This document shows, piece by piece, positions 1 to 64,000 of a stretch of 64,000 nucleotides of DNA. How positions within the stretch are numbered: position 1 is the stretch's first letter; each line of letters starts with the position of its first letter. The DNA is from an uncultured Acidobacteriota bacterium. GTDB taxonomy: Bacteria > Acidobacteriota > Thermoanaerobaculia > UBA5066 > Gp7-AA6. The DNA lies in contig CAVXYF010000020.1 of the NCBI GenBank assembly GCA_963765835.1, positions 20,731 to 84,730 of the forward strand, read 5' to 3'. The translations under genes were made by a program, and so were the position numbers. Below the pieces are notes generated by a model. It searched no databases, had not been told where the DNA came from, and saw nothing but the letters and a program-made list of their open reading frames with translations.

Positions 1-512
1 ACAGCATCTGGAACTGCGCCATCTGCGCGAGGAAGCCCACGGCGCCGCCGATCGTCGCCGCGATCGTCCCGACGAGCGTGTCGCGGTTCTTCACGTGTGA
101 CAGCTCGTGGGCGAGCACGCCCCGAAGCTGGCGCTCGTCCATGAGTCTCGAGGATCCCCGTCGTGACCGCGATCGCACTGTGGGCCGGATCGCGGCCCGT
201 GGCGAAGGCGTTCGGCTCCGGCCGATCGACGATGTACATACGCGGCACGGGAATGCCGGCGCGGTGCGACAGCTCGGTCACGATCGAGCGCAGCTTCGGC
301 GCCTCGCCGAGGCCGAGCTCCCGGGCGCCGTTCGCCTTTAGGGCGAGGGTGTCGCTCTTCCAGTAGACGAAGCCGTTCAGCGCGACGGCAAGAAGGAGGG
401 CAACGACCATCCCGCTCTGGCCGCCTAGCAGCCCGCCGACGAAGACGAGCAGCGCGCCGAGCGCGGCGAGCAGCGTCCACGTCTTGATGGTGTTGGTAAA
501 CCCGGTGGTCAT
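1..512 (-). CDS. htpX: HtpX-like M48 zinc metalloprotease; runs off the window start and has an apparent one-base frameshift near 145-150
   Basis: Hand translation from ATG 512 gives MTTGFTNTIKTWTLLAALG...YWKSD...RMYIV...PNAFATGRDPAHSAIAVTTGILE. The zinc motif LMDERQLRGVLAHELSHVKNRD follows only after a one-base shift. Confidence 0.85.
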   Translation of the reverse strand, partial: MTTGFTNTIKTWTLLAALGALLVFVGGLLGGQSGMVVALLLAVALNGFVYWKSDTLALKANGARELGLGEAPKLRSIVTELSHRAGIPVPRMYIVDRPEPNAFATGRDPAHSAIAVTTGILETHGRAPASGRARPRAVTREEPRHARRDDRGDDRRRRGLPRADGAVPDA

Positions 513-680
513 CGGTTCATCAAAGGTCTGTCGCGCCGGCGGCGCGGCCCCTCGTTCTCAGGGCACGATCGGACCCGATGGCTCGGGTCGTCGAGACCAA
601 TCTTGCCGTCTCGACGCATCGGCGCCAAGGCAGACGCGGGCAAGATTCGTTGAAGATTTCTCCACATCGCCCGCGGTGGC

Positions 681-744
681 GCGACCCTCGGCACGACCCG
701 GTGATTACCGGCGACCCGCGGCACGACCCGGTGATTACCGGCGA
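681..744. repeat. 30-bp tandem repeat, 2 copies plus a partial (GCGACCCkCGGCACGACCCGGTGATTACCG)
   Basis: 681-710 and 711-740 are identical except at 688/718. Each unit contains the near-palindrome CGGTGATTACCG. Confidence 0.9.
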
Positions 745-1005
745 TGATCGAAAACGAGCTCAACCACCCGGCATCGGTCTGGAGCGCGTCCCAGCGGTCG
801 CGGCTCAGTCTTCCCGGTCATCAAAACGAGGCCCAGGAGGTCCGGGACCCCATTCCGGGCCGGTTGCGGCCGAGATCGATAACCGGGAGTACTCACGTCG
901 GGCGGCCGGCGCACACGTGACCGCTGGCGGCTGGTAAATCGACGGCAGACCACGCGAAATCGGTCTGCCGGACCAGCCAGTTGTCGGAACGTGTCGGCCC
1001 TTGTA

Positions 1006-1347
1006 TCAAGTCGAGGCCGACCGGGCGGCAGCTCGAGCCGCTTGCGCATCTGATCTCGGGAGTACCCAGCTGGCGGCCGGCAGGGTGTTGTCGCTGACGG
1101 TCCCGGTCCCGGAGACGACCGCGATGCCACCTCCACAGACCGTCGCGTAGTCGTCGACCAGATGCATTTGCGAGGTCGCTCCGCCACCGCCGAATGCGGC
1201 CGTCTGGTTGCTCAGGTCGCCGATCGGTCCGGGCGGATCGTCGATCGATTTCCAGGCGCCCGTGAACGGATCCGGCGCCGAAATGGCAGGACCGGCCGTC
1301 ACGGCGACGACGAGGATGACGAGGACGCATGCCGCGAGACGCTTCAT
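1006..1347 (-). pseudogene. Small secreted protein, apparently frameshifted in its C-terminal part
   Basis: Signal peptide MKRLAACVLVILVVAVTAGPAISA is followed by DPFTGAWKSID...DDYATVCGGG...GTGTVSDNTL. A plausible continuation (EIRCASG) lies in another frame. Confidence 0.45.
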
Positions 1348-1445
1348 CGCGGGCCTCCAGCTGCGCGCCGGCGCGGGGCCGGCAGACCACCCCCGGCTCG
1401 GAGCACCCTAGCGGTGCCGCGTCACACCTGCGTCTCGCCGTGCCC

Positions 1446-1563
1446 TCAGGCCCGACTGCGCGTCGGCTCCGAGAGTCGGCCGTCGCGGAGCTCGAGCACC
1501 CGGTCGGCCACGTCGAGCATCATCGGGTCGTGCGTCGCGACGATGGCGGTGACGCCTTCGGCT
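1446..1563 (-). pseudogene. Orphan C-terminal fragment of an ABC-transporter ATP-binding protein (LolD/MacB-like)
   Basis: AEGVTAIVATHDPMMLDVADRVLELRDGRL contains the H-loop and terminal strands. There is no Walker A/B upstream, where the sequence is decarboxylase. Confidence 0.7.
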
Positions 1564-2668
1564 GGAGGTTCCGCCGGAACGGGGCGATGCCGTGCATCGC
1601 GACGGGGAGCCACACGCGGAGACCTCGCCAGTCGCGCGACAGCTCCGGCGAGATGAGGTTGAAGTCGACGAGATCCGAGTCGTCCTGCATCGGCGGCATG
1701 TAGTCCGCGGACAGGGCGTGCGCCCGGCGCAGCGTGTCGCGGTTGCGGACGAGAAGCGACCCCGTCCCGTAGGGCAGGAAGAGCCCCTTGTGGGGGTCGA
1801 GGACGATCGAGTCGGCGCGCGAGATCCCGGCGAGCGTCCGGCGTCCCTCCTCCGTGAGGAGAAAAAAGCCGCCGTACGCGGCGTCGACGTGGAGCCACAG
1901 GCGTTCGCGCGCGCACAGGTCGGCGAGGCCCTCCAGGTCGTCCACCGCGCCCGTGTTGGTCGTGCCGGCGCTTCCGACGACGAGGAAGGGCCGCGCTTCC
2001 GCGGCTCGGTCCGCCGCGATCGCCGCCTCGAGCGCGTCGAGGCGGATCCGGTAGGCGCCGTCGGTGGGGACGATTCGGACGTTCTTCTCCGGGAAACCGG
2101 CGAGCATCGCGGCCTTCGCGACCGAGTGGTGCACCTGGTCCGACGCGTAGAGTGTTCCGGAGAGGAAGTCCTCGGGCAGGAGCTCGCGACGCGCAGCCAC
2201 GACGGCCGAGAAGTTCGCGAGCGATCCTCCGCTCGTCAGGATCCCGCCGGCGTCCGCCGGATAGCCGACGATGTCGCAGAACCAGCGCACGACGTTGGCC
2301 TCGATCTGCGCGAGGCCGGGAGCAGCGGCGAAGACGCCCACGTACCGGTTGACGGCGTCCGCGATGAAGTCCGCGACCGCCGAGTGGACGATGCCGCCCC
2401 CCGGGATGTACGCGAGGTAGCCCGGCCCCGAGGTGCCGAACCCCTTCGTGACGACGCGCTCGAAGAGGAGATCGAGGAGCTCGGCGTACGGCCGCCCGGA
2501 TTCCGGGAGCGGCTCGACGAGGGAGCGTGCGAGCTCCGCGCTGCCTTCGGTGTCCGCGGACGGCTGCTTGGGCAGAGACTCGACGAAGTCGAGCACCCGC
2601 TCGGTCGCCGCTTCGACGAGCGCCCGGAGCTCCTCGCGGGAGAGCTCGAGCTCCCGGTCGGAGCTCAT
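1520..2668 (-). pseudogene. Group II PLP-dependent (aromatic-L-amino-acid-type) decarboxylase; homology stops at about 1563
   Basis: Start MSSDRELE at ATG 2668. Motifs YLAYIPGGG, GILTSGGSLAN, VGSAGTTNTGAVDDL, HVDAAYGG and LDPHKG (PLP Lys). Only ~368 aa are homologous before the junction. Confidence 0.8.
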
Positions 2669-2747
2669 GGGATAAAAAGACGCGCGATGGGAAGGATTCC
2701 CGCGATGACCGCCGGCGCTTTCACGGGGCGCCAATTGAATCACTGAT

Positions 2748-4082
2748 TTGAGCGGCGCGGACCTGGTCCTGACGAGCCGGAGGGTGGTGACGCCGTCCGG
2801 CACACGCGCGGCAGCGGTCGTCGTCGCGGGCGGCGTGATCGAGTCGGTCCGGGAATCGGCGCCGGCGGGCGCGCCCGTCGTGGACGTCGGCGACTCCGTC
2901 CTCATGCCGGGCCTCGTCGACACGCACGTGCACGTCAACGAGCCGGGGCGGACGGACTGGGAAGGCTTCGAGACCGCCACCCGGGCTGCGGCGGCCGGCG
3001 GCGTGACCACGATCTTCGACATGCCGCTCAACAGCGTTCCCGCGACGACGTCCTCGGAGGCGATGCGCGTCAAGCTGGCGGCGGCGGAGGGCAAGTGCTC
3101 GGTCGACGTCGGATTCTGGGGCGGGCTCGTCCCGGGCAACGCCGGAGAGCTCCGTCCCATGAAGGAGCTCGGAGCGCCCGGCTTCAAGTGCTTCCTCGTT
3201 CCGTCGGGCGTCGCGGAATTCGAGCACGTCGGGGATGGCGAGCTGGCGCACTCGCTGCGCGAGGTCGCGAGGATCGGCGCGGTGCTTCTCGTGCACGCGG
3301 AGGACCCGCGGTCGATTCGCACAACCTCGGGTGGGAGCCCACGGCAGTACGCGACCTATCTCGAGACGCGTCCACCGCGCGCCGAGGACGACGCCGTGGC
3401 GCTGCTCGTTCGGCTCTGCCGCGAGACGGGTGCCCGCATCCACGTCGTCCACCTCTCGTCGGCGGGTGCAATTGCGCAGATCGCCGGAGCCCGGGCGGAG
3501 GGGCTTCCGCTCTCGGCGGAGACGTGCCCGCACTACCTCTTCTTCGACGCGGAGGAGATCCCCGACGGCGCCACGGAGTTCAAGTGCGCTCCGCCGATCC
3601 GGGACCGCGCGAACCGCGAGCAGCTCTGGGCCGGGCTCGAGAGCGGCGCCGTCGAAATGGTGGTGTCGGACCACTCGCCCTCCCCGCCGGAGGGGAAGTG
3701 CCGCGACACCGGCGACTTTCTCGCCGCGTGGGGTGGCATATCGTCGCTTCAGCTGCGGCTGCCGGCCGTGTGGACGGCGGCGGGGCCGCGGGGTCACCCT
3801 TTCGACCGCCTCGGGGAGTGGCTGGCGGCGGCTCCGGCGCGGCTCGCCGGCCTGGGGGCGCGCAAGGGAGCCATCTCGCCCGGTTTCGACGCCGACTTCG
3901 TGGTCTGGAGACCGGAGCAGACGTTCGACGTCCGACCCGAATCGCTCCACCACCGTCACAAGCTCTCGCCCTACCTGGGACGGCCGCTCTCCGGCGTCGT
4001 GGAGTCGACGTACCTCGCGGGTGAGAAGATCTTCGAACGCGGCCGGTTCGTCGGGCCGCCGAGGGGAGAGTTACTCCTTTGA
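2748..4082 (+). CDS. allB: Allantoinase
   Basis: DTHVHVNEPGRTDWEGF, DMPLNSVP, GFKCF, ETCPHYL, FKCAPPIR and SDHSP; adjacent to allantoicase. Confidence 0.93.
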   Translation: MSGADLVLTSRRVVTPSGTRAAAVVVAGGVIESVRESAPAGAPVVDVGDSVLMPGLVDTHVHVNEPGRTDWEGFETATRAAAAGGVTTIFDMPLNSVPATTSSEAMRVKLAAAEGKCSVDVGFWGGLVPGNAGELRPMKELGAPGFKCFLVPSGVAEFEHVGDGELAHSLREVARIGAVLLVHAEDPRSIRTTSGGSPRQYATYLETRPPRAEDDAVALLVRLCRETGARIHVVHLSSAGAIAQIAGARAEGLPLSAETCPHYLFFDAEEIPDGATEFKCAPPIRDRANREQLWAGLESGAVEMVVSDHSPSPPEGKCRDTGDFLAAWGGISSLQLRLPAVWTAAGPRGHPFDRLGEWLAAAPARLAGLGARKGAISPGFDADFVVWRPEQTFDVRPESLHHRHKLSPYLGRPLSGVVESTYLAGEKIFERGRFVGPPRGELLL

Positions 4083-5065
4083 CGGATTTTACCGAACTGG
4101 TCGATCTTGCCTCCGAACGCCTGGGCGGAGCGGCAGTCTCCGCGAACGACGAGTTCTTCGCCCCCAAGGAGAACCTCGTCAAGACGGCGCCTCCGATCTT
4201 CCGGGAAGACGAGTACACCGACCGGGGCAAGTGGATGGACGGCTGGGAGACGCGGCGCCGGCGCGAGCCCGGCCACGACTGGTGCGTGGTGCGCCTCGGC
4301 CTGCCGGGCGTGATCCGCGGAATCTGCGTCGACACGGCCTTCTTCCGCGGCAACTTCCCGGAGGCCTGCTCGCTCGAGGCGGGTGATGGTCCGGACGGTC
4401 CCTGGGTCGAGGTCCTGCCGAAGTCGGCGCTGAAGGGCGATGCCGAAAACCTCTTCCCGGTCGAGAGCGGGCGCCGGACCACGCACGTGAAGCTCCACAT
4501 CTATCCGGATGGCGGCGTGGCCCGGCTGCGCGTCTACGGGCTCGTATCTCCGGAGAAGGCGTCCGTGCCGCACGCCGCGGAAATCGACCTCGCCGGGCTG
4601 GAGAACGGCGGACTCGTCGTCGCCGCGAGCGACATGTTCTTCGGCGCGAGGCACAACCTGATCCTGCCGGGCCCTCCGCTCGGCATGCACGACGGGTGGG
4701 AGACGCGGCGGCGCCGCGGGCCCGGGCACGACTGGGCTCTCCTGCGTCTGGGTCACCGCGGCGCGATCCGGCGGATCGAGGTCGACACCCGGTACTTCAA
4801 GGGGAACTCTCCGGGGAGCTGCTCGCTCGAAATCCTGGAGCAGGGTGACCCTCTCTCTCCGCAGGGGAAGTGGCGCGAAGTCCTGCCGCAGGTGCCGCTC
4901 CGGCCGGACTCCGTGCACCGGTTCGAGGCCGAGGTCCTGCCGTCGCCGGCCGCCACGCACGCGCGTTTCCACATCTACCCGGACGGGGGCGTCGCGAGGC
5001 TCCGGCTCATCGGGGAAGTCGCGGGGACAGGTCCCTTCGGGGGCCTGCACCCGCCACCGGATTAA
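4079..5065 (+). CDS. alc: Allantoicase
   Basis: Two repeats of the motif set DGWETRRRR / GHDW / VDT..F.GN / IYPDGGVARLR. The last ~15 aa are encoded by a palindromic repeat copy. Confidence 0.95.
   Translation: MTDFTELVDLASERLGGAAVSANDEFFAPKENLVKTAPPIFREDEYTDRGKWMDGWETRRRREPGHDWCVVRLGLPGVIRGICVDTAFFRGNFPEACSLEAGDGPDGPWVEVLPKSALKGDAENLFPVESGRRTTHVKLHIYPDGGVARLRVYGLVSPEKASVPHAAEIDLAGLENGGLVVAASDMFFGARHNLILPGPPLGMHDGWETRRRRGPGHDWALLRLGHRGAIRRIEVDTRYFKGNSPGSCSLEILEQGDPLSPQGKWREVLPQVPLRPDSVHRFEAEVLPSPAATHARFHIYPDGGVARLRLIGEVAGTGPFGGLHPPPD
5017..5058 (+). repeat. Dispersed palindromic repeat copy forming the 3' end of alc
   Basis: AGTCGCGGGGACAGGTCCCTTCGGGGGCCTGCACCCGCCACC; its flanks match those at 5299, 12452, 54383 and 55473. 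Confidence 0.88.
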
Positions 5066-5082
5066 ACGGTCGAGGCGTCGCC

Positions 5083-5712
5083 CTGACGGTCGCCCTCGAG
5101 GAGTTGAACGCGCTTCCCCCGACGGAGGCGCAGCGGCGATTCCTCTCCTGCTGTGGTTCGTCGGAGTGGGCGCGGCGTATGACGGAGGCGCGTCCCTTTG
5201 GAAGTGTCGAGTCGCTCGCCGAGACGGCCGACCGGACCTGGCGCGGGCTGTCGAGGCAGGACTGGCTGGAGGCGTTCCAGGCGCATCCCCCCATAGGAGT
5301 CGCGGGGACAGGTTTTAACCTGCACCCGCCGCCGAACTCAGCGGGGACAGGTTTTAACCTGCACCCGCCGCCGAACTCAGCGGGGACAGGTTTTAACCTG
5401 CACCCGCCTCCGAACTCAGCGAACTCGAACCTTGATCGGTCCGTTCACTGGGCCCGGCAGGAACAGTCCGGCACGGCGGGCGCGGACGCGGAGACGCGGG
5501 CGGGGCTCGCGCTCTTGAACCGCGAGTACGCCGAGCGGTTCGGCCACGTCTTCCTCGTCTGCGCGACCGGGAGGAGCGCGCCGGAGATGCTTGCTCTGGG
5601 GCGGCAGAGGCTCCGGAACGACCCGGCGACGGAGCTCGCGACCGCCGCGGAAGAGCAGCGTAAGATCACTCGGCTTCGGCTGGAGAAACTTCTTTCGCCG
5701 ATCGAGCGATGA
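5083..5712 (+). CDS. uraD: OHCU decarboxylase (start uncertain: CTG 5083 or TTG 5104), with an in-frame 3 x 13-aa insertion
   Basis: LNALP...FLSCCGSSEWARRM..ARPF, AFQAHPPIG, RQEQSG, Y.ERFGHVFLVCATG, EEQRKITRLRL; lies between alc and uraH. Confidence 0.9.
   Translation: MTVALEELNALPPTEAQRRFLSCCGSSEWARRMTEARPFGSVESLAETADRTWRGLSRQDWLEAFQAHPPIGVAGTGFNLHPPPNSAGTGFNLHPPPNSAGTGFNLHPPPNSANSNLDRSVHWARQEQSGTAGADAETRAGLALLNREYAERFGHVFLVCATGRSAPEMLALGRQRLRNDPATELATAAEEQRKITRLRLEKLLSPIER
5299..5418 (+). repeat. 39-bp tandem array x3 of the dispersed repeat inside uraD (encodes AGTGFNLHPPPNS x3)
   Basis: Units 5302-5340, 5341-5379 and 5380-5418 read GCGGGGACAGGTTTTAACCTGCACCCGCCGCCGAACTCA, with one mismatch in the third unit. 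Confidence 0.95.
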
Positions 5713-6044
5713 GCGCCATCACCACCCACGTCCTCGACACGTCGCGCGGGCAACCGGCCGCGGGCGTCTCGGTCACCCTCGAGTTCCTGGCCGAAGACGG
5801 GTGGAAGTGGCTCGGGGGCGGCCGGACTGACGACGACGGGCGAGTCCGGGACCTCTTCGGAGGCGATGTCCTGTTCGGGAAGTATCGCCTGACCTTCGAC
5901 ACGGGCACTTACTTCGAGTCATCCGGTACGGAAGGTTTTTTTCCGCTGGTGCAGCTCGTTTTCACGGTCCACGATCCCGAGCGGGACTATCACGTGCCCC
6001 TGCTCCTGTCGCCCTACGGCTACTCGACCTATCGCGGTTCGTGA
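5709..6044 (+). CDS. uraH: 5-hydroxyisourate hydrolase (transthyretin-like)
   Basis: N-terminal ITTHVLDTSRG and C-terminal YHVPLLLSPYGYSTYRGS. Confidence 0.96.
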   Translation: MSAITTHVLDTSRGQPAAGVSVTLEFLAEDGWKWLGGGRTDDDGRVRDLFGGDVLFGKYRLTFDTGTYFESSGTEGFFPLVQLVFTVHDPERDYHVPLLLSPYGYSTYRGS

Positions 6045-6859
6045 TGCTGGGTCGGAACAGCTACGGAAAGTCGGGAATCCGGCTCGTTCGGGTGGACCGC
6101 GCTTCCCCGGACCACGCCGTGTCCGACCTCACGGTTGCGGTCCGGCTGGAGGGCGACTTCGAGGCGGTGCACGTCGCCGGCGACAACTCCGGTCTCGTCG
6201 CGACCGACACGATGAAGAACACGGTCTACGCGCATGCGAAGGAGCTCTCCGGCCGCGAGATCGAGGACTTCGCGCTGTCGCTCTCGGACCACTTCCTCCG
6301 GGAGAACCCGTCGCTGTCGGGGTCCGAGGTGTCGATCGAGGAGCGGATCTGGGATCGCTTGAGCAGCTCCTCGTTCGAAGGGTCGCGCGAGGAACGCCGA
6401 ACCGCGCGCGCCGTCCGGTCCCGCGAAACCGCCATCCTGTGGTCGGGGCTCCGGGACCTCCTCATCCTGAAGACCGCGCACTCCGGGTTTTCGGGGTTCG
6501 CGCGGGACCGCTACACGACGCTGCCGGAGACCCGCGACCGCCTGCTGGCGACCTCGCTCACGGCGGAGTGGACGCACGCTTCCGCGGCCGGACCTTTCGT
6601 CGGGCGATGGAAGGCGGTCCGCAGCACGCTGCTCGACACCTTCGCCGGCCACGACAGCGCGTCGGTCCAGCACACGCTGTATGCGATGGGGGAGGCGGCG
6701 CTCGCGGCGCACCCCGGCATCCGGGAGATCCGTCTCACGATGCCGAACCGCCACCACCTGCTCGTGGACCTGTCCCCCTTCGGTCTGAAAAACGAGAACG
6801 AAATCTTCGTGGCCACCGCGGAGCCCTACGGACTCATCGAGGCGACGGTGACGCGGTAG
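6041..6859 (+). CDS. pucL: Cofactor-independent urate oxidase (uricase)
   Basis: NSYGKSGIRL, ATDTMKNTVY, LKTAHSGFSGF.RD.YTTLPET.DR, SVQHTLY, MPNRHH, EPYGLIEATV. Confidence 0.94.
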   Translation: MMLGRNSYGKSGIRLVRVDRASPDHAVSDLTVAVRLEGDFEAVHVAGDNSGLVATDTMKNTVYAHAKELSGREIEDFALSLSDHFLRENPSLSGSEVSIEERIWDRLSSSSFEGSREERRTARAVRSRETAILWSGLRDLLILKTAHSGFSGFARDRYTTLPETRDRLLATSLTAEWTHASAAGPFVGRWKAVRSTLLDTFAGHDSASVQHTLYAMGEAALAAHPGIREIRLTMPNRHHLLVDLSPFGLKNENEIFVATAEPYGLIEATVTR

Positions 6860-6885
6860 ATCGATACACCGGAAAGGAGACACCC

Positions 6886-7188
6886 ATGGTCAAGTATCAG
6901 ACGTCGTGCGCCAAGGGACAGCAGGGAGAGATTCTCGTCAACGGCCTGTACGTCAGCGGTACGGAACCCGCGTGGATCGAGCGCGTCATCCTCGAGGAGC
7001 TGGACGCTGCGGGAAACGCCATCGGGTCCTGGACGTTCCACGTCGACCGATATGTGGATCCCGTCGTGCAGAGCTCGCAGATGCTCGTTTCCAAGATGCC
7101 GTCCGGTAGCAACGTGAAGGGCGCGCGGGCCACCGCGTACTGGATCGAGATCGACAAGGTGTCGAAGTCCGCGATCTTGAACCTCTAG
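6886..7188 (+). CDS. Hypothetical 100-aa protein
   Basis: Strong SD (AAAGGAG) upstream of ATG 6886, 26 bp after the uricase stop. No family recognised. Confidence 0.65.
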   Translation: MVKYQTSCAKGQQGEILVNGLYVSGTEPAWIERVILEELDAAGNAIGSWTFHVDRYVDPVVQSSQMLVSKMPSGSNVKGARATAYWIEIDKVSKSAILNL

Positions 7189-7191
7189 ATC

Positions 7192-7213
7192 CCGCTCGTT
7201 CTTCTCCGAGCGG
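7192..7213. terminator. Hairpin between convergent operons
   Basis: CCGCTCG-N8-CGAGCGG; no clear U-tract on either side. Confidence 0.4.
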
Positions 7214-7227
7214 CGCACCAAAAGTTC

Positions 7228-8574
7228 TTAGAGCTTCCGGCTCTTCAGGATTCTCACGAACGAGCGTCCTCGCAGCTCGTCTGAGGCGAGCCCGCTCATC
7301 TCGACGGCTTCCTCCTCCGTGATTGCCCCGCAGCCCCAGGCGCGGAGGAAGTGGTTCAACAGGCCCTGCCCGGTCGCCGCGTCGTCGAAGACTTCACCGA
7401 CGAGAGTCGCCTGGCCCGCCTTCTGGACAAAGTTCTTCAGCCTCGCCGACGCTGCATCGATCCCCTCCAGGAAGAACGCGTAGAGCGCGGCGTACCGTGT
7501 CGGGAGCTGCGCGGGGTGCAGGTCCCACCCCTGGTAGAAGCCGTGCGCGAGCGAGTGCCGGACGTGGTCGTAGTGGAGCTTCCATGCCGCGTGGACCGCC
7601 CGGCGGTTCGCCTCGGCCTCCGCAGCGCCGAGCGGGCGTCCCTCCGAAGCGCGGTGCGGCGGCACCGGTAACACGTTCGTCGAGCCGTCCGAGATCCAGA
7701 CGCCGGTGCCGGCGAGCGCGACCTGGAGAACGCTCTTGGCGAAGTCGCACGCGGGATGAGTCATCGTCTGGTACGCCGCGGTGATGTTCAGGGACGCCGT
7801 GTAGTCGTACGTGCCGAAGTGCGCGGCGACGCAGCGGCGCCGCGACGCGCCCACCAGGCGCTGGATCGACGCCGTCCCCTCATCGTCGAGGATCGCCTGC
7901 GGCGTCTCGACCATGATCTCGAACGGAAGGGCGCGTTCGGGCAGGCGGAGGTGGCGCTCGAGCTGGTCGAGCAGCTGCGCCAGCGCGGAGACCTGTTCCG
8001 CCACCGTGACCTTTGGAAGGGTGACGACGAAGTTGTCCGGCAGGCGGCCGCCGGTTTCCCGGGTCAGCGCGGTCAGGAAGAGGTCGAGCGTGCGCACCGC
8101 GCGCGCCTTCAGCTCTTCGGTGAAAGGCTTGATGCGGATCCCGAGGTAGGGCGGCAGCGTTTCGGCCGCGAGACCTCTCGCCACCTCCACCGCGGCGGAC
8201 TCCGCGTGGCCGTCCTCTTCCGCGTCGGGGCGGTTGCCGTAACCGTCCTCGAAGTCGATGCGGAAGTCCTCGACCGGCTCGCGGGAGAGCTTCCGCGCGA
8301 CACGGTCGTAAATCGTCTCGGCGAGCATCCCGGGCAGGTCGAGCGCCCGGGCGAAGTCCCCCGGCTCCGGGGCGTACTCCTCGAGGGAGCGCCGCGCGAA
8401 GGCGCCCAGCCGCGGCGCGGTGTCGGAGCGGAACACCTGGGCGCCGCCGTACACGGTGTGCACGGGCTGCCGCCGATCGGAGTCGCCCGGGAAGCGCTTC
8501 GCGAAGTCGCGGTTCGCCTCCGCGATCTGCGCCAATACCATCTGAAATTCTTCGGGCGCGAGGGTCTGCTTCAC
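7228..8574 (-). CDS. HpcH/CitE aldolase-citrate lyase superfamily protein (DUF6986-like)
   Basis: GTG start overlaps the upstream stop. Motifs VHTVYGGA, RIDFEDGYG, TLPKV, EIMVETPQ, HFGTYDY, SDGSTN, QGWDLHPAQL. Confidence 0.8.
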   Translation of the reverse strand: MKQTLAPEEFQMVLAQIAEANRDFAKRFPGDSDRRQPVHTVYGGAQVFRSDTAPRLGAFARRSLEEYAPEPGDFARALDLPGMLAETIYDRVARKLSREPVEDFRIDFEDGYGNRPDAEEDGHAESAAVEVARGLAAETLPPYLGIRIKPFTEELKARAVRTLDLFLTALTRETGGRLPDNFVVTLPKVTVAEQVSALAQLLDQLERHLRLPERALPFEIMVETPQAILDDEGTASIQRLVGASRRRCVAAHFGTYDYTASLNITAAYQTMTHPACDFAKSVLQVALAGTGVWISDGSTNVLPVPPHRASEGRPLGAAEAEANRRAVHAAWKLHYDHVRHSLAHGFYQGWDLHPAQLPTRYAALYAFFLEGIDAASARLKNFVQKAGQATLVGEVFDDAATGQGLLNHFLRAWGCGAITEEEAVEMSGLASDELRGRSFVRILKSRKL

Positions 8575-9395
8575 GGAGCCGTTTCCCTCCAGAACTGCTC
8601 GAGGAGATTTCCGGAGACGCGCCGGCGATACTCCGCCGTCGAGCGCAGGTCGTCGATCGGATTGATCTCGGCGTCCAGCGCGCGGCGGGCGTCGGCGATG
8701 CCGGCGCCGGAGGCGAGCACGGCCTCCGTCTCCGGCAGGCGCACGACCGTGGGCGCCACGCTTCCGAGCGACACGCGGGGGCGGTCGGACCGGACTGCCG
8801 CCATGACCACCTTGGAAATCGCCTGAGCCGCCCGCGTCCCGACCTTGCGGAACCACTGGCGCCCCTCGACCCGCGGGATCTCGACCGCCGTGATGAGCTC
8901 GTCGGGGCGGAGGACGCTCTGGCGATAGCCCGTGTAGAAGGAGTTGAAGGAAACGCGCCGGTCGCCGCCCGCGCTCGCGAGGATCAGGTTCGCCTCGGCG
9001 ACCGCGAGGACAGGCAGGCTGTCTCCGGCGGGGGAGCCGTTGGCGACGTTGCCGCCGAGCGTGCCGCGGTTCTGGATCTGGACTCCGCCGATCTCTCCCG
9101 CGGCCGCGGCGAGAATGGGCAGCCGGCGCCGCACGAGGGCCGAACGCATGATTTCCGTGTAGGTGGCCAGCGCGCCGATCGAGAGGGCGCCTTCCGAGAT
9201 GCCGATCCGGCGCAGCTCGGCGAGCGGCCAGAGGTCCAGGAACCTTTTGGCCGGCAGTGTCCCGAAGTTCAGTCCAACGTAGACGTCGGTGCAGCCGGCC
9301 AGCGGAACGAGGGGACCCTCGTCGCGCAACATCTCGAGCGCCTCTCGCACGGTGCGGGGCTGCAGGAGCTCGAGCCGCGAGACGGCGGTCCTCAT
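8571..9395 (-). CDS. Xanthine dehydrogenase family FAD-binding subunit
   Basis: LAGCTDV, LSIGALATY, IGGVQIQNRGTLGGNVANGSPAGD, RAAQAISKV, PIDDLRSTAEYRR. Confidence 0.9.
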   Translation of the reverse strand: MRTAVSRLELLQPRTVREALEMLRDEGPLVPLAGCTDVYVGLNFGTLPAKRFLDLWPLAELRRIGISEGALSIGALATYTEIMRSALVRRRLPILAAAAGEIGGVQIQNRGTLGGNVANGSPAGDSLPVLAVAEANLILASAGGDRRVSFNSFYTGYRQSVLRPDELITAVEIPRVEGRQWFRKVGTRAAQAISKVVMAAVRSDRPRVSLGSVAPTVVRLPETEAVLASGAGIADARRALDAEINPIDDLRSTAEYRRRVSGNLLEQFWRETAP

Positions 9396-9880
9396 GAAGA
9401 CGCCTCCGCGCGAACTCGGGGGATCCAGCGGGGGACGGCGTTGCGGTACTCCTCGTACTCGTCGCCGAACGCGCCGGCGAGGTGGGGTTCCTCGTAGAGG
9501 ATCACGAAGAGGTGAAAGACGAGCCACGCCACGGCGGCGAAGATCCCGATCGATCTCGACTCGAAGAAGAGCGCCTCTCCGACGAGCGTGGTCACGACCC
9601 CGACGTACATCGGGTTCCTCACGTAGCGGTAGAGGCCGACCGAGACCAGCTTTCGGGGAGGATCGACCGGAGCGAGCGTCCCGCGCCCCTTGCGGGCAAA
9701 GTCCACGATGCACGCGAGCAGCACGGCGGCCCCGGCCGCCATCAAGGGAACCCCGGCCCATCGCCAGGTTCCCAGGTGGGCGCTTCCGGCATCCCGGGCC
9801 GCGAGCATCCGGGGAATCCACACCACGGCCGTCCCCGGCATAAGAACCGTGAAAAACAGGGCCCGCAGGAAGAGGATCAT
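9392..9880 (-). CDS. Isoprenylcysteine carboxyl methyltransferase / PEMT-family membrane protein
   Basis: Hydrophobic helices with GRGTLAPVDPP.KLV..GLYRYVRNPMYVG and YEEPHL...FG.EYEEY...VPRWIP. Confidence 0.85.
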   Translation of the reverse strand: MILFLRALFFTVLMPGTAVVWIPRMLAARDAGSAHLGTWRWAGVPLMAAGAAVLLACIVDFARKGRGTLAPVDPPRKLVSVGLYRYVRNPMYVGVVTTLVGEALFFESRSIGIFAAVAWLVFHLFVILYEEPHLAGAFGDEYEEYRNAVPRWIPRVRAEASS

Positions 9881-10329
9881 CGCTTTTCGCGGCGCCCGCG
9901 ACGGGTCGCCGCCTGGTCCACCGCCCGGTAGATCGCGGTGTACCCGGTGCACCGGCAGATGTTCCCGGCGAGACCCCGCCGGACGTCGTCGAGGGTCGCA
10001 CCTCGCGGCAACGCCGCAGCCGCAAGAATCATCCCCGGCGTACAGATACCGCACTGCGCTCCGCCTTCGACGACGAAGGCCTCCTGCAGCGGGTGACGGC
10101 CGCCGAGTCCCTCGATCGTGGTCACGGTGCAGCCGCGCACCTGCGCGAACGGGACGAGGCACGAGTTGACCGGCATTCCGTCGACGAGGACCGTGCAGGC
10201 GCCGCACTCTCCCTCGCCGCACCCCTCCTTGGTCCCGGTCAGGCCGCACTCCTCGCGCAGGACGTCCAGCAGCCGCTTCATCGGGGCGGCCTTCACGTCG
10301 CGCGCCTTTCCGTTGAGCGCGAACCTCAC
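9877..10329 (-). CDS. Xanthine dehydrogenase family 2x[2Fe-2S] subunit
   Basis: GTKEGCGEGECGACTV, NSC, QCGICTPG and NICRCTGY; GTG start overlaps the upstream stop. Confidence 0.92.
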   Translation of the reverse strand: MRFALNGKARDVKAAPMKRLLDVLREECGLTGTKEGCGEGECGACTVLVDGMPVNSCLVPFAQVRGCTVTTIEGLGGRHPLQEAFVVEGGAQCGICTPGMILAAAALPRGATLDDVRRGLAGNICRCTGYTAIYRAVDQAATRRGRREKR

Positions 10330-12437
10330 GCGGCGGACCGGCCGGACGACGCGGCCATCACCCGCTCCGGCGTCGCCGGAATCTCGCGGACGTCGATGCC
10401 CAGGCTGCGGATCGCGTTGACGACCGCGGGAGCGGGTCCGTCGATCGGCATCTCGCCGACGCCCTTCGCGCCGAACGGCCCGTGCTCGTAGGGGTTCTCC
10501 AGGATCGCGACGTCGATCGGCGGTGTGTCGAGCGTCGTCGGCACCAGGTAGTTCGTGAGCTGCGCGTTGGCCATGCGGCCGTCCCGCATCGCGACCTCTT
10601 CGAGCAGCGCGTAGCCGAGGCCCTGCGCGGTTCCTCCCTCGATCTGGCCGGCGGCCAGCGTCGGGTGGATGGCCTTGCCGATCTCCTGGACCGCCGTGAT
10701 CCGCGTGGGCCGGATCTCGAACGTGACGGGGTCCCTCTCGACCTCGACGACGTCGCAACCCCAGCCGTACGCGCCGTACGCGTCGCCGCGGTAGGTGTCG
10801 TCGTCCCAGTAGAGGCCGTCGGGCCCGGTGTACTCCTTCGTGACGACGAGCGGCCCGTTCGCCGCGAGGTAATCGCGCGGTGACATTGTTCCGAGCTTCT
10901 GCCGGATCTCGGCCGCGCACCGTTCCAGGATCCGCCCCACGACCATGCACGTCCGCGAGGCGACCGTGGGTCCGCTGTCCGGAACGCGCGCCGTGTCCGC
11001 GGCCTCGACCTCCACGTTCTCGTAGGGGATGCCGAGCGCGTCCGCGACGATCTGCGCGTGCATGGTGCGCGTCCCCTGGCCGATCTCGGTGGAGGCGACG
11101 AGGATGCGCGCGCCGGTGGGCGTGAGCTCCAGGGAGGCCTTCGAGGCGAGCTTGACCTCCCCGCCCCCCGTGAACCCCGAGCCGTGGAAGAAGAGAGCGA
11201 GACCGATGCCCCGGTCCGTGCCGCGCCACGCCTTGCGCTTCGCGCGAAAGTCGCTCCGCTTCACCGCCTCGCGCAGCACCTTCAAGGCGCTGCAGTCCTT
11301 CTCGAGCTTCTGTCCGGTCGCGGTGGTGTCGCCCGGCCGGAAGGCGTTCGTCTCGCGCAGCCGCACCGGATCCATCTCGAGAGCCTCGGCGATCCGCTCC
11401 ATCTGCACTTCCGCTGCGAACTGCGTCTGCGGCGCGCCGAAGCCTCGGAAGGCGCCGTTCGGCGGCGTGTTGGTCCGGACGACGCGGCCGTGGATGCGGA
11501 CGTTGTCGCACCGATACGGCCCGGTCGCGTGGATCACGCCGCGCGAGAGGACGACCGGCGACAACGTCATGTAGGCCCCGCCGTCTAAGAGCACGTCGAT
11601 CTCGATCGCGGTCAGCCGTCCGTCCCGCGCGACGCCGGTCGAGTGTCGGATGACGCCCGGATGCCGCTTCGTCGTCGCAACCATGTCCTCGACGCGGTCG
11701 TACACGAGCTTGACCGGACGGCCCGACTTGATCGCGAGGATCGCGGCGTGCCCCGCGATCATGGAGGGGTACTCCTCCTTGCCGCCGAATCCGCCGCCGG
11801 TCTCGGTCTGAACGACGCGGACCTTCTCCTCCGGCAGGTCAAGAAGGACCCGGAGGGCCCGGTGGACGTAGTACGGACACTGGAGCGAGCCGTAAACCGT
11901 GACCCCGCCGTTCTCGGGCACCGCGATGACGCCGTTCGTCTCGATGTAGAGCTGCTCCTGCAGCCCGACGCGGTATTCCCCCTCGACGATACGGTCCGCC
12001 TCGGCGAGGCCGCGGGCGAGGTCCCCCTTCTCGATCACGATTTCCTTGAAGCAGAGGTCCGATTGCGCGGGGTCGTAGATCGGTTCGGACGGAACGCAGT
12101 CGATGCGGATGCCGGCTTCCGCCTCGATCAGCTTTTCCCGGTCCTCGTGCGCGATCAGCAGGATCGGCTCGGCGAAGTGTCGGATCTCGCGCTCGGCGAG
12201 ACAGGGCTGGTCGAGCTCGATCAGTGCGATCGTGTTCCGCCCCGGAATGTCGCGGCAGTCGGCGACCGTGAAGCCTTTGCGGTCGAATCCCAGATGGATC
12301 CCTGTGATCGCGCCGCGAGGAATCGTCGAGCGGATCGTCCTCGCGTGGAGCATGCCCGGAAAGGAGATGTCGTCGACGTACAGCGCCTGCCCCGTGACCT
12401 TCGCGCGCCCCTCCTTGCGGGGGACGTTCCGGCCCAC
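10326..12437 (-). CDS. Xanthine dehydrogenase family molybdopterin-binding subunit
   Basis: GGGFGGKEE, AFRGFGAPQ, EIGQG, GPTVASR, GQIEGG and GAKGVGE carry the Glu/Arg/Glu positions typical of xanthine-oxidising enzymes. An alternative start at 12509 would include a repeat copy. Confidence 0.9.
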   Translation of the reverse strand: MGRNVPRKEGRAKVTGQALYVDDISFPGMLHARTIRSTIPRGAITGIHLGFDRKGFTVADCRDIPGRNTIALIELDQPCLAEREIRHFAEPILLIAHEDREKLIEAEAGIRIDCVPSEPIYDPAQSDLCFKEIVIEKGDLARGLAEADRIVEGEYRVGLQEQLYIETNGVIAVPENGGVTVYGSLQCPYYVHRALRVLLDLPEEKVRVVQTETGGGFGGKEEYPSMIAGHAAILAIKSGRPVKLVYDRVEDMVATTKRHPGVIRHSTGVARDGRLTAIEIDVLLDGGAYMTLSPVVLSRGVIHATGPYRCDNVRIHGRVVRTNTPPNGAFRGFGAPQTQFAAEVQMERIAEALEMDPVRLRETNAFRPGDTTATGQKLEKDCSALKVLREAVKRSDFRAKRKAWRGTDRGIGLALFFHGSGFTGGGEVKLASKASLELTPTGARILVASTEIGQGTRTMHAQIVADALGIPYENVEVEAADTARVPDSGPTVASRTCMVVGRILERCAAEIRQKLGTMSPRDYLAANGPLVVTKEYTGPDGLYWDDDTYRGDAYGAYGWGCDVVEVERDPVTFEIRPTRITAVQEIGKAIHPTLAAGQIEGGTAQGLGYALLEEVAMRDGRMANAQLTNYLVPTTLDTPPIDVAILENPYEHGPFGAKGVGEMPIDGPAPAVVNAIRSLGIDVREIPATPERVMAASSGRSAA

Positions 12438-12451
12438 GGCTCCGGGAGGTC

Positions 12452-12493
12452 GGCGGCGGGTGCAGGCCCCCAAAGGGACCTGTCCCCGCGACT
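12452..12493 (-). repeat. Dispersed palindromic repeat copy between preA and the Mo subunit
   Basis: Reverse complement reads AGTCGCGGGGACAGGTCCCTTTGGGGGCCTGCACCCGCCGCC, near-identical to 5017-5058. Confidence 0.88.
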
Positions 12494-12539
12494 TTCGAGA
12501 GGCGCCCACGGTTGGGCGCGGATGCTACCGCACCGGGCG

Positions 12540-13682
12540 CTATTTCGGCGGTGCGCCCTTCAGTGTCCCGCTTCCGGCCGCGGCGGGCTCCTCGGTGTCA
12601 TATCCGCCGTGGTAGTGGGCCTCGTCCGGGCGCTTGATCTTGGAGTGCGAGACGATCCGGTTGCGCCGGATGCCCCGGAAGTCGTCCAGCTTCTGCCAGC
12701 CCCGGTGCGCGTTCTTCTCCAGGAACTCCTCCATCCCGCGGAGGAGGTTCTTGATGACCGTGGGTCCGACCGCGTGATCGAGCATGGCCGCGGTGCAGAC
12801 CTGGACAGTTCCGCACCCGAGCAGAAAGTAGTTCAGGGCGTGCGGGAACTCGGAGATGCCGCCGATCCCGGAGAACTCCTTGTCCTCGAACGCGCCCGTC
12901 ATCTGCGCCATCTTCGCGAGGGAGAGCGGAAGGATGGCGGGGCCGCCGAGGCCGCCGGTCGACACCAGGCCCTCCACGTTCATCTCGAACTCGAGAGTCT
13001 CCGGATCGATCACGGGCAGCGACGTGAACGTGTTGGAGGAGGAGATGGCGTCCGCGCCGCCGAGGAAGGCCCCCCGCGCCTCGACGACGATGTCGGTCGT
13101 GGACGGCGTGAGCTTCGCCCACACCGGGATCGTCGCCACTTCCTTCACCACCTGCGTGACGACCGAGATCAGCTCGTCGTCCTTTCCGATGTTCGAGCCC
13201 ATGTCCGGCCGGTCCATGTGGGGGCAGGAGAGGTTCAGCTCGAGCGCGTCGGCGCCGTCGTCCTGGCAGGCTTTCGCGAGGGTCTGCCAGTGGCGCATCT
13301 CCTCGTCGGAGCCGGAGCCCGCCATGATCGAAGCAATGAGGATCTTTTCGGGGTGCGCCTTCTTGATCCGCGCGAGGCGGCCGATCCACCAGTCGAGCGG
13401 CTTGTCCGAGATGAGCTCCCAGTTCCACGAGGAGTGGAGGGCCGCGCCCGGCTTCTTCTTCATCGAGATGTGGCCCGACGTCGGATCCGTGCGCATGAAG
13501 TTGGTCTTGGGACCCTTCACGTTGACGACGGGGTGCACGCCGATCGTCTTGGTGACCACGCCGGCCCAGCCCGCCTCGAACGCCCGGAGGATGTTCGCCT
13601 CCGACTCCGTGGGGGGCGCCGACGAGAGAAGGAAGGGATTCTCGAACCGGATCCCGGTGAACGTGACGGATAAGTCGGACAT
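12540..13682 (-). CDS. preA: Dihydropyrimidine dehydrogenase FMN subunit lacking the C-terminal ferredoxin domain
   Basis: ENPFLLSSAPPT, WAGVVTKT, NWELISD, ELNLSCPH, VWAKLTP, GGLGG, FSGIGG, VQVCTA. No CxxCxxC in the C-terminus. Confidence 0.85.
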   Translation of the reverse strand: MSDLSVTFTGIRFENPFLLSSAPPTESEANILRAFEAGWAGVVTKTIGVHPVVNVKGPKTNFMRTDPTSGHISMKKKPGAALHSSWNWELISDKPLDWWIGRLARIKKAHPEKILIASIMAGSGSDEEMRHWQTLAKACQDDGADALELNLSCPHMDRPDMGSNIGKDDELISVVTQVVKEVATIPVWAKLTPSTTDIVVEARGAFLGGADAISSSNTFTSLPVIDPETLEFEMNVEGLVSTGGLGGPAILPLSLAKMAQMTGAFEDKEFSGIGGISEFPHALNYFLLGCGTVQVCTAAMLDHAVGPTVIKNLLRGMEEFLEKNAHRGWQKLDDFRGIRRNRIVSHSKIKRPDEAHYHGGYDTEEPAAAGSGTLKGAPPK

Positions 13683-13684
13683 GG

Positions 13685-15022
13685 CTAGCTCGCTCCCGCA
13701 GCTTCGAAAGATTCGTGAAGAATCGACAGCGCTTCCGAGATTTCAGAAGCGTTGACCGTCAGAGCCGGCGCGATGCGGAATGCGTTCCCCTCGAGGCCGC
13801 CCTTGCCGATCAGGAGACCGCGCCTTCGAGCCTCTTCGAAGATCTTGTTGGTCAGCTCCTTCGCGGGCGTGCGGTCGCGAGCCGTCTCGTCGACCACGAG
13901 CTCCACCGCCTGCATGAGCCCCATGCCCCGGACGTCCCCCAGGTTCTTTGGAAACCTCCGCTTCAGCTCCTCGAGGCCGGCGCGCAGCAGATCGCCCATC
14001 GTCTGAGCATTGGCGGGCAGGCCCTCTTCCTCGATGAACTGGACGGTCGCGTTCCCCGCCGCGCACGAGATCGGGTTTCCGCCGAAGGTCGAGATCGTGA
14101 GCGACTTCAGCGACGCCGCGATCTCGGGCGTGCAGACCGTGACGCCGAGCGGGAGACCGTTCGCCACGCCCTTGGCCATCGTCATGATCTCGGGCTCGAC
14201 TCCCCAGTGCTCGATGCCCCACATCTTCGTCCCGGTGCGGCCGAAGCCGGTCTGGACCTCGTCGCAGATGAAGACTCCGCCGTACTTGCGCACGATCGCG
14301 ACCGCGGCCTCGAAGTACTCGGGCGGCGGCGTGATGAAACCCCCGACTCCCTGGATGGGCTCGGCGATGAACGCCGAGATACGGCCGGTGGTGGTCGTGC
14401 GGATGATGTCCTCGATGTCGGTCGCGCAGGCGATCCCGCACGAGGGGTACGTCAGGTGCATCGGGCAGCGGTAGCAGTACGGCGTCGGTGCGTGCTTGAT
14501 GCCGGCGATCTTGGTCGAGAGCGGCCGCCACGTGGAGTGGGCGGTCAACGATTGCGCGAGCGTCGAACGGCCCGAGTATCCGTGGCGGAGCGCGATGACT
14601 TCCGACCGCCCCGTGAAGAGCTCCGCCATCATCACGGCGGTTTCGTCCGCCTCCGTGCCCGAGGCCGTGAAGTACATCTGGCGCAACTTGCCCGGCGCGA
14701 TCCGCGCCAGCCGCTCCGCGAGCTCGACTACCGGAAGCGTGGGATAGAGCGTCGAGATGTGGGAGAGCCGGTCGACCTGCGCCTTGATCGCGGCGTTGAC
14801 CTTCTCGTTCCCATGCCCGACCGACACCGTCAGGATCCCGCCGAAGAAGTCGAGGTACTCGTTTCCGTCCGCGTCGCGCACCCGGAGCCCCTTCGCGTCC
14901 GTGACGACGATCGGCTCCTGGTAATACTGGATCGTGGCCGGGAAGAGGTACTCCTTGTGCTTCTCCCGGACGCTCTTCGTGAGGTCGGACGTGGGGCGGG
15001 TTTCGCGGCTGACAGTGCTCAT
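13685..15022 (-). CDS. Class III aminotransferase (AGXT2/PYD4-like; probable beta-alanine aminotransferase)
   Basis: YLDFFGGI.TVSVGH, SGTEADE, YSG, EPIQGVGG, DEVQTGFGRTG, MAKGVANG, STFGGNP; pathway context. Confidence 0.85.
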   Translation of the reverse strand: MSTVSRETRPTSDLTKSVREKHKEYLFPATIQYYQEPIVVTDAKGLRVRDADGNEYLDFFGGILTVSVGHGNEKVNAAIKAQVDRLSHISTLYPTLPVVELAERLARIAPGKLRQMYFTASGTEADETAVMMAELFTGRSEVIALRHGYSGRSTLAQSLTAHSTWRPLSTKIAGIKHAPTPYCYRCPMHLTYPSCGIACATDIEDIIRTTTTGRISAFIAEPIQGVGGFITPPPEYFEAAVAIVRKYGGVFICDEVQTGFGRTGTKMWGIEHWGVEPEIMTMAKGVANGLPLGVTVCTPEIAASLKSLTISTFGGNPISCAAGNATVQFIEEEGLPANAQTMGDLLRAGLEELKRRFPKNLGDVRGMGLMQAVELVVDETARDRTPAKELTNKIFEEARRRGLLIGKGGLEGNAFRIAPALTVNASEISEALSILHESFEAAGAS

Positions 15023-16431
15023 GACCTGGGACTCCTCTTCAGGAATGAGCCGGCGCCGGCTCTTCCGGTGAACTTTCCGTTCTCGACGACCACTTTGCCG
15101 CGGGAGAGGACCGTGTCGGACACTCCCGTGACCTCCCGCCCCTCGTAAGGGTTGTAGTCCACCTTCATGTGGAGCGTCTTCGCCGACAGCGTCTGTTTCC
15201 GGTTGGGGTCGAAGACGACGAGGTCCGCGTCGGAGCCCGGTGCGATCGTGCCCTTTCGGGGGAAGAGGCCGAAGATCTTCGCGGGCGACGTGGACGTCAG
15301 CTCCACGAACCGGTTCCACGAGATCTTTCCGGTCCGGACGCCTCCGTCGTGGACGAGGCTCATCCGCGTCTCGATCCCCGGCGCGCCGTTGGGGATCTTC
15401 GAGAAGTCGTCGCGGCCCAGCTCCTTCTGCTCCTTCATGCAGAACGGGCAGTGGTCCGTCGAGATGGCCTGCAGGTCGTTGGACGCGAGGCCCCGCCAGA
15501 GGCGGTCCTGCGTCTCCTTCGGCCGAAGCGGCGGGCTCATGACGTACTTCGCGCCCTCGAAGCCGGGCTCCTCGTAGTTGTCGTAGGAGAGGAAGAGGTA
15601 CTGCGGGCAGGTCTCGGCGTAGGCGGGAAGGCCGCGATCGCGCGCCTCCGTCACCATCTCGAGGGCCTCCGCCGCGGAGAGGTGGACGATGTAGATCGGA
15701 ACGCCGGCGATCTCGGCGAGAGCGATCGCCCGGTGCGTCGCCTCGGCTTCGGCGCGCGCCGGCCGGGTGAGGGCGTGGTACTTCGGAGCCGTATTCCCCT
15801 CGGCGAGCGCGCGCTGTACCAGCACGTCGATGACGCCGCCGTTCTCGGCGTGCATGCAGATCGTGCCGCCGTTCTCCCGGGTTCGCAGGAGAGCGCGGAA
15901 GATCGACGCGTCGTCCAGCATGAAGACGCCGGGGTAGGCCATGAAGAGCTTGAAAGACGTCACGCCCTCGCGGACGAGCTCGTCCATCTCGCGTTCGACC
16001 GAGTCGTTCAGGTCCGTGACGATCATGTGGAAGCCGTAGTCGATCGCGGCCTTGCCGTCGGCCTTGGCCCTCCAGGCGTCGAGCGCGTGCCGGAGCGTCT
16101 GGCCGCGGTACTGGATCGCGAAGTCGACGACCGACGTCGTGCCGCCGTGGGCCGCGGCGATCGTGCCGGACTCGAAGTCGTCCGCGGACGTCGTGCCGCC
16201 GAAGGGCATGTCGAGGTGCGTGTGGACGTCGATGCCCCCCGGGATCACGAACTTGCCGGCGGCGTCGATCGTCCGGTCGAGGGTCTGATCCGCGTGGGTC
16301 TGATCCCCGAAGGGGGTCAGATCCACATTTGGTGCCATCACCGCCGAAATCTTCTCGTCCTCGATGAGGACGTCGCCCCGGTACAAGTCGGTCGCGGTGA
16401 CGACGGTGCCGCCGCGGATCAGGGTCTTCAA
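15019..16431 (-). CDS. hydA: Dihydropyrimidinase
   Basis: GGIDVHTHLDMPFGGT, SFKLFMAY, MHAENG, ETCPQYL, YVMSPPLR, STDHCPF, IPNG.PG.ETR; TTG start overlaps the upstream stop. Confidence 0.94.
   Translation of the reverse strand: MKTLIRGGTVVTATDLYRGDVLIEDEKISAVMAPNVDLTPFGDQTHADQTLDRTIDAAGKFVIPGGIDVHTHLDMPFGGTTSADDFESGTIAAAHGGTTSVVDFAIQYRGQTLRHALDAWRAKADGKAAIDYGFHMIVTDLNDSVEREMDELVREGVTSFKLFMAYPGVFMLDDASIFRALLRTRENGGTICMHAENGGVIDVLVQRALAEGNTAPKYHALTRPARAEAEATHRAIALAEIAGVPIYIVHLSAAEALEMVTEARDRGLPAYAETCPQYLFLSYDNYEEPGFEGAKYVMSPPLRPKETQDRLWRGLASNDLQAISTDHCPFCMKEQKELGRDDFSKIPNGAPGIETRMSLVHDGGVRTGKISWNRFVELTSTSPAKIFGLFPRKGTIAPGSDADLVVFDPNRKQTLSAKTLHMKVDYNPYEGREVTGVSDTVLSRGKVVVENGKFTGRAGAGSFLKRSPRS
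16281..16325 (-). repeat. Palindromic repeat variant inserted in frame near the hydA N-terminus
   Basis: Minus strand reads GATCTGACCCCCTTCGGGGATCAGACCCACGCGGATCAGACCC (DLTPFGDQTHADQT), sharing the core of the 62327 array. Confidence 0.75.
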
Positions 16432-17300
16432 GTGGCGATCTCGGCCATCGGCTGGTAGGTCTCGGGACGGCGGTCGCGGAAGAACTGCCAGACCCGCCGG
16501 ACCTCCTCGATCATGTCGAGGTCCATCTCCGCCGTGATGAGCTCGTCCTTCTCCTCGGAGGCGACGGCGAGGAAGTTGCCGCGCGGGTCCACGAAGTAGG
16601 ACGAACCGTAAAAGCGCCCCAGGTTCCACGGCGACTCAACGCCCACGCGATTGCTGCACGCCATGAAGTAGCCGTTGGCCACGGCGTGCGCCGGCTGCTC
16701 CAGCTTCCACAGGTACTGCGAGAGCCCCGCGACCGTAGCCGAAGGGTTGAAGACGATCTCCGCGCCGTTCAAACCGAGAAGGCGGGCGCCCTCCGGGAAG
16801 TGGCGGTCGTAGCAGATGTACACGCCGACCTTCGCGTAGCGCGTCTCGAAGACGGGGTAGCCGAGGTTACCCGGCTTGAAGAAGTACTTCTCCCAGAAGC
16901 CGGACGTATGGGGAATGTGGTTCTTGCGGTACTTCCCGAGATAGGAGCCGTCGGCGTCGTAGACCGCGGCGGTGTTGTAGTACACGCCGGCCTGCTCGCG
17001 CTCGTAGACCGGGACGACCATCGCCATCTGGTACTTCTTCGCGTACTGCGCCATCCGCTCGGTCGTGGGCCCGGGCACCGGTTCCGCCATGTCGTACCAG
17101 TGCGGATCCTGGGACGGGCAGAAGTAGGGACCGTTGAAGATCTCCTGCAGGCCGAGAATCTGGACGCCGTTCCGGCCGGCTTCTTCGATCATGTGGATGT
17201 GCCGGGAGATCGCGTCCTCCCGCACCTGCTCGATCGGGACGGACGGGTCCGAGAGCGGCGTCGCGCACTGGATCAGGCCGCCGGTGACTTTACGGGGCAT
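16428..17300 (-). CDS. Beta-ureidopropionase (nitrilase/C-N hydrolase family)
   Basis: Catalytic triad motifs LQEIFNGPYFC, YRKNHIP and ICYDRHFPEG; lies between mmsA and hydA. Confidence 0.9.
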   Translation of the reverse strand: MPRKVTGGLIQCATPLSDPSVPIEQVREDAISRHIHMIEEAGRNGVQILGLQEIFNGPYFCPSQDPHWYDMAEPVPGPTTERMAQYAKKYQMAMVVPVYEREQAGVYYNTAAVYDADGSYLGKYRKNHIPHTSGFWEKYFFKPGNLGYPVFETRYAKVGVYICYDRHFPEGARLLGLNGAEIVFNPSATVAGLSQYLWKLEQPAHAVANGYFMACSNRVGVESPWNLGRFYGSSYFVDPRGNFLAVASEEKDELITAEMDLDMIEEVRRVWQFFRDRRPETYQPMAEIAT

Positions 17301-17321
17301 CTAAGAGCCTCCAGGTCGGTC

Positions 17322-17394
17322 GGAACACGGGACACGGGACACGGGACACGACCCGGGTGCTCTTCGTGTTCCGTGTTCCCTGTCCCGTGTCCCG
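17322..17394. repeat. Inverted array of GGGACAC/GGAACAC heptamers forming an intercistronic stem-loop
   Basis: GGAACACGGGACACGGGACACGGGACACG, a spacer, then CGTGTTCCGTGTTCCCTGTCCCGTGTCCCG. Confidence 0.85.
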
Positions 17395-17396
17395 GC

Positions 17397-18905
17397 TCAG
17401 AACCATCGGGAAATGACTACCTTCTTATCGGTATAGAACTCATAAGCATCGCGTCCGTGCACCTTCAGGTCGCCGAAGAAGCTGTCCTTGGCGCCGCCGA
17501 ACGGAAAGTACGCCATCGGAGCGGCGACGCCGATGTTCACGCCCACCATCGATGCCGACGCCATCCGCGCGAACTCGCGCGCGGCCTTGCCGCTCGTGGT
17601 GAAGATGGACGTCGCGTTCGCGTTGGGATGCGCGTGCATGACCTCGATCGCCTCCTCCAGGCTCTTGACCGGGGAGATCGACGCCACGGGGCCGAAGATC
17701 TCCTCGTGGCCGATCGTCATCGAGGGAGAAACCTCGTCGAAGAGCGTGGGGCCGAGAAAGAACCCTTTCTCGCTGCCCTCGACCGAGAGCTCGCGACCGT
17801 CCACGACGAGGCGGGCCCCCTCCTGCACGCCCCTGTCGATGTAGGAGAGCACGCGCTCCCGGTGCCGCCCGCTGATGACCGGCCCCATCTCGACGTCCTC
17901 CGCCATTCCGTCGCCGACCCGGAGGGCCTTCGTGGACGCGGCCATGCGGTCCCGCGCCTCGCCGTGCGCCTCTCCAACCGGAACGAGGATGCTTCCGGCG
18001 AGACAGCGCTCGCCGGCGCAGCCGTAGAACGACTCCGTGATGACGTCGATCGAGCGATCCCAGTCAGCGTCCGGCATGACGACGATGAAGTTCTTGGCTC
18101 CGCCGAGCGCCTGCACGCGTTTTCCGGCGTGGGTCGCGCGCCGCCAGACCGCCTTCGCGACCGGCGTCGAGCCGACGAAGGAGACCGCACGGATCTCAGG
18201 GTGGTCGCAGATCGCCTCGACCACCTCGCGGCCGCCGTTGACCAGGTTCACCACGCCCGGCGGGAGGCCGCACTTCTCCAGCAGGCGGAAGATCAGCCGC
18301 TGGGAGAGCGGAACCTGCTCGGACGGCTTGACGATGATGGTGTTCCCGGTGCCGACCGCGAACGGCAAAAACCAGAGAGGAACCATGGCCGGGAAGTTGA
18401 ACGGCGCGATCGCGGCACAGACGCCCACGGGTTGACGGATCACCTGGCAGTCGATGCCGGAGGAGATGTTCTCGAGGCCGTAACCCATCATGAGCGACGG
18501 GGAGCCGCACGCCACCTCGACGCACTCGATTCCGCGGCGCACGCTGCCCCGGGATTCGCCGATGGTTTTTCCGTGCTCGGTCGTGACCGTGCGCGCGAGC
18601 TCCTCGAAGTTTTCCTCGAGGAGCTGCCGGAACGAAAACAAAGCTCGGGCCCGCACGACCGCGGGCGTGTCGCGCCACGCCGGAAACGCCTTCTTCGCGG
18701 CGAGAACCGCAGCGTCCAGGTCTTCACCGGTCGAGAGCGGCGTCTTCGCGATGATCTCGCCGCGAGCGGGGTTGTACACGTCGAGGAACTCGCGGGCGCG
18801 AGAGTCGACCCACCGGCCCCCGATGAAGTTCTGGAGGACTTCGGCGTCTCTCGAGGAGCCGGCCCTGGCGCTCGTCGCGTCCGTTGCGACCGCCGAATCC
18901 GTCAT
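17397..18905 (-). CDS. mmsA: CoA-acylating (methyl)malonate-semialdehyde dehydrogenase
   Basis: PFNFPAMVPLW, KPSEQVP, SFVGST, QALGGAKNF, GCAGERCLA, EEIFGPV, FPFGGAKDSFFGD. Confidence 0.93.
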   Translation of the reverse strand: MTDSAVATDATSARAGSSRDAEVLQNFIGGRWVDSRAREFLDVYNPARGEIIAKTPLSTGEDLDAAVLAAKKAFPAWRDTPAVVRARALFSFRQLLEENFEELARTVTTEHGKTIGESRGSVRRGIECVEVACGSPSLMMGYGLENISSGIDCQVIRQPVGVCAAIAPFNFPAMVPLWFLPFAVGTGNTIIVKPSEQVPLSQRLIFRLLEKCGLPPGVVNLVNGGREVVEAICDHPEIRAVSFVGSTPVAKAVWRRATHAGKRVQALGGAKNFIVVMPDADWDRSIDVITESFYGCAGERCLAGSILVPVGEAHGEARDRMAASTKALRVGDGMAEDVEMGPVISGRHRERVLSYIDRGVQEGARLVVDGRELSVEGSEKGFFLGPTLFDEVSPSMTIGHEEIFGPVASISPVKSLEEAIEVMHAHPNANATSIFTTSGKAAREFARMASASMVGVNIGVAAPMAYFPFGGAKDSFFGDLKVHGRDAYEFYTDKKVVISRWF

Positions 18906-19023
18906 GCGGACCTCCGTACCTCGGTTGAGGAAAGGCGCAATAGTATTCCCGGCACTTGAGCCCCGCAAGCTTCTCACCCGGTGGAGTTTGCGACGGCGCG
19001 ACGCCGCCGGCGCGCCCGAAAAA

Positions 19024-19045
19024 CTGGCAGGCAATGTGCTAATCT
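19024..19045 (+). promoter_or_regulatory. Candidate promoter for the RRM gene
   Basis: CTGGCAGGCAATGTGCTAATCT has GG-N10-GC (sigma54-like spacing) overlapping an extended -10 (TGnTAATCT). Confidence 0.3.
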
Positions 19046-19192
19046 GTACCTCGTTCTCGTTCCGCTCGCTTTGCCAGACCTGCTCTGACGAATTCCGAAC
19101 GATAAGAAAACGGGAAGGCGCGACGCGCGCGGCGGCGGTCGCGTCCGGGCAACGCCGGGGTTGCTGCTGGCCCGCCGGCAGGAGGAATTCGG

Positions 19193-19495
19193 ATGAAACT
19201 GTACGTCGGCAATCTTTCCTACTCCACGACAGAGGACGACCTCCGTCAGCTCTTCGGGGCCTATGGCACTCCCGAATCGGTTTCGGTCATCTCCGACCGG
19301 GGCACGGGACGCTCGAAGGGCTTCGGCTTCGTCGAGTTCTCGAAGGACGAGGAAGCCAAAGCGGCCATGTCCGCGCTGAACGGCAAGGAAATCGACGGAC
19401 GGGCGCTGACCGTTTCGGAAGCCCGTCCGCGGACGGAGCCGAGCGGAAATCGGGGCGGAGGCGGTGGTGGCGGCGGCCGGGGCGGCCGCTACTGA
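19193..19495 (+). CDS. RRM RNA-binding protein with Gly-rich tail
   Basis: RNP2 LYVGNL, RNP1 KGFGFVEF, a GGGGGRGGRY tail, and SD AGGAGG. Confidence 0.95.
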   Translation: MKLYVGNLSYSTTEDDLRQLFGAYGTPESVSVISDRGTGRSKGFGFVEFSKDEEAKAAMSALNGKEIDGRALTVSEARPRTEPSGNRGGGGGGGGRGGRY

Positions 19496-19593
19496 TCCTC
19501 GGCGGAATGCGAAAATCGTCGTCGGGATCGCGGACGGGGCGTTGAAGCACCTCGCAAAAGCGATCTCACTTTCTGAAGGGACCTGACGCGCTC

Positions 19594-20727
19594 ATGGAAA
19601 AACACCAAAAAAAGGACTGGACGAACATCCTTTTCCTGTCGCTGACCCCGATCGTCGGGATCTTCGGCACCGCTGCCTATGCCTTGAAGTTCGGCGTCCA
19701 GTGGTGGCAGCCGGTCCTGTTTCTCCTCTCGTACCTGCTGGTCGGCCTGTCCGTCACGGCGGGCTACCACCGCCTCTTCGCGCACAAGGGTTACGAGAGC
19801 CACCCTCTCGTTCAGGCCTTCTTCCTCTTCTTCGGTGCGATGGCGCTGCAGAATTCGGTTCTCAAGTGGGCGTCGGACCACCGGACGCACCACAAGTACG
19901 TCGACAAGGACTGGGATCCGTACTCGATCAAGCGGGGCGGGCTCTCCGCCCACATCTTCTGGCTCTTCTACAAGGACCCGGACGGCCACAAGTTCGACAA
20001 CGTGCCGGACCTCCAGGCCAACCGGCTCGTGATGTGGCAGTACCGCTACGCGTCCTGGATCGGAATCCTCTTCGGGCTGGGCATCCCCACTTTGATTGGC
20101 GCCGCTTTCGGCAGCCCGATGGCGGGACTTCTCTGGGGCGGGTTCCTCCGGATCGTCGTCATCCACCACACGACCTTCTTCGTCAATTCCATCGCGCACA
20201 TGTACGGCTCGCGCCCGTACACGGACGAGAACTCGGCGCGGGACAACTGGCTGCTCGCCTTCGTGACGAATGGCGAGGGTTTCCACAATTTCCACCACCG
20301 TTTCCCGACCGACTACCGCAACGGCATCCGCTGGTTCGACTGGGACCCCACGAAGTGGTTGATCCGGACGTTCGCGGCGCTCGGCCTGGCGCGCGATCTC
20401 CGAGCGACCCCCCGCCCCATCATCGAGAAGGCGCGCCTGAAGATGGCGGCGCTCGAGGTGCAGTCACGCCTTCCGGGCGTGCCGGCCGAGGTCGGTGAGA
20501 TGGTTCGTGCCCGGCTGGACCGCGCGGCACAGTTCCTGGAGCGCGCAACGTCGCACTGGAACCGCGCGCAGGAAAAGAAGCGGGCCTGGATGGAAAAGAG
20601 GGCATCGTCGGCCTACGCCCGGAGCTGGAAGAAGAACCTCCGCGCGCAGAAGGGCTGTCTCGCCCGCGCGCGGCAGGAGTGGCAGGGCGCGCTCGCGCTC
20701 CTCTCCCGGAATCCCGAAGCCGCCTGA
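19594..20727 (+). CDS. Delta-9-type acyl-CoA/acyl-lipid desaturase
   Basis: His boxes YHRLFAH, HRTHH and FHNFHH, plus DWDPTKWLI. Confidence 0.92.
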   Translation: MEKHQKKDWTNILFLSLTPIVGIFGTAAYALKFGVQWWQPVLFLLSYLLVGLSVTAGYHRLFAHKGYESHPLVQAFFLFFGAMALQNSVLKWASDHRTHHKYVDKDWDPYSIKRGGLSAHIFWLFYKDPDGHKFDNVPDLQANRLVMWQYRYASWIGILFGLGIPTLIGAAFGSPMAGLLWGGFLRIVVIHHTTFFVNSIAHMYGSRPYTDENSARDNWLLAFVTNGEGFHNFHHRFPTDYRNGIRWFDWDPTKWLIRTFAALGLARDLRATPRPIIEKARLKMAALEVQSRLPGVPAEVGEMVRARLDRAAQFLERATSHWNRAQEKKRAWMEKRASSAYARSWKKNLRAQKGCLARARQEWQGALALLSRNPEAA

Positions 20728-20735
20728 AAACCGGG

Positions 20736-20762
20736 AGGCGGTAGGCGGTAGGCGGTAGGCGG
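20736..20762 (+). repeat. Intergenic heptamer tandem repeat (AGGCGGT) x ~4
   Basis: AGGCGGTAGGCGGTAGGCGGTAGGCGG. Confidence 0.9.
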
Positions 20763-20784
20763 AAGGACGGGAGAGCCCGGCTCG

Positions 20785-21225
20785 ATGGACGACCGCGCGC
20801 TGCTCGAGGTCGCGATCCAGGAGGCCCGGCGGGGACTCTCGGAGGGAGGGATCCCGATCGGCGCCGCGCTCTTCGACGTCGAGGGCAACCTCCTCGGGCG
20901 CGGGCACAACCGGCGCATCCAGGAGAACGACCCCTCGGTCCACGGCGAAACCGACGCGTTCCGGAAGGCGGGCCGCCAGCGCGGTTACCGGGACAAAACG
21001 ATGGTGTCAACGCTCGCGCCGTGCTGGTACTGCAGCGGCCTCGTCCGGCAGTTCGGCATCGGCCGCGTGATCGTGGGGGAGTCGATCAACTTCGCCGGCG
21101 GTCTCGACTGGCTCCGGGACAACGGCGTGCAGGTCGTCGACCTCGCCTCGCTCGAGTGCATCGAGATGCTGGGGGAGTGGATCGCCGCACATCCGGATGT
21201 CTGGAATGAGGACATCGGCCGGTAG
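20785..21225 (+). CDS. Cytosine/nucleoside deaminase (yeast Fcy1-like, CDA fold)
   Basis: EGGIPIGAAL, GHNRRIQ, HGETDAFRKAG, TLAPCWYCSG, WNEDIG. Confidence 0.9.
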   Translation: MDDRALLEVAIQEARRGLSEGGIPIGAALFDVEGNLLGRGHNRRIQENDPSVHGETDAFRKAGRQRGYRDKTMVSTLAPCWYCSGLVRQFGIGRVIVGESINFAGGLDWLRDNGVQVVDLASLECIEMLGEWIAAHPDVWNEDIGR

Positions 21226-21392
21226 CTCAGGGCTGCCACTTTTTGGATTCCGGGGCTGCGGGAATTCGTCAATTTGAGCGTTCCGGCTCCAGTCCGTTCA
21301 CCCATCCTCTTTCCCTTCAGAGAGATCGGCGAGTATGGCCCGGGGAACGCGTCTTGCACTTCTCCGAGTTCACCAAAGGTACGGTGAACAAA

Positions 21393-21659
21393 ATGTCTGC
21401 TGACCGACGAACTGCCGAACGTCTCATTGTTCCGAGCGAGAGCCTGGAGCGAATCTCGATGCACGAGGTCGCGAGCGGCGACGAGGAGCCGGAGGAGCAG
21501 ACGCAGCCGCTGCGCCTGTCCTTCCTGGCGCTCCTCGCCGAGCGCGACCCGGCGGTCCAGGCCCGGTTGACGCTGCGACGGAAGCTCGCGCTGGCCGAGC
21601 TACCGGCAGACGACGACCGGCCGACGGACCCGATGCTGGAGCTCGACGAGCCGGCCTGA
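21393..21659 (+). CDS. Hypothetical acidic protein
   Basis: The ORF fills the gap before convergent glgC. No family recognised; start uncertain. Confidence 0.45.
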   Translation: MSADRRTAERLIVPSESLERISMHEVASGDEEPEEQTQPLRLSFLALLAERDPAVQARLTLRRKLALAELPADDDRPTDPMLELDEPA

Positions 21660-21671
21660 GGCCGGCGTCGA

Positions 21672-22967
21672 TCAGCGCGGCGGCGAGGCCGGCGAGGTCG
21701 CCGACGCCGCCGCGGCCAGGCGCATTTTCCGGGCCCGTGTTCGCTGTCGCAGCGCGGGCGCCGAAAAATACTCGGGGGTCGCGTCCGCATCGATCACGGC
21801 TCCCCGTTTGACGCAGATCCGGTCCGGAATCTGCGCGTTCTTTCCAACCGCGGTGATTCCGGGTCCCTCTCCAGCTTTCGGCCTCTGACCCACCCGGGCG
21901 CGTTTCCCGATGCGCACGAGCTTGTCGACGATCGAACGGTCGACGCGCGCGCCCTCCTCGATGACCGAGTCCGTCAGGATCACCGAGTCGCGGACGAGCG
22001 CATTCGGGCCGATCCAGACGCCCGCGGAGAGCACGCTCCTTTCGACGCGAGCGCCCGGAGAGATCACGCAGCCGTCCGTGATCATGCTGTCCTTGACGAT
22101 CGCCCCCTCCTGGATGGTGACGGGCGGGCGCTCTTCCGACTGCGTGTGCACGACCCAGCGGCGATCGTTCAGGTCGAGCGGGGGCGGGTGCTTCAGCAGG
22201 TCCATGTGGGTCTGCCAGTACGCCTCCGTCGTTCCGACGTCCACCCAGTAGCCCTCGAAGGGGTAGGCGAAAACCCGCATCCCGCCGCCGACCATGCGCG
22301 GAAGGATGTCCTTCCCGAAGTCGTGGGAGGAGTCGCGCCGCTTCGCGTCCTCGGTGAGCATTTGCGCGAGCGTCTTCAGCCCGAAGACGTAGATCCCCAT
22401 CGAGGCCAGCGTGCCCGGCGGATCCGCGGGCTTCTCGACGAACTGCGTGACCTTCGACTCCCCGTCGATCGCCAGGATCCCCATCCGGGTCGCTTCCTCG
22501 CGCGAGACGTTCAGCGTTCCGATCGTCACGTCTGCGTTCTGCTCGACGTGAAAGGCCACGAGCGCCCCGTAGTTCATCTTGTAGATGTGGTCGCCCGCGA
22601 GCACGAGGACGAGATCGGGAGCTCCGCGCTCGACGAAAGAGAGGTTCTGGTAGATCGCGTCCGCGGTACCCCGGTACCAGTCCGTGTCGAGCCGCCCGCG
22701 GTAGGGCTGGTACACGTGAACGCCGCCCGTGAAGCCGCGGTCGAGGTCCCAGGGCCGGCCCGCGCCGATGTGCTCGATCAGAGAGTGCGGCCGGTACTGC
22801 GTCAGGATCATGAGGTCGAAGATGCCGGAGTTCACGCAGTTCGAAAGCGTGAAGTCGATGATGCGGTACTTGCCGGCGAAGGGAACCGCAGGTTTTGCGC
22901 GGCGATCGGTCAGAACGCCCAGACGTTGACCCTCTCCCCCGGCGAGAATGACCGCCCGGGTCCTCAC
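21672..22967 (-). CDS. glgC: Glucose-1-phosphate adenylyltransferase
   Basis: ILAGGEGQRL, RAKPAVPFAGKYRIIDF, WYRGTADA, GDHIYKM, SMGIYVF, DFGKDI, YWVDVGT. Confidence 0.96.
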   Translation of the reverse strand: MRTRAVILAGGEGQRLGVLTDRRAKPAVPFAGKYRIIDFTLSNCVNSGIFDLMILTQYRPHSLIEHIGAGRPWDLDRGFTGGVHVYQPYRGRLDTDWYRGTADAIYQNLSFVERGAPDLVLVLAGDHIYKMNYGALVAFHVEQNADVTIGTLNVSREEATRMGILAIDGESKVTQFVEKPADPPGTLASMGIYVFGLKTLAQMLTEDAKRRDSSHDFGKDILPRMVGGGMRVFAYPFEGYWVDVGTTEAYWQTHMDLLKHPPPLDLNDRRWVVHTQSEERPPVTIQEGAIVKDSMITDGCVISPGARVERSVLSAGVWIGPNALVRDSVILTDSVIEEGARVDRSIVDKLVRIGKRARVGQRPKAGEGPGITAVGKNAQIPDRICVKRGAVIDADATPEYFSAPALRQRTRARKMRLAAAASATSPASPPR

Positions 22968-22986
22968 GCGCGCACCCTCGTCGTCG

Positions 22987-24429
22987 TCACGGAGGGGAAC
23001 CGCGGCGGTAGCGCAGCGCCTCGCGGTAGAGGCCCTCGTACTGCGCGGCCGACCGATCCCACCCGAAATCCCGTCCCATTCCGCGCCGCTGGAGCTCGAT
23101 CCATTCTTCGGGCTGAGCGTACACCCGCCGGGCGCGGTCGAGCGCGTGGGCGAGCGAGAGCGGGTCGTACCCATCGAACAGAAAACCCGTGCCCCCCGGG
23201 TCCCCCGCGTCCGTGATCGTGTCCGCCAGTCCCCCCGTCCGCCGCGCGATCGGGACTGCGCCGTAACGCATGGCGATCATCTGCGTCAGGCCGCACGGTT
23301 CGTAGCGCGATGGAATGAGGATGGCGTCGGCTCCCCCGTAAATCCGGCGCGAGTGAGGTGGATCGAAACGCAGGCGGACGCTCGCCCGTCCGGGGAAGCC
23401 GAGCTCCAGGGAAGCCAGAGCGCCCTCGATCGCGGGGTCGCCGCTGCCGAGCGCGACGAACTGGCCGCCGGCCTGGATCCAGTTCGGCAGAACGGGGATC
23501 GCGAGGTCGAAGCCCTTTTGGGAGTCGAGGCGTGACACGACGCCCAGGAGAAACGCCCCGGCCTCCGGCTGCAACCCCGTCTCCTCCTGGAGCGCGGTCT
23601 TGTCCGCGGCGCGGAGCTCCACGCTGCCGGCGTTGAAACGCGCGCGCAGGACTTCGTCCGTTTCGGGATTCCAGCTCTTGGTGTCGATGCCGTTCAACAC
23701 GCCGTGAAGGCGGTCGCTCCGGGCGCGGAGGACGCCGTCGAAACCGTAACCGCCCTCCGGAGTCTGAATCTCGCGCGCATACGTTGGACTGACGGTGGTC
23801 AGAACGTCGGCGCTCGCCAGCCCGATACCGAGAAGAGAGTCCCTCGCCCACTCCGGGACTGATCCAAGAATCGGGCTCGTCGGCAGGCCGTACTCGCCGA
23901 GAAATCGTCCGGCGCCGCGGCCCGTATAGGGGAGGTTGTGGATCGTGAAGAGCGTCGCCGTGTCCTGGAAGAACGCGTCGGTGCCGCGCGCGACCGCGAG
24001 CCGGTAGACCGCCGGGCCGGTGTGCCAGTCGTTGGCGTGGACGATATCCGGCCGGAAGTCGAGCGCCCGGCAGGCCTCGAGCGCCGCGAGGGAGAAGAAG
24101 ACGAACTTGCGCCCGTCCTCCTCGATGGAGCTGCCGTAGATCCTGCTGTCGGTCGGGATCGGCGGTCCGGTGATCAAGTAGACCGGCACTCCATCGAAGC
24201 TCGTCTCCCAGACCTGCCCGGTCTGCGGCCCTCCCGCGTGATTCACGTCGAAGCGGTCCACGCGGCGGGGGCGGAACCGGGCCCAGTCGATGGCCCCGTA
24301 GCCCGGAATCGCGACGCGGACGTCGTGGCCGAGCGCGGCCAGGGCTCGCGGGAGAGATCCGGCAACGTCCCCCAGTCCGCCCACCTTGACGAACGGGGAG
24401 GCCTCAGCCGCCAGAAAAAGGACCTTCAA
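22987..24429 (-). CDS. glgA: Glycogen synthase
   Basis: KVGGLGDV, HANDWHT, FTIHNL, NGID, SRLDSQKG, PSRYEPCGLTQM, TGGLADT. Confidence 0.96.
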   Translation of the reverse strand: MKVLFLAAEASPFVKVGGLGDVAGSLPRALAALGHDVRVAIPGYGAIDWARFRPRRVDRFDVNHAGGPQTGQVWETSFDGVPVYLITGPPIPTDSRIYGSSIEEDGRKFVFFSLAALEACRALDFRPDIVHANDWHTGPAVYRLAVARGTDAFFQDTATLFTIHNLPYTGRGAGRFLGEYGLPTSPILGSVPEWARDSLLGIGLASADVLTTVSPTYAREIQTPEGGYGFDGVLRARSDRLHGVLNGIDTKSWNPETDEVLRARFNAGSVELRAADKTALQEETGLQPEAGAFLLGVVSRLDSQKGFDLAIPVLPNWIQAGGQFVALGSGDPAIEGALASLELGFPGRASVRLRFDPPHSRRIYGGADAILIPSRYEPCGLTQMIAMRYGAVPIARRTGGLADTITDAGDPGGTGFLFDGYDPLSLAHALDRARRVYAQPEEWIELQRRGMGRDFGWDRSAAQYEGLYREALRYRRGSPP

Positions 24430-24601
24430 GGGGCGCGATTATGAGCCGGATCACACGTCCGGCCGGGGCCCGGCGTTACAATCGAACAGTTCAGCCATGA
24501 AACATTTCGGGTTTCGCCGGGGTATGCAGCCGGTGTCTTTCCGGCCGGGAGTGTTCTTTTCTGGAACGCTCTCCGCGGCCACCCGGTTGTCGAAAAGAGT
24601 C

Positions 24602-26452
24602 ATGGAAGCCGGGCCGATGCTCCGAAACGTCGGATCTTTCCTCGCGGGCCGCCGCACGAAGACGGCCGTCGCGGTTTTCGTCTTCTTTCTCGTGCTGGGG
24701 ATCGCTCTCCCCAACTCGCCGGGGCGCGCCCGCTCCGTCGCAATCGCGATGGCCAACACGAGAAGCTCGGGCCTCCTCGCCGTCGCCGAGAAGGAGTACT
24801 GGGGCTTTCTCCAGAAGCGGAGTCTCGAGCTGCGACTCCGCCTCGGCCTGCCGGTGGAGGAGCTGCCGGACCTGACGGAAGGCCGCGCGCGTGCGGACGC
24901 GGTCTACGGCGCGGCGCTTCTCCAGAAGCTGCGGGGTCTTCGGGAGCTCGAGCTCTCTCACGAGGAGTCCCTCTCCTTCGCGATGCTCCGGGATGCCGCG
25001 CACCAGCTCGCGGCCTCGCGGCGCGACTACTGGCTCACGTTTCCGATGACGCCGTACGCGTCTCCGGTGCGGGAGGTCCATCAGGCGTTCACCACCTGGC
25101 AGTTCCGGACGCCGGACGACCTGGACCGCTACGCCGCGCTGCTCAACCGTTACGCCGGGTTCATCCGCCAGATGGAGGAAAAGCTCCGAAACCAGGCGAA
25201 GCGCGGAATCCGGCTTCCGAAGGCGGAGACCGCGCTCGTTGCCGACTTCTATCGCGCGGCGGTCGCGAAGCCCGCGGAGAGCATCTTCTGGGTCTCGCCG
25301 GAGCGGCTCGCGCGGGAGCCCGAGCAGGACCGCACCCCGTTCACTCGGCGGGTCGAGGGGCTCATCGCGACCCGCGTCAACCCCGCGCTCGAGAGCCTGG
25401 CCGCGTACGTCTCCGGGGAGTACGCCGCGCGAGCGCCGCAGGCCGTCGGCCTGGGACAGTATCCGGGTGGGAAGGCGTACTACCGGCGGCTGGTGCGCTT
25501 CCACACGACTCTCGACGTGACGCCGGAAGAAGTCCACGAGCTCGGTCTCGCCGAAGTCGAAAGGCTGAATCGCGAGCTCGAGGAGGTGCGGACCGCCGTC
25601 GGCTTCGAGGGGACGTCGGCGGAGTTTCGATCCGAGCTCCGCGCCGATCCGCGATTCGTTCCCGCGACCGCCGACGAGATCGGCGACCGGCTTCTCGAAG
25701 CGCAGAAGCGGATCATGACCAAGATTCCGTTCTTCTTCGGGAAAATGCCGTCGTCGCCGGCCGGCATCCGGCGGCTCGCCCCGAACCTCGAGGGCGCGAT
25801 GACTTCCGGCTACTACCAGGAGCCCACGGCGACCGACCCGCGCGGTTACTACTTCTACAACGGCTCGTCGCTCGCCGACCGGTCGCTACTCTCCTCGGCG
25901 GGGCTCATCTATCGCGAGCTCGTTCCGGGCCACCACTTCCAGAAGTCCCTCCAGCTGGAGAACGCCGACCTGCCGGGCTTCCGGAGAGAGGCGGCTTGGA
26001 CGGCGTACACGGAGGGCTGGGGCGAGTACGCCTCGTCGCTCGCGGGCGAGATGGGAATGTACGAGGACCCCTACGACCGCGCCGGGCGAATCGGCATGGA
26101 GCTCTTTCTTTCCGCGCGCCTCGTCGTGGACACCGGGATGAACGCTCTCGGGTGGTCGCGCGCCCGCGCGACCGCGTACCTCCGAGAGAACACGCTCGAG
26201 TCCGACGCGGTGATCGCCAACGAGACTCTGCGCGACTCCTGCGACACTCCGGGCGAGGCGCTCGCTTACAAGCTGGGGTCCGCGAAGATCCGGGAGCTGC
26301 GGCGGAAGTCGGAGCGGGCCCTGGGTCCGGACTTCGACGTGCGCCGCTTCCACGACGCCGTGCTGGGTTCGGGCCCGATGCCGCTGGCGCTGCTCGAGCG
26401 GCACGTCGACTGGTTCATCGGCACCGAGAGGACGCGGATCGCCAGTCGCTAG
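24602..26452 (+). CDS. DUF885 family protein (start uncertain)
   Basis: VPGHHFQ, AYTEGWGEYA, RLVVDTG.N..GWSR, QALAYKLG-like motif, FHD.VL..GPMPL. The usual HE reads RE in LIYRELVPGHH. Confidence 0.85.
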   Translation: MEAGPMLRNVGSFLAGRRTKTAVAVFVFFLVLGIALPNSPGRARSVAIAMANTRSSGLLAVAEKEYWGFLQKRSLELRLRLGLPVEELPDLTEGRARADAVYGAALLQKLRGLRELELSHEESLSFAMLRDAAHQLAASRRDYWLTFPMTPYASPVREVHQAFTTWQFRTPDDLDRYAALLNRYAGFIRQMEEKLRNQAKRGIRLPKAETALVADFYRAAVAKPAESIFWVSPERLAREPEQDRTPFTRRVEGLIATRVNPALESLAAYVSGEYAARAPQAVGLGQYPGGKAYYRRLVRFHTTLDVTPEEVHELGLAEVERLNRELEEVRTAVGFEGTSAEFRSELRADPRFVPATADEIGDRLLEAQKRIMTKIPFFFGKMPSSPAGIRRLAPNLEGAMTSGYYQEPTATDPRGYYFYNGSSLADRSLLSSAGLIYRELVPGHHFQKSLQLENADLPGFRREAAWTAYTEGWGEYASSLAGEMGMYEDPYDRAGRIGMELFLSARLVVDTGMNALGWSRARATAYLRENTLESDAVIANETLRDSCDTPGEALAYKLGSAKIRELRRKSERALGPDFDVRRFHDAVLGSGPMPLALLERHVDWFIGTERTRIASR

Positions 26453-26483
26453 GGGCGGTCCGAAGCTTGCAGCCTCCGGGAGC

Positions 26484-26966
26484 GTGGCTGCCCGACTCGA
26501 CCGGAAAACCGTACTCGCGACGCTCGTTGGAGCGCTGATCTTCGCTCTCTCCGCGACACGGTGCGCCTCCGCCTTCGCGAAGCCGGAGCTCCAGTTCCGA
26601 GGGCTGCGGATCAACTCGATCGGCCTCGGCGGAGCGTCGATCGACGTCGTCGTGGACGTCTACAACCCCAACTCCTTTCGGCTGGGCCTCGACCGGTTCT
26701 CGTACGACCTGGAGATCGAGAACGTTCACTTCGGCGGGGGAGAGATCGACGCCCCGGTTTCGGTCGCAGGAGGGAGCACGGCAACTGTCCGACTGCCCCT
26801 CGACCTGAACTGGTCAGTCCTGGGCGACGTGGGCCGGGGAGTGCTGAATACCGGGAACGTCCACTACGGTGTGACCGGGGAGATGATCGTCTCGACCGCC
26901 TTCGGGAAGTCCCGCGTGCCCTACTCGAAGGCCGGGCAATTCTCGGTGCTGGGGAGCGGGCGCTAG
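26484..26966 (+). CDS. LEA type 2 (WHy domain) exported protein
   Basis: Signal peptide followed by KPELQFRGL...VDVYNPNSF.L.LD..SYDL. Confidence 0.82.
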   Translation: MAARLDRKTVLATLVGALIFALSATRCASAFAKPELQFRGLRINSIGLGGASIDVVVDVYNPNSFRLGLDRFSYDLEIENVHFGGGEIDAPVSVAGGSTATVRLPLDLNWSVLGDVGRGVLNTGNVHYGVTGEMIVSTAFGKSRVPYSKAGQFSVLGSGR

Positions 26967-26967
26967 C

Positions 26968-27348
26968 TCACTGGACGGAGACGGCGTAGCCGTTCTCGAA
27001 CACGATCTTCTTCCCGACGCTGCGGTAGATCCAGGTCTCCTGCGGGATTCCGGCGGCGGAGTATCCCGAGCTCGTCTCGTCGGGAGCGCCCATCATCGCC
27101 CGCACCTCCGACGGGGTCATGTTCTCGTGAACGCGTCCGGCTTCACGCTCGCTGGCGACCGCATCGCGGCCCATCCGATCCAGCTCCGACTGGCGGGCCT
27201 CCGACCGGTGCGCCGCCGCCCTCGCCTTCTCGAGTGGCGCCTGGGACGCCGGTTCCGGAGCGTTCGTTCCGAGAAGTCCGCCAGCCGAGTTCTTGTATAG
27301 CCAGAGGCCAACACCGACGACCAGGAGGAGAAGAATGAGTCGGCTCAT
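26968..27348 (-). CDS. Small membrane-anchored protein with SmpA/BamE-like C-terminus
   Basis: N-terminal hydrophobic helix; MTPSEVRAMMGAPD...ETWIY; start overlaps the Rrf2 stop. Confidence 0.65.
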   Translation of the reverse strand: MSRLILLLLVVGVGLWLYKNSAGGLLGTNAPEPASQAPLEKARAAAHRSEARQSELDRMGRDAVASEREAGRVHENMTPSEVRAMMGAPDETSSGYSAAGIPQETWIYRSVGKKIVFENGYAVSVQ

Positions 27349-27836
27349 GGTCTGCTCTCCGTTTCTACGTGTTTCGAGTAAGCCGGAAGCGAGGCGCCCG
27401 AAGGAAAGACGTTCATTTCCTGCTCCGACACGAGGAGGTCCTTCAGCGTGATCCTGGCGAGAACCTGGTCGACCGCGTTCTGCAGCATCCGCCACACGGA
27501 GCGGATCGAGCAGTCGGGCATGTGAGTGCAGAGTTTTCCGAGACCGCCGTGGGTGTCGCAGAACGAGGGCTCGTAGAGCCGCCCGCCGAGGGTCGCGAGG
27601 ACCTCGCCCACGTTGATCTGCTCGGGTGTCCGCGAGAGGGCGTAGCCGCCGGCCTGGCCGCGGGTCGACGTCACGAACCCGCCCTCGCGAAGCACGCGCA
27701 TCATCTTCGCGACGTTTGGCTCCGAGATTCCCTCGGCGCGCGATAGCTCCGCGATCGTGATGCTTCCGGCGGTGCCCCGGCTTCCGACCCGGAGCAGACA
27801 CCGGAGCCCGTACTCCTCGCCTGAGCTCAACTTCAT
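27345..27836 (-). CDS. Rrf2/IscR-family Fe-S transcriptional regulator
   Basis: EYGLRCLL, STRGQAGGYALSR and three Cys (FC...LC...DC). Confidence 0.9.
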   Translation of the reverse strand: MKLSSGEEYGLRCLLRVGSRGTAGSITIAELSRAEGISEPNVAKMMRVLREGGFVTSTRGQAGGYALSRTPEQINVGEVLATLGGRLYEPSFCDTHGGLGKLCTHMPDCSIRSVWRMLQNAVDQVLARITLKDLLVSEQEMNVFPSGASLPAYSKHVETESRP

Positions 27837-27849
27837 CTCGGCCCCCCCG

Positions 27850-28395
27850 TCACATCATTCCGAGTTGCAGCTTCGCCGCGTCCGACATCATTCCCATGCT
27901 CCACGGCGGGTCGAAGAGGACCTGGACGTCCGCCTCCGCGATGCCCGGCACGGTGAGCAGTTTCTGACGGATGTCTTCCCGCAGAACGTCGCCCATCCCG
28001 CAGCCCGGCGCGGTGAGCGTGAACCGGACGTCGACCTTGTTTCCGCCCCCCGGGAGCGGAGTCAGCTCGACTCCGTAAACGAGTCCCAGGTCCACGATGT
28101 TGACCGGGATCTCCGGGTCATAGCAGGTGCGGAGCTGGTCCCAGCAGAGCTCTTCGATCGGCTTCGCGGGGCCGGCCTCTTCGGCCGGCTTCGCGGCGAT
28201 CTCCTCGCCGATCGCGTCGGCGTCCTTGCCGTCGATCCGCGCGAGATATCCCATCGGGACCATCACGGTGTAGGAACCGCCGAGCGACTGCGTGATCTGC
28301 AGCCGCGTCCCGGCCGGAATCGTGAAACGGGTGCCGGCGGGGATTTCGCTGGCCTCGAGGTCACGGGTCGTCATCGCTTCCTTCTGGGACCACAT
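27850..28395 (-). CDS. sufT: Fe-S assembly protein SufT (DUF59)
   Basis: TQSLGGSYTV, CYDPEIPVNIVDLGL, TLTAPGCGMG, FDPPW. Confidence 0.92.
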   Translation of the reverse strand: MWSQKEAMTTRDLEASEIPAGTRFTIPAGTRLQITQSLGGSYTVMVPMGYLARIDGKDADAIGEEIAAKPAEEAGPAKPIEELCWDQLRTCYDPEIPVNIVDLGLVYGVELTPLPGGGNKVDVRFTLTAPGCGMGDVLREDIRQKLLTVPGIAEADVQVLFDPPWSMGMMSDAAKLQLGMM

Positions 28396-28397
28396 GG

Positions 28398-28892
28398 TCA
28401 GGCTCCTCCGCTTTCGGCCTTGGGGCCCTCGGTGAGCTCCGTCGACACCGTCGTTTCCGCGCCGGCGAGCGCCGCGCGAAGGGTGTGCCAGGGGAGGGTC
28501 GCGCACTTCACGCGAACCGGAAACTCGCGCACGCCCGAAAACACGGTGAGCTTGCCGAGCTCCGGAGCACCGGCCGTCTCGTTTCGTCCATCCTTGCCGG
28601 TGATCAGGTCGTGGAAGCGTTCGAAGAGCGCCTCCGCCTGAGCGCGCGACTTTCCCTTCACGGCCTCGGTCATCATCGAGGCGGACGCGGTGGAGATGGC
28701 GCAGCCGGCTCCCCGGAACCCGACGTCCTTCAGGAGATCGTCCTCGAGTCGAATGAAGACCGTCTCCCGGTCGCCGCACAGCGGGTTATACCCATCGGCC
28801 CGGCGGTTCGCTCCCGCGAGCTCGCCGAAATTCCGCGGCCTCTTGCTGTGATCCAGGATGACTTCCTGGTACAGCTCGCGCAGCTCGCCCAT
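28398..28892 (-). CDS. sufU: SufU-type NifU scaffold / sulfur-transfer protein
   Basis: LYQEVILDH, NPLCGD, GCAISTASASMM, RVKCATLPW. Confidence 0.93.
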   Translation of the reverse strand: MGELRELYQEVILDHSKRPRNFGELAGANRRADGYNPLCGDRETVFIRLEDDLLKDVGFRGAGCAISTASASMMTEAVKGKSRAQAEALFERFHDLITGKDGRNETAGAPELGKLTVFSGVREFPVRVKCATLPWHTLRAALAGAETTVSTELTEGPKAESGGA

Positions 28893-30151
28893 CAGCGGAA
28901 CATCCTCTGGACCTTGTGGATCCCCTCGGTCAGCGCGTCGATTTCCCCGCGGGTGTTGTAGATCGCGAGCGACGCCCGCGCGGTCGCCGGGATCCCGAAG
29001 AACTCCATGACCGGCTGCGCGCAGTGGTGCCCGGTCCGGATCGCGATCCCCTCCTGGTCGAGCACGGTCCCGATGTCGTGGGGGTGGATGCCCTCCAGAG
29101 TGAAGGAGAGAACGCCGATCTTCTCCCGCGCGGTCCCGATCACGGTGAGGCCGGGCAGCGCCGTGAGGGACGACGTCGCGTAGTCGAGGAGGTCCTGCTC
29201 GTGCGCCGTGACGTTTTCGATTCCGATCCCGGAGATGTAGTCGACCGCGGCCCCGAGCCCGACGGCCCCCGCGATGTCGGGCGTGCCCGCCTCGAACTTG
29301 TACGGGAGGACGTTCCACGTCGTCTTCTCGAACGTCACGGAGCTGATCATGTCGCCGCCCCCCTGGAACGGGGGCATCGCCTCGAGGAGATCCGCGCGGC
29401 CGTAGAGGACTCCGATCCCGGTCGGGCCGTACATCTTGTGCGCCGAGAAGGCGTAGAAGTCGCAGCCGATTTCCCGGACGTCCACCGCGAGCCGCGGCAC
29501 CGCCTGGGCCCCGTCGATCGCTACCGGGACTCCGCGGGCGTGCGCGATCTCCACGATCCGCCGCACCGGCAGGAGCGTCCCGAGCGCGTTCGAGACGTGA
29601 CCGACGGAAACGATGCGCGTGCGCGGAGTCAGGATCCGCTCGAGCTCCTCGATCCGGACCTCTCCAGTCCGGTCGATCGGCACCACCTTCAGGTGCGCCT
29701 TCTTCTCGTCGCAGAGGAGCTGCCAGGGAACGATGTTCGAGTGGTGCTCGAGCGCGGTGATGACGACCTCGTCCCCCTCGCCGACCCGCTGGCGCCCGAA
29801 CGTCTGGGCGATCAGGTTGATGCCCTCGGTCGTGCCGCGGACGAAGACGATTTCGCGCACGTCCGCGGCGTTGATGAACGCGCGCACTTTTTCGCGGGCC
29901 TGCTCGTACGCGTCCGTCGCCTCCACGGAGAGCTGGTGCACTCCGCGGTGGATGTTTCCGTAGGACCGGCGGTACATGTCGGCGCCCGCGCTGATGACGG
30001 CCTCCGGCTTCTGGGTCGTCGCGGCGTTGTCGAGGTAGACGAGAGGCCGGCCGTGGACCTGGCGCGACAGGATCGGGAAGTCGCGGCGCAGGGCCTCCAC
30101 GTCGAGGCGGTGGCCGCTCCCCGCGGGGCGGACGCGCGCGGAGGAGCTCAT
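28892..30151 (-). CDS. sufS: Cysteine desulfurase
   Basis: YLDNAATTQKP, LEHHSN, DGAQ, SAHKMYGPTG, RTGHHCAQP. Confidence 0.96.
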   Translation of the reverse strand: MSSSARVRPAGSGHRLDVEALRRDFPILSRQVHGRPLVYLDNAATTQKPEAVISAGADMYRRSYGNIHRGVHQLSVEATDAYEQAREKVRAFINAADVREIVFVRGTTEGINLIAQTFGRQRVGEGDEVVITALEHHSNIVPWQLLCDEKKAHLKVVPIDRTGEVRIEELERILTPRTRIVSVGHVSNALGTLLPVRRIVEIAHARGVPVAIDGAQAVPRLAVDVREIGCDFYAFSAHKMYGPTGIGVLYGRADLLEAMPPFQGGGDMISSVTFEKTTWNVLPYKFEAGTPDIAGAVGLGAAVDYISGIGIENVTAHEQDLLDYATSSLTALPGLTVIGTAREKIGVLSFTLEGIHPHDIGTVLDQEGIAIRTGHHCAQPVMEFFGIPATARASLAIYNTRGEIDALTEGIHKVQRMFR

Positions 30152-31464
30152 CGCCCGCCTCCCGGCAGCCGCAGACCGAGGTGCTGCTCGACCAGCGCCC
30201 GGAGGGGCGCGACGCGAATCCTCGAGGCGACGTCGCTCGCGAAGGCGTATACGAGGAGGTTCCGGGCCTCGTCCTCTCCGATCCCCCGGGACTGCAGGTA
30301 GAACATTGCTGCCGCGTCCAGCTGCCCGATCGTCGAGCCGTGCCGGCACTTCACGTCGTCCGCGAAGATCTCGAGCGCCGGCTCCGAGTTGACCAGCGAC
30401 TCCTTCGACAGCAGGAGGTTCTTGTTCGTCTGCATCGCGTCGGTCTTCTGCGCGTCGGGGCGCACGATGATCGTCCCGTGGAAGATTCCTCGGGATTTCC
30501 CGTCGAGGATCCCCTTGTAGAGCTCCCGGCTCGTGCCGTGCGGCATCGCGTGATCGATGAGCGTGTGATTGTCGAGGAGCTGCGTGCCGTTCCCCAGGAA
30601 CAGGCCGTTCAGCGTGCAGTCGGCGCCCTCGGCGTCGAGCCGGACGTTCAGGTCGTGGCGCGCGAGCGCGCCGCCGAGCGAGATCGAGTGCGACGTGAAG
30701 TTGCTGTTGCGTCCGAGGCTCACCGCCGTCGTCCCCACGTGGAAGGCCGCGTCCCCCTCGCGCTCGAGGCGGGAGAAGTCGAGCACCGCGCCGTCGCCGA
30801 GGACGATCTCGGTGACGGAGTTCGTGAAGTACGCCTCTCCCGCGGTCCCCAGGTACGTTTCGACCACCGCGGCCTGGCTGCCGGCCTCGGCGACGATGAG
30901 GTTCCGGGGGTGCGACACCGTGGGGCCGAACGTCGGTTCCGAAAGAAACACGAGGTGGATCGGGTCGGGCACCTGGGTGCGCGCCGGGATCCGGAGGAAA
31001 ACCCCGTCCTCCACGAACGCCGAGTTCAGCTGCGCGAAGGCGTTGCCGTCGCGGACGATCTTCGCCAGGTGCGGTTCGACCGCTTCGGGCCTCGACGCCA
31101 GCAGGTCCGCGAGGCTCGCGACCTCGAGACCCCCGGTGAGAAGGCCCACCGAAGACAGGTCCGGCGCGTAGCGGCCGTTGACGAAGACGATCTGAACTCC
31201 AGCCTCCGCCGGCAGAGGAATCTGACTCCCGAAGGATCCCCGCTCGGCGTCTGCCAGCTGGTAGGGAACCTTCACGAAGGGCGCGACGTTCGTGTACTTC
31301 CAGGCGTCCTGGCGAACGGTGGGGAAGCCCGTCGCGCGGAACCGCTCCATTCCGGCGCGGCGGATCTCCGCGAGCCAGCCCGGGTCGCGGGCCGACCGCC
31401 GCTCGCGGTACGACTCGGAGATCGAGCGCTCGAGGCCGGCGGTCTCGGTGGCGACCGCTTCCAT
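30148..31464 (-). CDS. sufD: Fe-S assembly protein SufD
   Basis: WKYTN, KGIL.GKSRGIF.G.I.V...AQKT, PALEIFADDVKCRHGSTIG. Confidence 0.95.
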   Translation of the reverse strand: MEAVATETAGLERSISESYRERRSARDPGWLAEIRRAGMERFRATGFPTVRQDAWKYTNVAPFVKVPYQLADAERGSFGSQIPLPAEAGVQIVFVNGRYAPDLSSVGLLTGGLEVASLADLLASRPEAVEPHLAKIVRDGNAFAQLNSAFVEDGVFLRIPARTQVPDPIHLVFLSEPTFGPTVSHPRNLIVAEAGSQAAVVETYLGTAGEAYFTNSVTEIVLGDGAVLDFSRLEREGDAAFHVGTTAVSLGRNSNFTSHSISLGGALARHDLNVRLDAEGADCTLNGLFLGNGTQLLDNHTLIDHAMPHGTSRELYKGILDGKSRGIFHGTIIVRPDAQKTDAMQTNKNLLLSKESLVNSEPALEIFADDVKCRHGSTIGQLDAAAMFYLQSRGIGEDEARNLLVYAFASDVASRIRVAPLRALVEQHLGLRLPGGGR

Positions 31465-32251
31465 CAGGCGACCGTCAGGGGGGCGGGCGAGGTCTTCGCC
31501 GGGGGCTCCTTCTCGAGCCAGGAGTACCCCTTCTCCTCGAGCTCCAGCGCGAGCTCCTTGCCCCCCTCCAGCACGATGCGGCCCTCGACCAGGACGTGAA
31601 GGAAGTCCGGAACGATGTAGTTGAGGAGCCTCTGGTAGTGGGTCACGACGATCATCGCCCTCTTCGGCGTTCGCAGAGAGTTCACGCCGGCCGCGACGAT
31701 GCGCAAGGCGTCGATGTCGAGACCGGAGTCCGTCTCGTCCAGGATCGCGAGCGTCGGGTCGAGGATCGCCATCTGGAAGATCTCGTTGCGTTTCTTCTCG
31801 CCCCCCGAAAAGCCCTCGTTGACCGGGCGCTTGACGAGCTCCTCGTCGATGTCGACGAGCTGCGCCCGTTCCTTCACGAGCGACAGGAACTCGAACGCGT
31901 CGAGCTCCGGCAACCCGCGGTGCTTCCGGACCGCGTTCAGCGCGTTCTTGAGAAAGTAGACGTTCGACACGCCCGGGATCTCGACGGGGTACTGGAACGC
32001 GAGGAAGACTCCCTCGCGGGCGCGGAGCTCCGGCGCCATGGTCAGCAGGTTCTGTCCCTTGAACAGGACCTCCCCGGCGGTGACCTCGTAACCGGGGCGT
32101 CCGGCGAGGACGTGGGCCAGAGTGCTCTTCCCGGAGCCGTTGGGTCCCATGATCGCGTGGACCTCTCCGGCGTTCACCGTGAGGTCGACTCCGCGGAGGA
32201 TTTCGTTGCCGGCGACTCTCGCGTGGAGGTTCCGGACCTCGAGGAGCGCCA

Positions 32252-32252
<1 letters not shown>
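31464..32252 (-). CDS. sufC: Fe-S assembly ATPase SufC
   Basis: GPNGSGKS, FQYPVEIPGV, NEGFSGGEKKRNE, LDETDSGLDID, VTHYQRLL. Confidence 0.97.
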
Positions 32253-33697
<1,445 letters not shown>

Positions 33698-33721
33698 CGC
33701 AGGTTCTCCATTCCGCTCTGG

Positions 33722-33791
33722 AGCTTATGCAATCTGTACGGAGAAGTCAAGATTGAGCCCATAGCTAAATCGAGTGTGGAGAGTGATTTAG
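33722..33791 (-). promoter_or_regulatory. Sigma70-like suf promoter with an upstream inverted repeat
   Basis: Minus strand TTGACT (33745-50), N17, TAAGCT (33722-27). CTAAATC-N13-GATTTAG at 33765-33791. Confidence 0.55.
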
Positions 33792-33817
33792 GGGCACCGG
33801 AGGCATAGACTGCGCCC

Positions 33818-35698
33818 GTGGGAACGCGTTTACCTCCGGTCGCGTCACCCCCCGATCGGCCCCTGGTCGTCTTCGACGGCGACTGCGAGTTCTGCCGCTT
33901 CTGGATCGCGCGGTGGAAGAGCGTCACGGGCGACCGCCTGGACTATGCGCCCTACCAGGAGGTCTCCGCGCGCCTCCCGGAGATCCCGGTCGAGGAGTTC
34001 CGCCGCGCGGTCGCGATCGTCCTTCCCACCGGCGAATCCTTCTCGGGAGCCGACGCCGTGGTCCGCGCGCTGGCGCACGTGCCCGGCCGCGGCCTGTGGC
34101 AGTGGATCTACGAGCGCGTGCCGGGCGCGCGTCCCGCCGCCAACGGCGTCTACCGCGCGATCGCGGACCACCGGGGCGCGGCCACCCGCGTCACCCGCCT
34201 TCTCTGGGGCACGGTCTCCGACGAGCCCACGTACTTCCGGTCGAGCTCGCTGTTCGTCCGGCTCCTTGCGCTCTGCTACCTCGCGGCATTTCTGTCGCTG
34301 TGGATCCAGGTTGACGGGCTGATCGGACCACGGGGGATCCTCCCGGCGGAGCGCTACCTCGAGTGGGTGAGGTCACAGCTCGGCGCCGAACGGCTGTGGT
34401 GGGTTCCCACCCTCGCGTGGCTCTCCGCGGGCCCCGGCATGCTCCACTTTCTCTGCGCGGGCGGGGCCGCGGCCGCGCTCCTGGTTTTCCTGGGCTTCGC
34501 CCCGACGCTCGGTTTGGCCGTCGCGTGGGCGTTCTACCTGTCGCTCTCGTCGATCTCGCAGACTTTTCTCTCCTACCAGTGGGATGCCCTGCTCCTGGAG
34601 GCGGGTCTGCTCGCGATCTTCCTCTCGCCGCCGGCCTGGCGGCTGCGGTTCTCGCCGTCGTCCCCGCCCTCGGCAACGACGCTTCTTCTCCTTCGCTTCC
34701 TGCTCTTCCGGCTGATGTTCTCCTCCGGCATCGTCAAGCTCGGGAGCGGCGATTCCGCGTGGCGCTCGCTCACCGCTCTCCGGTACCACTACGAAACCCA
34801 GCCCCTGCCCACGTGGGTCGGTTGGGCGTTTCACCAGCTCCCGCTCTCGTTCCAGAAGGTGTCGTGCGTCTTCCTCTTTTTCGTCGAGATCGCGGTTCCC
34901 TTTCTCGTCTTTCTCCCGCGCCGGGCCCGTCACGTCTCGTTTGGATTCTTCATCGCCCTCCAGGCTCTGATCGCGCTGACCGGCAACTACGCCTTCTTCA
35001 ACGTGCTCGCCATCGCGCTTTGCCTCCTTCTGCTGGACGACGCGGTGTTCCCCCGCCTGTCATCCCGAGCGCAGCGAGGGATCTCTCCCTCGATTCGCGG
35101 CAACGGGGCCCATCGGCAATGGCCGCGATGGCTCCTGATTTCGGTCGCGGCCGTCCTTCTCACGGCCGGCGCCGTGCAGCTCGCGCTCACGGTCCGGCGG
35201 AGCGCGGACGGCCTGCCCCGCGCCGCGGTCCGGTTCGTCGAGTTGATCTCGCCGCTCCAGAGCGTGAACCGCTACGGTCTGTTCGCCGTCATGACGACGC
35301 GCCGTCCCGAGATCGTCGTCGAGGGCAGCGCGGACGGCGTGACGTGGAAGCCGTACGAGTTCCGCTGGAAGCCGGGGGACGTCCGGGGGCGGCCCGGGTT
35401 CGTGGCGCCTCACCAGCCGCGCCTCGACTGGCAGATGTGGTTCGCAGCGCTCGAACGCTGTGGCGGGAATTCGTGGGTCCTGAACTTTCTGGGACGCCTC
35501 CTCCAGGGGGAGCCGGCCGTGCTCCGGCTGCTCGCGACGAACCCTTTTCCGGCCGAGCCGCCGCGCTACGTCCGCACGCTTCTCTACGAGTACCGGTTCA
35601 CGGACCGGACGACGCGCCGCGAGACCGGAGCGTGGTGGACGCGGCAGCTCCAGGGGCCGTACTGCCCCGTCCTTTCCCGGGAGATGCTGACGCGATAG
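33818..35698 (+). CDS. DCC1-like thiol-disulfide domain fused to a lipase maturation factor (LMF1) family membrane protein
   Basis: N-terminal FDGDCEFC; LMF1 motifs QWDALLLEAG, FRLMFSSGIVK, HYETQPLP, TGNYAFFN, YGLFAVMT, PHQPRLDWQMWF. Confidence 0.9.
   Translation: MGTRLPPVASPPDRPLVVFDGDCEFCRFWIARWKSVTGDRLDYAPYQEVSARLPEIPVEEFRRAVAIVLPTGESFSGADAVVRALAHVPGRGLWQWIYERVPGARPAANGVYRAIADHRGAATRVTRLLWGTVSDEPTYFRSSSLFVRLLALCYLAAFLSLWIQVDGLIGPRGILPAERYLEWVRSQLGAERLWWVPTLAWLSAGPGMLHFLCAGGAAAALLVFLGFAPTLGLAVAWAFYLSLSSISQTFLSYQWDALLLEAGLLAIFLSPPAWRLRFSPSSPPSATTLLLLRFLLFRLMFSSGIVKLGSGDSAWRSLTALRYHYETQPLPTWVGWAFHQLPLSFQKVSCVFLFFVEIAVPFLVFLPRRARHVSFGFFIALQALIALTGNYAFFNVLAIALCLLLLDDAVFPRLSSRAQRGISPSIRGNGAHRQWPRWLLISVAAVLLTAGAVQLALTVRRSADGLPRAAVRFVELISPLQSVNRYGLFAVMTTRRPEIVVEGSADGVTWKPYEFRWKPGDVRGRPGFVAPHQPRLDWQMWFAALERCGGNSWVLNFLGRLLQGEPAVLRLLATNPFPAEPPRYVRTLLYEYRFTDRTTRRETGAWWTRQLQGPYCPVLSREMLTR
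35058..35084 (+). repeat. REP-like half element embedded in frame in the LMF1 gene
   Basis: TGTCATCCCGAGCGCAGCGAGGGATCT resembles the GTCATyCCGAGCGnAGCGAGGrATC class of bacterial repeats; recognised from memory. Confidence 0.55.
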
Positions 35699-35701
35699 TC
35701 G

Positions 35702-37750
35702 TCAGACCCCGAACCGCTCGGGCTCCCAGGTGAGACCGAGCTCGCCCGGCGGCGCCATGTACCCGAGGAGGGCGGACGCCGCGACGACGGCGGGGCTCGC
35801 GAGGTAGCCCTCTCCGCCCACGCCCATCCGGTTCTGCCAGTTCCGGTTGAACGACGTGATCGCGCGCTGTCCCGCGGCGAGGCGGTCGGGCCCCTGGCCG
35901 AAGCACGGCCCGCACCACGACTGGCGGATCTCTCCGCCCACGGATCGGAAGACGTGCGCGATCGACTCCCCGCCGAGACGGGGGTCTGCCGCTTCGATCT
36001 GGGTCCCCACTCCGCCCGAGCCCGGAAAGACCGCCAGCGACTTCGCCACTTCGCCAAAGCCCTGCTCGCGGGCGGCGCGCAGGACGAGCGCCGCGGAGAG
36101 AAGGTCGTCGTAGCTGCCGTTCGTGCAGGAGCCGATCAGGGCCTTGTCGAAAGTGAGCCGCTCCCGCGCCACGTCCTCCGCGGGGTACGCGTTGCCCGGC
36201 GAGTAGGGCTTCGCGATCATCGGCTGGACGGAGTCGAGCTCGATCCTCTCGTCGACCTCGTACGAAGCGTCGCGGCCCGGAGAAACGCGCGGATAGGGCA
36301 GATCCCCCGGCTCGATGCCCTTGGCGCGGTACCAGGCATCCGTGACTTCGTCCGCCGCGAAGATGCCGTTCAACGCCTCGCCTTCGGCCATCATGTTGGC
36401 GATCGTGTTGCGGTACGCGATCGGGAGCTGCCGTTCCTCGTCGACGAACTCGACCGACATCCCGCCGGACTGCTTCGCTCCCCAGCGGCGCAGCAGCTCG
36501 AGGACGATGTCTTTGCCGCTCACCCACGGCTGCAGCGCGCCGCGGAAGACGACCCGCCGCTGTTTCGCGACCGTGAAGTAGATGTAGCCGGTCGACCAGC
36601 CGAAGCCGAGCGTCGTGGAACCGACCCCGAACCCCACCGCACCGTAGGCGCCGTACGCCCGACTGTGGGAGTCGGCTCCCGGGATGAACTGCCCGGGGAG
36701 CACCAGGCCCTGCTCCGGGAAGTAGAAGTGGAAGATCCCGTCCCCGGGCGTCGCGTAGTACGGCTTCTCGATCCCGTGGACCTTCGCGAACTCGCGACCG
36801 ATCGCGGTCTGGCGGTCGTCCGACTCCTTCCCCGTGAAGACGAAGTGGTCGTTGGCGATCGCGGCCTGCCTCGGAAAGATGGACTTGCCTCCGCTGATCT
36901 GGTTGAAGGTGTGGATTGCGAACGGCGCGGTTCCGTCGGACGCCGGCAGAAGGTCCGCGTACACGCGCAGGGTCGCGCCCGGCGCGACGATCGCGTCCTT
37001 GTCGACGCGGTGCGCCCAGACGATCTGTTCCGTGGTCGTCAGGCGGCGGGCGGTCTCCGGATCCGGCCAGGAGATCTCCGGAGGAGTCTCGACCGAGCGC
37101 CGGAACTCCCGGCGGCCGACCGCGAAGATCCCGCCGCTCCTCCGGATCTCCTCCTCCTTCGGAGTGAGCGGGAGCGCGTCGTAGCTTTTTGCCTTCGTCT
37201 CGTTCGTCAACCGGCGGGTCACCGGGTCGAGCGAGAACGCGTCGCCGTCCTCCGCGTCGGCCACCGCTTCGGAGCTCTGGACCACCTGCAGGCCCAGGTT
37301 GAACGCGTTGCGCCGAAAGATGTCGCCCATGTTCGCGCCGCACACGACGACGAGCTCGAGGCCGACCTCTTCGGCGACGCCCTTCAGGCCCGCCGGGCTC
37401 ATTTCCCGGGACGAGCCGATCGCGAAGCGGTCGCCCGCGACGACGAAGGTATCGCCGCGGTGGACCCTTTCGCGGAAGTTCGGCATGAGATAGCGAAACG
37501 CCCCGATCTTCCAGCGCTCGTCCAGACGGTCGAGGCTCTCGGAGACGCAGTCCGCCGCGGGCGTGATCTGGTCGGTATCGATCGCGTCGAACTTCTTGCC
37601 CGGGACCTTCGGGTCCCAGAAGACGAGAGCCCGGCCCCGGATGGGCTGTGAGGAGCCGGCGTCCGCGGAGACGATGTCGGACGGCCGCGGACCCGGGAGA
37701 TCGGCGGAGGTGACCCCGGGTTTCAGCCTCGCCGGCTCAACTCGTTGCAT
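35702..37750 (-). CDS. Aconitase-superfamily protein with a LeuD-like swivel domain N-terminal to a LeuC-like domain
   Basis: N-terminal DTDQITP and GSSRE; C-terminal DGIFH, GADSHS, GSCTNG, CGPC, TSFNRN and LASPAVVAASAL. Confidence 0.85.
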   Translation of the reverse strand: MQRVEPARLKPGVTSADLPGPRPSDIVSADAGSSQPIRGRALVFWDPKVPGKKFDAIDTDQITPAADCVSESLDRLDERWKIGAFRYLMPNFRERVHRGDTFVVAGDRFAIGSSREMSPAGLKGVAEEVGLELVVVCGANMGDIFRRNAFNLGLQVVQSSEAVADAEDGDAFSLDPVTRRLTNETKAKSYDALPLTPKEEEIRRSGGIFAVGRREFRRSVETPPEISWPDPETARRLTTTEQIVWAHRVDKDAIVAPGATLRVYADLLPASDGTAPFAIHTFNQISGGKSIFPRQAAIANDHFVFTGKESDDRQTAIGREFAKVHGIEKPYYATPGDGIFHFYFPEQGLVLPGQFIPGADSHSRAYGAYGAVGFGVGSTTLGFGWSTGYIYFTVAKQRRVVFRGALQPWVSGKDIVLELLRRWGAKQSGGMSVEFVDEERQLPIAYRNTIANMMAEGEALNGIFAADEVTDAWYRAKGIEPGDLPYPRVSPGRDASYEVDERIELDSVQPMIAKPYSPGNAYPAEDVARERLTFDKALIGSCTNGSYDDLLSAALVLRAAREQGFGEVAKSLAVFPGSGGVGTQIEAADPRLGGESIAHVFRSVGGEIRQSWCGPCFGQGPDRLAAGQRAITSFNRNWQNRMGVGGEGYLASPAVVAASALLGYMAPPGELGLTWEPERFGV

Positions 37751-37795
37751 GCGCCCGAGAATAACGCGGGTGCTATCCGGGGCATTCTCCGCCGG

Positions 37796-40342
37796 TCAGT
37801 CGCTCCAGTCGTTCCCGTCGTGGCTCTTCAGCCGCGCCTGCGCCTGGCGGAACCGCGGATCCCCTCGGAGGTTGTCGAGGTCTTCGTCCCCCCGGAGATT
37901 TCCATTTGCGTCGAAGCCCGCGTCGAGCGCCTTGAACAGCCAGTTGAACGCCTCGTCCTTGCGCTCCATCAGGGAGTAGGCGCACGCGAGGTTGTACATC
38001 GTGGCCGGCTTCCGATAGTTGCGCTCCAGGGCCCGCTGGAATGCCGGGATCGCCTCGGCGGGCCGGTCCCCCTCGATGCGTGCGAAGCCCAGGTTGTACC
38101 AGGCGCGCGCGCTCTCCGGGTGGCGGCGGGTGTACTGGTCGAAGTGCTGCTCGACCTCGCGCCATGCGGCGACCCGCGTCGAGCGCAGCCACTTCTTGTG
38201 GCCGGCGACGCCGAAGTCGTCGAAGCGGTGGAGCTCCAGGTCCGCCGCCATCTGGAGGAGCTCGCGATAGCGCGGCTCTCCGCGCACGTTGTCAAGGTCC
38301 TCGTCCTTCCGGACCTGGTCGGGGTCGTCGAACCCGGCCTCGATCCCCTTCTGAAGGAAGTCGAGCGCGCGGGCCTTGTCGCCCTTCAGCGAGAGAGCGC
38401 ACGCCGTGTTGTACAGGGAGGCGCCCTCACTAAATCCGCGGGCGGCGGACGTCTGGAAAGCCTGCGCCGCCAGATCGTAGCGGCCCACCCCGAGCAGGTC
38501 CTTCCCGATCTCGTAATACGCCTTGCCTCGGGCGGCCGGCGTCGCCTTCAGGCGGGAATACCTTGCCGCAATCCGCTCGGCCTGCGCGCGATCGCCTTCC
38601 TCGTTGTTCTTCCGCGCGGTCCGCCGGATCTGCGCGAAGCGCGGATCGGAACGCAGCGAGTCGAGGTCGTCGTCCTTCGCGAGATAGGACTCGGCGTCGA
38701 AGCCTTCGTCGACCGCCTTCTGCAGCCACTCGAATGCCCGCGCGCTGTCGCCCTTCCTCGCGTAGCCGCACGCAATGTTGTAGGTCGCGGCGTCGACCTT
38801 CTCGCCCTCTTCGATCGAGTGCTGAAAGGCTGCGATCGCTTCGTCGTAGCGCTCCTCGTTGTGAAGCTCCATGCCCTTGGAGTACCAGGAACCGCCGTGG
38901 CTCTTCCGCTTGGACGCCGGAACGTAGCCGGAGACGGGCGCCTCCGCGGGTTCCGGAACTTCGGGCGCGATCGCCGCCTCGGGAGCGACTGCGGGTTTCG
39001 CCGGAGGGGGAACCTCGGGAACCTCGGGTGTCTCGGGCGCTTCTTCCGCGACCGCGTCCACGGGCTCCGCGGCGGGAGTCGCCTCCTCGTCCGTGTTTCC
39101 GTCGCAGGGCTCGTCCGCGTTGTCCGGAGTCACGACGGAGTCGGCGGTCCACGTCGAGTCCGTCGAGTCGGCGTCCGCGTAGAAACCCGACCGATCGGAG
39201 GCCGAGGCCTCCGCCGGCCGCGCGGACCACGGCTGGAAAGCTGCGAGGACGAGAACTGAGGCCAGCAGCGCTCCGCCGGCGAGCCGCGCCTGGACCGGCG
39301 AGACGACACGCCGCTTCACGTCCGGATCCAGGATCGCGCGCATCCGGCCGTCCCAGTAGGACCGGCGCGCCATGGCCACCGCGGGAAGGGCGCGCTGCCG
39401 GGAGAGCCGCAGCGAGCGGATGATCGAGAGCAGGTGGGCCGCGTAAACCGAGGCCCGGGTTCCGGACGCGAGCACCAGGTCGTCGCACGCGCGCTCGCAG
39501 TCCCGCCGCATCTGGACGCGGACGGACCAGGCGAGGGGGTGGAACCAGTAGAGGGCTCCGGCGACCTGTCCGATGACGAGCGCCACCCAGTCCGCCCGCT
39601 TCACGTGCGCGAGCTCGTGGAGCAGAACGACCCGCCGCCGTTCCTCGTTCCACCGCCGGGCGGTTTCGGGAAGCAGGACGATCGGGCGGGATACGCCGGT
39701 CGTAACCGGAACCGCGAGATCTTCGCTGAAGAGGAGCCGGATGGGCCTCGAGATCCCGAGCTTTGCGGAGAGCTCCGCGACGAGCGGGCGCCACTCGCCC
39801 GCGGCATCGGAAGACGCTCCCCGGCAGACCCGCCGCACGCGGGCCGCGCCGAGCGCGAGCCGGCCGAGCGAGAAGGCCATCCCCGCCGCCCAGCCCGCGA
39901 GGATCAGGAGCATCCCCGTCGTGCGGGAGATCGGAAGGCGCGCAGGAGTCGTCTCGGCGGCAACCGGCAGCGGAGCCGTTGAAACTTCGTTCGTCTCCTC
40001 GGGCAGCGAGACCGGTGCGGCCGCCGTGAGCTTTTCGTCCCGGATGAACGCCGCGTTCGGATCGACGGGGGGCGCCCACTCTTCTCTCGAATCCATCGCG
40101 GACTCCGACGACGGGGCCGGGACGGGGTTCGGTACCAGCGGAATCTCCCACCGCGGCGCGACGAGCGTCACGGCCGGCAGAAGAAGAGCGCCCGCGAGAC
40201 CGAGCGTTGCAACGAGCTGTCGGGCGGAGGCCGACGCGCGTCGGAGCGCGGCGAGCGCGACGCCCGTCATCAACAGGAGGACGGTCGCCTTGAGGGCGAT
40301 GTCCAGGGCGAAACGGACGGCGTTGGCGAGGTTCATTTCCAT
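37796..40342 (-). CDS. BlaR1-like M56 peptidase with an acidic/Pro linker and C-terminal TPR region
   Basis: VLLHELAHVKRAD, WFHPLAW and ERACDD, then three YN.AC..S/A...D.DL..LR.DPR-type TPR modules. Confidence 0.88.
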   Translation of the reverse strand: MEMNLANAVRFALDIALKATVLLLMTGVALAALRRASASARQLVATLGLAGALLLPAVTLVAPRWEIPLVPNPVPAPSSESAMDSREEWAPPVDPNAAFIRDEKLTAAAPVSLPEETNEVSTAPLPVAAETTPARLPISRTTGMLLILAGWAAGMAFSLGRLALGAARVRRVCRGASSDAAGEWRPLVAELSAKLGISRPIRLLFSEDLAVPVTTGVSRPIVLLPETARRWNEERRRVVLLHELAHVKRADWVALVIGQVAGALYWFHPLAWSVRVQMRRDCERACDDLVLASGTRASVYAAHLLSIIRSLRLSRQRALPAVAMARRSYWDGRMRAILDPDVKRRVVSPVQARLAGGALLASVLVLAAFQPWSARPAEASASDRSGFYADADSTDSTWTADSVVTPDNADEPCDGNTDEEATPAAEPVDAVAEEAPETPEVPEVPPPAKPAVAPEAAIAPEVPEPAEAPVSGYVPASKRKSHGGSWYSKGMELHNEERYDEAIAAFQHSIEEGEKVDAATYNIACGYARKGDSARAFEWLQKAVDEGFDAESYLAKDDDLDSLRSDPRFAQIRRTARKNNEEGDRAQAERIAARYSRLKATPAARGKAYYEIGKDLLGVGRYDLAAQAFQTSAARGFSEGASLYNTACALSLKGDKARALDFLQKGIEAGFDDPDQVRKDEDLDNVRGEPRYRELLQMAADLELHRFDDFGVAGHKKWLRSTRVAAWREVEQHFDQYTRRHPESARAWYNLGFARIEGDRPAEAIPAFQRALERNYRKPATMYNLACAYSLMERKDEAFNWLFKALDAGFDANGNLRGDEDLDNLRGDPRFRQAQARLKSHDGNDWSD

Positions 40343-40343
40343 C

Positions 40344-40739
40344 TCAGCGGCCCTCCTGCCTGGCCTCTTCGATCAATCGCGAAAGACGTTGCAACTCGTC
40401 GTCGGTCATTTCGGTACGGGAGATTTCGAGGAGGGCGGCGACCGCCTTTTCCGTGGAGCCGTCGAAGAAGGTCTTCAACATGTTCTGGAGCGCCGAGCGG
40501 CTCGCGCGGCCGCGGCCGAGCGTGGGCACCCAGACGTAGCTCTTTCCCTCCAGGACGTGGCGGAGGTGGCCCTTGGTTTCCAGGACGCGGAGCATCGCGC
40601 GGACTGCCGAGTAGCTGGGAGGATCCGGCATTCCCGAGAGGACGTCGGTCGCGGTCGCGCGACCCCGGCCGTAAACGACGTCCATGATCTGGCGTTCCCG
40701 CCGGCTCAGGTGAATCAGGGCCCGTTCGTTCAACGCCAA
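40344..40739 (-). CDS. BlaI/MecI/CopY family repressor
   Basis: LSRRERQIMD, PPSYSAVRAMLRVLE.KG, FFDGS; adjacent to the M56 gene. Confidence 0.92.
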   Translation of the reverse strand: MALNERALIHLSRRERQIMDVVYGRGRATATDVLSGMPDPPSYSAVRAMLRVLETKGHLRHVLEGKSYVWVPTLGRGRASRSALQNMLKTFFDGSTEKAVAALLEISRTEMTDDELQRLSRLIEEARQEGR

Positions 40740-40767
40740 CCTCCCCGTTATTCGGTCGGAAGCCTAC

Positions 40768-40792
40768 TGCTAAAAAACCAGCACATGCTAAA
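40768..40792. promoter_or_regulatory. Candidate BlaI-family operator
   Basis: Overlapping imperfect palindromes TGCTA-N6-CAGCA and CAGCA-CA-TGCTA in an AT-rich patch upstream of blaI. Confidence 0.4.
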
Positions 40793-41007
40793 GAAGTAGC
40801 GGCAAGTCGTCAAGGGATACGGAGGGCCGGGAGAAAGGTTCCGGGGAGGGGACAAGGGACGCGGAACACGGGACACGGATGCGGCGCCTCGGCAATCCGC
40901 AATCGACGCAATCCTCTCTCGCGCCGCAACTTCCACCGCGTGCTCTCCGTCGAATTCCTGGAGTGAGCAGGCGGGTCATCGTAGGATCGACAAAGAGGGA
41001 CTGCCGA

Positions 41008-41364
41008 ATGCGCCGCAGACCGCGTTTTTCGATCGTCGCGCTGGCGATGGCCGGAGTCCTGGCGTCGACGTCCTGCCGGCCGAGCCAGACGCTGGAACGT
41101 CAGACCGACGACGCCGCCATCGAGGCCCGGATCAAGGCGAAGCTCGCGACCGACGTCGGCGCCGCGACGATCACGTCGGTCGAGGTGAACGTGACCAACG
41201 GGGTCGTCACGCTCGCGGGTCCGGTCAGCTCGCAGGACGAGAAGCAGAGGATCGAGGCGGTCGCGCGGTCGGTCGAGGGGGTCCGGAGCGTCACGGACAA
41301 CATCCAGGTCACGGCGGCCGAGGTTCCGTCGCCGCAGCCGGCCACGACCTCGCTTCCCAACTGA
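41008..41364 (+). CDS. BON-domain lipoprotein
   Basis: Lipobox-like LASTSC, DDAAIEARIKAKL, V.V.NGVVTLAG, VEGVRSV.DNI. Confidence 0.88.
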   Translation: MRRRPRFSIVALAMAGVLASTSCRPSQTLERQTDDAAIEARIKAKLATDVGAATITSVEVNVTNGVVTLAGPVSSQDEKQRIEAVARSVEGVRSVTDNIQVTAAEVPSPQPATTSLPN

Positions 41365-41371
41365 CCCCGGG

Positions 41372-43045
41372 CTACTTCTTCTTCCGCAGGAAGCCGAGCT
41401 GCCGTTCGAAGCCCGGCAGGATTGCCTTGATGAAGGCGTTCTCGATCAGCTTCCCGATGATCTGCATCGTGCTCGAGTGCGGGTCGCTGACCGGCCCCGA
41501 GATGTCGGCAACCGTGGCGACCTTGTCCGTCTTCCGGTTCTCGAAGACGTCGGCGACGCCCTCCACGATCCCCTCGTAGAGCTTCTTGAAGAAGGGCTTC
41601 TTCGCGTCCTGTTTCTTGTCGTAGACGTTGACGTCCTTGAAGACCGGCTTGACGTAGCCGTCGATCCTCCCATTCTTCACGCGAAGCTGCGAGTAGATCG
41701 CCAGGGACCCGCCCACCACGTCGAACTTGCCGTACGCGCGCCAGATGTCGTTCATCGCCGCCATCTGGGTCCCCTCGATCGTCAGGTTGAGGTCGAAATC
41801 GGGACCGCTCTTGTCGGGCCGGTAGCTCGCCTTGGCGCTCGTCGCTCCGCTCCCCATGAATTTTCCGGTGAGCGTCGCGCGCGCCGGTCCGTCCTTGAAC
41901 TGGTTCGAGAGGTTCGTGACGTTCAGGTTGGCGCCGGTCACGAAGACGCGGTAGTCCGGGCTCTTCGTCCGGTCGATCCAGCCCACGTTGCTGTTGGTGA
42001 GGCGGAACTGGTCCAGGCGCAGAAGGAGCCTCGGCTCGTTGCTCGCTTTGCGAACCGCCTTCTGGACCTTGCCCTCGTCCGGCCGGCTCGCGGCGGAGTG
42101 GACGTAGTCGAGCCGCACGCGATCGATCAGGAGGTCCTCGACGTGCGCGACCTTCACGGTGGGCGCGTACTCGACCCGGCCGTGCGAGGAGAGGAAGCCG
42201 TTGCGGATCGACAGGTGCGCGCGCGAGAGCATCGGCCGGAAGTAGTCGAGGGGCACGTTTTCCAGGGTGAAGATCGAGTTGACTCCGGCGTAGGGCCGGG
42301 CGAGGAAGTTCGCGTGACCGTCGATCTCTCCGCGGCCCGTACCGAAGACGATGCCCTCCGCGTGAATCGGAGAGGGGTAGACGCGTTCGGGCGCACGGAT
42401 GTTGCGGATGTTGTTTGCCTGAACGAAGAGGTGCGTCAGCTGCAGCGGGCGCTTCGGGTCCGTATCGATGTAGGTGAACGCGCCGTCGTTGATCTGGAGG
42501 AGGTTGACCTTCAGGGGGTAGATGTCTTCCAGCGCCTCCTGCCATCCCTTCTTCTGGACCGGGACTTTGTCCCTGTTCTCCTGCCGGATCTGGGCGAGGT
42601 TCAGGTAGACCTTCGGCTGATCGATCTGGAAGTCCGAGACGAGCTTCAGCTTGACGAGCTCGGTCCACTGGACGCTCGCGCGCAGGCGCGGAATGAGGGC
42701 CACCGCCGGCTCCGGGTGTGCCTCCTGCCGGATCGAGACGTCGTGCAGCGTGACGGAGAATCCGATGAGGTGGAAGTCGAGATCCCGGATCCGGGCGTCG
42801 TACCCGGTCAGGTGCTCGTTCATCGACTTCTCCATCGCGCGCCGCATGGGCTCGTCCACGAAGAAGGACGCGAGGATGATGAGGAGAACCACGGCGAGGA
42901 GGATTCCGAGAAGCTGCAGCGTGTGCTTGGAGAAGTGAAAACCGGCGTGTCCGACTTTGCCGAGAAGCGTCTTGTGCTTCGACAGCCCGCGCTTCGGCTG
43001 CGGGTCTTGCGAGGGCTCGCGGCGTTCCGGGGCAGAGACTGCCAT
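41372..43045 (-). CDS. DUF748/AsmA-like protein
   Basis: N-terminal TM helix followed by beta-rich repeats; C-terminal IENAFIKAILPGF. Confidence 0.75.
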   Translation of the reverse strand: MAVSAPERREPSQDPQPKRGLSKHKTLLGKVGHAGFHFSKHTLQLLGILLAVVLLIILASFFVDEPMRRAMEKSMNEHLTGYDARIRDLDFHLIGFSVTLHDVSIRQEAHPEPAVALIPRLRASVQWTELVKLKLVSDFQIDQPKVYLNLAQIRQENRDKVPVQKKGWQEALEDIYPLKVNLLQINDGAFTYIDTDPKRPLQLTHLFVQANNIRNIRAPERVYPSPIHAEGIVFGTGRGEIDGHANFLARPYAGVNSIFTLENVPLDYFRPMLSRAHLSIRNGFLSSHGRVEYAPTVKVAHVEDLLIDRVRLDYVHSAASRPDEGKVQKAVRKASNEPRLLLRLDQFRLTNSNVGWIDRTKSPDYRVFVTGANLNVTNLSNQFKDGPARATLTGKFMGSGATSAKASYRPDKSGPDFDLNLTIEGTQMAAMNDIWRAYGKFDVVGGSLAIYSQLRVKNGRIDGYVKPVFKDVNVYDKKQDAKKPFFKKLYEGIVEGVADVFENRKTDKVATVADISGPVSDPHSSTMQIIGKLIENAFIKAILPGFERQLGFLRKKK

Positions 43046-43104
43046 GTCAATTCGAGGGGCAAGCCACGTGCCAGACGGGGGGTCGGCGGCATAACCTCTT
43101 GCCT

Positions 43105-43626
43105 ATGAGCAGCGAAGATCTCTTCGAGGGGGAGCACCTGGTTTTCAAGCGCCGTAAGGGCTGGGAGTACGTCGAGCACCGGACTGCGAAGGAGTCGGTG
43201 ATGCTGGTCGCCCTCACGGACGACGGCGCGGTCGTGCTGGTCGAAGAATTTCGTCCGGCGGTGGATGCGTCCGTCATCTGCCTTCCGGCCGGACTCGTGG
43301 GAGATGAAGGGCCCGAGGAAGCGGAGAGCGCGGCGCGGCGCGAGCTCTCCGAGGAAACGGGTTACGAGGCCGGCGCGCTCGAGCTCCTCGGCCGCGGACC
43401 CGGCTCCGCCGGCATGTCCTCGGAGATCGTGCACTTCTATTTCGCGCCGGGCGTGCGCCTCGCGGGGCCGCAGGGTGAGCGGGAGAGCATGGAGATCCGC
43501 GTGCACGTCGTCCCCCTGGCCGGGCTCGCGGCGTGGGCTCGCGACTGCGAAGCGGCAGGCATCCTCGTCGACCCCAAAGTCTGGGCGGGGCTCTGTCTCG
43601 CCCGCATCGCGGGAGCCGTCGAATGA
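43105..43626 (+). CDS. NUDIX hydrolase (ADP-ribose pyrophosphatase-like)
   Basis: Nudix box PAGLVGD...AARRELSEETG. Confidence 0.88.
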   Translation: MSSEDLFEGEHLVFKRRKGWEYVEHRTAKESVMLVALTDDGAVVLVEEFRPAVDASVICLPAGLVGDEGPEEAESAARRELSEETGYEAGALELLGRGPGSAGMSSEIVHFYFAPGVRLAGPQGERESMEIRVHVVPLAGLAAWARDCEAAGILVDPKVWAGLCLARIAGAVE

Positions 43627-44297
43627 CGCGCGCGTACGAAGTCGTCACGTTCGACTGCTACGGGACGCTCATCGACTGGGAGGACGGGATCGTTTCGGCG
43701 TTCACCCGGGAGGCGGCGGCGGACGGCCTCGCTCTCGCACGCTCCCGCATCGTCGCCGCCTACCACGAGACCGAGCCGGCCGTCGAAGCGGAAAGGTACG
43801 AGCCGTACCGCGACGTGCTCGCCCGCACCGCCCGGCGTGTGGCGGAGAGGCTGGGCTGGGATCTCTCCGAGGAGCGCTCCCGGTTTCTTCCCGACTCGCT
43901 GCCGGACTGGAGTCCCTTCCCTGACACGAATCCGGCTCTCGTCGATCTCGTCGGGGCCGGCTTCCGCCTCGGCATCCTGTCGAACGTGGACGATGACCTC
44001 CTCGAAAAGACGCGCCGCCACTTTGCTGTGAACTTCGAAATCGTCGTGACCGCGGCGCAGGTCCGGTCCTACAAGCCGGCGCACGGGCACTTCCTCGAGG
44101 CGCGCCGCCGCATCGGGTCGGCCCCCTGGCTGCACGCCGCGCAGAGCTGGTTTCACGACGTCGTGCCGGCGCACGAGCTCGGGATCCCGGTCGCGTGGGT
44201 TAACCGCAAGAACGAGATTCGTTCCCCCGACGCGGAGCCGGATGCCGAAGTGTCGAACCTGACGGGACTGGCGGATTGGCTCGAGGCCGGACGCTAG
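43623..44297 (+). CDS. HAD-superfamily hydrolase (haloacid dehalogenase type II-like)
   Basis: FDCYGTLIDWE, ILSNVD, SYKP, WLHAAQSWFHDV; ATGA overlap with the NUDIX gene. Confidence 0.88.
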   Translation: MTRAYEVVTFDCYGTLIDWEDGIVSAFTREAAADGLALARSRIVAAYHETEPAVEAERYEPYRDVLARTARRVAERLGWDLSEERSRFLPDSLPDWSPFPDTNPALVDLVGAGFRLGILSNVDDDLLEKTRRHFAVNFEIVVTAAQVRSYKPAHGHFLEARRRIGSAPWLHAAQSWFHDVVPAHELGIPVAWVNRKNEIRSPDAEPDAEVSNLTGLADWLEAGR

Positions 44298-44298
44298 G

Positions 44299-45312
44299 TC
44301 AGGAGACGCGCGCCGGAGCGGAAGCCGCGGAGACCTCCCGCGAAACGAGGCGCAGGTCGGTGACCAGCATCGCGTAGAGCCGCTCCTGCCCGGCGGCGTC
44401 TTCGGCCCGCAATACCGCCGACGGGTGCAGCGTCGCCATGGCCTTGGGCGCCCAGCCGGTGTCGAAAAAGATCTGCCCGTGCTGCTTCATGATCCGGAAG
44501 TCGCCGCCGAGGAGCGCCTTCGCAGCGGTCCCGCCGAGACACACGACCATCTCCGGACGGATGAGAGCGAGCTCGGCTTCGAGCCACGGCCGGCACGCGC
44601 CGATCTCGACGGTGCCGGGGGTCTGGTGGATGCGGCGCCGGGGAGTCCGCTGGAACTTGAAGTGCTTGACGGCGTTCGTGACGTACACGTCGCTTCGCGG
44701 CAGGCCGGCCTCCACGAGGGCGCGATCCAGGACCTCACCCGCCGGACCCACGAACGGAGCGCCCTGCAGGTCCTCCTGGTCGCCCGGCGCCTCACCGACG
44801 AGGACCGCGCGGGCCGTTCGGGGTCCGACCCCGAAGACGGTCTGCGTCGCGTCGCGGTAGAGGTCGCAGCCGCGGCAGGAAGCGGCGGCTCGACGCAGAT
44901 CCTCCAGGTCGTCCGTCTTCGGGACGAACTGCGCCGCGCCCGGCGTCCGCGCCGCGAGGTCTGCCTCCTGGATCGGCTTCGCGAGCCTCCGCAGCCGGAC
45001 GAGGTCCCCGTCGATCTCGGAAGAGAGAAGGTCCGGGTTCGTGCGGACCAGACGCCAGAGCACGGAGTAGAGCAGGCGCCAGCGCTCGGGGTCCGTGCTC
45101 CGCGACGCCACTCCCGCGAGCTCGACGAAAGCGCGGGGGACGCGGAAGTCGGCGGCGCCGGAGGTGTCGCGGATGATCTCGGGTTCGAAGAGCCCGCCCT
45201 GGGTCGCCGCCTCGCGCCAGACGATTTCGTCGGGCGGGATCCCGTCCGCGAGGAGCTTTCTCGCCGCCGCGCGCCAGCTGTCGAGCGTCGGCTGAATGAC
45301 GACGTCGCGCAT
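44299..45312 (-). CDS. udgX: UdgX-family uracil-DNA protein with an N-terminal DUF4130-like segment
   Basis: C..C (SCRGC), GEAPGDQED, FVGPAG, TNAVKHF, the R-loop RRRIH, CRPWL and TLHPS. The N-terminus WRAAARKLL..GIPP..IVW...RWRLLYSVLWR resembles DUF4130. Confidence 0.85.
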   Translation of the reverse strand: MRDVVIQPTLDSWRAAARKLLADGIPPDEIVWREAATQGGLFEPEIIRDTSGAADFRVPRAFVELAGVASRSTDPERWRLLYSVLWRLVRTNPDLLSSEIDGDLVRLRRLAKPIQEADLAARTPGAAQFVPKTDDLEDLRRAAASCRGCDLYRDATQTVFGVGPRTARAVLVGEAPGDQEDLQGAPFVGPAGEVLDRALVEAGLPRSDVYVTNAVKHFKFQRTPRRRIHQTPGTVEIGACRPWLEAELALIRPEMVVCLGGTAAKALLGGDFRIMKQHGQIFFDTGWAPKAMATLHPSAVLRAEDAAGQERLYAMLVTDLRLVSREVSAASAPARVS

Positions 45313-45348
45313 GAGTCGGATGTTATCGCCGGGAGAGGGGCTCGGGCC

Positions 45349-47928
45349 CTACTTCAACCCCTCCACGAGAACCAGCTCGTCCAGCGTCCGGCGGTACGAG
45401 TACACATAGGACTTCCCGTCGGGCGTCATGACGATGGGACCCATGGTGAGGACTCCGGCGGGGTCCGGCGGCGTCAGCTCTCTCCAGAGCTTCCGTTCAC
45501 CGCTCGTCATGTCCACCTGGTAGATCTTCGTGGGCACTTCGCTCGGCCGGTAGACCCACATGGCGCGCCCGTCCGGAGTCCATCGGATGGGCAGCTCGTC
45601 CGGCTGCAGACCCGGCGCGGGACGCGGCTCACCCGGCTCCGACGGGTACAACATGATTCGGCGGTCCGGACCGAGCGCAGGGATCGTGCGCCCGTCCGGC
45701 GAAACGGTGCCGCTCGTGGGAAGAAGCGTCACTCCCTCCGGCGTGATCGGCCTCGGTTTCGAGCCGTCCAGCGCGAGCACGTAGAGGCGGGAGCGATGGC
45801 CGGGCTCGCTGCCCGCCGCCACGATCCGCCGGCCGTCCGGGAAAAAGGCGCAACCCTGATAGACGACCGTCCCGGTCGCGATCGACCGCGGCTGGCCGGC
45901 GCCGGTCGGCAGAAGCGACAACTTTTTCTGTTCCGCGTCCGCAACCAGGGCCCACTTTCCGTCCGGAGAAAGGTCGATCGAGTGGTACTTGCCGAGGAGC
46001 ACGGCCGGCGAACCGTCCATCTTTCGCAGATACGCCTGATAGGTCGGCAGATTCTGCTCGTCGAAGAGAACGACGCTTCCGTCGGCCGACAACGCCGTCG
46101 GAAAGGACCAGTCGAGCCACGTCAGGTTGCGCTCCTTCGTCTCGCCCGGCGCGAGCCCGATGATCTCCCGCCGCCAACTCGCTCTGGAAAGGATCACGCG
46201 ACCATCGCGCGCGACGTCGTGGAGCACAGTGAATCCGGTGATTAGGTTCGCGACCAGTCGCCTTTTTCCCGAGAGGTTCGTGGCGTTGAGAGAACCGGGC
46301 GTCGCGTACCAGATCTCCCGACCGTCTTTCGACCAGGCGATTCCGTTGCCCCCCGGGGCACCGTCCAGCCGCTTCTTCCCGTCCGAGTCGAAGACGACCA
46401 CACGACCGACGTTGTCGCCGCGCTGCGGGTTGTCGACAATCGCGACGAGCTTTCCGTCGGGCGACACGCGAGGATGACTCATCCAGCTGGCCGTCTCGTA
46501 GAGACGTTTGCCGATCGGGAACTCGAGGTGCCGCGCGACCCCGGTGTCCCGCACGACCGCGAGCTCCTTCCCGTCGGGAGACCAGTCGGCGGCCATCACG
46601 TTTTCCAGGATCTCCCGGGGAGCGCCGCCTTCGAGGGGGACACGCGCGAGTGTCCCGAGACTCTCCCAGCCGACCACCTGGCGCCAGCCGAGGGAGACCG
46701 CGAGGTCGCCGGTCGGAGAGACCGATAAAAGGGAGGCAGGCGACAGTCCGAGCGACCGCGACTCCGGACTCTCCGGCCGCGTCGTATACAGCCCCATCGG
46801 TTGCCCGTCCCACGCCGCCGAGAAGACGACTGACTGCCCGTCCGGCGCGAAGCGGGCGGAAAGAATCGATCCGCGCCGAAAGGTCAGACGACTCGTTCGG
46901 ACCTCCTCAGATGCCGTTCGGCTTCCCGCGAGAAGCTTCGCTCCGAGCAAGGCGAGCGCCGCGCCGACGACGAGCGCGACCGCGGGGACGAGCCACGCCG
47001 GCAGGCCCTTCTTCGACGCCGCCGCGCGTGCCGGAGTCACGGTCTCCGTCGCCGACGTCTCGGAGAGATGGTCGCGCAGGCTGCGCAGGTCGCGCGCAAG
47101 GTCCTTCGTCGACGCGAAACGCTCTTCGGGCTCCTTCGCCAGGCAGCGCTCCACGATCCACCGCACCGGCGCGGGGACCCGCGGGTTCGCCTGGCCGATC
47201 GGTTGCGGCTCCTCGCGGATGATCGCGGTCAGCGTCTCGGCCCCCGTGTTTCGCTGGAACGCCCGCTGTCCGGTCGCGAGCTCGTAGAGGATCGAGCCGA
47301 GGGAGAACTGGTCGGAGCGGAAGTCGACGTCGCGCCCGCTCGCCTGCTCCGGCGACATGTAGCCGACGGTCCCCATCACGGTGCCGGGGACGGTCCCCGG
47401 TGCGCCCGCCAGGGTCTGCAATGTCGAGCCGCCACTGGAGCCCGTCATCTCGGTGAGCTTCGCGAGCCCGAAGTCGAGGATCTTGACGAAGCCGTCCTTC
47501 GAGACGATCAGGTTCTCGGGCTTCAGGTCCCGGTGGACGAGACCCGCGTCGTGCGCCTTGGCAAGACCCTCCGCGACCTGTACGGCGACGTCGAGCATCT
47601 TCCGGGAAGGCAGCGCGCCGTCGACGAGCAGCTCCCGCAAGGTCCGTCCCTCGACGAGCTCCATCGCGAGGTAGATAGTCGAGTCGACCGACCCAACGTC
47701 GTAGACCGTGACAATGTTGGGGTGGTTCAGCGCGGACGCGCTTCGCGCCTCCTGTTCGAATCGCAGACGGCGGGAGTCGTCGGCCGAGACTTCCGGCAGG
47801 AGCACCTTGACCGCGACGTCGCGGCCCAGACGCGTGTCCCGCGCGCGGTAGACCTCGCCCATGCCGCCGGCGCCGAGCGGGGCGACGATCTCGTAGGGGC
47901 CGAGTCGTGTGCCCGCGTTCAGAGACAT
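45349..47928 (-). CDS. Hanks-type Ser/Thr kinase with TM helix and C-terminal beta-propeller
   Basis: [28 protein letters not shown] and YMSPEQ, then repeated P.VSPDGK / DLSPDGK motifs. Confidence 0.93.
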
Positions 47929-47993
47929 GCGCGGGGGAGATTATCCCGGCGGAGGGCAGGGCGTGTCCCCGACGCCTCCGCCGGAGGATCGAA

Positions 47994-50474
47994 TCAGTGC
48001 GCCAGCGGCCCTTCCGCCTCTTCCGCGTTCGCGGCCGCGAACATCAGGCGTCCGTCCTCGAACGCGGTATCGCGGAGCGTCACGGCCAGTGCCTCGCCGA
48101 GCGTCTCGACGGGGTGCACGTCCAGCTTCGCGCGCACCTCCTCGTTCAGGTCCTCGAGGTCGGCCTCGTTTTCCTTCGGGATCACGATGGTCGTGATTCC
48201 CGCGCGCACGGCCCCGAGGATCTTCTCCTTCAGGCCGCCGATCGGGAGCACCCGTCCGGAGATCGTGATCTCGCCGGTCATCGCGACGTCGTTGCGCACC
48301 GCGCGCTTCGACAACGCTGAGACGAGCGCCGACGCCATCGCGATTCCGGCGGAGGGGCCGTCCTTGGGGATCGCCCCGGCCGGGACGTGCACGTGGACGT
48401 CGCGCCGGAAGTCGGTCTCGTCGATGCCGAGCCACCCCGCGTGGGACCGCGCGAACGTCCACGCTGCCCGCGCCGACTCCTTCATCACGTCGCCCAGCTG
48501 GCCGGTCAAGATCAACTCACCCTTGCCGCGCATGAGCGACGCCTCGACGAACATGATGTCTCCGCCGGCCGGCGTGTAGTACATGCCGGTCGCGATTCCG
48601 ACCTGGTCCTCGCGAGCCATCTTCTCGGGATGGACCCGCGGCCGGCCGAGGAGTCCGCGGACGTCCTCCTGCTTGACGGTCTGCGTCTCGACGTCGTGAG
48701 CCGCGATCCGGCGGGCCACCTTCCGCGCCAGCTTCCCGAGCTCGCGCTCGAGCTGCCGGACCCCGGACTCCCGCGTGTAGCTCGAAATGACTTCCAGGAC
48801 GGCGCCCTCTTCCATCGAGAGCTGCGCCGCGGAGAGGCCGTTCTCCTCCAGCTGCCGCGGAACGAGATAGCTCTTCGCGATCTGGAGCTTCTCCTCCTCG
48901 GTGTAGCCGGCGAACGTGACCGTCTCCATCCGGTCGAGCAGCGGTCCCGGGATGTTCTGGATGAAGTTGGCCGTGGCGATGAAGAGGACCTCCGAGAGGT
49001 CGAACGGAACCGCCAGGTAGTGATCCGTGAAGCTGTCGTTCTGCGCGGGGTCCAGGACCTCGAGCAGCGCCGACGCGGGGTCGCCCTGGTACGAGACGCC
49101 CAGCTTGTCGACCTCGTCGAGAAGGAAGACCGGGTTCAACGTCCCCGCCTGCTTCATACCCTGGAGGATCCGCCCGGGCATCGCACCGATGTACGTCCGC
49201 CGGTGGCCGCGGATGTCGGCCTCGTCCCGCGCGCCGCCGAGGGAAATGCGGACGTACTTGCGTCCCATCGCGCGCGCGATCGACTTCGCGATCGAGGTCT
49301 TGCCCACGCCCGGGGGGCCGGCGAACAGGAGAATGCGTCCGCGCGCCCGCGCGGACTTGCGCAGCGCGTCCTTGGGAGCGCCCGGCTCCGGAGAGGGTTC
49401 CGCCTCGACGGCGGCCTCGGTCTCCTTCGCCTTCTCGGTCGCCTGGGTCAGCTGCCGGACCGCGAGGAACTCGAGGATCCGGTCCTTCACGTCCTTCAGG
49501 CCGTAGTGGTCCTCGTCCAGGACTCTCGCGGCTTCCTGCACATCCAGGTGCTCTTCGCTTCGCGAGTTCCACGGCAGCTCCGCGATCGTCTCCACGTAGG
49601 TGCGGATGACCTGCGACTCCATGGACTCGCGGCCGATGCGGGTCAGCCGCGCCCACTCGCGGTCGACTTCCTTGCGCGCTTCCTCGGGGAGGTCGAGCGC
49701 ATCGAGCTTCGCGCGCAGCTCCTTCAGGGACTCGTCGTCGGCGCCTTCTCCCTCGCCGAGCTCGCGCTGGATCGCCTTAAGTTGCTCGCGCAGGTACATC
49801 TCGCGCTGCCGGCCGCCCAGCTCCTCCTTCACCTTCTCCTGGATGTCCTCCTGCGCCGAGAGGACGTCGATCAGCCGCTGCACGTGAATGAGAACGCGGC
49901 GAAGCCGGTCCTCCACGGAAAGGGTCTCGAGCAGGGCCTGGCGCTCGGCGGGCGGGATCTCGATGTAACCGGCCACGAGGTCCGCGAGCCGGCCCGGCTC
50001 GTCGACCTCGGCGAGGATCTGGTTGACCGCCTCCTCCGGGAGGCCCATCTTCTTGCCGAGCTCCGCGGCACGCTCGCGCGCCTCGCGGTGCAGGGCCATG
50101 AATGCCGCGTCGTGCGAGTCGAGCGGCGTCATCTCGCGGGCTTCCTGAACGGTTGCCTCGAGATACCCCTTCTTCGACGCGTAGCGCAGCGCGATCCCCC
50201 TCGACTCGCCCTGGAGCAGGAGGCGGATGCCGCCCAGTCCCCGCTGGACCGAGCCGAGCGTGGCGATCGTGCCGATGGTGTAGAGATTCTCCGGGGCGAC
50301 TTCGTCGCCGTCCTGGCGCTGCGCCACCGCGAAAACGCGCTTGTCCGAGCCGTTCATGGCGGCCTCGATCGCGCGAAGCGTGAAAGGCCGTCCGGCGTTG
50401 ATCGGAAGTCCGACGCCCGGGAAGAGAACCGAGTTGCGCATCGGGACGACCGGTAAGTTCAGAGATTCCGACAT
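47994..50474 (-). CDS. lon: Lon protease
   Basis: N-domain [11 protein letters not shown], Walker [17 protein letters not shown], catalytic PKDGPSAG and GGLKEK. Confidence 0.97.
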
Positions 50475-50649
50475 GTCTTCAAGCCCCTTCCTGATGAAAC
50501 GAATTCACACTCGAAATACGACGCCGCCTCCCGACCGGGTTCCGGGTGGCCGCGACCTGCCGTTGCGGGGCGTCTGCGGCGTGTCGGGAGGCGAAAGATC
50601 CGGGGATCGAAACGAACCCGTCGTCGCGCGAATTCCGAGGCGCCGGGGG

Positions 50650-51222
50650 CTAGCGGCCCTTCGGCCGGCGCCGGGGCGCTGACTTTTTCGCTCGCCGGCT
50701 GCGCCCGGGGAAGTCCGACGCCTTCGCCCGCTGCGTCCGTCCGAGATCCGGCTTCTTCCCGGTGACCATTCCTCTCAAGAGCTCGAAGAGCACGACGGGC
50801 TGGGGCTTCTTGATGTCGAGGAAGCTCGCGGAGTGCGCCCGGACCTTGATGAGGATCATTCGCGGATCTTCGGGGCCGCCGTCCTTCTTTCCGCCCTCGT
50901 CTCCGAACCACGCTTTCCAGTCGGGCTCGTAGAGCTCCCGGATCTTGCGGCGATTCTTGGTCGTCTCCGCTATACCCGAAACAGAAACGTATTCCCGGGT
51001 CCGGTCTTTGTAGTACGAGAGGTTCACGTGGGGATCGCGGGCGATCTCGCCCAGCTTGGCCGCGCCCTCGTACGTGACGAACCAGAAGTCCGCGCCGGGG
51101 GAGCGCTTCTGGGTCGCCATGGGCCGCGAGACGAGGTGGCCGTCGCGCCGCCGCGTCGTGAACATCGCGGTTTCGATTCCCTCGACGAGATCGTAGAGCT
51201 CACGGATCTTGCGGGATGCCAC
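50650..51222 (-). CDS. Pyridoxamine 5'-phosphate oxidase-like / general stress protein 26
   Basis: AMFTT...GHLVSRPM, FWF, VSVSG.A, W..WF..G..DP. Confidence 0.82.
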   Translation of the reverse strand: MASRKIRELYDLVEGIETAMFTTRRRDGHLVSRPMATQKRSPGADFWFVTYEGAAKLGEIARDPHVNLSYYKDRTREYVSVSGIAETTKNRRKIRELYEPDWKAWFGDEGGKKDGGPEDPRMILIKVRAHSASFLDIKKPQPVVLFELLRGMVTGKKPDLGRTQRAKASDFPGRSRRAKKSAPRRRPKGR

Positions 51223-51283
51223 GCGGACTCCTTTCGTTTTCGCGACTCCGCAGGGAGCAAGAAGTGAGCCACGAGACGGTGAG

Positions 51284-51727
51284 TCAGCCGCTCCGAGGGG
51301 GAGGGTTCGACGTCTCCTCCACGAATGGCGCGAGCCTCTCGCGGATTTCGGACGGCACGGGAACCTTCCCGAAATCCTTCTGACGCACGCAGACCAGGAC
51401 GTAGCGGCCGCTCGCGACGACCTCCGGCTCCGACTTGCGCCGCACTTCGAAGTCGAGGTGCACCGACGTGCGGCCGATCCGGCTGAAGTACGCCTCGACC
51501 ACCAGAAGCTCGTCGAGCTTGACCGGCCGGAAGAAGCTGCACTCGACCCGGACGCGCGGCAGCCAGATCCCGAGCGACTCGAACAGGTACCGGTAGTTCA
51601 ACCCGGCCGACCGCAGGAGCTCCGCTTCCGCCAGCGCGAAGAACCGAAGGTACGCCTGGTAGTTGATGATGCCGGCGGCGTCGATGTCCTCCCAGCGGAC
51701 GTATTCCTCGATCGAGTAGCGGGCCAC
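51284..51727 (-). CDS. Hot-dog fold acyl-CoA thioesterase (YbgC/4HBT-like)
   Basis: VRWEDIDAAGIINYQAY, C.FFRPVKLDE, IGRTS. Confidence 0.88.
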   Translation of the reverse strand: MARYSIEEYVRWEDIDAAGIINYQAYLRFFALAEAELLRSAGLNYRYLFESLGIWLPRVRVECSFFRPVKLDELLVVEAYFSRIGRTSVHLDFEVRRKSEPEVVASGRYVLVCVRQKDFGKVPVPSEIRERLAPFVEETSNPPPRSG

Positions 51728-51767
51728 GGCGCGAGCTTACGCCGCCGCTCGGCGAAAACTGGGGCGG

Positions 51768-52580
51768 CTACGCCACCGCCGCCGGGCGGCAGGCCTCGCA
51801 CGGGCGGTAGCCGGCCTCCAGCGCCTCGCGATGCGACGCGAAGTGCACGCGGTTGTCGCGCATGAGCGCGTCGATGCCGCCACAGGTCGGGAAGCAGAAG
51901 TACTTCTCCTCTTCGTTCCCAAAGTAGCGAACGCCGGAGGAGGCGAGCTTCTCGAGCGTTGCGGGCTGCGCGCCCTCGGCCTCGAGGAGCGTCCTCTTGT
52001 TGCGCGGTCCGCCCAGGGAGTAGTTGCCGATGTGGCCGTCGCTGCGCACCACCCGGTGGCAGGGGATCAGCACGGGCACCGGGTTCTTGGCGAGCGCCGA
52101 TCCCGTCGCGCGCACCGCGTCGGGGTGACCGATCTCGCGCGCGATCCAGCTGTACGGCCGAACCTCGCCGCGCGGAATCTCGAAGGCCTTCCGGAGGACC
52201 GACTGTTCGAACTCCGAGAGGCCCCGGAGGTCGAAACGCAGGTTGGCGTCCCGCGCCCGGAGGCGCCCCGCCACCACGGCCCGGACGTTGGACGGCGGCT
52301 GCCCGGTATCCGATTCGATGGGACGCCCCGTCCGGCTCTCGAACGCCCTTTCGAAGTCGCGCGCCGTCCGCGCCCGCGAGACCATCGAGATCCCCTGACG
52401 GCTGCGGGCCACGTAGATGCGGCCGATCGGAGTCTCGATCGGCCAGTAGGTGTCGTTCAGGCCGACCCGCTTCAGCACCGCCGGCAGCAGGGACCGGGGA
52501 GCGCGCTCGCGGGGCAGCGCGGACAGGGAACGCGCCATGGCGAGGGTCTCCGAGGCGGTGGCTTTCTCGTTCGTTTTCAT
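51768..52580 (-). CDS. O6-alkylguanine-DNA alkyltransferase fused to a C-terminal Ada zinc-binding domain
   Basis: EIPRGEVRPY..IA..IG.P.AVRATG.AL..NPVP..IPCHRVV, then FCFPTC...FAS..EALEAGYRPCEACRP with four Cys. No AraC HTH. Confidence 0.92.
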   Translation of the reverse strand: MKTNEKATASETLAMARSLSALPRERAPRSLLPAVLKRVGLNDTYWPIETPIGRIYVARSRQGISMVSRARTARDFERAFESRTGRPIESDTGQPPSNVRAVVAGRLRARDANLRFDLRGLSEFEQSVLRKAFEIPRGEVRPYSWIAREIGHPDAVRATGSALAKNPVPVLIPCHRVVRSDGHIGNYSLGGPRNKRTLLEAEGAQPATLEKLASSGVRYFGNEEEKYFCFPTCGGIDALMRDNRVHFASHREALEAGYRPCEACRPAAVA

Positions 52581-53260
52581 GATGTCGACCTCTTGGCGCG
52601 CCGGGAGTCGGTGATGGCTCGGCGCAGAAGATTAACGGCGCGGTGGACGTTCGATTTCGCGGTGCCCAGCGGTTGCTTCAGAATCGTCGCGACTTCTTCG
52701 AGCCGCAGTCCCTCGACGTAGCGCAGGATGATCGCCGCGCGGTAGCGCTCCGGAAGCGTCGCCACGAGCGTCGCCAGTCCGGCGCGATCCTGCTCCTGCT
52801 CGAGGCGGGAGTCCGGGCGCCGGCCGGCGTCGTCCGGCGCTTCCCAGGCCTGGCGCGCCGCCTCGCCGTCGGCGCCGCCGTTCTCGAACGACACCAGGCG
52901 AACTCGTTTCCCCCTCCACTTGTTGCGCGCGACGTTCAACGTGATCCGGTAGAGCCACGCCTGGAGCGAGAGTGCACGGATGCGCTCCGCGGGATACGTC
53001 TTCAAAGCTCGATACGCGCGGACGAAGGAGTCCTGCGCGACCTCCTCGGCGTCCTCCCGGTTTCCGCAGAGGCGTAGGGCGAACGAGAACAGGCGGTCCT
53101 GAAAGGTGCGGACCAGCGACTCGAACGCCGCGTCGAGGTCGGCGGCGAGGTCCAGGGCCAGGGAGTCGGCCGGAGGCATCGCTGCGTGTCCTTTCACGAG
53201 CCGGAGCCCGGATGAGTCAAATGGAGTCGGAGAACCCTCGGTCAGGCACGTCGTGCTCAT
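52577..53260 (-). CDS. ECF sigma factor
   Basis: Region 2 DAEEVAQDSFVRAY...AWLYRITLNVARN; region 4 LPERYRAAIILRYVEGL..EEVA.IL..PLGT.KS..HRA; ATGA overlap with the downstream gene. Confidence 0.93.
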   Translation of the reverse strand: MSTTCLTEGSPTPFDSSGLRLVKGHAAMPPADSLALDLAADLDAAFESLVRTFQDRLFSFALRLCGNREDAEEVAQDSFVRAYRALKTYPAERIRALSLQAWLYRITLNVARNKWRGKRVRLVSFENGGADGEAARQAWEAPDDAGRRPDSRLEQEQDRAGLATLVATLPERYRAAIILRYVEGLRLEEVATILKQPLGTAKSNVHRAVNLLRRAITDSRRAKRSTS

Positions 53261-53280
53261 GGCGACCTCTCATGAGGAAA

Positions 53281-53307
53281 AACACGCCCGAGCTCGAAAA
53301 GGTTGCA
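53281..53307 (-). promoter_or_regulatory. Candidate ECF-type (autoregulatory) promoter
   Basis: Minus strand TGCAACC-N14-CGTGTT ends ~20 nt before ATG 53260, which has SD GAGAGG. Confidence 0.4.
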
Positions 53308-53322
53308 GGGTAAAACCGCGGG

Positions 53323-54315
53323 TCAGGCCGGCACCCGGACGTGCTGGAGGCGCTCCTCGATCGCCCGCGCGATCCAGGCAGCGTGGTGCCGGCTGTTCTC
53401 GATGAAGATGTGCCCCACGTCGGTCCCGCCGAGGATCGCGCCGGCCAGGTAGAGGCCCGGGACGTTCGACTCGAGCGTTTCGCCGTCGTGCGCGGGGACT
53501 CTCTGGGGTCCCTGGAGCCGGATCCCGCAGCGCTCGAAGAGGGCGAAGTCCGGCTCGTAACCGATCAACGGAAAGACCGCGTCCGCATGGACCGACTCGC
53601 TTCCGGCCGGCGTCTCGATCCGGACGGTATCCGGGGTGATCTCCACGATCCGGGCATCGAAGAACGCCCCCACCGAGCCGGCCCGGATCCGGTTCTCCAG
53701 GTCCGGCTTGATCCAGTACTTCACCCTCTCCGAAATAGCGGGGCCGCGCACGAGGAGCGTGACCCGGGCGCCGTGCCGATAGAGATCGAGCGCCGCTTCC
53801 GCCGCGGAGTTCTTACCGCCGATGACGACGACCCGGAGGCCGTGGAAGGGATACCCGGAGACGAAACGGCGCCGGACGTGGGGGAGATCCTCGCCCGGAA
53901 CGCCCAGACGGCGCGGGTTGCGAAAGAAGCCGGTCGCGAGGATCGCGGCGGGGGCCGCGAATCGCCGGTCCCCAAGGCGGCCGCGAACCGAGACGTCGAG
54001 GGCGCCGTCTGTCCGCGGCTGGATCGCGACGATCTCCGTGTCCGGGACCGTCCGGACGTCGAATTTTTCGGCGACGCTCCGGTAGTAGGCCAGGCTCTCC
54101 AGCCGAGTCGGGTGCGCGTCGGGAACTCCGAACGGCACTCCGGCGATGTCGAGAAGGTCACGCGTCGAGAACCAGCGCATCTCCTCCGGGAAGTCGTAAA
54201 TCGACTGGAGGATGTGGCCGCGGTCGTAGCAGGTCGCGTCGATGCCCCGTTTTCCGAGCTCGATCGCGCAGGCGATTCCGGTCGGACCCGCTCCGACGAT
54301 CGCGACGGGTTCCAC
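53323..54315 (-). CDS. ypdA: YpdA-family putative bacillithiol disulfide reductase
   Basis: IVGAGPTG, SIYDFP..M.WFST, VIGGKNSA, YWIKPD.ENRI, YLAG, FIENSR.H. Confidence 0.85.
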   Translation of the reverse strand: MEPVAIVGAGPTGIACAIELGKRGIDATCYDRGHILQSIYDFPEEMRWFSTRDLLDIAGVPFGVPDAHPTRLESLAYYRSVAEKFDVRTVPDTEIVAIQPRTDGALDVSVRGRLGDRRFAAPAAILATGFFRNPRRLGVPGEDLPHVRRRFVSGYPFHGLRVVVIGGKNSAAEAALDLYRHGARVTLLVRGPAISERVKYWIKPDLENRIRAGSVGAFFDARIVEITPDTVRIETPAGSESVHADAVFPLIGYEPDFALFERCGIRLQGPQRVPAHDGETLESNVPGLYLAGAILGGTDVGHIFIENSRHHAAWIARAIEERLQHVRVPA

Positions 54316-54356
54316 GGACCGATTCTATGGGTCGGGACGCGGCCGTAGCGCCCCTT

Positions 54357-54427
54357 GGACTGCGGCGGGTGCAGACCTTTTTGGACTGCTGCGGGTGCAG
54401 GCCCCTTCGGGACCTGTCCCCGCGACT
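54357..54427 (-). repeat. Dispersed palindromic repeat, one partial and one full copy, after the DUF4097 stop
   Basis: GGACTGCGGCGGGTGCAGACC, then TTTTT, then GGACTGCTGCGGGTGCAGGCCCCTTCGGGACCTGTCCCCGCGACT. Confidence 0.88.
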
Positions 54428-54430
54428 TGC

Positions 54431-55387
54431 TTAGAGGCCCTGGATGCGGACTCCGCCGCCGCTCGTCCGCAACCGCAGCAGCTCGCCGCCGCCTCCCATG
54501 TTTCCCTGCAGCTTCCCGCGGGAAATCGAGCCCTCCACGGTGATGGGGACGTCCGCCCTGACCGAGTTTCCCGACGCGTCGATATGCAACCCGACGGCCG
54601 GGTCGATCGAGACCTCGATTCCGCCGCCCGAAGTCTCCAGCGTTCCGCCGCGCCCGTTGCCGCGCGCGAAAGAGGCTTCGATGCCGCCGCCGGACGTGTC
54701 GGCCTCGATGCGGCCGCCCGCCTCGAAGATATGAATGCCGCCCCCGGAGCTGTGCGCGCGGATGTCGCCCGAGACGCGGTCCAGGCGCACGGAGCCTCCG
54801 CTCGTGTCCGCGTCGATCGGGCCGTCGATCTCGCGGCCCTCGATTCCGCCGCCCGAGGTCTCGACGTTCACCCGCCCCCGGATTCGCTCCAGGTCGATCC
54901 CGCCGCCCGACGTGTGTCCCTCGAGGTCGCCGGAGAGATCCTGAACGTGGATTCCGCCGCCGGAGGTTTCGAGCTTCGCCTCCGACCGCAGGGCCGCGAT
55001 CCGGATCGCCCCGCCCGACGTATCGATGTCGACCGCCGTCTGGGTGGGGACCTGGATCTCGAAGTGGACGTCTCCGCCCGAACGATTCCAGGGGAAGAGG
55101 TGCCCGTGCCGGCGCCGCGCGGTGACGGAGACCGCTCCGGCGTCCTCCCGGAAGGTGAACCGGAGCAGCTCGTCGAGCTCGCGCCTGCGGGAGGTCACGA
55201 CCAGCCGGGCCCCCGGAGCGCTCGTACCCGTGACGGTGACGCTGCCGAGGTCGGTCTGAATGGAGAACCGTCCGCCGGGATCGAGCCGAAGCGCCTTTTC
55301 CATCCGGGATTCCGCCCGGGCGCCCAGAGCCGGAAGGACGATTCCTGCGAAAAGGAGCGCGGCGCGGCCGGTGTTCGGCAGTTTCAT
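54431..55387 (-). CDS. DUF4097 family beta-strand repeat protein (exported)
   Basis: Signal peptide plus about 8 (D/E/H)TSGG.I repeats. Confidence 0.9.
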   Translation of the reverse strand: MKLPNTGRAALLFAGIVLPALGARAESRMEKALRLDPGGRFSIQTDLGSVTVTGTSAPGARLVVTSRRRELDELLRFTFREDAGAVSVTARRRHGHLFPWNRSGGDVHFEIQVPTQTAVDIDTSGGAIRIAALRSEAKLETSGGGIHVQDLSGDLEGHTSGGGIDLERIRGRVNVETSGGGIEGREIDGPIDADTSGGSVRLDRVSGDIRAHSSGGGIHIFEAGGRIEADTSGGGIEASFARGNGRGGTLETSGGGIEVSIDPAVGLHIDASGNSVRADVPITVEGSISRGKLQGNMGGGGELLRLRTSGGGVRIQGL

Positions 55388-56427
55388 GGAGACCTCCGTC
55401 TGCGGATGTCTAACGCAGGCGGGGGCCGAAGGTTCCTCCAAAGTGGCAAGTGGAGGCTTAAACACCGTCGCTGGACTGTTGCGGGTGCAGACCCCTTCGG
55501 GATCTGTCCCCGCGACTCTTCCTGGGTGGGGACGTCCGCGCCCTCAGGCTTGGTCTTCGCCCCCTTCTCCGGGGGGACAACGTGTTTCTCGATCCGCTCG
55601 GAGTAGGCCCGGGTGAACTCCGCGCCGAGCAGGACGATGAACGAGGCGTAGTAGACCCACAGGAGGATGACGATGACGGAGCCCGCCGCGCCGTACGTGG
55701 AGGAGATGGCGGCGCGGCCGAGGTAGAGGCCGATCGCCCACTTGCCGACGACGAAGAGGAGAGCGGTCACGAGCGCCCCGAGCCACACGTCGCGCCACGG
55801 AATCTTCCGGTCCGGGAGAACGCGGAAGACCAGCGCGAAGAGGACCGCGACCAGCAGGAACGAGACGATCGCGTTCAGCCACCCGAGCCACGCGGCCTGC
55901 GTCGCGAAGTAGCTCGCGACCCGGCTCTGAACCGCCTCCAGGCCGGCCGACAGGACCAGGGAGACGAGGAGGATGAACCCGATCGCGACGACGACCGCGA
56001 AGGACAGCAGGCGTTTCCGGAGGAAGTCCTTGATGAAGTGCCCGCTCTTCGGCTTGACCTCCCAGATGCGGTTCAGCGAGGCCTGGAGCTGGGCGAAGAC
56101 GGCTGTCGCGCTGACGATCAGCAGGATCGCTCCAAAAATCGCGGCCAGCCCGCTCGCCGGGTCGGTATTCGCCTTGGTCAGAACCGTCTGGACGAAGCCG
56201 GCCTGATCGCGACCCATCAGGCCTTCGAACTGCCGGACGAGGCGGCCCCGAACCGCGTCGGCGCCGAAAATCGAGCCGGCCACGGCGACTACGATGACCA
56301 GCAGGGGAGCGAGCGAGGAGACCGTGTAGAAAGCGAGCGCGGCGCTCTCCGACGTCGAGTCGTGCGCGAACCAGTTCTTGAAGGTGCGGACGATGACGTC
56401 GCGCCAGCGCTTGAACTTCACCTTCAC
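55384..56427 (-). CDS. YihY/BrkB family membrane protein; C-terminus extended through a repeat
   Basis: SAALAFY...SLAPLL, QLQASLNRIW, YGAAGS.IV.LLWVYY.S.I.LLGAEF. Confidence 0.9.
   Translation of the reverse strand: MKVKFKRWRDVIVRTFKNWFAHDSTSESAALAFYTVSSLAPLLVIVVAVAGSIFGADAVRGRLVRQFEGLMGRDQAGFVQTVLTKANTDPASGLAAIFGAILLIVSATAVFAQLQASLNRIWEVKPKSGHFIKDFLRKRLLSFAVVVAIGFILLVSLVLSAGLEAVQSRVASYFATQAAWLGWLNAIVSFLLVAVLFALVFRVLPDRKIPWRDVWLGALVTALLFVVGKWAIGLYLGRAAISSTYGAAGSVIVILLWVYYASFIVLLGAEFTRAYSERIEKHVVPPEKGAKTKPEGADVPTQEESRGQIPKGSAPATVQRRCLSLHLPLWRNLRPPPALDIRRRRSP
55409..55436 (-). promoter_or_regulatory. ECF-type promoter for the DUF4097 gene
   Basis: Minus strand GGAAC-N16-CGTTAG, followed by SD GGAGG and ATG 55387. 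Confidence 0.6.
55473..55517 (-). repeat. Dispersed palindromic repeat copy in the yihY 3' end
   Basis: GGACTGTTGCGGGTGCAGACCCCTTCGGGATCTGTCCCCGCGACT; a direct repeat of 54383-54427 with 3 mismatches. Confidence 0.9.
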
Positions 56428-56477
56428 GCGGCCCGATATCGCAAAGGATGTGCCCGGCGTCTGCTAGATTTCGAATC

Positions 56478-58430
56478 GTGGCGAGAGCGTCGGTCCGGAT
56501 TCGACCGCTCGTCGCCCTCGTGTTTCTCGTCCCCGTCCTCTCGTGCGGCCCGGCCGCGAGCCCCCGGCGCCCCGTCCCCGGCCCGCGGCCTGCCGGTCGC
56601 GCGGTCCTCATCTCGTTCGACTCGCTCGCGGGGGCGCGGCTGGAGCGCCTCCTGTCCGACCCGGCGAAGCTGCCCACCGGAGCGTTCCGCCGCCTGGCGG
56701 CCCGCGGGTTTCACGCCATCCGCTCGGTGCCTCCGACGCCGTCCCTGACCGCGGTCTCGCACATCACGCACGTCACCGGGGCGCTGCCCGAGCGCTCGGG
56801 CATCGTCTCGAATACGTTCCGCGACTTCTCCAAACCGTTTCCCGCCACGATCTCGGGCTTCGCCGCTCCCATCCGCGCCGAGACCCTCTGGCAGGCGGCC
56901 CGCCGCCAGGGCCGGCGCGTCGGCGTCATGAGCTATCCCGGGGCCGACGGCAACGGGCCCGCGCGGACCGCGGACTGGATGATGACGTGGCCCGGAGATC
57001 CGCTCGCGTGGGGTCGCATGGAGACCCTTCCGAAGACCGCGTGGGAGGCGGTGGCGTCGGGCGCGCCGGCCGGAAGTTTTTCGCCGGTCCGCCGGGCGAC
57101 CCTGGCATTTGGAAAAACCTCTCACCGCGTCCGCCTCTTCGCGCTCGACGGAACCGACGACGGGCGCGTCGACTACGACCGCGTCATCGTCGAGGAGGGG
57201 GGCAGTGAGGCGCGCATCGGCGCGTGGTTCCCGGTCGAGGTCGCGAGCCCCGAAGGGAGGACGGGAGCCTGGTGCCGGCTGATGGCGCTCGCCCCGGACC
57301 TCTCGGCCGCCGAGATCTACCTGGGGCCGCTGTCCCGGTCCACGGGCTTTCCGGAGTCCTGGGTGCGCACGCTGGACGAACGAGTCGGCTTCTGGCCGGG
57401 TGCGCCGGACTCGACGACGTTCGGCGCGGACAGCAGTCGGCCGGAGCTCTTCCTGGAGCAGGCGGACCGCCTCGTGGACTTTTTGACGCGGGCCAGCCTC
57501 CTTGCGGTCGCCCGCACCGACTGGGACCTCCTCCTCATCTACCAGCCGGAGATCGACGAGACCGGCCACGAATTTCTTCTCGTCGACCCGCGGCAGCCGC
57601 GCTTCACGCCGGAGCGCTCCGCCCGCTTTCTGGGGCTCGTGGAACAGAGCTACGCCCTCGCGGACCGCTCTCTCGACGCGATCGAAAGAGCTCTACGCCC
57701 GGACGACTCTCTCTTCGTGACGGGGGACCACGGAATGACCGCGATCTGGGCGGAGATTTCGATCATCGACATTCTCCGGGAGGCAGGTCTCGTGGCTCTC
57801 GACGCGGAACGGAAAGTCCTGGGATCGTCTCCGCTCCTGCCGGTTCCGACCAGCGGCATCGTCCACATCTACCGGAACCCGCGCGCCGCGCCGGTCACGA
57901 TCGACCGGGCCGAGCGGATCGTGCGGGACTTCCGCGTCGGCGGCGAGTCCCCCTTCGACCGGATCGTGCGCCGCGAGAACGCCGGGGACCTCGGCCTCGA
58001 GGCGCCGGAGTCCGGCGACTTGATCGTGCTCGCCCGGCCGGGCTACCAGTTCGCGAGGGAGGCGCGCGCCGACGGGGCGCTCGTGGGCGAGCGCGCCGAC
58101 TACGGCGGCCACGGGTACCGCAACGTGTACCCCGAGGTGGACGCCACTCTCTTCGCGGCGGGGCCGGGCATCCCCCACGAGACCGTGGACTCGATCGGCT
58201 CGTGGGAGATCGCGGCTCGCGTCGCGAAGGCGCTGGGCATCTCCCCGCCTCGGGACGCGTCGCGCTCGCTTGCTCGGGACCTGCTCACGCACCGGCGAGC
58301 GGCTCGCCAAGCCGGGCTCGACCGCTCGCTTGGTCCCTTCGCTGCGCTCGCGCTCCCGCGGCGCGAGGCTCCTCCCTCGATTACCTCGGGAGACTCCTCG
58401 CGCCGCGACGGGAGACTGCGAGAACCGTAG
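56478..58430 (+). CDS. Alkaline phosphatase superfamily (NPP-type) lipoprotein
   Basis: Lipobox VLSC, ISFDSL, PSLTAVSH.T..TG, DETGH, TGDHG, GGHGY. The last ~55 aa are low-complexity and repeat-derived. Confidence 0.82.
   Translation: MARASVRIRPLVALVFLVPVLSCGPAASPRRPVPGPRPAGRAVLISFDSLAGARLERLLSDPAKLPTGAFRRLAARGFHAIRSVPPTPSLTAVSHITHVTGALPERSGIVSNTFRDFSKPFPATISGFAAPIRAETLWQAARRQGRRVGVMSYPGADGNGPARTADWMMTWPGDPLAWGRMETLPKTAWEAVASGAPAGSFSPVRRATLAFGKTSHRVRLFALDGTDDGRVDYDRVIVEEGGSEARIGAWFPVEVASPEGRTGAWCRLMALAPDLSAAEIYLGPLSRSTGFPESWVRTLDERVGFWPGAPDSTTFGADSSRPELFLEQADRLVDFLTRASLLAVARTDWDLLLIYQPEIDETGHEFLLVDPRQPRFTPERSARFLGLVEQSYALADRSLDAIERALRPDDSLFVTGDHGMTAIWAEISIIDILREAGLVALDAERKVLGSSPLLPVPTSGIVHIYRNPRAAPVTIDRAERIVRDFRVGGESPFDRIVRRENAGDLGLEAPESGDLIVLARPGYQFAREARADGALVGERADYGGHGYRNVYPEVDATLFAAGPGIPHETVDSIGSWEIAARVAKALGISPPRDASRSLARDLLTHRRAARQAGLDRSLGPFAALALPRREAPPSITSGDSSRRDGRLREP
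58262..58414. repeat. Structured element with a duplicated CGCTCGCTTG and a long hairpin, in the 3' end of the phosphatase ORF
   Basis: CGCTCGCTTG at 58263 and 58323; arms TCCCGCGGCGCGAGG ... CCTCGCGCCGCGACGGGA. Confidence 0.6.
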
Positions 58431-58469
58431 CGATCGAGTTGTGGAGCTCCGGGGAGTTTCGAGCGGAGA

Positions 58470-59525
58470 CTACCCACCCAACTTCTTCAGGATCCCGTCG
58501 ATCCTCTTCTTCTGGTCGGGATCCTTCGTCATCGCCGCCGCCTTGCGATAGTTGTCGGCGGCGAGCTTCTTGTCGCCCTTCCGGTCGTACGCCTCGCCCA
58601 GGCTGTCGTACGTGTTCCAGCTGGCCGGATGGTCCTTCACGTTCTTGCGGAACATCTCGATGGCCTCGTCGGTCTTGCCCGTGCCGAGGAGCTGGTAGCC
58701 ATACGCGTTGATGTCGGCCTCCGTGGCGATCTTCATCGCCTTGTCCCGCAGGGGTCCGGCGGCCGCGGTGTCGCCCTTCGCCTCGAGGATTCCGGCCTTC
58801 GTCCGCAAGTTGTTGAAGTTCTCCTGCATCGCGATCGAGCGGTCGGCCCACGTCAGCGCCTCGTCGAGGTTGACCTTGTTGCGCATCGCGTAGGCCGCGG
58901 CGCCGTTCCACCCCTGCCAACCGAAACGGGGCAGGTCCCGCAGCTCCTTGCGCAGGCTCGCGACGACCACGGCGGGCGTGTCCACCTCGACCGTGAACGG
59001 GACCGCGAGCTTCTCCCACCGCAGGACGACGTCGACCGATTTCTCCGTGGGGTCGTCGAAGCTGTACGAGAGGCGCTCCTGGAACTCGGCCGGCCGAGGT
59101 TTCGCGGTCACGCGCAGAGCGTCTTCCTTTTCGTCGTAGCTGAAGCTGCCCCACGCCCAGCTCACGTTGGAGAAGGCGATCGTCCAGTCACCCGCCGCCG
59201 TCGGAATCATGTGGAGTCCGTACGTTCCCGCCGCGAGCGGCTTGCCGTTGACGGTTACCGGCGAGGAGAAGGAGATCGTGGTGTTCTGGTTGGCGCCCGC
59301 GCGCCACACCTCGCCGTAAGGCACGAGGTCTCCCCAGACCGTCCGCTTGTTCACCGCCGGCCGGTGGTAGATCAGCGAGATGTCGGTCAGACCGACGGTC
59401 TGGGTGAACGAGGCCTTCGGGCTCGCCTGCGGAAGCGTCAGGGGTTGTTGGGCCGAGGCGGAAGCCGCGACCAGAAGCGAGACCCCGAGGAGCAGTCCGC
59501 TCCCACGGTAGACAAAACGTCCCAT
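58470..59525 (-). CDS. DUF2911 domain protein with C-terminal TPR
   Basis: PQASP.A...QTVG.TDI...Y.RP.V..R, VPYG.VWRAGAN, then INAYGY.LL...WNTYDSLGEAY. Confidence 0.88.
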   Translation of the reverse strand: MGRFVYRGSGLLLGVSLLVAASASAQQPLTLPQASPKASFTQTVGLTDISLIYHRPAVNKRTVWGDLVPYGEVWRAGANQNTTISFSSPVTVNGKPLAAGTYGLHMIPTAAGDWTIAFSNVSWAWGSFSYDEKEDALRVTAKPRPAEFQERLSYSFDDPTEKSVDVVLRWEKLAVPFTVEVDTPAVVVASLRKELRDLPRFGWQGWNGAAAYAMRNKVNLDEALTWADRSIAMQENFNNLRTKAGILEAKGDTAAAGPLRDKAMKIATEADINAYGYQLLGTGKTDEAIEMFRKNVKDHPASWNTYDSLGEAYDRKGDKKLAADNYRKAAAMTKDPDQKKRIDGILKKLGG

Positions 59526-59640
59526 GTGTCCCTCCTGTAATGCCGGGACGGCCCGGATGTCTTTTGACCGCCGCGGCGACCTTTCCGGATTCTTACGGCG
59601 GGGGCGGGGCCGGGTTTAGGCTTCCGGGAGGCGGGCGCGC

Positions 59641-60690
59641 ATGAAAAAGCTACCGGCCCTGCTCGCGTTCCTCTTCCTCTCTCTGCCGTCGGCGGCTCGC
59701 GGACCGGCGCCCGCGGAGTCCCCCATGGCGTCGGCCGCCCGGGCGTTTCTCGCAGCGTTGCGGCCGGATCTTCGCGCGCAGGCGCTTCTGGCTTTCGGCG
59801 ACGCCGATCGAACGAACTGGAGGTACGTCCCGGGCCGGCGCCGAGGCGTCAACCTGAAGCAGATGAGCTCATCGGAGCGCGCCGCGGCTCATGCGCTGCT
59901 AAAGGCCGGGTCGAGCGCCCGCGGCTACGAGAAGGCGGCGGGCGTGATCGAGCTCGAGGGGATCCTGCGCGGCCTCGAGTCGTTCGGGTGGTTTCGGGAT
60001 CCCGAGCTCTACTGGTTCACGATTTTCGGCGAGCCTTCGGACTCCGCGCCGTGGGGATGGAGATTCGAGGGTCACCACGTTTCCCTGAACTACCTCTCGA
60101 CGCGGGGCAAGTTAGCGGTCGCGACCCCCGCCTTCCTGGGCGCGAACCCGGCTCGCGTTCCGACAGGTGCCCGCGCCGGCTGGCGGTTGCTTCCGGCCGA
60201 AGAGGATCTCGCGCGCCGGCTGCTCGCGAGCCTGGCGCCGGGAGAGCGCGCCCGCGCGCTGCTTTCGGAGAGAGCGCCGGCCGACATCCTCATGGGACCG
60301 GGCCGTCGGTCGCCTCCGGAGCCCGCGGGACTCCCGGCGTCGGAGTTGACCGCCGTTCAGCGCGAAACGCTGATCGCGCTGGTCGCGGAGTACGCCCGCA
60401 ACGCCCGTCCGGAGATCGCGGAAGCGCGCTGGAAGAGGATCGAAGCCGCCGGCGTCGGGAAGATCCGTTTTGCGTGGGCCGGAAGCGACGCGGTCGGCAG
60501 CGGTCACTACTACCGGGTCCAGGGGCCGACGTTCGTGATCGAGTACGACAACACTCAGGACCGGGCGAACCACGTGCACTCGGTCTGGCGCGACCTGCCG
60601 GCCGACGGGGGAGCCGACCTTCTGCGCCGCCACTACGAGGAGAGCCCGCATCACGCCGCGGCTTGGAGGAGCGCGTCCCCGCCGCAGTGA
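59641..60690 (+). CDS. DUF3500 family exported protein
   Basis: WGWRFEGHH.SLN, TP.FLGANP, YYRVQGP.FVIEYDNTQ, NH.HSVWRD, LLRRHY. Confidence 0.88.
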   Translation: MKKLPALLAFLFLSLPSAARGPAPAESPMASAARAFLAALRPDLRAQALLAFGDADRTNWRYVPGRRRGVNLKQMSSSERAAAHALLKAGSSARGYEKAAGVIELEGILRGLESFGWFRDPELYWFTIFGEPSDSAPWGWRFEGHHVSLNYLSTRGKLAVATPAFLGANPARVPTGARAGWRLLPAEEDLARRLLASLAPGERARALLSERAPADILMGPGRRSPPEPAGLPASELTAVQRETLIALVAEYARNARPEIAEARWKRIEAAGVGKIRFAWAGSDAVGSGHYYRVQGPTFVIEYDNTQDRANHVHSVWRDLPADGGADLLRRHYEESPHHAAAWRSASPPQ

Positions 60691-60774
60691 AGGCGGTCCT
60701 TCGCCCGCGCCCATTCGTCCGAATCGCAAAACCTGCCGCTCTCTTTCCCCGTCTTCTCCACCGAGAGGTGCGGG

Positions 60775-62310
60775 ATGCGCCGTTTGCTTTTCCCGGGTCT
60801 CTGCCTCGTTGCCGCGACCTGCTTCGGTGAGGATTCTTCGGCCGCCGTCGGTCGGATCCGTACGACGCCCTACACGCTTCAGCCCCGCGACGGATCCCGC
60901 GCCGTGACCGCCGAGCTCGGCTGGCTCACGGTTCCCGAAAATCACGCGCGCCCCTCCGGTCCGACGATCGAGCTCGCGTTCCTCCGGTTCCGCACGGCCG
61001 CGCCCCGCCCGGGCTCTCCCGTCGTGTGGCTCGCGGGAGGTCCGGGAGGATCCGGGACGCACGATGCCGAGGGCGCCATCCTTCCGCTCCTCCAGGCGAT
61101 CTCCGAAACCGCCGACGTCATCGCGCTGGATCAGCGCGGAATGGGCCGCTCGCTGCCGCGACTCGACTGTCCGGGGAACTTCGATCTGCCTCTCGACCGG
61201 CCGATGGAACGCAACTTCGTCCTCGCCGCTTTCCGCGAACGCGCCGCGGAGTGCCGCGCGTACTGGGAAAAGCGGGGGGTGGACCTCGCGTCGTACAACA
61301 CGAACGAGAGCGCCCGCGACCTCGAAGACCTGAGGCGGGCCCTCGGGGTCCCGAAGTTGAGCCTCCTCGCGGGGAGTTACGGGACGCACCTCGCGCTGGC
61401 GGCGATCCGACTTTTCGAACCGTCGATCGAAAGGGCCGTCCTCTTCGGAATCCAGGGACCCGACCACATGGAGCGCCTGCCCGGCGACTTCCAGCACGTC
61501 CTCGAGCAGATCGACCTGCTCGTCCGGCGGACTCCGCTGCTCGCCGAACGTCTGCCGAGCTTCCTCGGAGCAATCAAGCTCGTGATGGACCGGCTCGAGC
61601 GCGACCCGATCGCCGCCGAAGCCGTGGATCCGGCGACCGGCTCCCGGCGGCCCGTGAAGCTGGGGAAGTTCGACCTCCAGTGCTTCACACGCAACCTCCT
61701 CGCTTCGGGGGACCAGATCTCGCGCCTCCCCGGGATCTACCTCGCGATGCTGCAGGGCGACTTTCACGAGCTCGCGGCGAGCTCGCTGACCAGCCGGCGA
61801 AGCGCCTCGCCTCCCGCGGTGGACTTCACCATGCGCTGCTCGTCCGGCGGCTCCGCGGGGCGGCGCGAGAAGATCCGGTCCCAGTCGCCGAAGACCGTTC
61901 TCGGGGAGGTCGCGGACTTTCCGATGCCCGAAGTCTGCGACTCCTGGGGAGTTCCCGACCTGGGTCCCGCGTTCCGCGCGCCCGTATCCTCCGCTGTGCC
62001 GGTCCTCTTCGTCAGCGGAACGCTGGACGCGCACACTCCCACTTCGAATGCGAAGGAGGTTCTGGCGGGATTTGCGAACGGCCGTCACCTGATCGTGGAC
62101 GGCGGCGCGCACTGCCTGCTCGGGTTCAGCCTGCCGAAGGGCCGCAAGCTGGCGGCGAAGTTCCTGCGGGGAGACTCGGTGTCGAACGCGCGCCTCGCGA
62201 CGCCGCCGTTCGGGTTCCGGGTCCCGGGTCTCGCGCGGGACGCCGCGATCGCGACCCAGTTCAGTCGTTCGCTTCGGCCGCCGCCCGGCTACGCGGGCTC
62301 CGGGCATTGA
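60775..62310 (+). CDS. Exported alpha/beta hydrolase (TAP-like aminopeptidase)
   Basis: LAGGPGGSG, DQRGMG, nucleophile GSYGT, D..TP, H. Confidence 0.85.
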   Translation: MRRLLFPGLCLVAATCFGEDSSAAVGRIRTTPYTLQPRDGSRAVTAELGWLTVPENHARPSGPTIELAFLRFRTAAPRPGSPVVWLAGGPGGSGTHDAEGAILPLLQAISETADVIALDQRGMGRSLPRLDCPGNFDLPLDRPMERNFVLAAFRERAAECRAYWEKRGVDLASYNTNESARDLEDLRRALGVPKLSLLAGSYGTHLALAAIRLFEPSIERAVLFGIQGPDHMERLPGDFQHVLEQIDLLVRRTPLLAERLPSFLGAIKLVMDRLERDPIAAEAVDPATGSRRPVKLGKFDLQCFTRNLLASGDQISRLPGIYLAMLQGDFHELAASSLTSRRSASPPAVDFTMRCSSGGSAGRREKIRSQSPKTVLGEVADFPMPEVCDSWGVPDLGPAFRAPVSSAVPVLFVSGTLDAHTPTSNAKEVLAGFANGRHLIVDGGAHCLLGFSLPKGRKLAAKFLRGDSVSNARLATPPFGFRVPGLARDAAIATQFSRSLRPPPGYAGSGH

Positions 62311-62321
62311 GTCTGCGCCGG

Positions 62322-62438
62322 GATCCGACCCCTTCGGGATCAGACCCCGGAGATTGCTGAGCCGAGGTCAGACCCCTTCGGGATCAGACCCCGGAGATTG
62401 CTGAGCCGAGGTCAGACCCCTTCGGGATCAGACCCCGG
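62322..62438. repeat. 44-bp tandem array (~2.5 units) containing the GACCCCTTCGGGATCAGACCCC palindromic core
   Basis: Cores start at 62327, 62371 and 62415; located between convergent genes. Confidence 0.92.
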
Positions 62439-62450
62439 GACGATCTCCGA

Positions 62451-64000
62451 TCAGTCCCCGCAGGGAACGATGCGGACTCCCGATTTCCAGGAATCCCCCT
62501 TCGAGTCGACCGCCACGAACTGCTTCCCGTAAGGTTCCCCGCCCGAAAGCGACAGGGGATAGCGGTAGAGCTCCTTCACGCCGCCGGGGCTCACGGAGAC
62601 CGGAACGGACGCGCCGGCGACCGGGCGGAGTCCACCGCGGCTGGACGACTCCTCCAGCCTCTGCACCTCGACGCGCGAGTCGCCTCCGTTCTCGAAGCGC
62701 ACCGTCACGAAGAACGGCTGGTCGTCCATGGGGCGTTCCGCCGAGAGCGCGACGTTGATTCGCATGAGTCCGGAGTCGGGCCGGGGCGCCTTGGTCGCCT
62801 CTCCGGAGAATCCCGCGGGGACGTCCCGGACGGTCCCCTGCTTGAAGACCGTGTCGTCGAACTGGGGGCAGTACCGCATGTTCGGATCGCTGCGCGGCGC
62901 GGCAGCAACGGCGCCGGGCGGCGTCGACGCCTGCTCTCCCGCCGGCGGCCGCGGTTCCTGCGCCGGGGCGGCTCTGGTCGGACGGAGGAGCGCCACGCGC
63001 GGGGCCGGAGTGGGCCTGGCCTTCGAGACGCTCGCGGGAGTGGGCTTCGCCTCGACGATCGTCGGGGCGACGGCCACCGCGACCGTCGGCTCCGGCGCCG
63101 GAACACTCAGGTCTTTCGCGTCGGACGTCCGGGGTTGCGCGGCCGGACCGCTGCTCTCGACGGGAACAGTCGTCGAAGCACTCCGGGAGAGGTCTTCGTT
63201 TCCCGCCGCGACCCGGCGGTCCCGTCCCGCGATCCAGACTCCGAATCCCACGAGCAGGGCGGCGAGCGCCGCGGCCACCAGGTATCCCGCGAAGTGGGGA
63301 CGCTTGGCTTCCGGCTCGGGAGCGCCCGCGACCGGCCGCGTGCTCGCCGTTTCGACCGGGCCGCGCGGAGCCGCAACCTCTTTGGTGCCGGGCAACCGGT
63401 GAGTCTCGCCCTCGGCGCCGGGTTGCGACGGCGTCGCCTCCGCCCACCTCGCGATCGTGCTGCGGACCTTCCGGTCGCTCGCCCCCGACTGCCCCAGCGA
63501 GTCGCGGGCTTCGAAGAGCGCCTTCACCGTGGGTTGCAGGTCCGCGCCGCTCCCCTCCGAGGCGGCGGCCCGCGAGAGCGCAAGCATCATGGCCTTGTCC
63601 ACGTACTCCGCGACGGCCTCGGCCGACTCTCCCCGGATGTCCGCGGCGGCAAGCGCCTCGAGGCTCTTTCCGAACTCGGAAGCGGTCTGGTATCGGTCCC
63701 CCGGCTTCGCGCGAAGCGCTTTCAGGACGATGTTCCGCACGGCGGGCGACAGGCGATCCTTCGGATCGGTCTTGCGGAAGGGGATCGGCGGCTGATTGAG
63801 CCGGTTCGCGACGATCTCGTGGATCGTCTCGCCGCCGTACGGGCGGACCCCCGTCAGGGTCTCGTAGAGAACGATCCCGAAGGAGAAGAGGTCGCTGCGG
63901 GCGTCGATCTGACCGGCCGACGTCAGCTGCTCGGGGGAGGAGTAGCGCAGCTTCCCGATGAACTCGTCGGCGCCGGTCAGCTCCTCCTTCGCCTGAGCGA
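62451..64000 (-). CDS. Hanks-type Ser/Thr kinase, 5'-partial, with TM helix, Pro-rich linker and C-terminal domain
   Basis: Hand translation from the window end: FIGKLRYSSPEQ...IDARSDLFSFGIVLYETLTG...KPGDRY; TM YLVAAALAALLVGFGVWIAG. Confidence 0.88.
   Translation of the reverse strand, partial: AQAKEELTGADEFIGKLRYSSPEQLTSAGQIDARSDLFSFGIVLYETLTGVRPYGGETIHEIVANRLNQPPIPFRKTDPKDRLSPAVRNIVLKALRAKPGDRYQTASEFGKSLEALAAADIRGESAEAVAEYVDKAMMLALSRAAASEGSGADLQPTVKALFEARDSLGQSGASDRKVRSTIARWAEATPSQPGAEGETHRLPGTKEVAAPRGPVETASTRPVAGAPEPEAKRPHFAGYLVAAALAALLVGFGVWIAGRDRRVAAGNEDLSRSASTTVPVESSGPAAQPRTSDAKDLSVPAPEPTVAVAVAPTIVEAKPTPASVSKARPTPAPRVALLRPTRAAPAQEPRPPAGEQASTPPGAVAAAPRSDPNMRYCPQFDDTVFKQGTVRDVPAGFSGEATKAPRPDSGLMRINVALSAERPMDDQPFFVTVRFENGGDSRVEVQRLEESSSRGGLRPVAGASVPVSVSPGGVKELYRYPLSLSGGEPYGKQFVAVDSKGDSWKSGVRIVPCGD

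Follow-up and report, generated by a model that had tools for sequence, protein, structure and literature searches.

A stand-alone PreA/PYD1-type protein without Fe-S motifs in an acidobacterial pyrimidine operon beside xanthine dehydrogenase genes

Introduction

Where does a dihydropyrimidine dehydrogenase (DPD) that has neither a ferredoxin domain nor a PreT subunit obtain its electrons, and does the xanthine dehydrogenase (Xdh) encoded directly downstream of it have a part in this? The question is raised by a PreA-like gene in a 64,000-nucleotide stretch of DNA from an uncultured member of the Acidobacteriota, which we refer to as the window. The characterized DPD architectures that we know of, namely the fused animal enzyme, the PreT-PreA pair and the ferredoxin-dependent PydAc, all contain Fe-S chains, whereas none of the Fe-S-free proteins of this family has, to our knowledge, ever been shown to be active. 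Our literature searches found no paper describing the Fe-S-free bacterial family. The original prediction for this locus was a plant-like enzyme with an unknown electron donor, and it named Xdh as a speculative candidate for that donor.

Results and Discussion

A DPD barrel without the ferredoxin domain

The predicted open reading frame of 380 residues is borne out and lies on the minus strand. The gene and the two parts of it that matter most here are:

12540..13682, minus strand: Fe-S-free PreA/PYD1-type DPD catalytic protein (P0001), 380 residues, ATG start (Pfam, NF006183, alignment to pig DPD, AF2 model)
13218..13235, minus strand: active-site loop NLSCPH, residues 150-155, with the catalytic Cys153 corresponding to Cys671 of pig DPD (alignment to pig DPD)
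12543..12710, minus strand: Cys-free C-terminal tail, residues 325-380, in place of the 2×[4Fe-4S] domain (tail alignment of 12 orthologs)

The only Pfam domain of the protein is DHO_dh, and public sources annotate it as 'PreA'. Against the NCBIfam PreA model NF006183 it scored 302.8 bits, below the cut-off of 335, as compared to 674.5 bits for a true acidobacterial PreA. Since its alignment to the model is confined to positions 1-330 of the 422 in the profile, the ferredoxin part is absent. The protein has four cysteines (139, 153, 290, 296), so that its last 84 residues are Cys-free, and we found no CxxCxxCxxxC motif in it; its Fe-S-bearing relatives have two such motifs each. The C-terminal 2×[4Fe-4S] domain of PreA is thus missing, as anticipated from the lack of a C-terminal CxxCxxC. 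The naming of these proteins as 'NAD-dependent ... subunit PreA' is a systematic annotation error, as the NAD-using subunit is absent.

In an alignment to residues 531-838 of pig DPD (E-value 3.6e-46), the protein keeps every active-site residue, including all the Asn, Ser and Thr residues that bind the pyrimidine; the lysine, the three asparagines and the Ser-Cys loop of the DPD barrel are all present. Across 36 Fe-S-free and Fe-S-bearing relatives, columns K45, N87, E89, N150, S152, C153, K190 and N217 are invariant, as is P154 of the NLSCPH loop. The AF2 model of the protein has a pLDDT of 90.2, and its top fold match is the FMN domain of pig DPD. In the tail, the alignment of 12 orthologs revealed a clade-specific motif, I(K/R)RP-x4-YHGG(Y/H). 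The conserved stretch of the tail covers residues 335-360; the model is of good confidence to about residue 360 and disordered in residues 363-380.

The pyrimidine operon and the adjoining purine genes

The surroundings of the PreA-like gene comprise the following features, with the operon given in the direction of transcription:

17397..18905, minus strand: CoA-acylating methylmalonate/malonate-semialdehyde dehydrogenase (MMSDH), first gene of the operon (TIGR01722, 557 bits, cut-off 448.5)
16428..17300, minus strand: CN-hydrolase, candidate beta-ureidopropionase (Pfam CN_hydrolase; conserved near orthologs, see below)
15019..16431, minus strand: dihydropyrimidinase (TIGR02033, 635 bits, cut-off 393)
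13685..15022, minus strand: class III aminotransferase, candidate beta-alanine/beta-aminoisobutyrate transaminase (Pfam Aminotran_3; conserved near orthologs, see below)
10326..12509, minus strand: Xdh-family molybdopterin (Mo) subunit (Pfam MoCoBD_1/2, Ald_Xan_dh_C)
9877..10329, minus strand: Xdh-family [2Fe-2S] subunit (Pfam Fer2, Fer2_2; best NCBIfam matches pucE and XdhC, both below cut-off)
9392..9880, minus strand: ICMT/PEMT-like membrane methyltransferase-family gene (NF040696, 52 bits, below cut-off)
8571..9395, minus strand: Xdh-family FAD subunit (Pfam FAD_binding_5, CO_deh_flav_C; NCBIfam matches)
7228..8574, minus strand: DUF6986 (HpcH/HpaI-aldolase-like) protein, last gene of the operon (PF22484, 625 bits; same position in locus L005)
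2748..7188, plus strand: convergent urate-to-ureidoglycolate operon (Pfam Allantoicase, Uricase, Amidohydro; gene calls)
20785..21225, plus strand: CDA-fold nucleobase/nucleoside deaminase (Pfam dCMP_cyt_deam_1)

Because four reductive-pyrimidine genes lie upstream on the same strand, the PreA-like gene is located mid-operon. It is tightly packed, with the stop of the aminotransferase 2 nt ahead of its start, and shares the operon with dihydropyrimidinase and MMSDH, both of which score above their trusted cut-offs. This gene context supports the predicted DPD role of the protein.

Downstream, the expectation that the Xdh genes come next holds in that they are the next three enzyme genes on the same strand, although the ICMT/PEMT-like membrane gene separates the [2Fe-2S] subunit from the FAD subunit; this gene has no counterpart in the closest relative of the window, locus L005. 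The true start of the Mo subunit is probably GTG 12437, which has GGAG directly before it and leaves a gap of about 100 nt after the PreA stop, as against 30 nt with the start at 12509. We detected no terminator-like site in this gap, and a scan for promoters and terminators gave nothing beyond shuffled expectation. The PreA-like and Xdh genes probably share one transcript.

The best PDB relatives of the Mo subunit are rat and bovine xanthine oxidoreductase (E-value 9e-78), and alignment to xanthine oxidoreductases shows conservation of the motifs GGFGGKE, FRGFG and VGE, which we take to hold the residues equivalent to bovine Gln767, Glu802, Arg880 and Glu1261. The downstream genes thereby provide the Mo, 2Fe-2S and FAD subunits as well as the Mo-site Gln/Glu/Arg/Glu set of a xanthine hydroxylase. 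The Mo subunit nevertheless falls below every NCBIfam equivalog cut-off (best match pucD, 485.8 bits versus 783.65), and the substrate assignment of the Xdh genes therefore rests on residues and context. The convergent operon contains an allantoinase-like gene, allantoicase, an OHCU decarboxylase region, HIU hydrolase, uricase and a 100-residue open reading frame, and the CDA-fold deaminase on the other side of the pyrimidine genes could possibly feed in uracil or xanthine.

Orthologs and their neighborhoods

Among 200 genomes sampled, 10 Acidobacteriota besides the window's own carry orthologs with at least 71% identity, which are also present on many metagenome contigs. In 12 orthologous loci, the recurrent neighbors are an NCS1 permease (9 loci), the aminotransferase (8), an aldehyde dehydrogenase (ALDH; 8) and the CN-hydrolase (7). 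A cluster of amidohydrolases, to which both dihydropyrimidinase and the allantoinase of the window belong, is represented near the ortholog in 10 of the 12. Conserved neighbors without an assigned function were identified by Pfam as chorismatase-N/RidA proteins, glutamate dehydrogenase, PilZ, GIY-YIG, peptidases and the like, and there are no redox carriers among them. A search for longer proteins yielded no fusion of the window clade to a redox domain or to Xdh. Where the clade is fused at all, the fusion partner is the NCS1 permease; the three cases are clusters with a single member each and may be read-through gene calls.

Search for an electron-donor partner

The absence of preT predicted for the window extends to its entire assembly (G000, 3.63 Mb, 92.3% complete), in which the PreT/GltD-type Fer4_20 domain PF14691 had no match, while control genomes were positive. 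The same domain is missing from two ortholog-bearing genomes that are 99-100% complete (G107, G040). For the window's genome alone, a partner may be encoded on the DNA missing from the assembly. A protein at L057:5621-7051 that we considered as a PreT turned out to be GlnA-like.

G000 encodes a PyrK-PyrD class 1B dihydroorotate dehydrogenase (DHODH) pair on contig 10, a contig other than that of the window. As a trans partner PyrK can be rejected in general, for the genomes G107, G040 and G070 carry the ortholog without the PyrK-type domain PF10418. We also looked for a split ferredoxin domain elsewhere in G000. Two proteins weakly matching the PreA profile in its ferredoxin region proved non-specific, one being NuoI, located between NuoH and NuoJ/K, and the other a generic polyferredoxin. 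The assembly further contains, on contig 3, a frame of 107 residues for a stand-alone small [2Fe-2S] ferredoxin, which is a generic and non-specific candidate donor.

The lost Fe-S chain might instead be replaced by a dedicated partner of an unrecognized kind, distinct from PreT, PyrK and Xdh, whose gene would lie elsewhere in the genome and which would form a stable complex with the protein. The conserved, ordered part of the C-terminal tail could serve as a docking element for it, and a plastid factor has been postulated for PYD1 by plant workers (PMC3223058, PMC9930899). In one locus (L006), a Cys-rich open reading frame of 108 residues lies directly upstream of the ortholog, and a homolog is found 2.7 kb away from it in another (L029); searches with the L006 sequence, however, gave no match in G000, nor did we find it in loci besides these two. 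Neither a redox gene nor a gene of unknown function recurs beside the 15 loci examined, 12 of them orthologous and 3 from a second Fe-S-free lineage described below, and the ferredoxin-like matches in G000 are the two proteins named above. We consider such a partner unlikely.

Alternative substrates and directions

Another group of explanations assigns the protein a different substrate or direction: a UacX/YgfK-like reductase of the purine ring that uses a product of Xdh, a DHODH, or a dihydrouracil oxidase. The adjoining Xdh-family enzyme is reminiscent of the reductive urate pathway (PMC12507026), but the window has the aerobic urate route (uricase, allantoicase) and SsnA/YgeW-type genes are absent among the annotated cluster genes. 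The DHODH alternative, already raised in the original prediction, could draw on the DHO_dh fold and on the class 1B DHODHs that are the second-best family matches. The best DHODH model, however, gave only 135 bits, far below its cut-off of 269, and the protein is unlikely to be a DHODH because the genome has the separate PyrK-PyrD pair. As for oxidation, one report (PMC9585004) describes fungal single-domain, class-I-like flavoenzymes that oxidize dihydrouracil, but here this reaction would be pointless, because the conserved neighbors consume dihydropyrimidines. The retention of all the pyrimidine-binding residues of DPD further argues against a change of substrate, and we judge these explanations to be quite improbable.

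Xanthine dehydrogenase as a donor

According to the donor proposal for Xdh, electrons from xanthine would pass from the Mo center, either directly or through the 2Fe-2S clusters or the FAD of the co-transcribed enzyme, to the FMN of the PreA-like protein. If this were true in the sub-lineage of the window, purine oxidation would power the reduction of uracil with no need for free NAD(P)H, and the small Xdh subunit would supply in trans the chain that is elsewhere given by PreT and the lost ferredoxin domain. The shared strand, the probable shared transcript and the plant-type ferredoxin fold of the small subunit are compatible with this coupling, as are the order of PreA-like gene and Xdh in L005, which is that of the window, and an Xdh-family pair of FAD and Mo subunits 5 kb from the ortholog in L034. 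A known pathway also combines a PydA-like reductase with an Xdh-family enzyme, but the two are separate enzymes (PMC12507026).

Comparative evidence points the other way. Xdh adjoins the ortholog in only 2 of the 12 orthologous loci, the window and L005; apart from L034, the other 9 have no Xdh within 10 kb, nor do the three loci of the second lineage, and all of these keep the pyrimidine genes. Where Xdh does adjoin, uricase and an HIU hydrolase/transthyretin-like gene sit beside it, and the arrangement looks like the joining of a purine gene cluster to a pyrimidine operon. With a Mo subunit that has ordinary xanthine hydroxylase residues, an FAD exit subunit of its own for the Xdh and no Xdh-PreA fusion found, we judge the coupling to be very improbable.

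Phylogeny

We computed a quick tree under the C20 mixture model and a careful tree under LG+G4. In both, all 28 Fe-S-free rows lie on one side of a branch, with an SH-aLRT of 79 under C20 and support of 80/96 under LG+G4, in keeping with the proposed kinship with plant and algal PYD1; yet a tree in which the window clade falls outside all other Fe-S-free rows was not rejected (p-AU 0.275). By these sequence comparisons, a single Fe-S-free group, with moderate support, would unite the window clade with PYD1 of plants and algae and with a second lineage from Acidobacteriota. Within it, the window clade has a long stem of its own (100/100). Of the bacterial proteins that we found, those of the second lineage (L054-L056) are the nearest to plant PYD1 (100/99). 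This lineage is likewise embedded in Pyd clusters in its three loci. The algal contigs with PYD1 are eukaryotic and therefore lack operon context.

Taken together, the original prediction is partly supported: architecture, neighborhoods, missing partners and trees speak for a plant-like enzyme whose donor the locus does not disclose, PreT-type domains and conserved redox neighbors being absent, but not for Xdh as that donor.

Proposed role of the protein

In our preferred explanation, which we hold to be probable, the protein catalyzes the first step of reductive pyrimidine degradation and is a stand-alone, Fe-S-free version of the enzyme. Judging from the conserved residues, its FMN TIM barrel would bind uracil or thymine through Asn87, Asn150 and Asn217, with reduced FMN donating a hydride and Cys153 a proton to yield the dihydropyrimidine. 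This product would then be processed by the co-transcribed dihydropyrimidinase, carbamoyl-amidohydrolase, aminotransferase and semialdehyde dehydrogenase. The conserved Cys-free tail would fill the place of the Fe-S domain, and neither PreT, PyrK nor an attached ferredoxin would be used.

FMN would be re-reduced by a donor encoded outside the cluster. Within this explanation, we give somewhat better than even chances to a soluble carrier of low potential and general use, for instance a housekeeping ferredoxin or flavodoxin, that docks at the former site of the Fe-S domain. Only a little short of even are those of a ping-pong mechanism in which NAD(P)H reduces the flavin directly, as in dihydrouridine synthases and class 1A DHODHs. 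Xdh would be the entry step of the neighboring purine pathway, co-regulated with the PreA-like enzyme and not wired to it.

Comparison with known systems

The two-subunit NAD(P)H-dependent DPDs, PreA-PreT of Escherichia coli and PydA1/PydA2 of Brevibacillus, have a homologous FMN domain, identical catalytic residues and the same pathway role as the protein described here. Unlike E. coli PreA, however, this protein lacks the C-terminal 2×[4Fe-4S] domain and its genome lacks a PreT-type domain. Class 1A DHODHs and dihydrouridine synthases resemble it in being single FMN barrels with a catalytic cysteine and no Fe-S cluster. They carry out both half-reactions at the same flavin face and are thus a model for a self-sufficient ping-pong mechanism, although their substrates differ from those predicted here.

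YgfK/UacX with XdhD, of the reductive uric-acid pathway, are a further parallel, in that a PydA-like flavoenzyme is encoded together with an Xdh-family molybdoenzyme (PMC12507026). The reductases of that pathway have Fe-S (and FAD) modules and an oxopurine as substrate, and they operate together with SsnA and YgeW-type enzymes (PMC12507026), whereas our protein is surrounded by an aerobic urate route and a classical Pyd route. The ferredoxin-dependent PydAc of clostridia is also a form of PydA that lacks the FAD/NAD(P)H module and is found in Pyd clusters, and its electrons do not come from NAD(P)H by way of PreT but from another donor (PMC7332683). PydAc nevertheless retains one or two fused ferredoxin domains, whose Fe-S clusters are required for activity, and the acidobacterial protein has none. 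The survey that defined PydAc required a 4Fe-4S domain by design, and Fe-S-free forms were therefore filtered out (PMC7332683).

A close counterpart is plant PYD1, a plastid protein (Arabidopsis PYD1, rice OsDHPD) that likewise consists of the FMN/pyrimidine barrel only, without Fe-S clusters, an FAD/NADPH module or a PreT-like partner (PMC9930899, PMC3223058). Brassica PYD1 matches the same range of NF006183 (about 3-333 of 422). Plant data, however, transfer weakly to the acidobacterial protein, because the sequences are only 34-37% identical and the tails differ, with PYD1 showing D-x-D/E-W and an ending in (M/L)(V/T)SN in place of I(K/R)RP...YHGG(Y/H). The question of where PYD1 gets its electrons dates from 2009-2011, and a paper from 2023 had yet to answer it (PMC9930899, PMC3223058). 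Recombinant rice PYD1 was inactive with both NADH and NADPH (PMC9930899), and Arabidopsis PYD1 retained in the cytosol was reported to be inactive, with the data not shown in that paper (PMC3223058), which disfavors simple use of NAD(P)H in the plant branch. Bacteria share this problem of plant PYD1, as they have an Fe-S-free enzyme in compact pyrimidine operons, and some complete genomes with the gene are without PreT-type and PyrK-type partners. Because they have no transit peptide, the bacterial proteins offer simple material for structure determination and for the search for the donor.

Domain content and active site

The PreA-like gene (12540-13682, minus strand) encodes a protein of 380 residues in which Pfam detects a DHO_dh barrel as the sole domain. 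Against NF006183, the NCBIfam PreA equivalog, it scores 302.8 bits, below the cut-off of 335, and the alignment covers only profile positions 1-330 of 422; nothing in the protein corresponds to the model section with the two [4Fe-4S] motifs. Its four cysteines are at positions 139, 153, 290 and 296, leaving the last 84 residues Cys-free. The frame without C-terminal Fe-S motif that had been predicted is thus real, its strand being minus.

Among solved structures, the protein comes closest to pig dihydropyrimidine dehydrogenase (DPD), aligning with its FMN domain (residues 531-838) at E 3.6e-46. The two share the motifs at the FMN lysines, at the three asparagines that bind the pyrimidine and at the catalytic Ser-Cys loop (NLSCPH). 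With 36 relatives as input, AlphaFold2 gave a model of mean pLDDT 90.2 whose tail is ordered to about residue 360; by fold it matches pig DPD best, and class 1B and 1A dihydroorotate dehydrogenases next.

Operon structure

GC3-based gene calls and family scans place the gene inside one tightly packed minus-strand operon, which is convergent with a urate operon.

Genes of the operon and the adjacent urate operon (window coordinates)
17397-18905, minus: methylmalonate/malonate-semialdehyde dehydrogenase (TIGR01722, above cut-off)
16428-17300, minus: CN-hydrolase (Pfam CN_hydrolase)
15019-16431, minus: dihydropyrimidinase (TIGR02033, 635 bits, cut-off 393)
13685-15022, minus: class III aminotransferase (Pfam Aminotran_3)
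12540-13682, minus: PreA-like gene (DHO_dh; NF006183 partial)
10326-12509, minus: Xdh-family Mo subunit (Pfam MoCoBD_1/2)
9877-10329, minus: Xdh-family 2Fe-2S subunit (Pfam Fer2, Fer2_2)
9392-9880, minus: ICMT-like membrane gene (NF040696, below cut-off)
8571-9395, minus: Xdh-family FAD subunit (Pfam FAD_binding_5)
7228-8574, minus: DUF6986 protein, HpcH/HpaI-aldolase-like, last operon gene (PF22484, 625 bits)
2748-7188, plus: urate operon (allantoinase-like gene, allantoicase, HIU hydrolase, uricase)

Since the other steps of the reductive pyrimidine pathway are complete in this operon, the PreA-like gene is the sole candidate for the first. The xanthine dehydrogenase (Xdh) genes follow it as predicted, with Mo, 2Fe-2S and FAD subunits on the same strand. 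The Mo subunit has its best solved relatives in the xanthine oxidoreductases of rat and cattle (E 9e-78), and the alignment retains the GGFGGKE, FRGFG and VGE motifs as well as the Mo-site Gln, which we take to hold bovine Glu802, Arg880, Glu1261 and Gln767. Its score falls below every NCBIfam equivalog cut-off, and the name xanthine dehydrogenase therefore rests on these residues and the adjacent urate genes. The frame opens at GTG 12509, yet homology to xanthine oxidoreductases is first seen at residue 24, and GTG 12437 is preceded by GGAG; the true start is therefore probably GTG 12437, 24 codons downstream of the annotated one. With this start, the gap to the PreA stop is about 100 nt, within which no terminator-like site was found.

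The ICMT-like gene, which splits the 2Fe-2S and FAD subunit genes, has no counterpart in L005, the closest relative locus, where the two abut. The DUF6986 gene has the same place after the Xdh genes in L005 and is therefore tied to the purine side, not to PreA.

Relatives and their neighbourhoods

Thousands of metagenome proteins of 370-380 residues match the PreA-like protein, with 77-95% identity among the matches listed; those with names are called 'PreA' and come from Thermoanaerobaculia or Acidobacteriota. Clustering at 50% yields essentially one full-length cluster, all other full-length representatives being at most 44% identical. Judged by sequence, the protein is a member of a large, tight family. 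A PreA-like gene occurs in 22 of 201 sampled Acidobacteriota genomes: 11 belong to the window clade (≥71% identical; the count takes in the window's own assembly, G000, and G024, which was used in this count only), three carry a second short form, and among the other eight, G078, G126 and G099 at least have an Fe-S-bearing PreA.

We counted neighbours within 10 kb at 12 window-clade loci (the window, two metagenome contigs and nine genomes). Most frequent were the amidohydrolase cluster of dihydropyrimidinase, into which the window's allantoinase also falls (10/12), and the NCS1 nucleobase permease (9/12), followed by aminotransferase and aldehyde dehydrogenase (8/12 each) and CN-hydrolase (7/12). 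Xdh-family genes were found at three loci: the window, L005, where uricase and HIU hydrolase then follow, and L034, where they lie 5 kb off. The other adjoining genes at the 12 loci include no redox carrier; instead, they encode chorismatase-N/RidA, glutamate dehydrogenase, PilZ and similar proteins. Among longer proteins we detected no fusion to a redox domain, the only fusions being to the NCS1 permease (P0310, P0311 and P0312, gene calls of 768-865 residues). These may be read-through calls; in L006 the FMN protein and NCS1 genes overlap by 56 nt.

RidA/L-PSP-family genes recur beside Fe-S-free PydA genes (L055:10564-10950, L006:13412-13870, L034:10602-11465, L035:8368-9237), in L034 and L035 with the L-PSP domain fused to a chorismatase FkbO-like N-terminal domain. 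Directly upstream of the L006 ortholog is a Cys-rich frame of 108 residues with three CxxC pairs (9018-9344), which has a homolog 2.7 kb from the ortholog in a sister genome (L029:13321-13611); it matched no Pfam family, and as a query it matched nothing in the window's genome.

A second Fe-S-free lineage and plant PYD1

The second short form comes from three genomes of another acidobacterial family (G034, G064, G137; genes at L054:9575-10591, L055:9388-10488 and L056:9501-10628). Its proteins have 338-375 residues, are 37-40% identical to the window protein and contain no Fe-S motifs. At all three loci the gene is flanked by genes for dihydropyrimidinase, NCS1, CN-hydrolase and aminotransferase, and no redox gene adjoins it. 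The proteins align over their full length, tail included, to the representative P0170, which as a query matched PYD1 of plants and green algae with identities of 56-63% (among them those of Brassica, Oryza, Marchantia, Physcomitrium and Chlorella). In the PYD1 family, the green-algal protein P0474 bears the source name 'psbA translation factor', which hints that a PYD1 homolog may already be known in algae for another function.

In a tree of 74 rows, rooted on the PyrD of G000, the window clade is monophyletic (100/100) and the second lineage is the sister of plant and algal PYD1 (100/99) and the closest bacterial relative of PYD1 that we found. The 28 Fe-S-free rows form one group, with moderate support at the deep node (UFBoot/SH-aLRT 80/96 under LG+G4; SH-aLRT 79 in a C20 quick tree). 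The predicted affinity of the window clade to PYD1 is thereby favoured; placing this clade outside all others worsens the log-likelihood by 14.4 units, and the AU test does not reject that tree (p-AU 0.275). That the window clade and PYD1 share one ancient Fe-S domain loss is therefore favoured but not established.

Where the ferredoxin domain would be, proteins of the window clade carry a tail with I(K/R)RP-x4-YHGG(Y/H) followed by EGYA, whereas PYD1 and its acidobacterial sister have D-x-(D/E)-W ... (M/L)(V/T)SN at the extreme C-terminus. The latter is shared by Acidobacteriota and plants up to angiosperms (D-x-(D/E)-W-x-G-D-x-F-V ... M-V-S-N; P0472, P0508, P0440, P0456, L054-L056), and this conservation suggests that it is a functional element which took the ferredoxin domain's place.

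Absence of the known partners

A search of the 3.63-Mb G000 assembly (92.3% complete) with PF14691, the Fe-S domain found in PreT and GltD, gave no match, while control genomes were positive; the preT gene missing from the window was thus not found elsewhere in the assembly either. Unless encoded in the missing 8%, a GltD-type glutamate synthase small subunit would also be lacking. In the ortholog-carrying genomes G107 and G040 (99-100% complete), both PF14691 and the PyrK-type PF10418 are absent, and PF10418 is absent from G070 too, which excludes PyrK as a general partner. Where PF14691 does occur, its strongest matches adjoin PF10418 matches on other contigs, which we read as putative Nfn/GltD-like pairs. 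The ferredoxin section of the PreA profile had two weak matches in G000, considered as a split partner, which proved to be NuoI and a generic polyferredoxin.

G000 has a separate class 1B PyrK-PyrD pair on contig 10 as its biosynthetic dihydroorotate dehydrogenase, so that the PreA-like protein, for which this role had been considered, is not needed in it.

Proposed reaction and electron donor

The window protein thus has a DPD-type active site, a dihydropyrimidine-consuming operon and no Fe-S domain, and neither G000 nor the complete sister genomes encode a PreT-type or PyrK-type DPD partner. We infer that it would reduce uracil and thymine via FMNH2 and Cys153, its flavin being re-reduced by a donor encoded outside the cluster. 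Such a donor would, with somewhat better than an even chance, be a ferredoxin or flavodoxin acting as a general soluble carrier; G000 has a frame for a small, free-standing [2Fe-2S] ferredoxin, a generic candidate only. Direct ping-pong with NAD(P)H, by analogy to dihydrouridine synthases, has a little under an even chance. Neither NADH nor NADPH supported activity of rice PYD1, no artificial donor being among those tried (PMC9930899), and Arabidopsis PYD1 kept in the cytosol was inactive in planta (data not shown in PMC3223058; no artificial donor tried). The plant literature therefore leans against NAD(P)H, albeit from sequences only 34-37% identical to the window clade.

The original prediction of a plant-like enzyme is supported in that the protein is Fe-S-free and, with moderate support, groups with PYD1; its proposal that the co-transcribed Xdh feeds electrons to it fares poorly. 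Such transfer is physically conceivable, and PydA-like and Xdh-family enzymes are known from one pathway, where they act separately (PMC12507026). However, the association with Xdh is limited to one sub-lineage, the Xdh genes arrive along with uricase genes, and elsewhere the pyrimidine genes remain without Xdh, a pattern as would be expected of a purine cluster abutting a pyrimidine operon. We consider Xdh a very improbable donor.

Comparison with known systems

No description of an Fe-S-free PydA from bacteria was found in a full-text search of the literature. Wang et al. defined the PydA variants known from bacteria in a survey that demanded a 4Fe-4S domain (PMC7332683) and therefore excluded such forms by design. 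New relative to these are the link of the window clade to plant PYD1 in the tree, a second acidobacterial lineage as the closest bacterial relative of PYD1 found, the exclusion of PyrK as a general partner, and two conserved tail motifs, one of the window clade and one of the PYD1 type.

Follow-up and report, generated by a model that had tools for sequence, protein, structure and literature searches.

A single-chain, swivel-first protein of the LeuCD/HacAB branch in uncultured Acidobacteriota, candidate isomerase of a 2-oxoacid elongation module

We have analyzed a gene of the aconitase superfamily in a window of 64,000 nucleotides (the whole stretch of DNA under study) from an uncultured acidobacterium, the product of which joins in one chain the two subunits that are separate in isopropylmalate isomerase and homoaconitase. 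The best overall explanation, which we consider probable, is that an alkylmalate is isomerized by this protein within a separate module for the one-carbon elongation of 2-oxoacids. In this explanation, the gene would encode a catalytically intact [4Fe-4S] isomerase/dehydratase of the LeuCD/HacAB branch with domain order 4-1-2-3, forming the middle enzyme of a three-enzyme module together with a LeuA-like synthase and a LeuB-like dehydrogenase, with carbon presumably flowing in the direction of elongation. The module would stand apart from canonical leucine synthesis and be tied to the metabolism of acetyl-CoA and short-chain acyl-CoA.

Domain order, conserved residues and phylogeny

The reading frame is uninterrupted (35705-37750, minus strand), running from an ATG start to a TGA stop at 35702-35704; the features of the protein are collected in table 1. 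The original prediction that the swivel domain precedes a large subunit with all three Fe-S cysteines is borne out by the motifs and by the NCBIfam and Pfam matches. LeuD/HacB-type NCBIfam models match residues 55-211 and LeuC/HacA-type models residues 238-670, and Pfam recognizes Aconitase at 319-663 (E 5e-72) together with a weak Aconitase_C at 95-156. Domain 4 is supported by TIGR02087 (residues 55-211) and by PDB 3vba, 1v7l and 2pkp (Foldseek TM of 0.82 with 3vba, normalised to the latter), domains 1-3 by PRK00402 (residues 238-668) and by PDB 4kp2 and 4nqy (TM of 0.87-0.88, normalised to the structures matched), and the linker in between has high pLDDT in the predicted model. No NCBIfam model scored the protein at or above its own cutoff, as seen for the LeuC and LeuD models (score/cutoff of 259/610 for TIGR02083, 154/560 for TIGR00170, 61/246 for TIGR02084 and 70/109 for TIGR02087) and for the AcnB model TIGR00117 (58 bits vs a cutoff of 1287).

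Table 1. Positions in the window of the gene and of the domains and motifs of its product
Feature	Residues	Coordinates	Strand	Remarks
Whole CDS, single-chain swivel-first aconitase-superfamily hydro-lyase/isomerase	682 aa	35702..37750	(-)	Includes TGA stop
Domain 4 (swivel; LeuD/HacB-type small-subunit homolog)	~36-215	37106..37645	(-)	
Linker from domain 4 to domain 1	216-237	37040..37105	(-)	Between NCBIfam small- and large-subunit matches
Domains 1-3 (LeuC/HacA-type large-subunit homolog)	238-670	35741..37039	(-)	
DTDQITP motif and substrate-recognition loop	58-80	37511..37579	(-)	
GSSRE	112-116	37403..37417	(-)	Putative catalytic Ser and substrate-binding Arg of domain 4
ASDGTAP	270-276	36923..36943	(-)	Family-specific Ser271 where LeuC/HacA xHDxTxP has His
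GSCTNG	Cys542	36116..36133	(-)	First [4Fe-4S] ligand
CGPC	Cys613, Cys616	35903..35914	(-)	Second and third [4Fe-4S] ligands
NRNWQNR	635-641	35828..35848	(-)	Two conserved substrate-carboxylate-binding Arg

The AlphaFold (AF2) model of the protein is compact (pLDDT 93.6, pTM 0.93) and, when used as a Foldseek query, matches AcnB, mitochondrial aconitase and HacA/LeuC with probability 1.0. Its best full-length match is AcnB (1l5j; TM of 0.73 normalised to the query, 716 aligned columns), and it superposes part by part on HacA, LeuC and LeuD of Methanocaldococcus jannaschii. The predicted structure has the four-domain fold in which domain 4 would close over the cluster.

The three cysteines ligating the cluster are invariant across the 29 sequences aligned, and so are D301/H302, H341, D360/S361/H362, N452/E456, N635/R636/R641 and S113/S114/R115; the motifs DH, GIFHF, GADSHS, NMMAE, NRNWQNR and GSSRE are intact. 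The residues of GSSRE have been described as catalytic serine and substrate-binding arginine (PMC7308503). By analogy with aconitase, Cys542, Cys613 and Cys616 would hold the cluster and leave its fourth iron without cysteine ligand, free to bind the hydroxyl and carboxylate of the substrate; Ser113 would act as the base and 2-alkylmalate would be interconverted with 3-alkylmalate via an unsaturated intermediate.

Substrate recognition has been assigned to a loop of the small subunit (PMC7308503), the equivalent of which in the fused protein (DTDQITPAADCVSESLDRLDERW, residues 58-80) had been flagged as atypical in comparison with LeuD and HacB. This is indeed the case, for in ungapped HMMER alignments D67-C68-V69-S70 matches Y-L-V-Y of M. 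jannaschii LeuD (3vba) and Y-L-R-T of HacB (2pkp), giving DCVS instead of YLV or YLR. The valine is the sole residue in common with the YLV type of LeuD, which the loop does not represent; Val69 lies at the position of the LeuD valine and the HacB arginine, and the arginine of YLRT that serves the distal carboxylate is missing. C68-V69-S70 is invariant even among family members at 41-46% identity. The acidic loop residues D67, E71, D74, D77 and E78, as well as Ser271 (which in our own mapping corresponds to the position of Gln72 in mitochondrial aconitase), are without precedent, and the substrate could therefore lie outside the candidates considered here.

In phylogenetic trees, the family forms a separate clade (SH-aLRT 100, stem length 0.68) inside the archaeal-type LeuC/HacA radiation, with sequence identity of 65-84% across MAGs of many phyla; it is highly conserved and common among uncultured bacteria of soil. 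Its signatures are ASDGTAP, which replaces the xHDxTxP of LeuC and HacA, and the CVS of the loop. These signatures, together with the well-supported clade, its long stem and the scores below curated cutoffs, sustain the earlier proposal of a distinct aconitase subfamily. (Of note, two loci with 32-34% identity to the protein, L109 and L111, are ordinary leuA-leuC-leuD-leuB operons, not fusions).

The locus, the partner genes and their metabolic surroundings

The surroundings of the gene in the window contain nothing of leu, ilv or lys, as had been noted from the sequence for leu and lys, and offer no metabolic partner; its neighbours are the suf operon, blaI/blaR1-like genes and a DCC-LMF1 gene. 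The synteny of the gene with the LMF1 gene and sufBCDS is kept across genera of the host family, which would suit a protein that is mainly a regulator or sensor, acting as an IRP-like RNA-binding apo-form or responding to Fe-S status; aconitases can moonlight as RNA-binding regulators. We regard this role as extremely improbable, given that the suf synteny is confined to one family, the neighbours differ in the other 75 loci and suf genes are not among the recurring neighbour clusters annotated, whereas the catalytic residues are all without variation and, in several phyla, the orthologs share operons with genes for metabolic partners.

The original prediction of a gene without pathway context holds locally but not overall, because in other phyla the fused gene adjoins LeuA-like or LeuB-like genes, both of which have orthologs elsewhere in the host genome; for the same reason the protein would not be an orphan but, in the explanation that we favor, would catalyze the isomerization in an elongation module resembling leucine synthesis. 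In four loci (L053, L086, L088 and L089) the stop of the LeuA-like gene is followed 4-5 nt on by the GTG start of the ortholog, in two others (L095 and L099) the stop of the LeuB-like gene overlaps the start of the ortholog, and in L073 the LeuB-like gene adjoins it. Direct adjacency to a partner is found in only ~9/75 loci, and the host has the three genes at scattered sites, with the LeuA-like synthase (L016) at C22:275338-276597 and the LeuB-like dehydrogenase (L014) at C4:2848-3897; L016 is 57-61% and L014 53% identical to the genes adjoining the orthologs.

Co-occurrence counts, in which related genomes are not independent samples and MAGs may carry a wrong taxon label, place the LeuA-like ortholog in 39 of 41 relatives, in all 12 genomes from other phyla that bear the fused gene and, in the phylum sample, in 15/17 such genomes vs 58/121 overall. 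A LeuB-like match at E <= 1e-30 is present in 40 of the 41 relatives, with clear orthologs (at least 59% identity) listed in 33; LeuB-like orthologs are also present in 8/12 of the genomes from other phyla, and were not found at threshold in the remaining 4/12. The pairing is not exclusive, because 43 sampled genomes without the family also contain the LeuA-like ortholog; another swivel-first fusion is present in 17 of them.

The LeuA-like synthase is short (~405-420 aa), without the LeuA_dimer regulatory domain for leucine feedback, meets no NCBIfam IPMS cutoff and contains the motif VM(F/Y)VTED, with Met, not Arg, before the FS position. The LeuB-like dehydrogenase scores above the NCBIfam PRK03437 LeuB cutoff (409 vs 393) and has the LeuB-type LLL(R/G)xRF motif, not the Ser/Asn motif of IDH. 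The absence of Arg before the FS position in the synthase, the LLL(R/G)xRF motif of the dehydrogenase and the residue at the Val69 position are the clues to the class of substrate, the side chain of which is probably small or hydrophobic, as in substrates of the citramalate, 2-ethylmalate or 2-isopropylmalate type.

The partner genes are repeatedly found beside genes for thiolase, crotonase, 3-hydroxybutyryl-CoA dehydrogenase or 2-oxoacid dehydrogenase. The host has an array of thiolase, 3-hydroxybutyryl-CoA dehydrogenase and crotonase followed by the LeuA-like gene, arrays of crotonase, thiolase and LeuB-like genes are present in genomes of Planctomycetota, Eremiobacterota, Acidimicrobiia and Eisenbacteria, and L073 has an E1a-E1b-E2-LeuA-like operon.

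Other neighbours were also recorded. Those of the host LeuB-like gene (encoding a CDO-like cupin and PhoH) are uninformative; a lipoprotein-like cluster (cluster 43) lies upstream of the synthase in three loci, without Pfam or NCBIfam match or host ortholog; and the two 390-aa proteins of cluster 13 have no Pfam, NCBIfam or PDB match.

Candidate pathways

The protein might alternatively be the ordinary isopropylmalate isomerase of the organism, namely a fused LeuDC of leucine biosynthesis, but this is unlikely. No other LeuC or LeuD was found in the host, the partner dehydrogenase exceeds the PRK03437 LeuB cutoff and has the hydrophobic LeuB motif, Val69 equals the specificity residue of LeuD, and IlvE is present, so that imported valine could supply 2-oxoisovalerate. 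However, IlvD was found in 0/5 near-complete genomes of the host family and neither IlvC nor IlvH has a match in the host, which therefore would not form 2-oxoisovalerate de novo. Moreover, canonical LeuC coexists with the fused protein in 6/12 genomes from other phyla, sister families with canonical leuCD still keep the LeuA-like and LeuB-like partners, the partner synthase is without leucine-feedback domain and below the IPMS cutoffs, and the 259 bits of the fused protein compare with a LEU2 cutoff of 610 bits. The missing IlvC, IlvD and IlvH, combined with the coexistence with LeuC elsewhere, led us to reject leucine synthesis as the main role.

A homoaconitase, converting 2-oxoglutarate to 2-oxoadipate for lysine synthesis via alpha-aminoadipate or for degradation via glutaryl-CoA to crotonyl-CoA, would be consistent with M. 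jannaschii homoaconitase (4kp2) being the closest solved large subunit, with the short partner synthase having the length of homocitrate synthase and with crotonase, 3-hydroxybutyryl-CoA dehydrogenase and thiolase constituting the lower glutaryl-CoA pathway. Nevertheless, such a function is highly improbable, since the loop has Val where HacB has its carboxylate-binding Arg, the synthase has Met instead of Arg before the FS-position motif and the specificity motif of the dehydrogenase is of LeuB type, not of IDH/HICDH type. The five genomes of the host family contain no LysX over cutoff, whereas LysA is over cutoff in 4/5; the absence of LysX and presence of LysA in the host led us to reject the alpha-aminoadipate pathway of lysine. 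Nor is the genomic context that of LysW/LysX or of CoB synthesis, as would be expected for HacAB.

Slightly less probable still is a small aconitase for citrate and isocitrate that would be paired with a Re-citrate synthase, even if the protein is a member of the aconitase superfamily in which no catalytic residue is missing, Re-citrate synthases are homologous to LeuA and HCS, and citrate synthase was not found in the 92%-complete host genome. The ordinary (Si type) citrate synthase is present in 4/5 genomes of the host family and AcnA in the host as well as in 5/5 near-complete relatives examined, the loop has no counterpart of Arg580 of aconitase, and the partner dehydrogenase is LeuB-like, with separate IDH-type enzymes present. 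The Si-citrate synthase and AcnA of the relatives, together with partner motifs that are not of the carboxylate-binding type, make this combination unlikely.

Returning to the separate elongation module, it is conceivable, though doubtful, that the isomerase with its LeuA-like and LeuB-like partners constitutes a previously undescribed central-carbon route across many uncultured phyla of soil and sediment. In one form, pyruvate and acetyl-CoA would be converted in a citramalate-dependent way to 2-oxobutyrate and propionyl-CoA/succinyl-CoA, serving acetyl-CoA assimilation in organisms without glyoxylate shunt. Citramalate-based assimilation of acetyl-CoA has a precedent (PMC8307300) and is compatible with the host data, namely no match for aceA or aceB and a methylmalonyl-CoA mutase homolog (48% identity), which are weakly diagnostic. 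In the other form, 2-oxoacids would undergo a one-carbon "pre-elongation" followed by oxidative decarboxylation and beta-oxidation. Both forms assume horizontal transfer of the isomerase, which would be the key part and has 65-84% identity from one phylum to another. A separate rationale, by which 2-oxobutyrate is turned into butyryl-CoA to avoid propionyl-CoA, is weakened by the mutase homolog of the host.

Because databases call the fused protein "3-isopropylmalate dehydratase large subunit" or "aconitase family protein", it will be either taken as evidence of leucine synthesis or overlooked when the metabolism of abundant uncultured lineages of soil (Vicinamibacterales, Thermoanaerobaculia, Limnocylindria, Dormibacterota, Eremiobacterota, Eisenbacteria and Udaeobacter) is reconstructed. 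The proposed three-enzyme module, which is strongly conserved, persists in auxotrophs for branched-chain amino acids, beside genes of acetyl-CoA and acyl-CoA metabolism, and naming its substrate would complete a missing part of carbon metabolism in these lineages. The protein would also be a single-chain, easily expressed addition to the toolbox of 2-oxoacid elongation enzymes.

Comparison with known pathways and enzymes

The proposed module would share with the LeuA-LeuCD-LeuB and citramalate (CimA) pathways the sequence of Claisen condensation with acetyl-CoA, isomerization and oxidative decarboxylation, and the two partner enzymes are homologous to the LeuA and LeuB of canonical leucine synthesis. 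It differs from the latter in that the synthase is without LeuA_dimer domain and below all cutoffs, the module is found without IlvC/IlvD and also beside complete canonical operons, and its genes lie near those of thiolase, crotonase, 3-hydroxybutyryl-CoA dehydrogenase and 2-oxoacid dehydrogenase, not near ilv or leu genes.

Our literature searches found no paper on a swivel-first LeuDC fusion, and a bacterial swivel-first architecture of the IPMI/HACN type is missing from the 2021 overview of the superfamily (PMC8184944). A second such fusion (type 2, ~655 aa) is found in Acidobacteriota, namely in sister families belonging to this order and in other members of the phylum; the LeuCD/HacAB branch contains at least two swivel-first fusion families, which are probably separate fusions. 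Type 2 proteins have the same domain order and are accompanied by the same LeuA-like ortholog in 17/17 sampled genomes, but show 31-34% identity to the protein studied here, have the loop PGW(T/V)C(F/Y) and form a separate clade, suggesting that the two fusions probably arose independently or diverged very early. The gene neighbourhoods of type 2 (uvrD) are uninformative.

Escherichia coli AcnB (1l5j), the N-terminal domain 4 of which has been described previously (PMC8184944), is the sole solved enzyme with the order 4-1-2-3 in the Foldseek list. Unlike AcnB, which has 865 aa and a HEAT-like N-terminal domain, the protein has 682 aa and no HEAT domain. Because identity with AcnB is 20% and domain order alone is in common, the family is classified by its sequence as a fusion variant of the LeuCD/HacAB branch and not as a relative of AcnB; the common order most likely reflects an independent fusion, since the sequence affinity is to LeuCD/HacAB.

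The closest proteins in sequence are M. jannaschii LeuCD and HacAB (MJ0499/MJ1277 and MJ1003/MJ1271; PDB 4kp1, 4nqy, 3vba, 4kp2 and 2pkp), with E values of 5e-48 to 2e-46 for the large part and ~27-31% identity in Foldseek alignments. They share with the fused protein the fold (TM of 0.82-0.88 normalised to the structures matched), the cluster ligands and the GSSRE, NRNxxxR, DSH and DH motifs, and by analogy their chemistry is expected to be alike. In contrast with these two-subunit enzymes, it is a single chain beginning with the small subunit, has DCVS in place of YLVY or YLRT and Ser for His in xHDxTxP, and belongs to a clade of its own.

Domain order, motifs and predicted fold of the isomerase

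The isomerase is a single-chain variant of the LeuCD/HacAB type with permuted domains, and it constitutes its own widespread, unusually conserved family. Its product matches NCBIfam small-subunit models (LeuD/DmdB, LeuD and HacB) over residues 55-211 and large-subunit models (PRK00402, LEU2, hacA_fam and IPMI_arch) over residues 238-670, none of the NCBIfam models reaching its curated cutoff (the best, PRK00402, scores 290 bits vs. 385); Pfam assigns residues 319-663 to Aconitase (E 5e-72) and, weakly, residues 95-156 to Aconitase_C. All the residue classes that define the superfamily are present, and all are invariant in an alignment of 29 sequences of 29-86% identity. Because of these domain matches and invariant residues, the original prediction of a swivel domain in first position, followed by a large subunit with all three Fe-S cysteines, is right in every part.

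An AlphaFold2 model built with the 29-sequence alignment has a mean pLDDT of 93.6 and a pTM of 0.93, and thus a single compact body is predicted with confidence. The host assembly contains two frame-split genes, one of AcnA type and one ilvE-like, so that indel errors are possible in it, and these two represent either such assembly errors or decaying genes; the isomerase gene itself is intact. The isomerase is a real, intact enzyme with a confidently predicted fold.

Ungapped HMMER alignments show that after DTDxIxP the isomerase reads P-A-A-D-C-V-S-E, the counterpart being P-A-R-Y-L-V-Y-T in Methanocaldococcus jannaschii LeuD (3vba) and P-G-P-Y-L-R-T-T in HacB (2pkp). The specificity loop had been described as unlike those of LeuD and HacB, and D-C-V-S vs. 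Y-L-V-Y or Y-L-R-T bears this out. Residues C68-V69-S70 are invariant across the family, including members at 41-46% identity, and the loop carries the acidic residues D67, E71, D74, D77 and E78. A second family signature, ASDGTAP (270-276), occupies the site of xHDxTxP in LeuC/HacA-type enzymes, which by our own mapping we take to be the Gln72 position of mitochondrial aconitase.

Features of the isomerase, its neighbours, its proposed partners and related loci
Feature	Location	Strand	Remarks
Isomerase ORF	window 35705-37750	-	uninterrupted, 682 codons; ATG start; TGA stop at 35702-35704
Invariant residues	GSSRE (112-116), D301/H302, H341, D360-S361-H362, N452/E456		29-sequence alignment
Invariant residues	Cys542, Cys613, Cys616; N635/R636/R641		29-sequence alignment
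DCC1-like-LMF1 gene	window 33818-35698	+	convergent with isomerase, 3 nt between stops
SUF Fe-S assembly operon	window 27850-33697	-	sufB, sufC, sufD, sufS, FeS_assembly_P (SufT-like) domain protein
BlaI-BlaR1 pair	window 37796-40763	-	ends 45 nt upstream of isomerase
Host LeuA-like gene (L016)	C22:275338-276597		420 aa; no NCBIfam cutoff reached; 57-61% identity to adjacent synthases
Host LeuB-like gene (L014)	C4:2848-3897		just over PRK03437 LeuB cutoff; 53% identity to adjacent dehydrogenases
Host thiolase-to-LeuA-like array	C22, L029:9336-13817	-	thiolase, 114-aa ORF, 3-hydroxybutyryl-CoA dehydrogenase, enoyl-CoA hydratase, LeuA-like (last); tight, same strand
Host second AcnA-type gene	C22:107143-109577	-	split over three frames at at least five places
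Host ilvE-like gene	C3:370277-371196		split over three frames
Paralogous ~390-aa proteins, G015	L118:5757-8174		two in tandem
Paralogous ~390-aa protein, G023	L119:7038-8213		one
Type-2 fusions (f2/f3)	L021:8873-10843; L022:8944-10905; L024:9815-11857		~655 aa, 31-34% identity
ApaG (DUF525) gene, example	L105:7390-7797	-	divergent from isomerase ortholog
Broken isomerase ortholog, G021	C2:109364-111398		frame changes and stop codons
Broken isomerase ortholog, G092	C4:1672585-1674529		frame changes and stop codons

Distribution, phylogeny and neighbours

More than 100 clusters at the 90% identity level lie at 79-93% identity to the query, and the 50% level yields few full-length representatives only (P0122, P0124 and P0132, at 75%, 46% and 43%). 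With each species represented by one genome, a scan turned up at least 549 related stretches. All of the best 80 loci come from metagenome-assembled genomes and none from a cultured organism; 78 have 65-84% identity, about two-thirds of those being full-length. Their labels, which may be wrong even if several loci lie on long contigs, cover Acidobacteriota (Vicinamibacterales, Thermoanaerobaculia, Solibacteraceae and Blastocatellia), Chloroflexota/Limnocylindria, Eisenbacteria (including a 4.58-Mb chromosome record), Krumholzibacteriia, Dormibacterota, Eremiobacterota, Planctomycetota, Udaeobacter, Binatus and Acidimicrobiia.

In a tree of the catalytic region (quick ML search, one outgroup, deep branches weakly supported), the family forms a clade of its own, as the proposal of a distinct subfamily had anticipated, with SH-aLRT support of 100 and a stem length of 0.68. 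Inside the clade, branches are very short and the groupings disagree with the phylum labels; Eisenbacteria, for instance, group with Chloroflexota and Marinacidobacterales (L049-type loci) in the core clade. In the same genomes the isomerase is conserved at 65-80%, vs. 51-65% and 47-62% for its partner enzymes, which, taken with the short mixed branches, points to horizontal spread, to unusually strong constraint, or to both. Since a second swivel-first fusion family, type 2 (31-34% identity), forms a separate clade with support of 100, and another swivel-first protein, P0242, groups among ordinary large subunits, the fusion probably arose more than once. Two otherwise near-complete genomes carry broken orthologs, and in one of them (G021) the LeuA-like and LeuB-like orthologs are still intact.

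The convergent neighbour encodes a fusion of a DCC1-like thiol-disulfide oxidoreductase domain with a full bacterial lipase maturation factor (LMF1), LMF1_C included, and its position is kept across host-family genera. SufB and SufC of the nearby operon show 84-91% identity across these genera, close to the conservation of the isomerase itself. On the upstream side lie a BlaI-type repressor and an 848-aa BlaR1 M56 protein with a long TPR/ABhydrolase-like_N tail, an arrangement kept within the genus only. An ApaG gene is divergent from the ortholog at 19 of 75 loci, mostly Vicinamibacterales-type, often with a Leu/Phe-tRNA-protein transferase gene just past it.

Metabolic setting and partner enzymes

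Only three aconitase-superfamily loci are present in the host assembly (3.63 Mb, completeness 92%), namely an intact AcnA, the split AcnA-type gene and the isomerase, and the search for a canonical leuCD elsewhere found no separate LeuC or LeuD in it; two near-complete relatives, G015 and G023 (two contigs each), have AcnA and the isomerase ortholog only. E. coli IlvC, IlvD, IlvH and LeuD gave no tblastn match in the host, and the IlvD family, detected in 14/14 control genomes, was found in 0/5 near-complete host-family genomes; leucine synthesis is rejected as the main role on these grounds. A lysine role is likewise set aside, LysX exceeding its cutoff in none of the five host-family genomes and LysA in four, as is a TCA-cycle role, given an ordinary citrate synthase in 4/5 of them and the intact AcnA of the host. 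Among 12 isomerase-bearing genomes of other phyla, canonical LeuC is also encoded in six and IlvD in five, and others, including the Eisenbacteria genome with the locus on its chromosome record, have neither. Because IlvD was not found in these host-family genomes and other phyla variously have or lack LeuC and IlvD, presence of the isomerase does not depend on the canonical branched-chain pathway.

Genes in the 80 loci were called with our own simple GC3-based caller and their products clustered, some start codons being uncertain. The LeuA-like partner is a synthase of LeuA type, HMGL-like and ~405 aa long, that lacks the LeuA_dimer domain. In four loci of Chloroflexota/Limnocylindria (L053, L086, L088 and L089) its gene is the immediate upstream neighbour of the isomerase ortholog and is read in the same direction, its TGA stop preceding the GTG start of the isomerase by 4-5 nt, and it is found nearby in L073 (Dormibacterota) and L070 (Udaeobacter). 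The TGA of a LeuB-like gene overlaps the first aligned isomerase codons in L095 (Binatus) and L099 (Dormibacterota), the first of these codons being CTG, and in L073 the LeuB-like gene is the upstream neighbour. Two loci come from genomes flagged as unpublished, L073/G043 (with LeuB-like gene, isomerase and E1-E2-LeuA-like operon) and L086/G044 (one of the four Chloroflexota loci), and the equally flagged G024, G030 and G075 enter tallies only; the conclusions hold without them, because L053, L088, L089, L095, L099 and the other tallies remain.

The LeuA-like ortholog occurs in 39/41 relatives and in all 12 genomes of other phyla. LeuB-like matches at E <= 1e-30 occur in 40/41 relatives, with clear orthologs (at least 59% identity) listed in 33, and orthologs at the threshold used in 8 of the 12. 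Of 121 evenly sampled Acidobacteriota genomes, each with a completeness of at least 90%, 17 have the isomerase ortholog (at least 68% identity), ~18 have type 2 and 58 have the LeuA-like ortholog; the last is present in 15/17 isomerase-bearing genomes, 17/17 with type 2 only and ~30% of the remainder, counts given without P value, related genomes not being independent. Sister families f2 and f3 keep LeuA-like (58-72%) and LeuB-like (59-76%) orthologs and have type 2 in place of the isomerase, which looks like a conserved module that has exchanged its isomerase. The type-2 specificity loop differs from that of the isomerase, and a uvrD helicase gene adjoins.

The array from thiolase to LeuA-like recurs in G015, G023 and G028; in the host a XerD-type recombinase gene comes next. 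Between the crotonase and LeuA-like genes, G015 and G023, and not the host, encode ~390-aa proteins with a hydrophobic N-terminus, which had no match in Pfam, NCBIfam or PDB. Other phyla have such genes grouped with the LeuB-like gene rather than the LeuA-like one: crotonase-thiolase-LeuB-like in Planctomycetota (L123), LeuB-like-crotonase-thiolase in Eremiobacterota (L125), thiolase-LeuB-like in Acidimicrobiia (L124) and a crotonase near LeuB-like in Eisenbacteria (L122). The LeuA-like gene of L073 is the last of an E1alpha-E1beta-E2 2-oxoacid dehydrogenase operon, and that of L089 has an E1 gene two genes upstream of it.

The isomerase most likely belongs to a separate LeuA-like/LeuB-like module of 2-oxoacid elongation. 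In the simplest scheme, synthase, isomerase and dehydrogenase would add one carbon to a 2-oxoacid, which would then be oxidatively decarboxylated to an acyl-CoA entering short-chain beta-oxidation; alternatively, the beta-oxidation genes may supply the acetyl-CoA used by the synthase. That the module functions to avoid propionyl-CoA is made less likely by the presence in the host of a methylmalonyl-CoA mutase homolog. This homolog, together with the lack of any aceA/aceB match, is compatible, as weak evidence, with citramalate-based acetyl-CoA assimilation, a route proposed for Rhodospirillum rubrum (PMC8307300).

At the position of the ExxLLxLR motif of E. coli LeuB the partner dehydrogenase has LLL(R/G)xRF, and the two isocitrate-dehydrogenase paralogs of the host have S-x-N; the partner synthase has VM(F/Y)VTED vs. 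VEFSCED in E. coli LeuA, and is thus without Arg at the site where homocitrate synthases bind the distal carboxylate of 2-oxoglutarate. Val69 and these two partner motifs are three independent sequence hints that the side chain is probably small or hydrophobic, without carboxylate, and citramalate, 2-ethylmalate and 2-isopropylmalate would all fit as candidate substrates.

Likeness to known aconitases

In a 2021 overview the aconitase superfamily comprises eight subfamilies and three architectures, bacterial IPMI and HACN being described as enzymes of two subunits (PMC8184944); full-text literature searches brought up no publication on a LeuCD-type fusion with the swivel domain first. Public records give the family generic names ('aconitase family protein', '3-isopropylmalate/(R)-2-methylmalate dehydratase large subunit') and call the synthase 'LeuA family protein'.

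The best full-length Foldseek match of the model is E. coli AcnB (1l5j), with a TM of 0.73 normalised to the query and 20% identity over 716 aligned columns. AcnB is the sole solved enzyme in the hit list that shares the 4-1-2-3 order, but its HEAT domain is missing from the isomerase. For the matching parts of the predicted model, M. jannaschii HacA and LeuC reach a TM of 0.87-0.88 normalised to the matched structure, and LeuD 0.82. The loop has a Val in common with that of LeuD, whereas the Arg used there by homoaconitase (HacB) is missing. Because the full length fits AcnB and the parts fit HacA, LeuC and LeuD, the isomerase is predicted to work in the manner of LeuCD/HacAB enzymes, its domains being connected in the order of AcnB without the HEAT domain of the latter.

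Follow-up and report, generated by a model that had tools for sequence, protein, structure and literature searches.

Organization of the locus and the ECF sigma factor

In the window, the whole 64-kb stretch of DNA that was analyzed, two overlapping genes could be identified on the minus strand by ORF detection and Pfam searches: an ECF sigma factor gene (52577-53260), followed by a gene for a protein of 270 aa (51768-52580), hereafter called the partner. The sigma gene, the ATGA overlap, the 270-aa protein and the promoter named in the original prediction were all found at the positions that it had assigned to them. In the direction of transcription, the following features are present:

53281-53307, minus strand: ECF-type promoter with the -35 element TGCAACC (53307-53301), a 14-nt spacer and the -10 element CGTGTT (53286-53281), found by direct reading and motif scan
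53266-53271, minus strand: Shine-Dalgarno-like GAGAGG, 5 nt 5′ of the sigma ATG (53260), read directly
52577-53260, minus strand: ECF (group IV) sigma factor, 227 aa (Pfam, NCBIfam)
52577-52580, minus strand: ATGA, the sigma TGA lying within the partner start (translational coupling), read directly
51768-52580, minus strand: partner, 270 aa, composed of a two-helix N-terminal segment, an O6-alkylguanine-DNA alkyltransferase and an Ada-type Cys4 zinc domain (Pfam, AF2, Foldseek)
52443-52580, minus strand: N-terminal segment of the partner, residues 1-46 (about 45 aa), a candidate sigma-binding module (conservation, AF2)
52221-52442, minus strand: N-terminal (ribonuclease-like) domain of the alkyltransferase, residues 47-120 (weak Methyltransf_1N match)
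51969-52214, minus strand: catalytic domain of the alkyltransferase, residues 123-204 (Pfam DNA_binding_1 (MGMT), E=1.1e-27)
51783-51935, minus strand: Ada-type zinc domain, residues 216-266 (Pfam Ada_Zn_binding, E=1.8e-9)
51284-51727, minus strand: 4HBT-type thioesterase, 40 nt 3′ of the partner gene (Pfam)
50650-51222, minus strand: PNPOx-like (general-stress-type) protein, the next gene on the same strand (Pfam Pyrid_ox_like, E=3.3e-34)

The sigma factor contains a sigma2 domain (residues 49-119, 52904-53116; Sigma70_r2, E=1.4e-14) and a sigma4 domain (residues 162-213, 52622-52777; Sigma70_r4_2 at 162-209, E=4.4e-13) only, which together with its length is the composition of an ECF (group IV) sigma factor (about 170-230 aa, lacking regions 1.1 and 3). 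It also matches Sigma70_ECF and TIGR02937 (82.7 bits, cut-off 42.9). A representative search revealed that residues 1-27 are clade-specific and that conservation begins around residue 27-34; region 2.1 is preceded by a conserved helix with the motif LAxxLAxDLDxxF.

The thioesterase gene may be co-transcribed with the sigma-partner pair, and no terminator-like site was found on the minus strand by this gene. It is present in 19 of the related loci, its conservation being limited to Acidobacteriota in this set. Whether the PNPOx-like gene is a member of the operon is uncertain. Homologs of alkA or of a repair oxygenase, as well as a second ECF sigma factor, are absent from the 64-kb window. Near the sigma gene, no gene containing an anti-sigma domain (ASD), i.e., no canonical anti-sigma gene, was found at this locus or at its relatives. 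A third conserved gene was considered as the real anti-sigma and rejected, as no other neighbor is kept across phyla in the 79-80 related loci.

Domains of the partner protein

The order of domains proposed originally, an alkyltransferase followed by a C-terminal Ada zinc domain with four cysteines, was recovered by Pfam searches and alignment. The motif PCHRV corresponds to residues 173-177 (52050-52064) with Cys174 as the acceptor, and no variation was seen among 68 sequences at C174, H175, R176, N166, R157, Y187 and E202. The active-site features of MGMT, Ogt and Ada-C, namely PCHRV, the Asn hinge, the Arg finger, the Tyr, the Glu and the two-domain fold, are thus all present. TIGR00589 is matched with 88.3 bits (cut-off 46.4). 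The AF2 model of the partner alone (pLDDT 89.3, pTM 0.82) was compared by Foldseek and matched the C-terminal domain of Ada (1sfe, E=1.6e-12, TMt 0.81), with further matches to human AGT, M. tuberculosis Ogt and N-Ada (1u8b); the whole-chain alignments to Ogt/AGT structures span about 165-175 residues. Judged by its domains and catalytic residues, the partner contains a complete O6-alkylguanine alkyltransferase.

The zinc domain is C-terminal and shortened, matching positions 15-64 of a profile of 65, and has all four cysteines. In phmmer alignments to 1adn and 1u8b, C229, C233, C261 and C264 correspond to C38, C42, C69 and C72 of E. coli Ada, which makes C229 the counterpart of the methyl acceptor C38. 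The net charge of the domain is about -1 in the clade of the window, compared to +6 in E. coli N-Ada, while the domain is basic in most family members outside this clade (mean net charge about +4). Due to this near-neutral charge, its reach to DNA phosphotriesters is uncertain in the clade of the window. The AraC HTH was expected to be missing, and in agreement with this no HTH_AraC or HTH_18 match was obtained in the partner with Pfam at E<=0.01, and the NCBIfam equivalog of Ada (NF011964 / PRK15435) gives 100 bits only (cut-off 345).

The N-terminal segment, whose residues 19-39 read LSALPRERAPRSLLPAVLKRV, is predicted to form two helices, at residues 9-20 (motif (A)RxLxxLRxL) and 31-38 (motif APxxLLPAVLxRVGLxDxYW). 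P28 is invariant, whereas A27 and L19 are conserved to at least 90%; by this pattern of conservation, the segment is under constraint. It is missing only in one clade, which also has no sigma gene (six proteins or loci examined), and this joint loss counts as a single evolutionary event.

A resemblance of this segment to anti-sigma helices had been suggested, of which the two predicted helices could be retained, whereas no family model supports it: no model of Pfam or NCBIfam, anti-sigma or other, matched the segment, either with single sequences or with 42 members at E<=10. A profile search of the segment against the PDB resulted only in non-significant matches. The sole anti-sigma among them is RsiW 54-71 (E=1.6, non-significant), where the helix-2 motif vxAPxxLxxxVLxxv resembles VEAPADFTANVMAKL from the helix-4 region. 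Class I anti-sigma domains have four helices and about 100 aa, in any case more than 50 aa, compared to about 45 aa and two predicted helices here, and an HxxxCxxC motif is absent from the segment. Helix 2 is placed confidently in the monomer model (pLDDT 88) and may simply belong to the fold of the alkyltransferase N-domain.

Apparent natural fusions of sigma factor and partner were examined as well. Five of them (L014, L017, P0121, P0136 and P0140) were rejected as "Rosetta-stone" evidence for an interaction due to frameshifted or garbled junctions and their occurrence as singletons. A sixth, P0122, has a clean junction but is likewise a singleton, and the name of its contig, contig_41406, suggests a long-read assembly; it was also set aside as evidence. 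Most of these fusions are clearly indel artefacts. The fused ORF P0122 was nevertheless modelled by AlphaFold2 on an alignment of 75 sequences (A3). In the resulting model, with a pTM of 0.58, the sigma factor adopts a closed conformation as in CnrH-CnrY (4cxf_A, TMt 0.82) and SigW-RsiW, a weak hint at best. The N-terminal segment is modelled with low confidence (pLDDT 52-69), below that obtained for the partner of the window modelled alone (75-88).

Conservation of the gene pair, its promoter and a candidate regulon

The conservation of the gene pair, proposed as a check of the original prediction, was surveyed in related loci. Of 80 relatives, 79 have the sigma gene directly 5′ of the partner gene; they belong to four phyla or more (Acidobacteriota, Chloroflexota, Dormiibacterota and Actinomycetota), most of them to Chloroflexota or Dormiibacterota. 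With few exceptions, the stop and start codons of the two genes overlap in these 79 loci (ATGA or longer). The comparative sequence data show that this pairing is not due to chance, and its retention across several phyla suggests that the pair is probably a means of inducing alkylation repair. Cultured carriers include Rubrobacter radiotolerans and, on plasmids, Streptomyces.

The Streptomyces partner has lost the DNA-contact residues of the alkyltransferase, retains PCHR and the Cys4 site, and is followed on its 3′ side by a separate canonical MGMT gene; the sequence fits a specialization as a sensor. In Tsukamurella, a related sigma-MGMT pair is part of an ogt-sigma-MGMT-2OG oxygenase-alkB operon. 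Its sigma factor is distant (28% identity) and also paired with an MGMT, so that the pairing may extend beyond a single ECF group. The Ada-type zinc domain is not a general feature of sigma-linked partners, being missing from that of Tsukamurella. Consequently, the alkyltransferase cysteine may equal the Ada-type cysteine as a candidate for the trigger.

The sigma ATG is located 20 nt 3′ of TGCAACC-N14-CGTGTT, which has an "AAC" -35 element and a G/T-rich "CGT"-type -10 element, as is typical of autoregulatory ECF promoters. The predicted promoter is not restricted to the window: in a scan for G(C/T)AAC-N15-16-(G/C/T)(T/G)GTT, 73 of 79 loci carry the motif, TGCAACC-N14-(C/G/T)GTGTT in its conserved form, at most 330 nt 5′ of the sigma core, and it is also found 5′ of the sigma gene in Rubrobacter and Streptomyces. 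As background, 15 other matches were counted on both strands of the same loci, totalling 1.2 Mb (about 1 per 80 kb). The motif given originally, (T/G)GCAAC...CGT, was correct but incomplete, the conserved -10 element being (C/G/T)GTGTT. A lone site proves nothing, since shuffled windows are expected to contain the exact pattern GCAAC-N15-CGTG about 0.56 times each.

The proposed search for a regulon was carried out by scanning for G(C/T)AAC-N15-16-(G/C/T)(T/G)GTT. It yielded one match only in the 64-kb window, i.e., no second promoter site, and was productive in three related genomes. In two of these (L019 and L021), the same motif is located divergently, 5′ of a PF09859 "Oxygenase-NA" gene and alkA, and in the third (L025), which has no oxygenase, it lies divergently and directly 5′ of alkA. 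The motif in front of divergent alkA and 2OG-oxygenase genes in these three genomes points to an autoregulated alkylation-repair regulon. Together with the Tsukamurella operon, it supports a link of the module to alkylation repair. The motif in front of the sigma gene itself implies a positive autoregulation, for which a post-translational brake would be needed.

Candidate anti-sigma function of the partner and comparison with known systems

We infer that these data are best explained by two genes forming an autoregulated, self-contained module that senses DNA alkylation, with the partner as the anti-sigma, a reading to which we give slightly less than an even chance. Sigma factor and translationally coupled partner are expressed from the sigma-dependent promoter, and the partner would keep the sigma factor inactive via its conserved N-terminal segment, in the manner of short "wrap-around" anti-sigmas such as CnrY, with one helix on sigma4 and the other on sigma2. 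At the same time, the partner would serve as a suicide repair protein, in which Cys174 accepts alkyl groups from O6-alkylguanine and Cys229 of the zinc site accepts methyl groups. In E. coli Ada, the methyl groups reaching the zinc site come from DNA methylphosphotriesters. The irreversible alkylation would alter or destabilize the partner and thereby release the sigma factor, presumably as in alkylated alkyltransferases, in which the packing of N- and C-terminal domain is lost and degradation follows. Such a destabilization of alkylated AGTs via the interdomain contact, followed by degradation, has been described (PMC4605297). The free sigma factor would then transcribe its own operon and, at other places in the genome, genes for alkylation repair, for instance alkA or the gene of a 2OG-Fe(II) DNA-repair oxygenase, until fresh unmodified partner, made one-for-one with the sigma factor, ends the response after the lesions have been cleared. 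The module would be a functional equivalent of the Ada adaptive response in which the HTH of Ada is swapped for a separate sigma subunit. The more specific proposal of a stoichiometric anti-sigma that is at the same time a suicide enzyme of DNA repair, each repaired lesion irreversibly spending one inhibitor and freeing one sigma factor, is plausible but somewhat less probable still; transcription of the repair regulon would thereby be metered by the lesion flux.

Alternatively, the partner could be a mere repair enzyme and a target of the sigma regulon, the sigma factor being controlled otherwise (by transcription, proteolysis or an unlinked factor) and the N-terminal segment prolonging the structure of the alkyltransferase N-domain. 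In the ECF reclassification, its authors caution that a conserved neighbor may be a target instead of a regulator (PMC7826278), and the intact catalytic residues, the confident modelling of helix 2 inside the monomer and the lack of a confident docking by AF2 in the fused ORF P0122 agree with this explanation. However, ordinary members of a regulon are not stop/start-overlapped with their sigma gene in 79 of 80 genomes across phyla while every other neighbor changes, and the autoregulatory promoter needs a brake for which there is no other conserved candidate. Moreover, the Streptomyces partner looks degenerate for DNA repair and is backed by the separate MGMT gene, and the N-terminal segment vanishes along with the sigma gene. 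A mere target is rather unlikely, though to be taken seriously.

A further explanation, which we consider improbable, is that of a positive co-factor: the partner would be bound to the sigma factor or holoenzyme and aid promoter binding or open complex formation only after methylation of its zinc site, the cysteine methylation removing negative charge as in N-Ada. This would be analogous to the contact of methylated Ada with sigma70; E. coli methyl-Ada activates transcription via contacts with region 4 of sigma70 and with the alpha-CTD. In its favor, the Cys4 site of the partner is intact, with its acceptor cysteine aligned to C38 of Ada. Against this speaks the sigma-linked partner of Tsukamurella, which has no zinc domain at all. 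The basic charge of the zinc domain in most members outside the clade of the window (mean about +4) would suit a co-factor, whereas the approximately neutral domain of the window would not. The tight one-for-one coupling suits any stable partner, but a gene that is translationally coupled behind an ECF sigma gene is most often an inhibitor, and no conserved "Ada box" was noticed beside the -35 element in an unsystematic look. Finally, chance adjacency with a promoter-like motif in a GC-rich genome, for which the expectation of about 0.56 sites per shuffled window could be cited, is refuted by the comparative data, with synteny in 79/80 loci and the motif in the same place in 73/79 across several phyla.

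If the partner is indeed the sensor and anti-sigma, it would represent a new class of cytoplasmic anti-sigma that receives its signal from damaged DNA through a covalent and irreversible transfer, and the first anti-sigma to be inactivated through the transfer of a DNA adduct. An adaptive response would then be based on an ECF sigma factor instead of the HTH of Ada across Acidobacteriota, Chloroflexota, Dormiibacterota and Actinomycetota. To our knowledge, little has been established on how bacteria outside the Ada/AraC paradigm induce their alkylation repair. The circuit would be simple and proportional to the damage, and could serve synthetic biology as an orthogonal and compact switch that responds to alkylation. 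As handles for direct tests in cultured strains of Rubrobacter, Streptomyces and Tsukamurella, the comparative analysis provides the promoter motif, candidate regulon genes and a separable N-terminal segment.

With regard to known systems, the sigma factor can be compared with ECF122, one of the groups into which ECF sigma factors were classified (Huang 2015 / Casas-Pastor 2021). Sigma factors of this type are among the few ECF groups without a known control mechanism. Both have an ECF sigma factor without a canonical anti-sigma and a conserved neighbor of the MGMT family proposed as a possible regulator, which in the loci analyzed here directly follows the sigma gene in 79 of 80 cases. The sigma factor of the window is 38-44% identical to actinobacterial sigma factors with the same MGMT-Ada-Zn partner, which is indirect evidence for a possible membership in this group. 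The window originates from a Thermoanaerobaculia-like acidobacterium, unlike the ECF122 example, WP_057211282.1 from Cellulomonas sp. Root930, for whose group conserved 6-O-methylguanine DNA methyltransferase neighbors with an "unknown mechanism" are described (PMC8999054). The association of ECF sigma factors with MGMT is thus already known from the ECF122 catalogue, which qualifies the original statement that no characterized example was known; it holds insofar as no experimentally studied ECF-MGMT system was found in the literature search. The parts of the ECF122 accounts that were accessible make no mention of an Ada zinc domain, an N-terminal segment, a promoter or a link to alkA.

RsrA and RsiW (ZAS) are cytoplasmic sigma antagonists, and their reactive zinc-bound cysteines can be covalent sensors (RsrA). 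They possess a four-helix ASD with HxxxCxxC, whereas the partner has neither, and its zinc site, of the Ada-type Cys4 kind, makes up a C-terminal domain of its own. With about 45 residues and two predicted helices, the N-terminal segment may resemble Class II anti-sigmas such as CnrY of Cupriavidus metallidurans, and also NepR-type proteins. The two helices of CnrY bind sigma4 and sigma2 as helices 1 and 4 of class I do (PMC7406223). This likeness consists in the predicted helices and the fused-ORF model, with no detectable sequence similarity. CnrY is membrane-bound and senses periplasmic metal via CnrX, whereas the segment described here is fused to a cytoplasmic enzyme.

By their sequence, two suicide methyl-acceptor modules are common to E. 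coli Ada and the partner, namely a Cys4 zinc domain (acceptor C38 in Ada) and the PCHRV-containing O6-alkylguanine alkyltransferase. The order of the domains is reversed, the alkyltransferase coming first and the zinc domain last in the partner, and the zinc domain is basic in E. coli N-Ada (+6) but not in the clade of the window (about -1). Ada carries an AraC HTH between its two methyl-acceptor domains, whereas in the partner, which has none, the targeting to DNA would come from the separate ECF sigma factor. The proposed output logic is the same, namely self-induction together with alkA and repair genes of the oxidative-demethylase type.

Architecture of the gene pair

The ECF sigma gene, the partner gene encoding the MGMT-Ada-Zn protein and the putative promoter ahead of them comprise the following features:

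53307-53301 and 53286-53281, (-) strand: TGCAACC and CGTGTT, separated by 14 nt, candidate promoter upstream of the sigma gene, with the ribosome-binding site GAGAGG and then the sigma ATG located 3' of CGTGTT (direct reading)
52577..53260, (-) strand: ECF sigma factor, 227 aa (Pfam, NCBIfam)
52577-52580, (-) strand: ATGA, containing the sigma TGA and starting the partner ORF (read from the sequence)
51768..52580, (-) strand: partner, 270 aa (ORF and Pfam)
52050-52064, (-) strand: PCHRV, partner residues 173-177 (direct reading)

The sigma factor contains the Pfam domains Sigma70_r2 (residues 49-119) and Sigma70_r4_2 (162-209), is also matched by Sigma70_ECF, and reaches 82.7 bits against the NCBIfam model TIGR02937 (cut-off 42.9). 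In the partner, a 6-O-methylguanine DNA methyltransferase domain (residues 123-204, E=1.1e-27) is followed by an Ada metal-binding domain (residues 216-266, window 51783-51935, E=1.8e-9). An AraC-type HTH was not detected in it with Pfam, and the NCBIfam equivalog model for Ada yields 100 bits at a cut-off of 345. Its residues C229, C233, C261 and C264 were aligned by phmmer to C38, C42, C69 and C72 of Ada (N-Ada structures 1adn and 1u8b), so that the methyl-acceptor cysteine and the three other ligands are all present. The original prediction, namely an ECF sigma gene with an ECF-like promoter overlapping a gene for an alkyltransferase with a C-terminal four-cysteine Ada zinc domain and no AraC HTH, is therefore confirmed in each element by the domain, cysteine, overlap and promoter readings.

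The AlphaFold2 model of the partner (68-sequence alignment; pLDDT 89.3, pTM 0.82) places helices at residues 9-20 and 31-38, ahead of the strands of the alkyltransferase N-domain. In Foldseek searches, the body of the protein matched the C-terminal domain of E. coli Ada (1sfe, E=1.6e-12, TMt 0.81), human AGT and M. tuberculosis Ogt, and the C-terminal domain matched methylated N-Ada (1u8b). Both suicide acceptor sites are intact: in an alignment of partners with 46-95% identity, the alkyltransferase residues R157, N166, C174, H175, Y187 and E202 and the four zinc cysteines are invariant. Within the N-terminal segment (residues 1-46), conservation is complete at P28 and >=90% at A27 and L19. 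In the window's clade, the zinc domain carries a net charge of -1, whereas E. coli N-Ada has +6 and Chloroflexota-type members have about +4; in this clade, basic residues are replaced in the zinc-site CxxC (CEAC versus CKRC in E. coli) and after the second zinc cysteine (CGGID versus CRARH).

Elsewhere in the window, a beta-helix- or adhesin-like protein of 344 aa, predicted to be secreted or membrane-bound and containing many TSGGGI repeats, is encoded at 54431-55465 (-), and its upstream end is overlapped by an ORF for a YihY/BrkB-like membrane protein (55384-56427, (-)).

Conservation of the pair and its promoter

The conservation of the pair was surveyed with one genome per species, which resulted in 80 loci with full-length partner relatives (46-89% identity) from Thermoanaerobaculia and other Acidobacteriota, Chloroflexota (Ktedonobacterales, Anaerolineae, Limnocylindrales), Dormiibacterota, one Actinomycetota MAG and one MAG labelled "Proteobacteria". 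In 79 of these, the gene directly upstream on the same strand encodes a homologue of the window's sigma factor, nearly always with a stop/start overlap (ATGA or longer), the two genes being translationally coupled. When all ORFs in the 80 loci were clustered, no other neighbour was conserved between phyla; of the genes flanking the window's pair, Pyr_redox_3 (upstream) and the thioesterase gene (downstream) were found in Acidobacteriota only. Many Dormiibacterota loci (L051-L080) carry, about 1-2 kb ahead of the module, a second ECF sigma match in divergent orientation, alongside a conserved membrane-type protein of about 270 aa.

Tblastn of annotated plasmid records revealed the cassette in cultured Actinobacteria. 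Rubrobacter radiotolerans has it (sigma WP_051590067.1, MGMT WP_084264190.1). In Streptomyces spp. NBC_00464 and NBC_00503, the sigma gene is followed by an "Ada metal-binding domain-containing protein" and then by a separate canonical MGMT gene. This partner keeps PCHR and the Cys4 site and has lost the Arg-finger/recognition-helix motif; given this loss and the separate MGMT gene, it looks like a dedicated sensor. On both plasmids, which are linear, the cassette (L082, NBC_00464, 1-5433; L085, NBC_00503, 1252-7717) has as neighbours an AfsR/SARP regulator gene and three genes of the methyl cycle, metK, metF and metH, a context that may indicate a link to the production of, or self-protection against, a methylating metabolite.

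In 73 of 79 loci, the motif G(C/T)AAC-N15-16-(G/C/T)(T/G)GTT lies no more than 330 nt ahead of the sigma core, whereas the remaining 1.2 Mb of locus sequence contain 15 matches, both strands counted. The Rubrobacter sigma gene is preceded by TGAAAC-N16-GTGTT and the Streptomyces sigma gene by GGCAACC-N14-GGTGTT. Conservation of this kind is the hallmark of an ECF promoter under autoregulation. Three of the 15 other matches, one each in L019, L021 and L025, are located on the opposite strand and diverge from the sigma operon. The site stands immediately ahead of a PF09859 "Oxygenase-NA" gene (E=6e-73) in L019 and L021, where a gene for an AlkA-type glycosylase (HhH-GPD and AlkA_N domains) comes next; in L025 the oxygenase is absent and the site precedes alkA. 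In the 64-kb window the motif occurs once, and the search detected no alkA, oxygenase or second ECF sigma gene there.

A Tsukamurella tyrosinosolvens plasmid (L083, 3016-5974) carries ogt, an ECF sigma gene, MGMT, a 2OG-Fe(II) oxygenase gene and AlkB as five overlapping genes in one operon. Its MGMT partner (200 aa) has an N-terminal helix and lacks the zinc domain. The sigma factor (156 aa) is only 28% identical to that of the window, so that it possibly represents a second ECF lineage with an MGMT partner; the pair may be an independent or a very divergent version. Together, this operon and the divergent sites link the module with alkylation repair.

The N-terminal segment and the sigma factor

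Across the family, the segment follows the consensus (A)RxLxxLRxL - x4-5 - APxxLxxxVLxxVGLxDxY(W/F); Dormiibacterota partners start only about 10 residues ahead of the AP motif. For 42 members, no Pfam or NCBIfam model matched the segment even at E<=10, and a PDB profile search gave non-significant matches only. One of these was to B. subtilis RsiW residues 54-71 ('TSHVEAPADFTANVMAKL', E=1.6), which we take to be the helix-4 region. Anti-sigma helix 4 contacts regions 2.1 and 2.2 of sigma2, and CnrY, a class II anti-sigma factor of two helices, has the same mode of binding to sigma4 and sigma2 (PMC7406223). With two short predicted helices and a similar size, the segment is therefore class II-like in size and predicted secondary structure, and is not assignable to class I.

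In the sole locus without a sigma gene (L053, 1 of 80), the segment survives only as a degraded trace. It is missing throughout the clade formed by this locus and its closest relatives (P0391, corresponding to L053, P0392, P0397, P0398, P0400 and P0454), which likewise has no sigma gene. Segment loss coincides with sigma loss, in a single evolutionary event. In this clade, MGMT-AdaZn follows genes for an HTH_30 regulator, adh_short and 2-Hacid_dh; MerR is located downstream where the contig reaches that far, and some loci also contain MFS. The upstream regulator is PucR-like (GGDEF_2/HTH_30), followed by the SDR and the 2-hydroxyacid dehydrogenase, in every locus of L053 and L086-L093, and in L053 the stop codon of the dehydrogenase gene and the start codon of MGMT-Ada-Zn overlap.

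Querying with the concatenated pair revealed four fused ORFs, of which three were rejected due to garbled junctions or frameshifted domains. The fourth, P0122 (463 aa), is fused cleanly and in frame but is a singleton, whose contig name (contig_41406) suggests a long-read assembly. Frameshifted or run-on ORFs at the junction or inside the genes were observed in L014, L017, L025, L032, L035, L037, P0121, P0136 and P0140, several of them from an MFD-labelled series of uncultured-Acidobacteriota MAGs; such ORFs lead to spurious "fusion" proteins in the protein databases. P0122 was modelled with AlphaFold2 on a verified mixed alignment (good domain confidence, pLDDT 87.7, but pTM 0.58), the segment reaching pLDDT 52-69, less than the matching stretch of the window's partner when modelled by itself. 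The sigma part is closed and closest to CnrH of the CnrH-CnrY complex (4cxf_A, TMt 0.82, rmsd 3.2), followed by SigW-RsiW (TMt 0.77), and is distant from RseA-, MucA- and holoenzyme-bound sigma factors (TMt 0.37-0.45; Foldseek). This offers weak, non-decisive backing for an anti-sigma reading, as AlphaFold2 may give a lone ECF sigma factor that conformation regardless.

Proposed regulation and comparison with known systems

The N-terminal helices of the partner would sequester the sigma factor, which would be freed once Cys174 and/or Cys229 became alkylated. In alkylated alkyltransferases, the contact between the N- and C-terminal domains is disrupted and the protein is destabilised and degraded (PMC4605297). 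Since the segment is attached to the alkyltransferase N-domain, loss of this contact is a plausible signal route. Because the zinc domain is absent in the Tsukamurella partner and nearly uncharged in the window's clade, the cysteine of the alkyltransferase domain may serve more generally as the trigger. As alkylated alkyltransferases are protease substrates, an 826-aa ORF that is Lon protease-like by its motifs (47994-50474, (-)) is of note; it lies on the module's strand, about 1.3 kb further downstream, beyond the thioesterase and a PNPOx-like gene.

The 2021 ECF reclassification cautions that conserved neighbours of this kind may be either regulators or targets (PMC7826278). A partner that is no more than a repair enzyme transcribed together with the sigma factor is a reading with a modest chance of being right. 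That it acts as an Ada-like co-activator of the sigma factor is improbable.

The proposed release of the sigma factor from an alkylation-sensing partner can be set against what is known of ECF122, which is listed with an "unknown mechanism" and with 6-O-methylguanine DNA methyltransferases as conserved neighbours and possible regulators (review, PMC8999054, citing the 2021 reclassification). The association as such is therefore already catalogued; full-text literature searches retrieved no experimental study of an ECF sigma-MGMT pair. The accessible texts contain nothing on the pair's spread into Acidobacteriota, Chloroflexota and Dormiibacterota, on the partner's Ada-type zinc domain and N-terminal segment, on the promoter motif, on the alkA/oxygenase link or on the co-loss of segment and sigma factor. 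The pair would represent an ECF sigma factor with a cytoplasmic partner, an unusually testable case rather than an established one.
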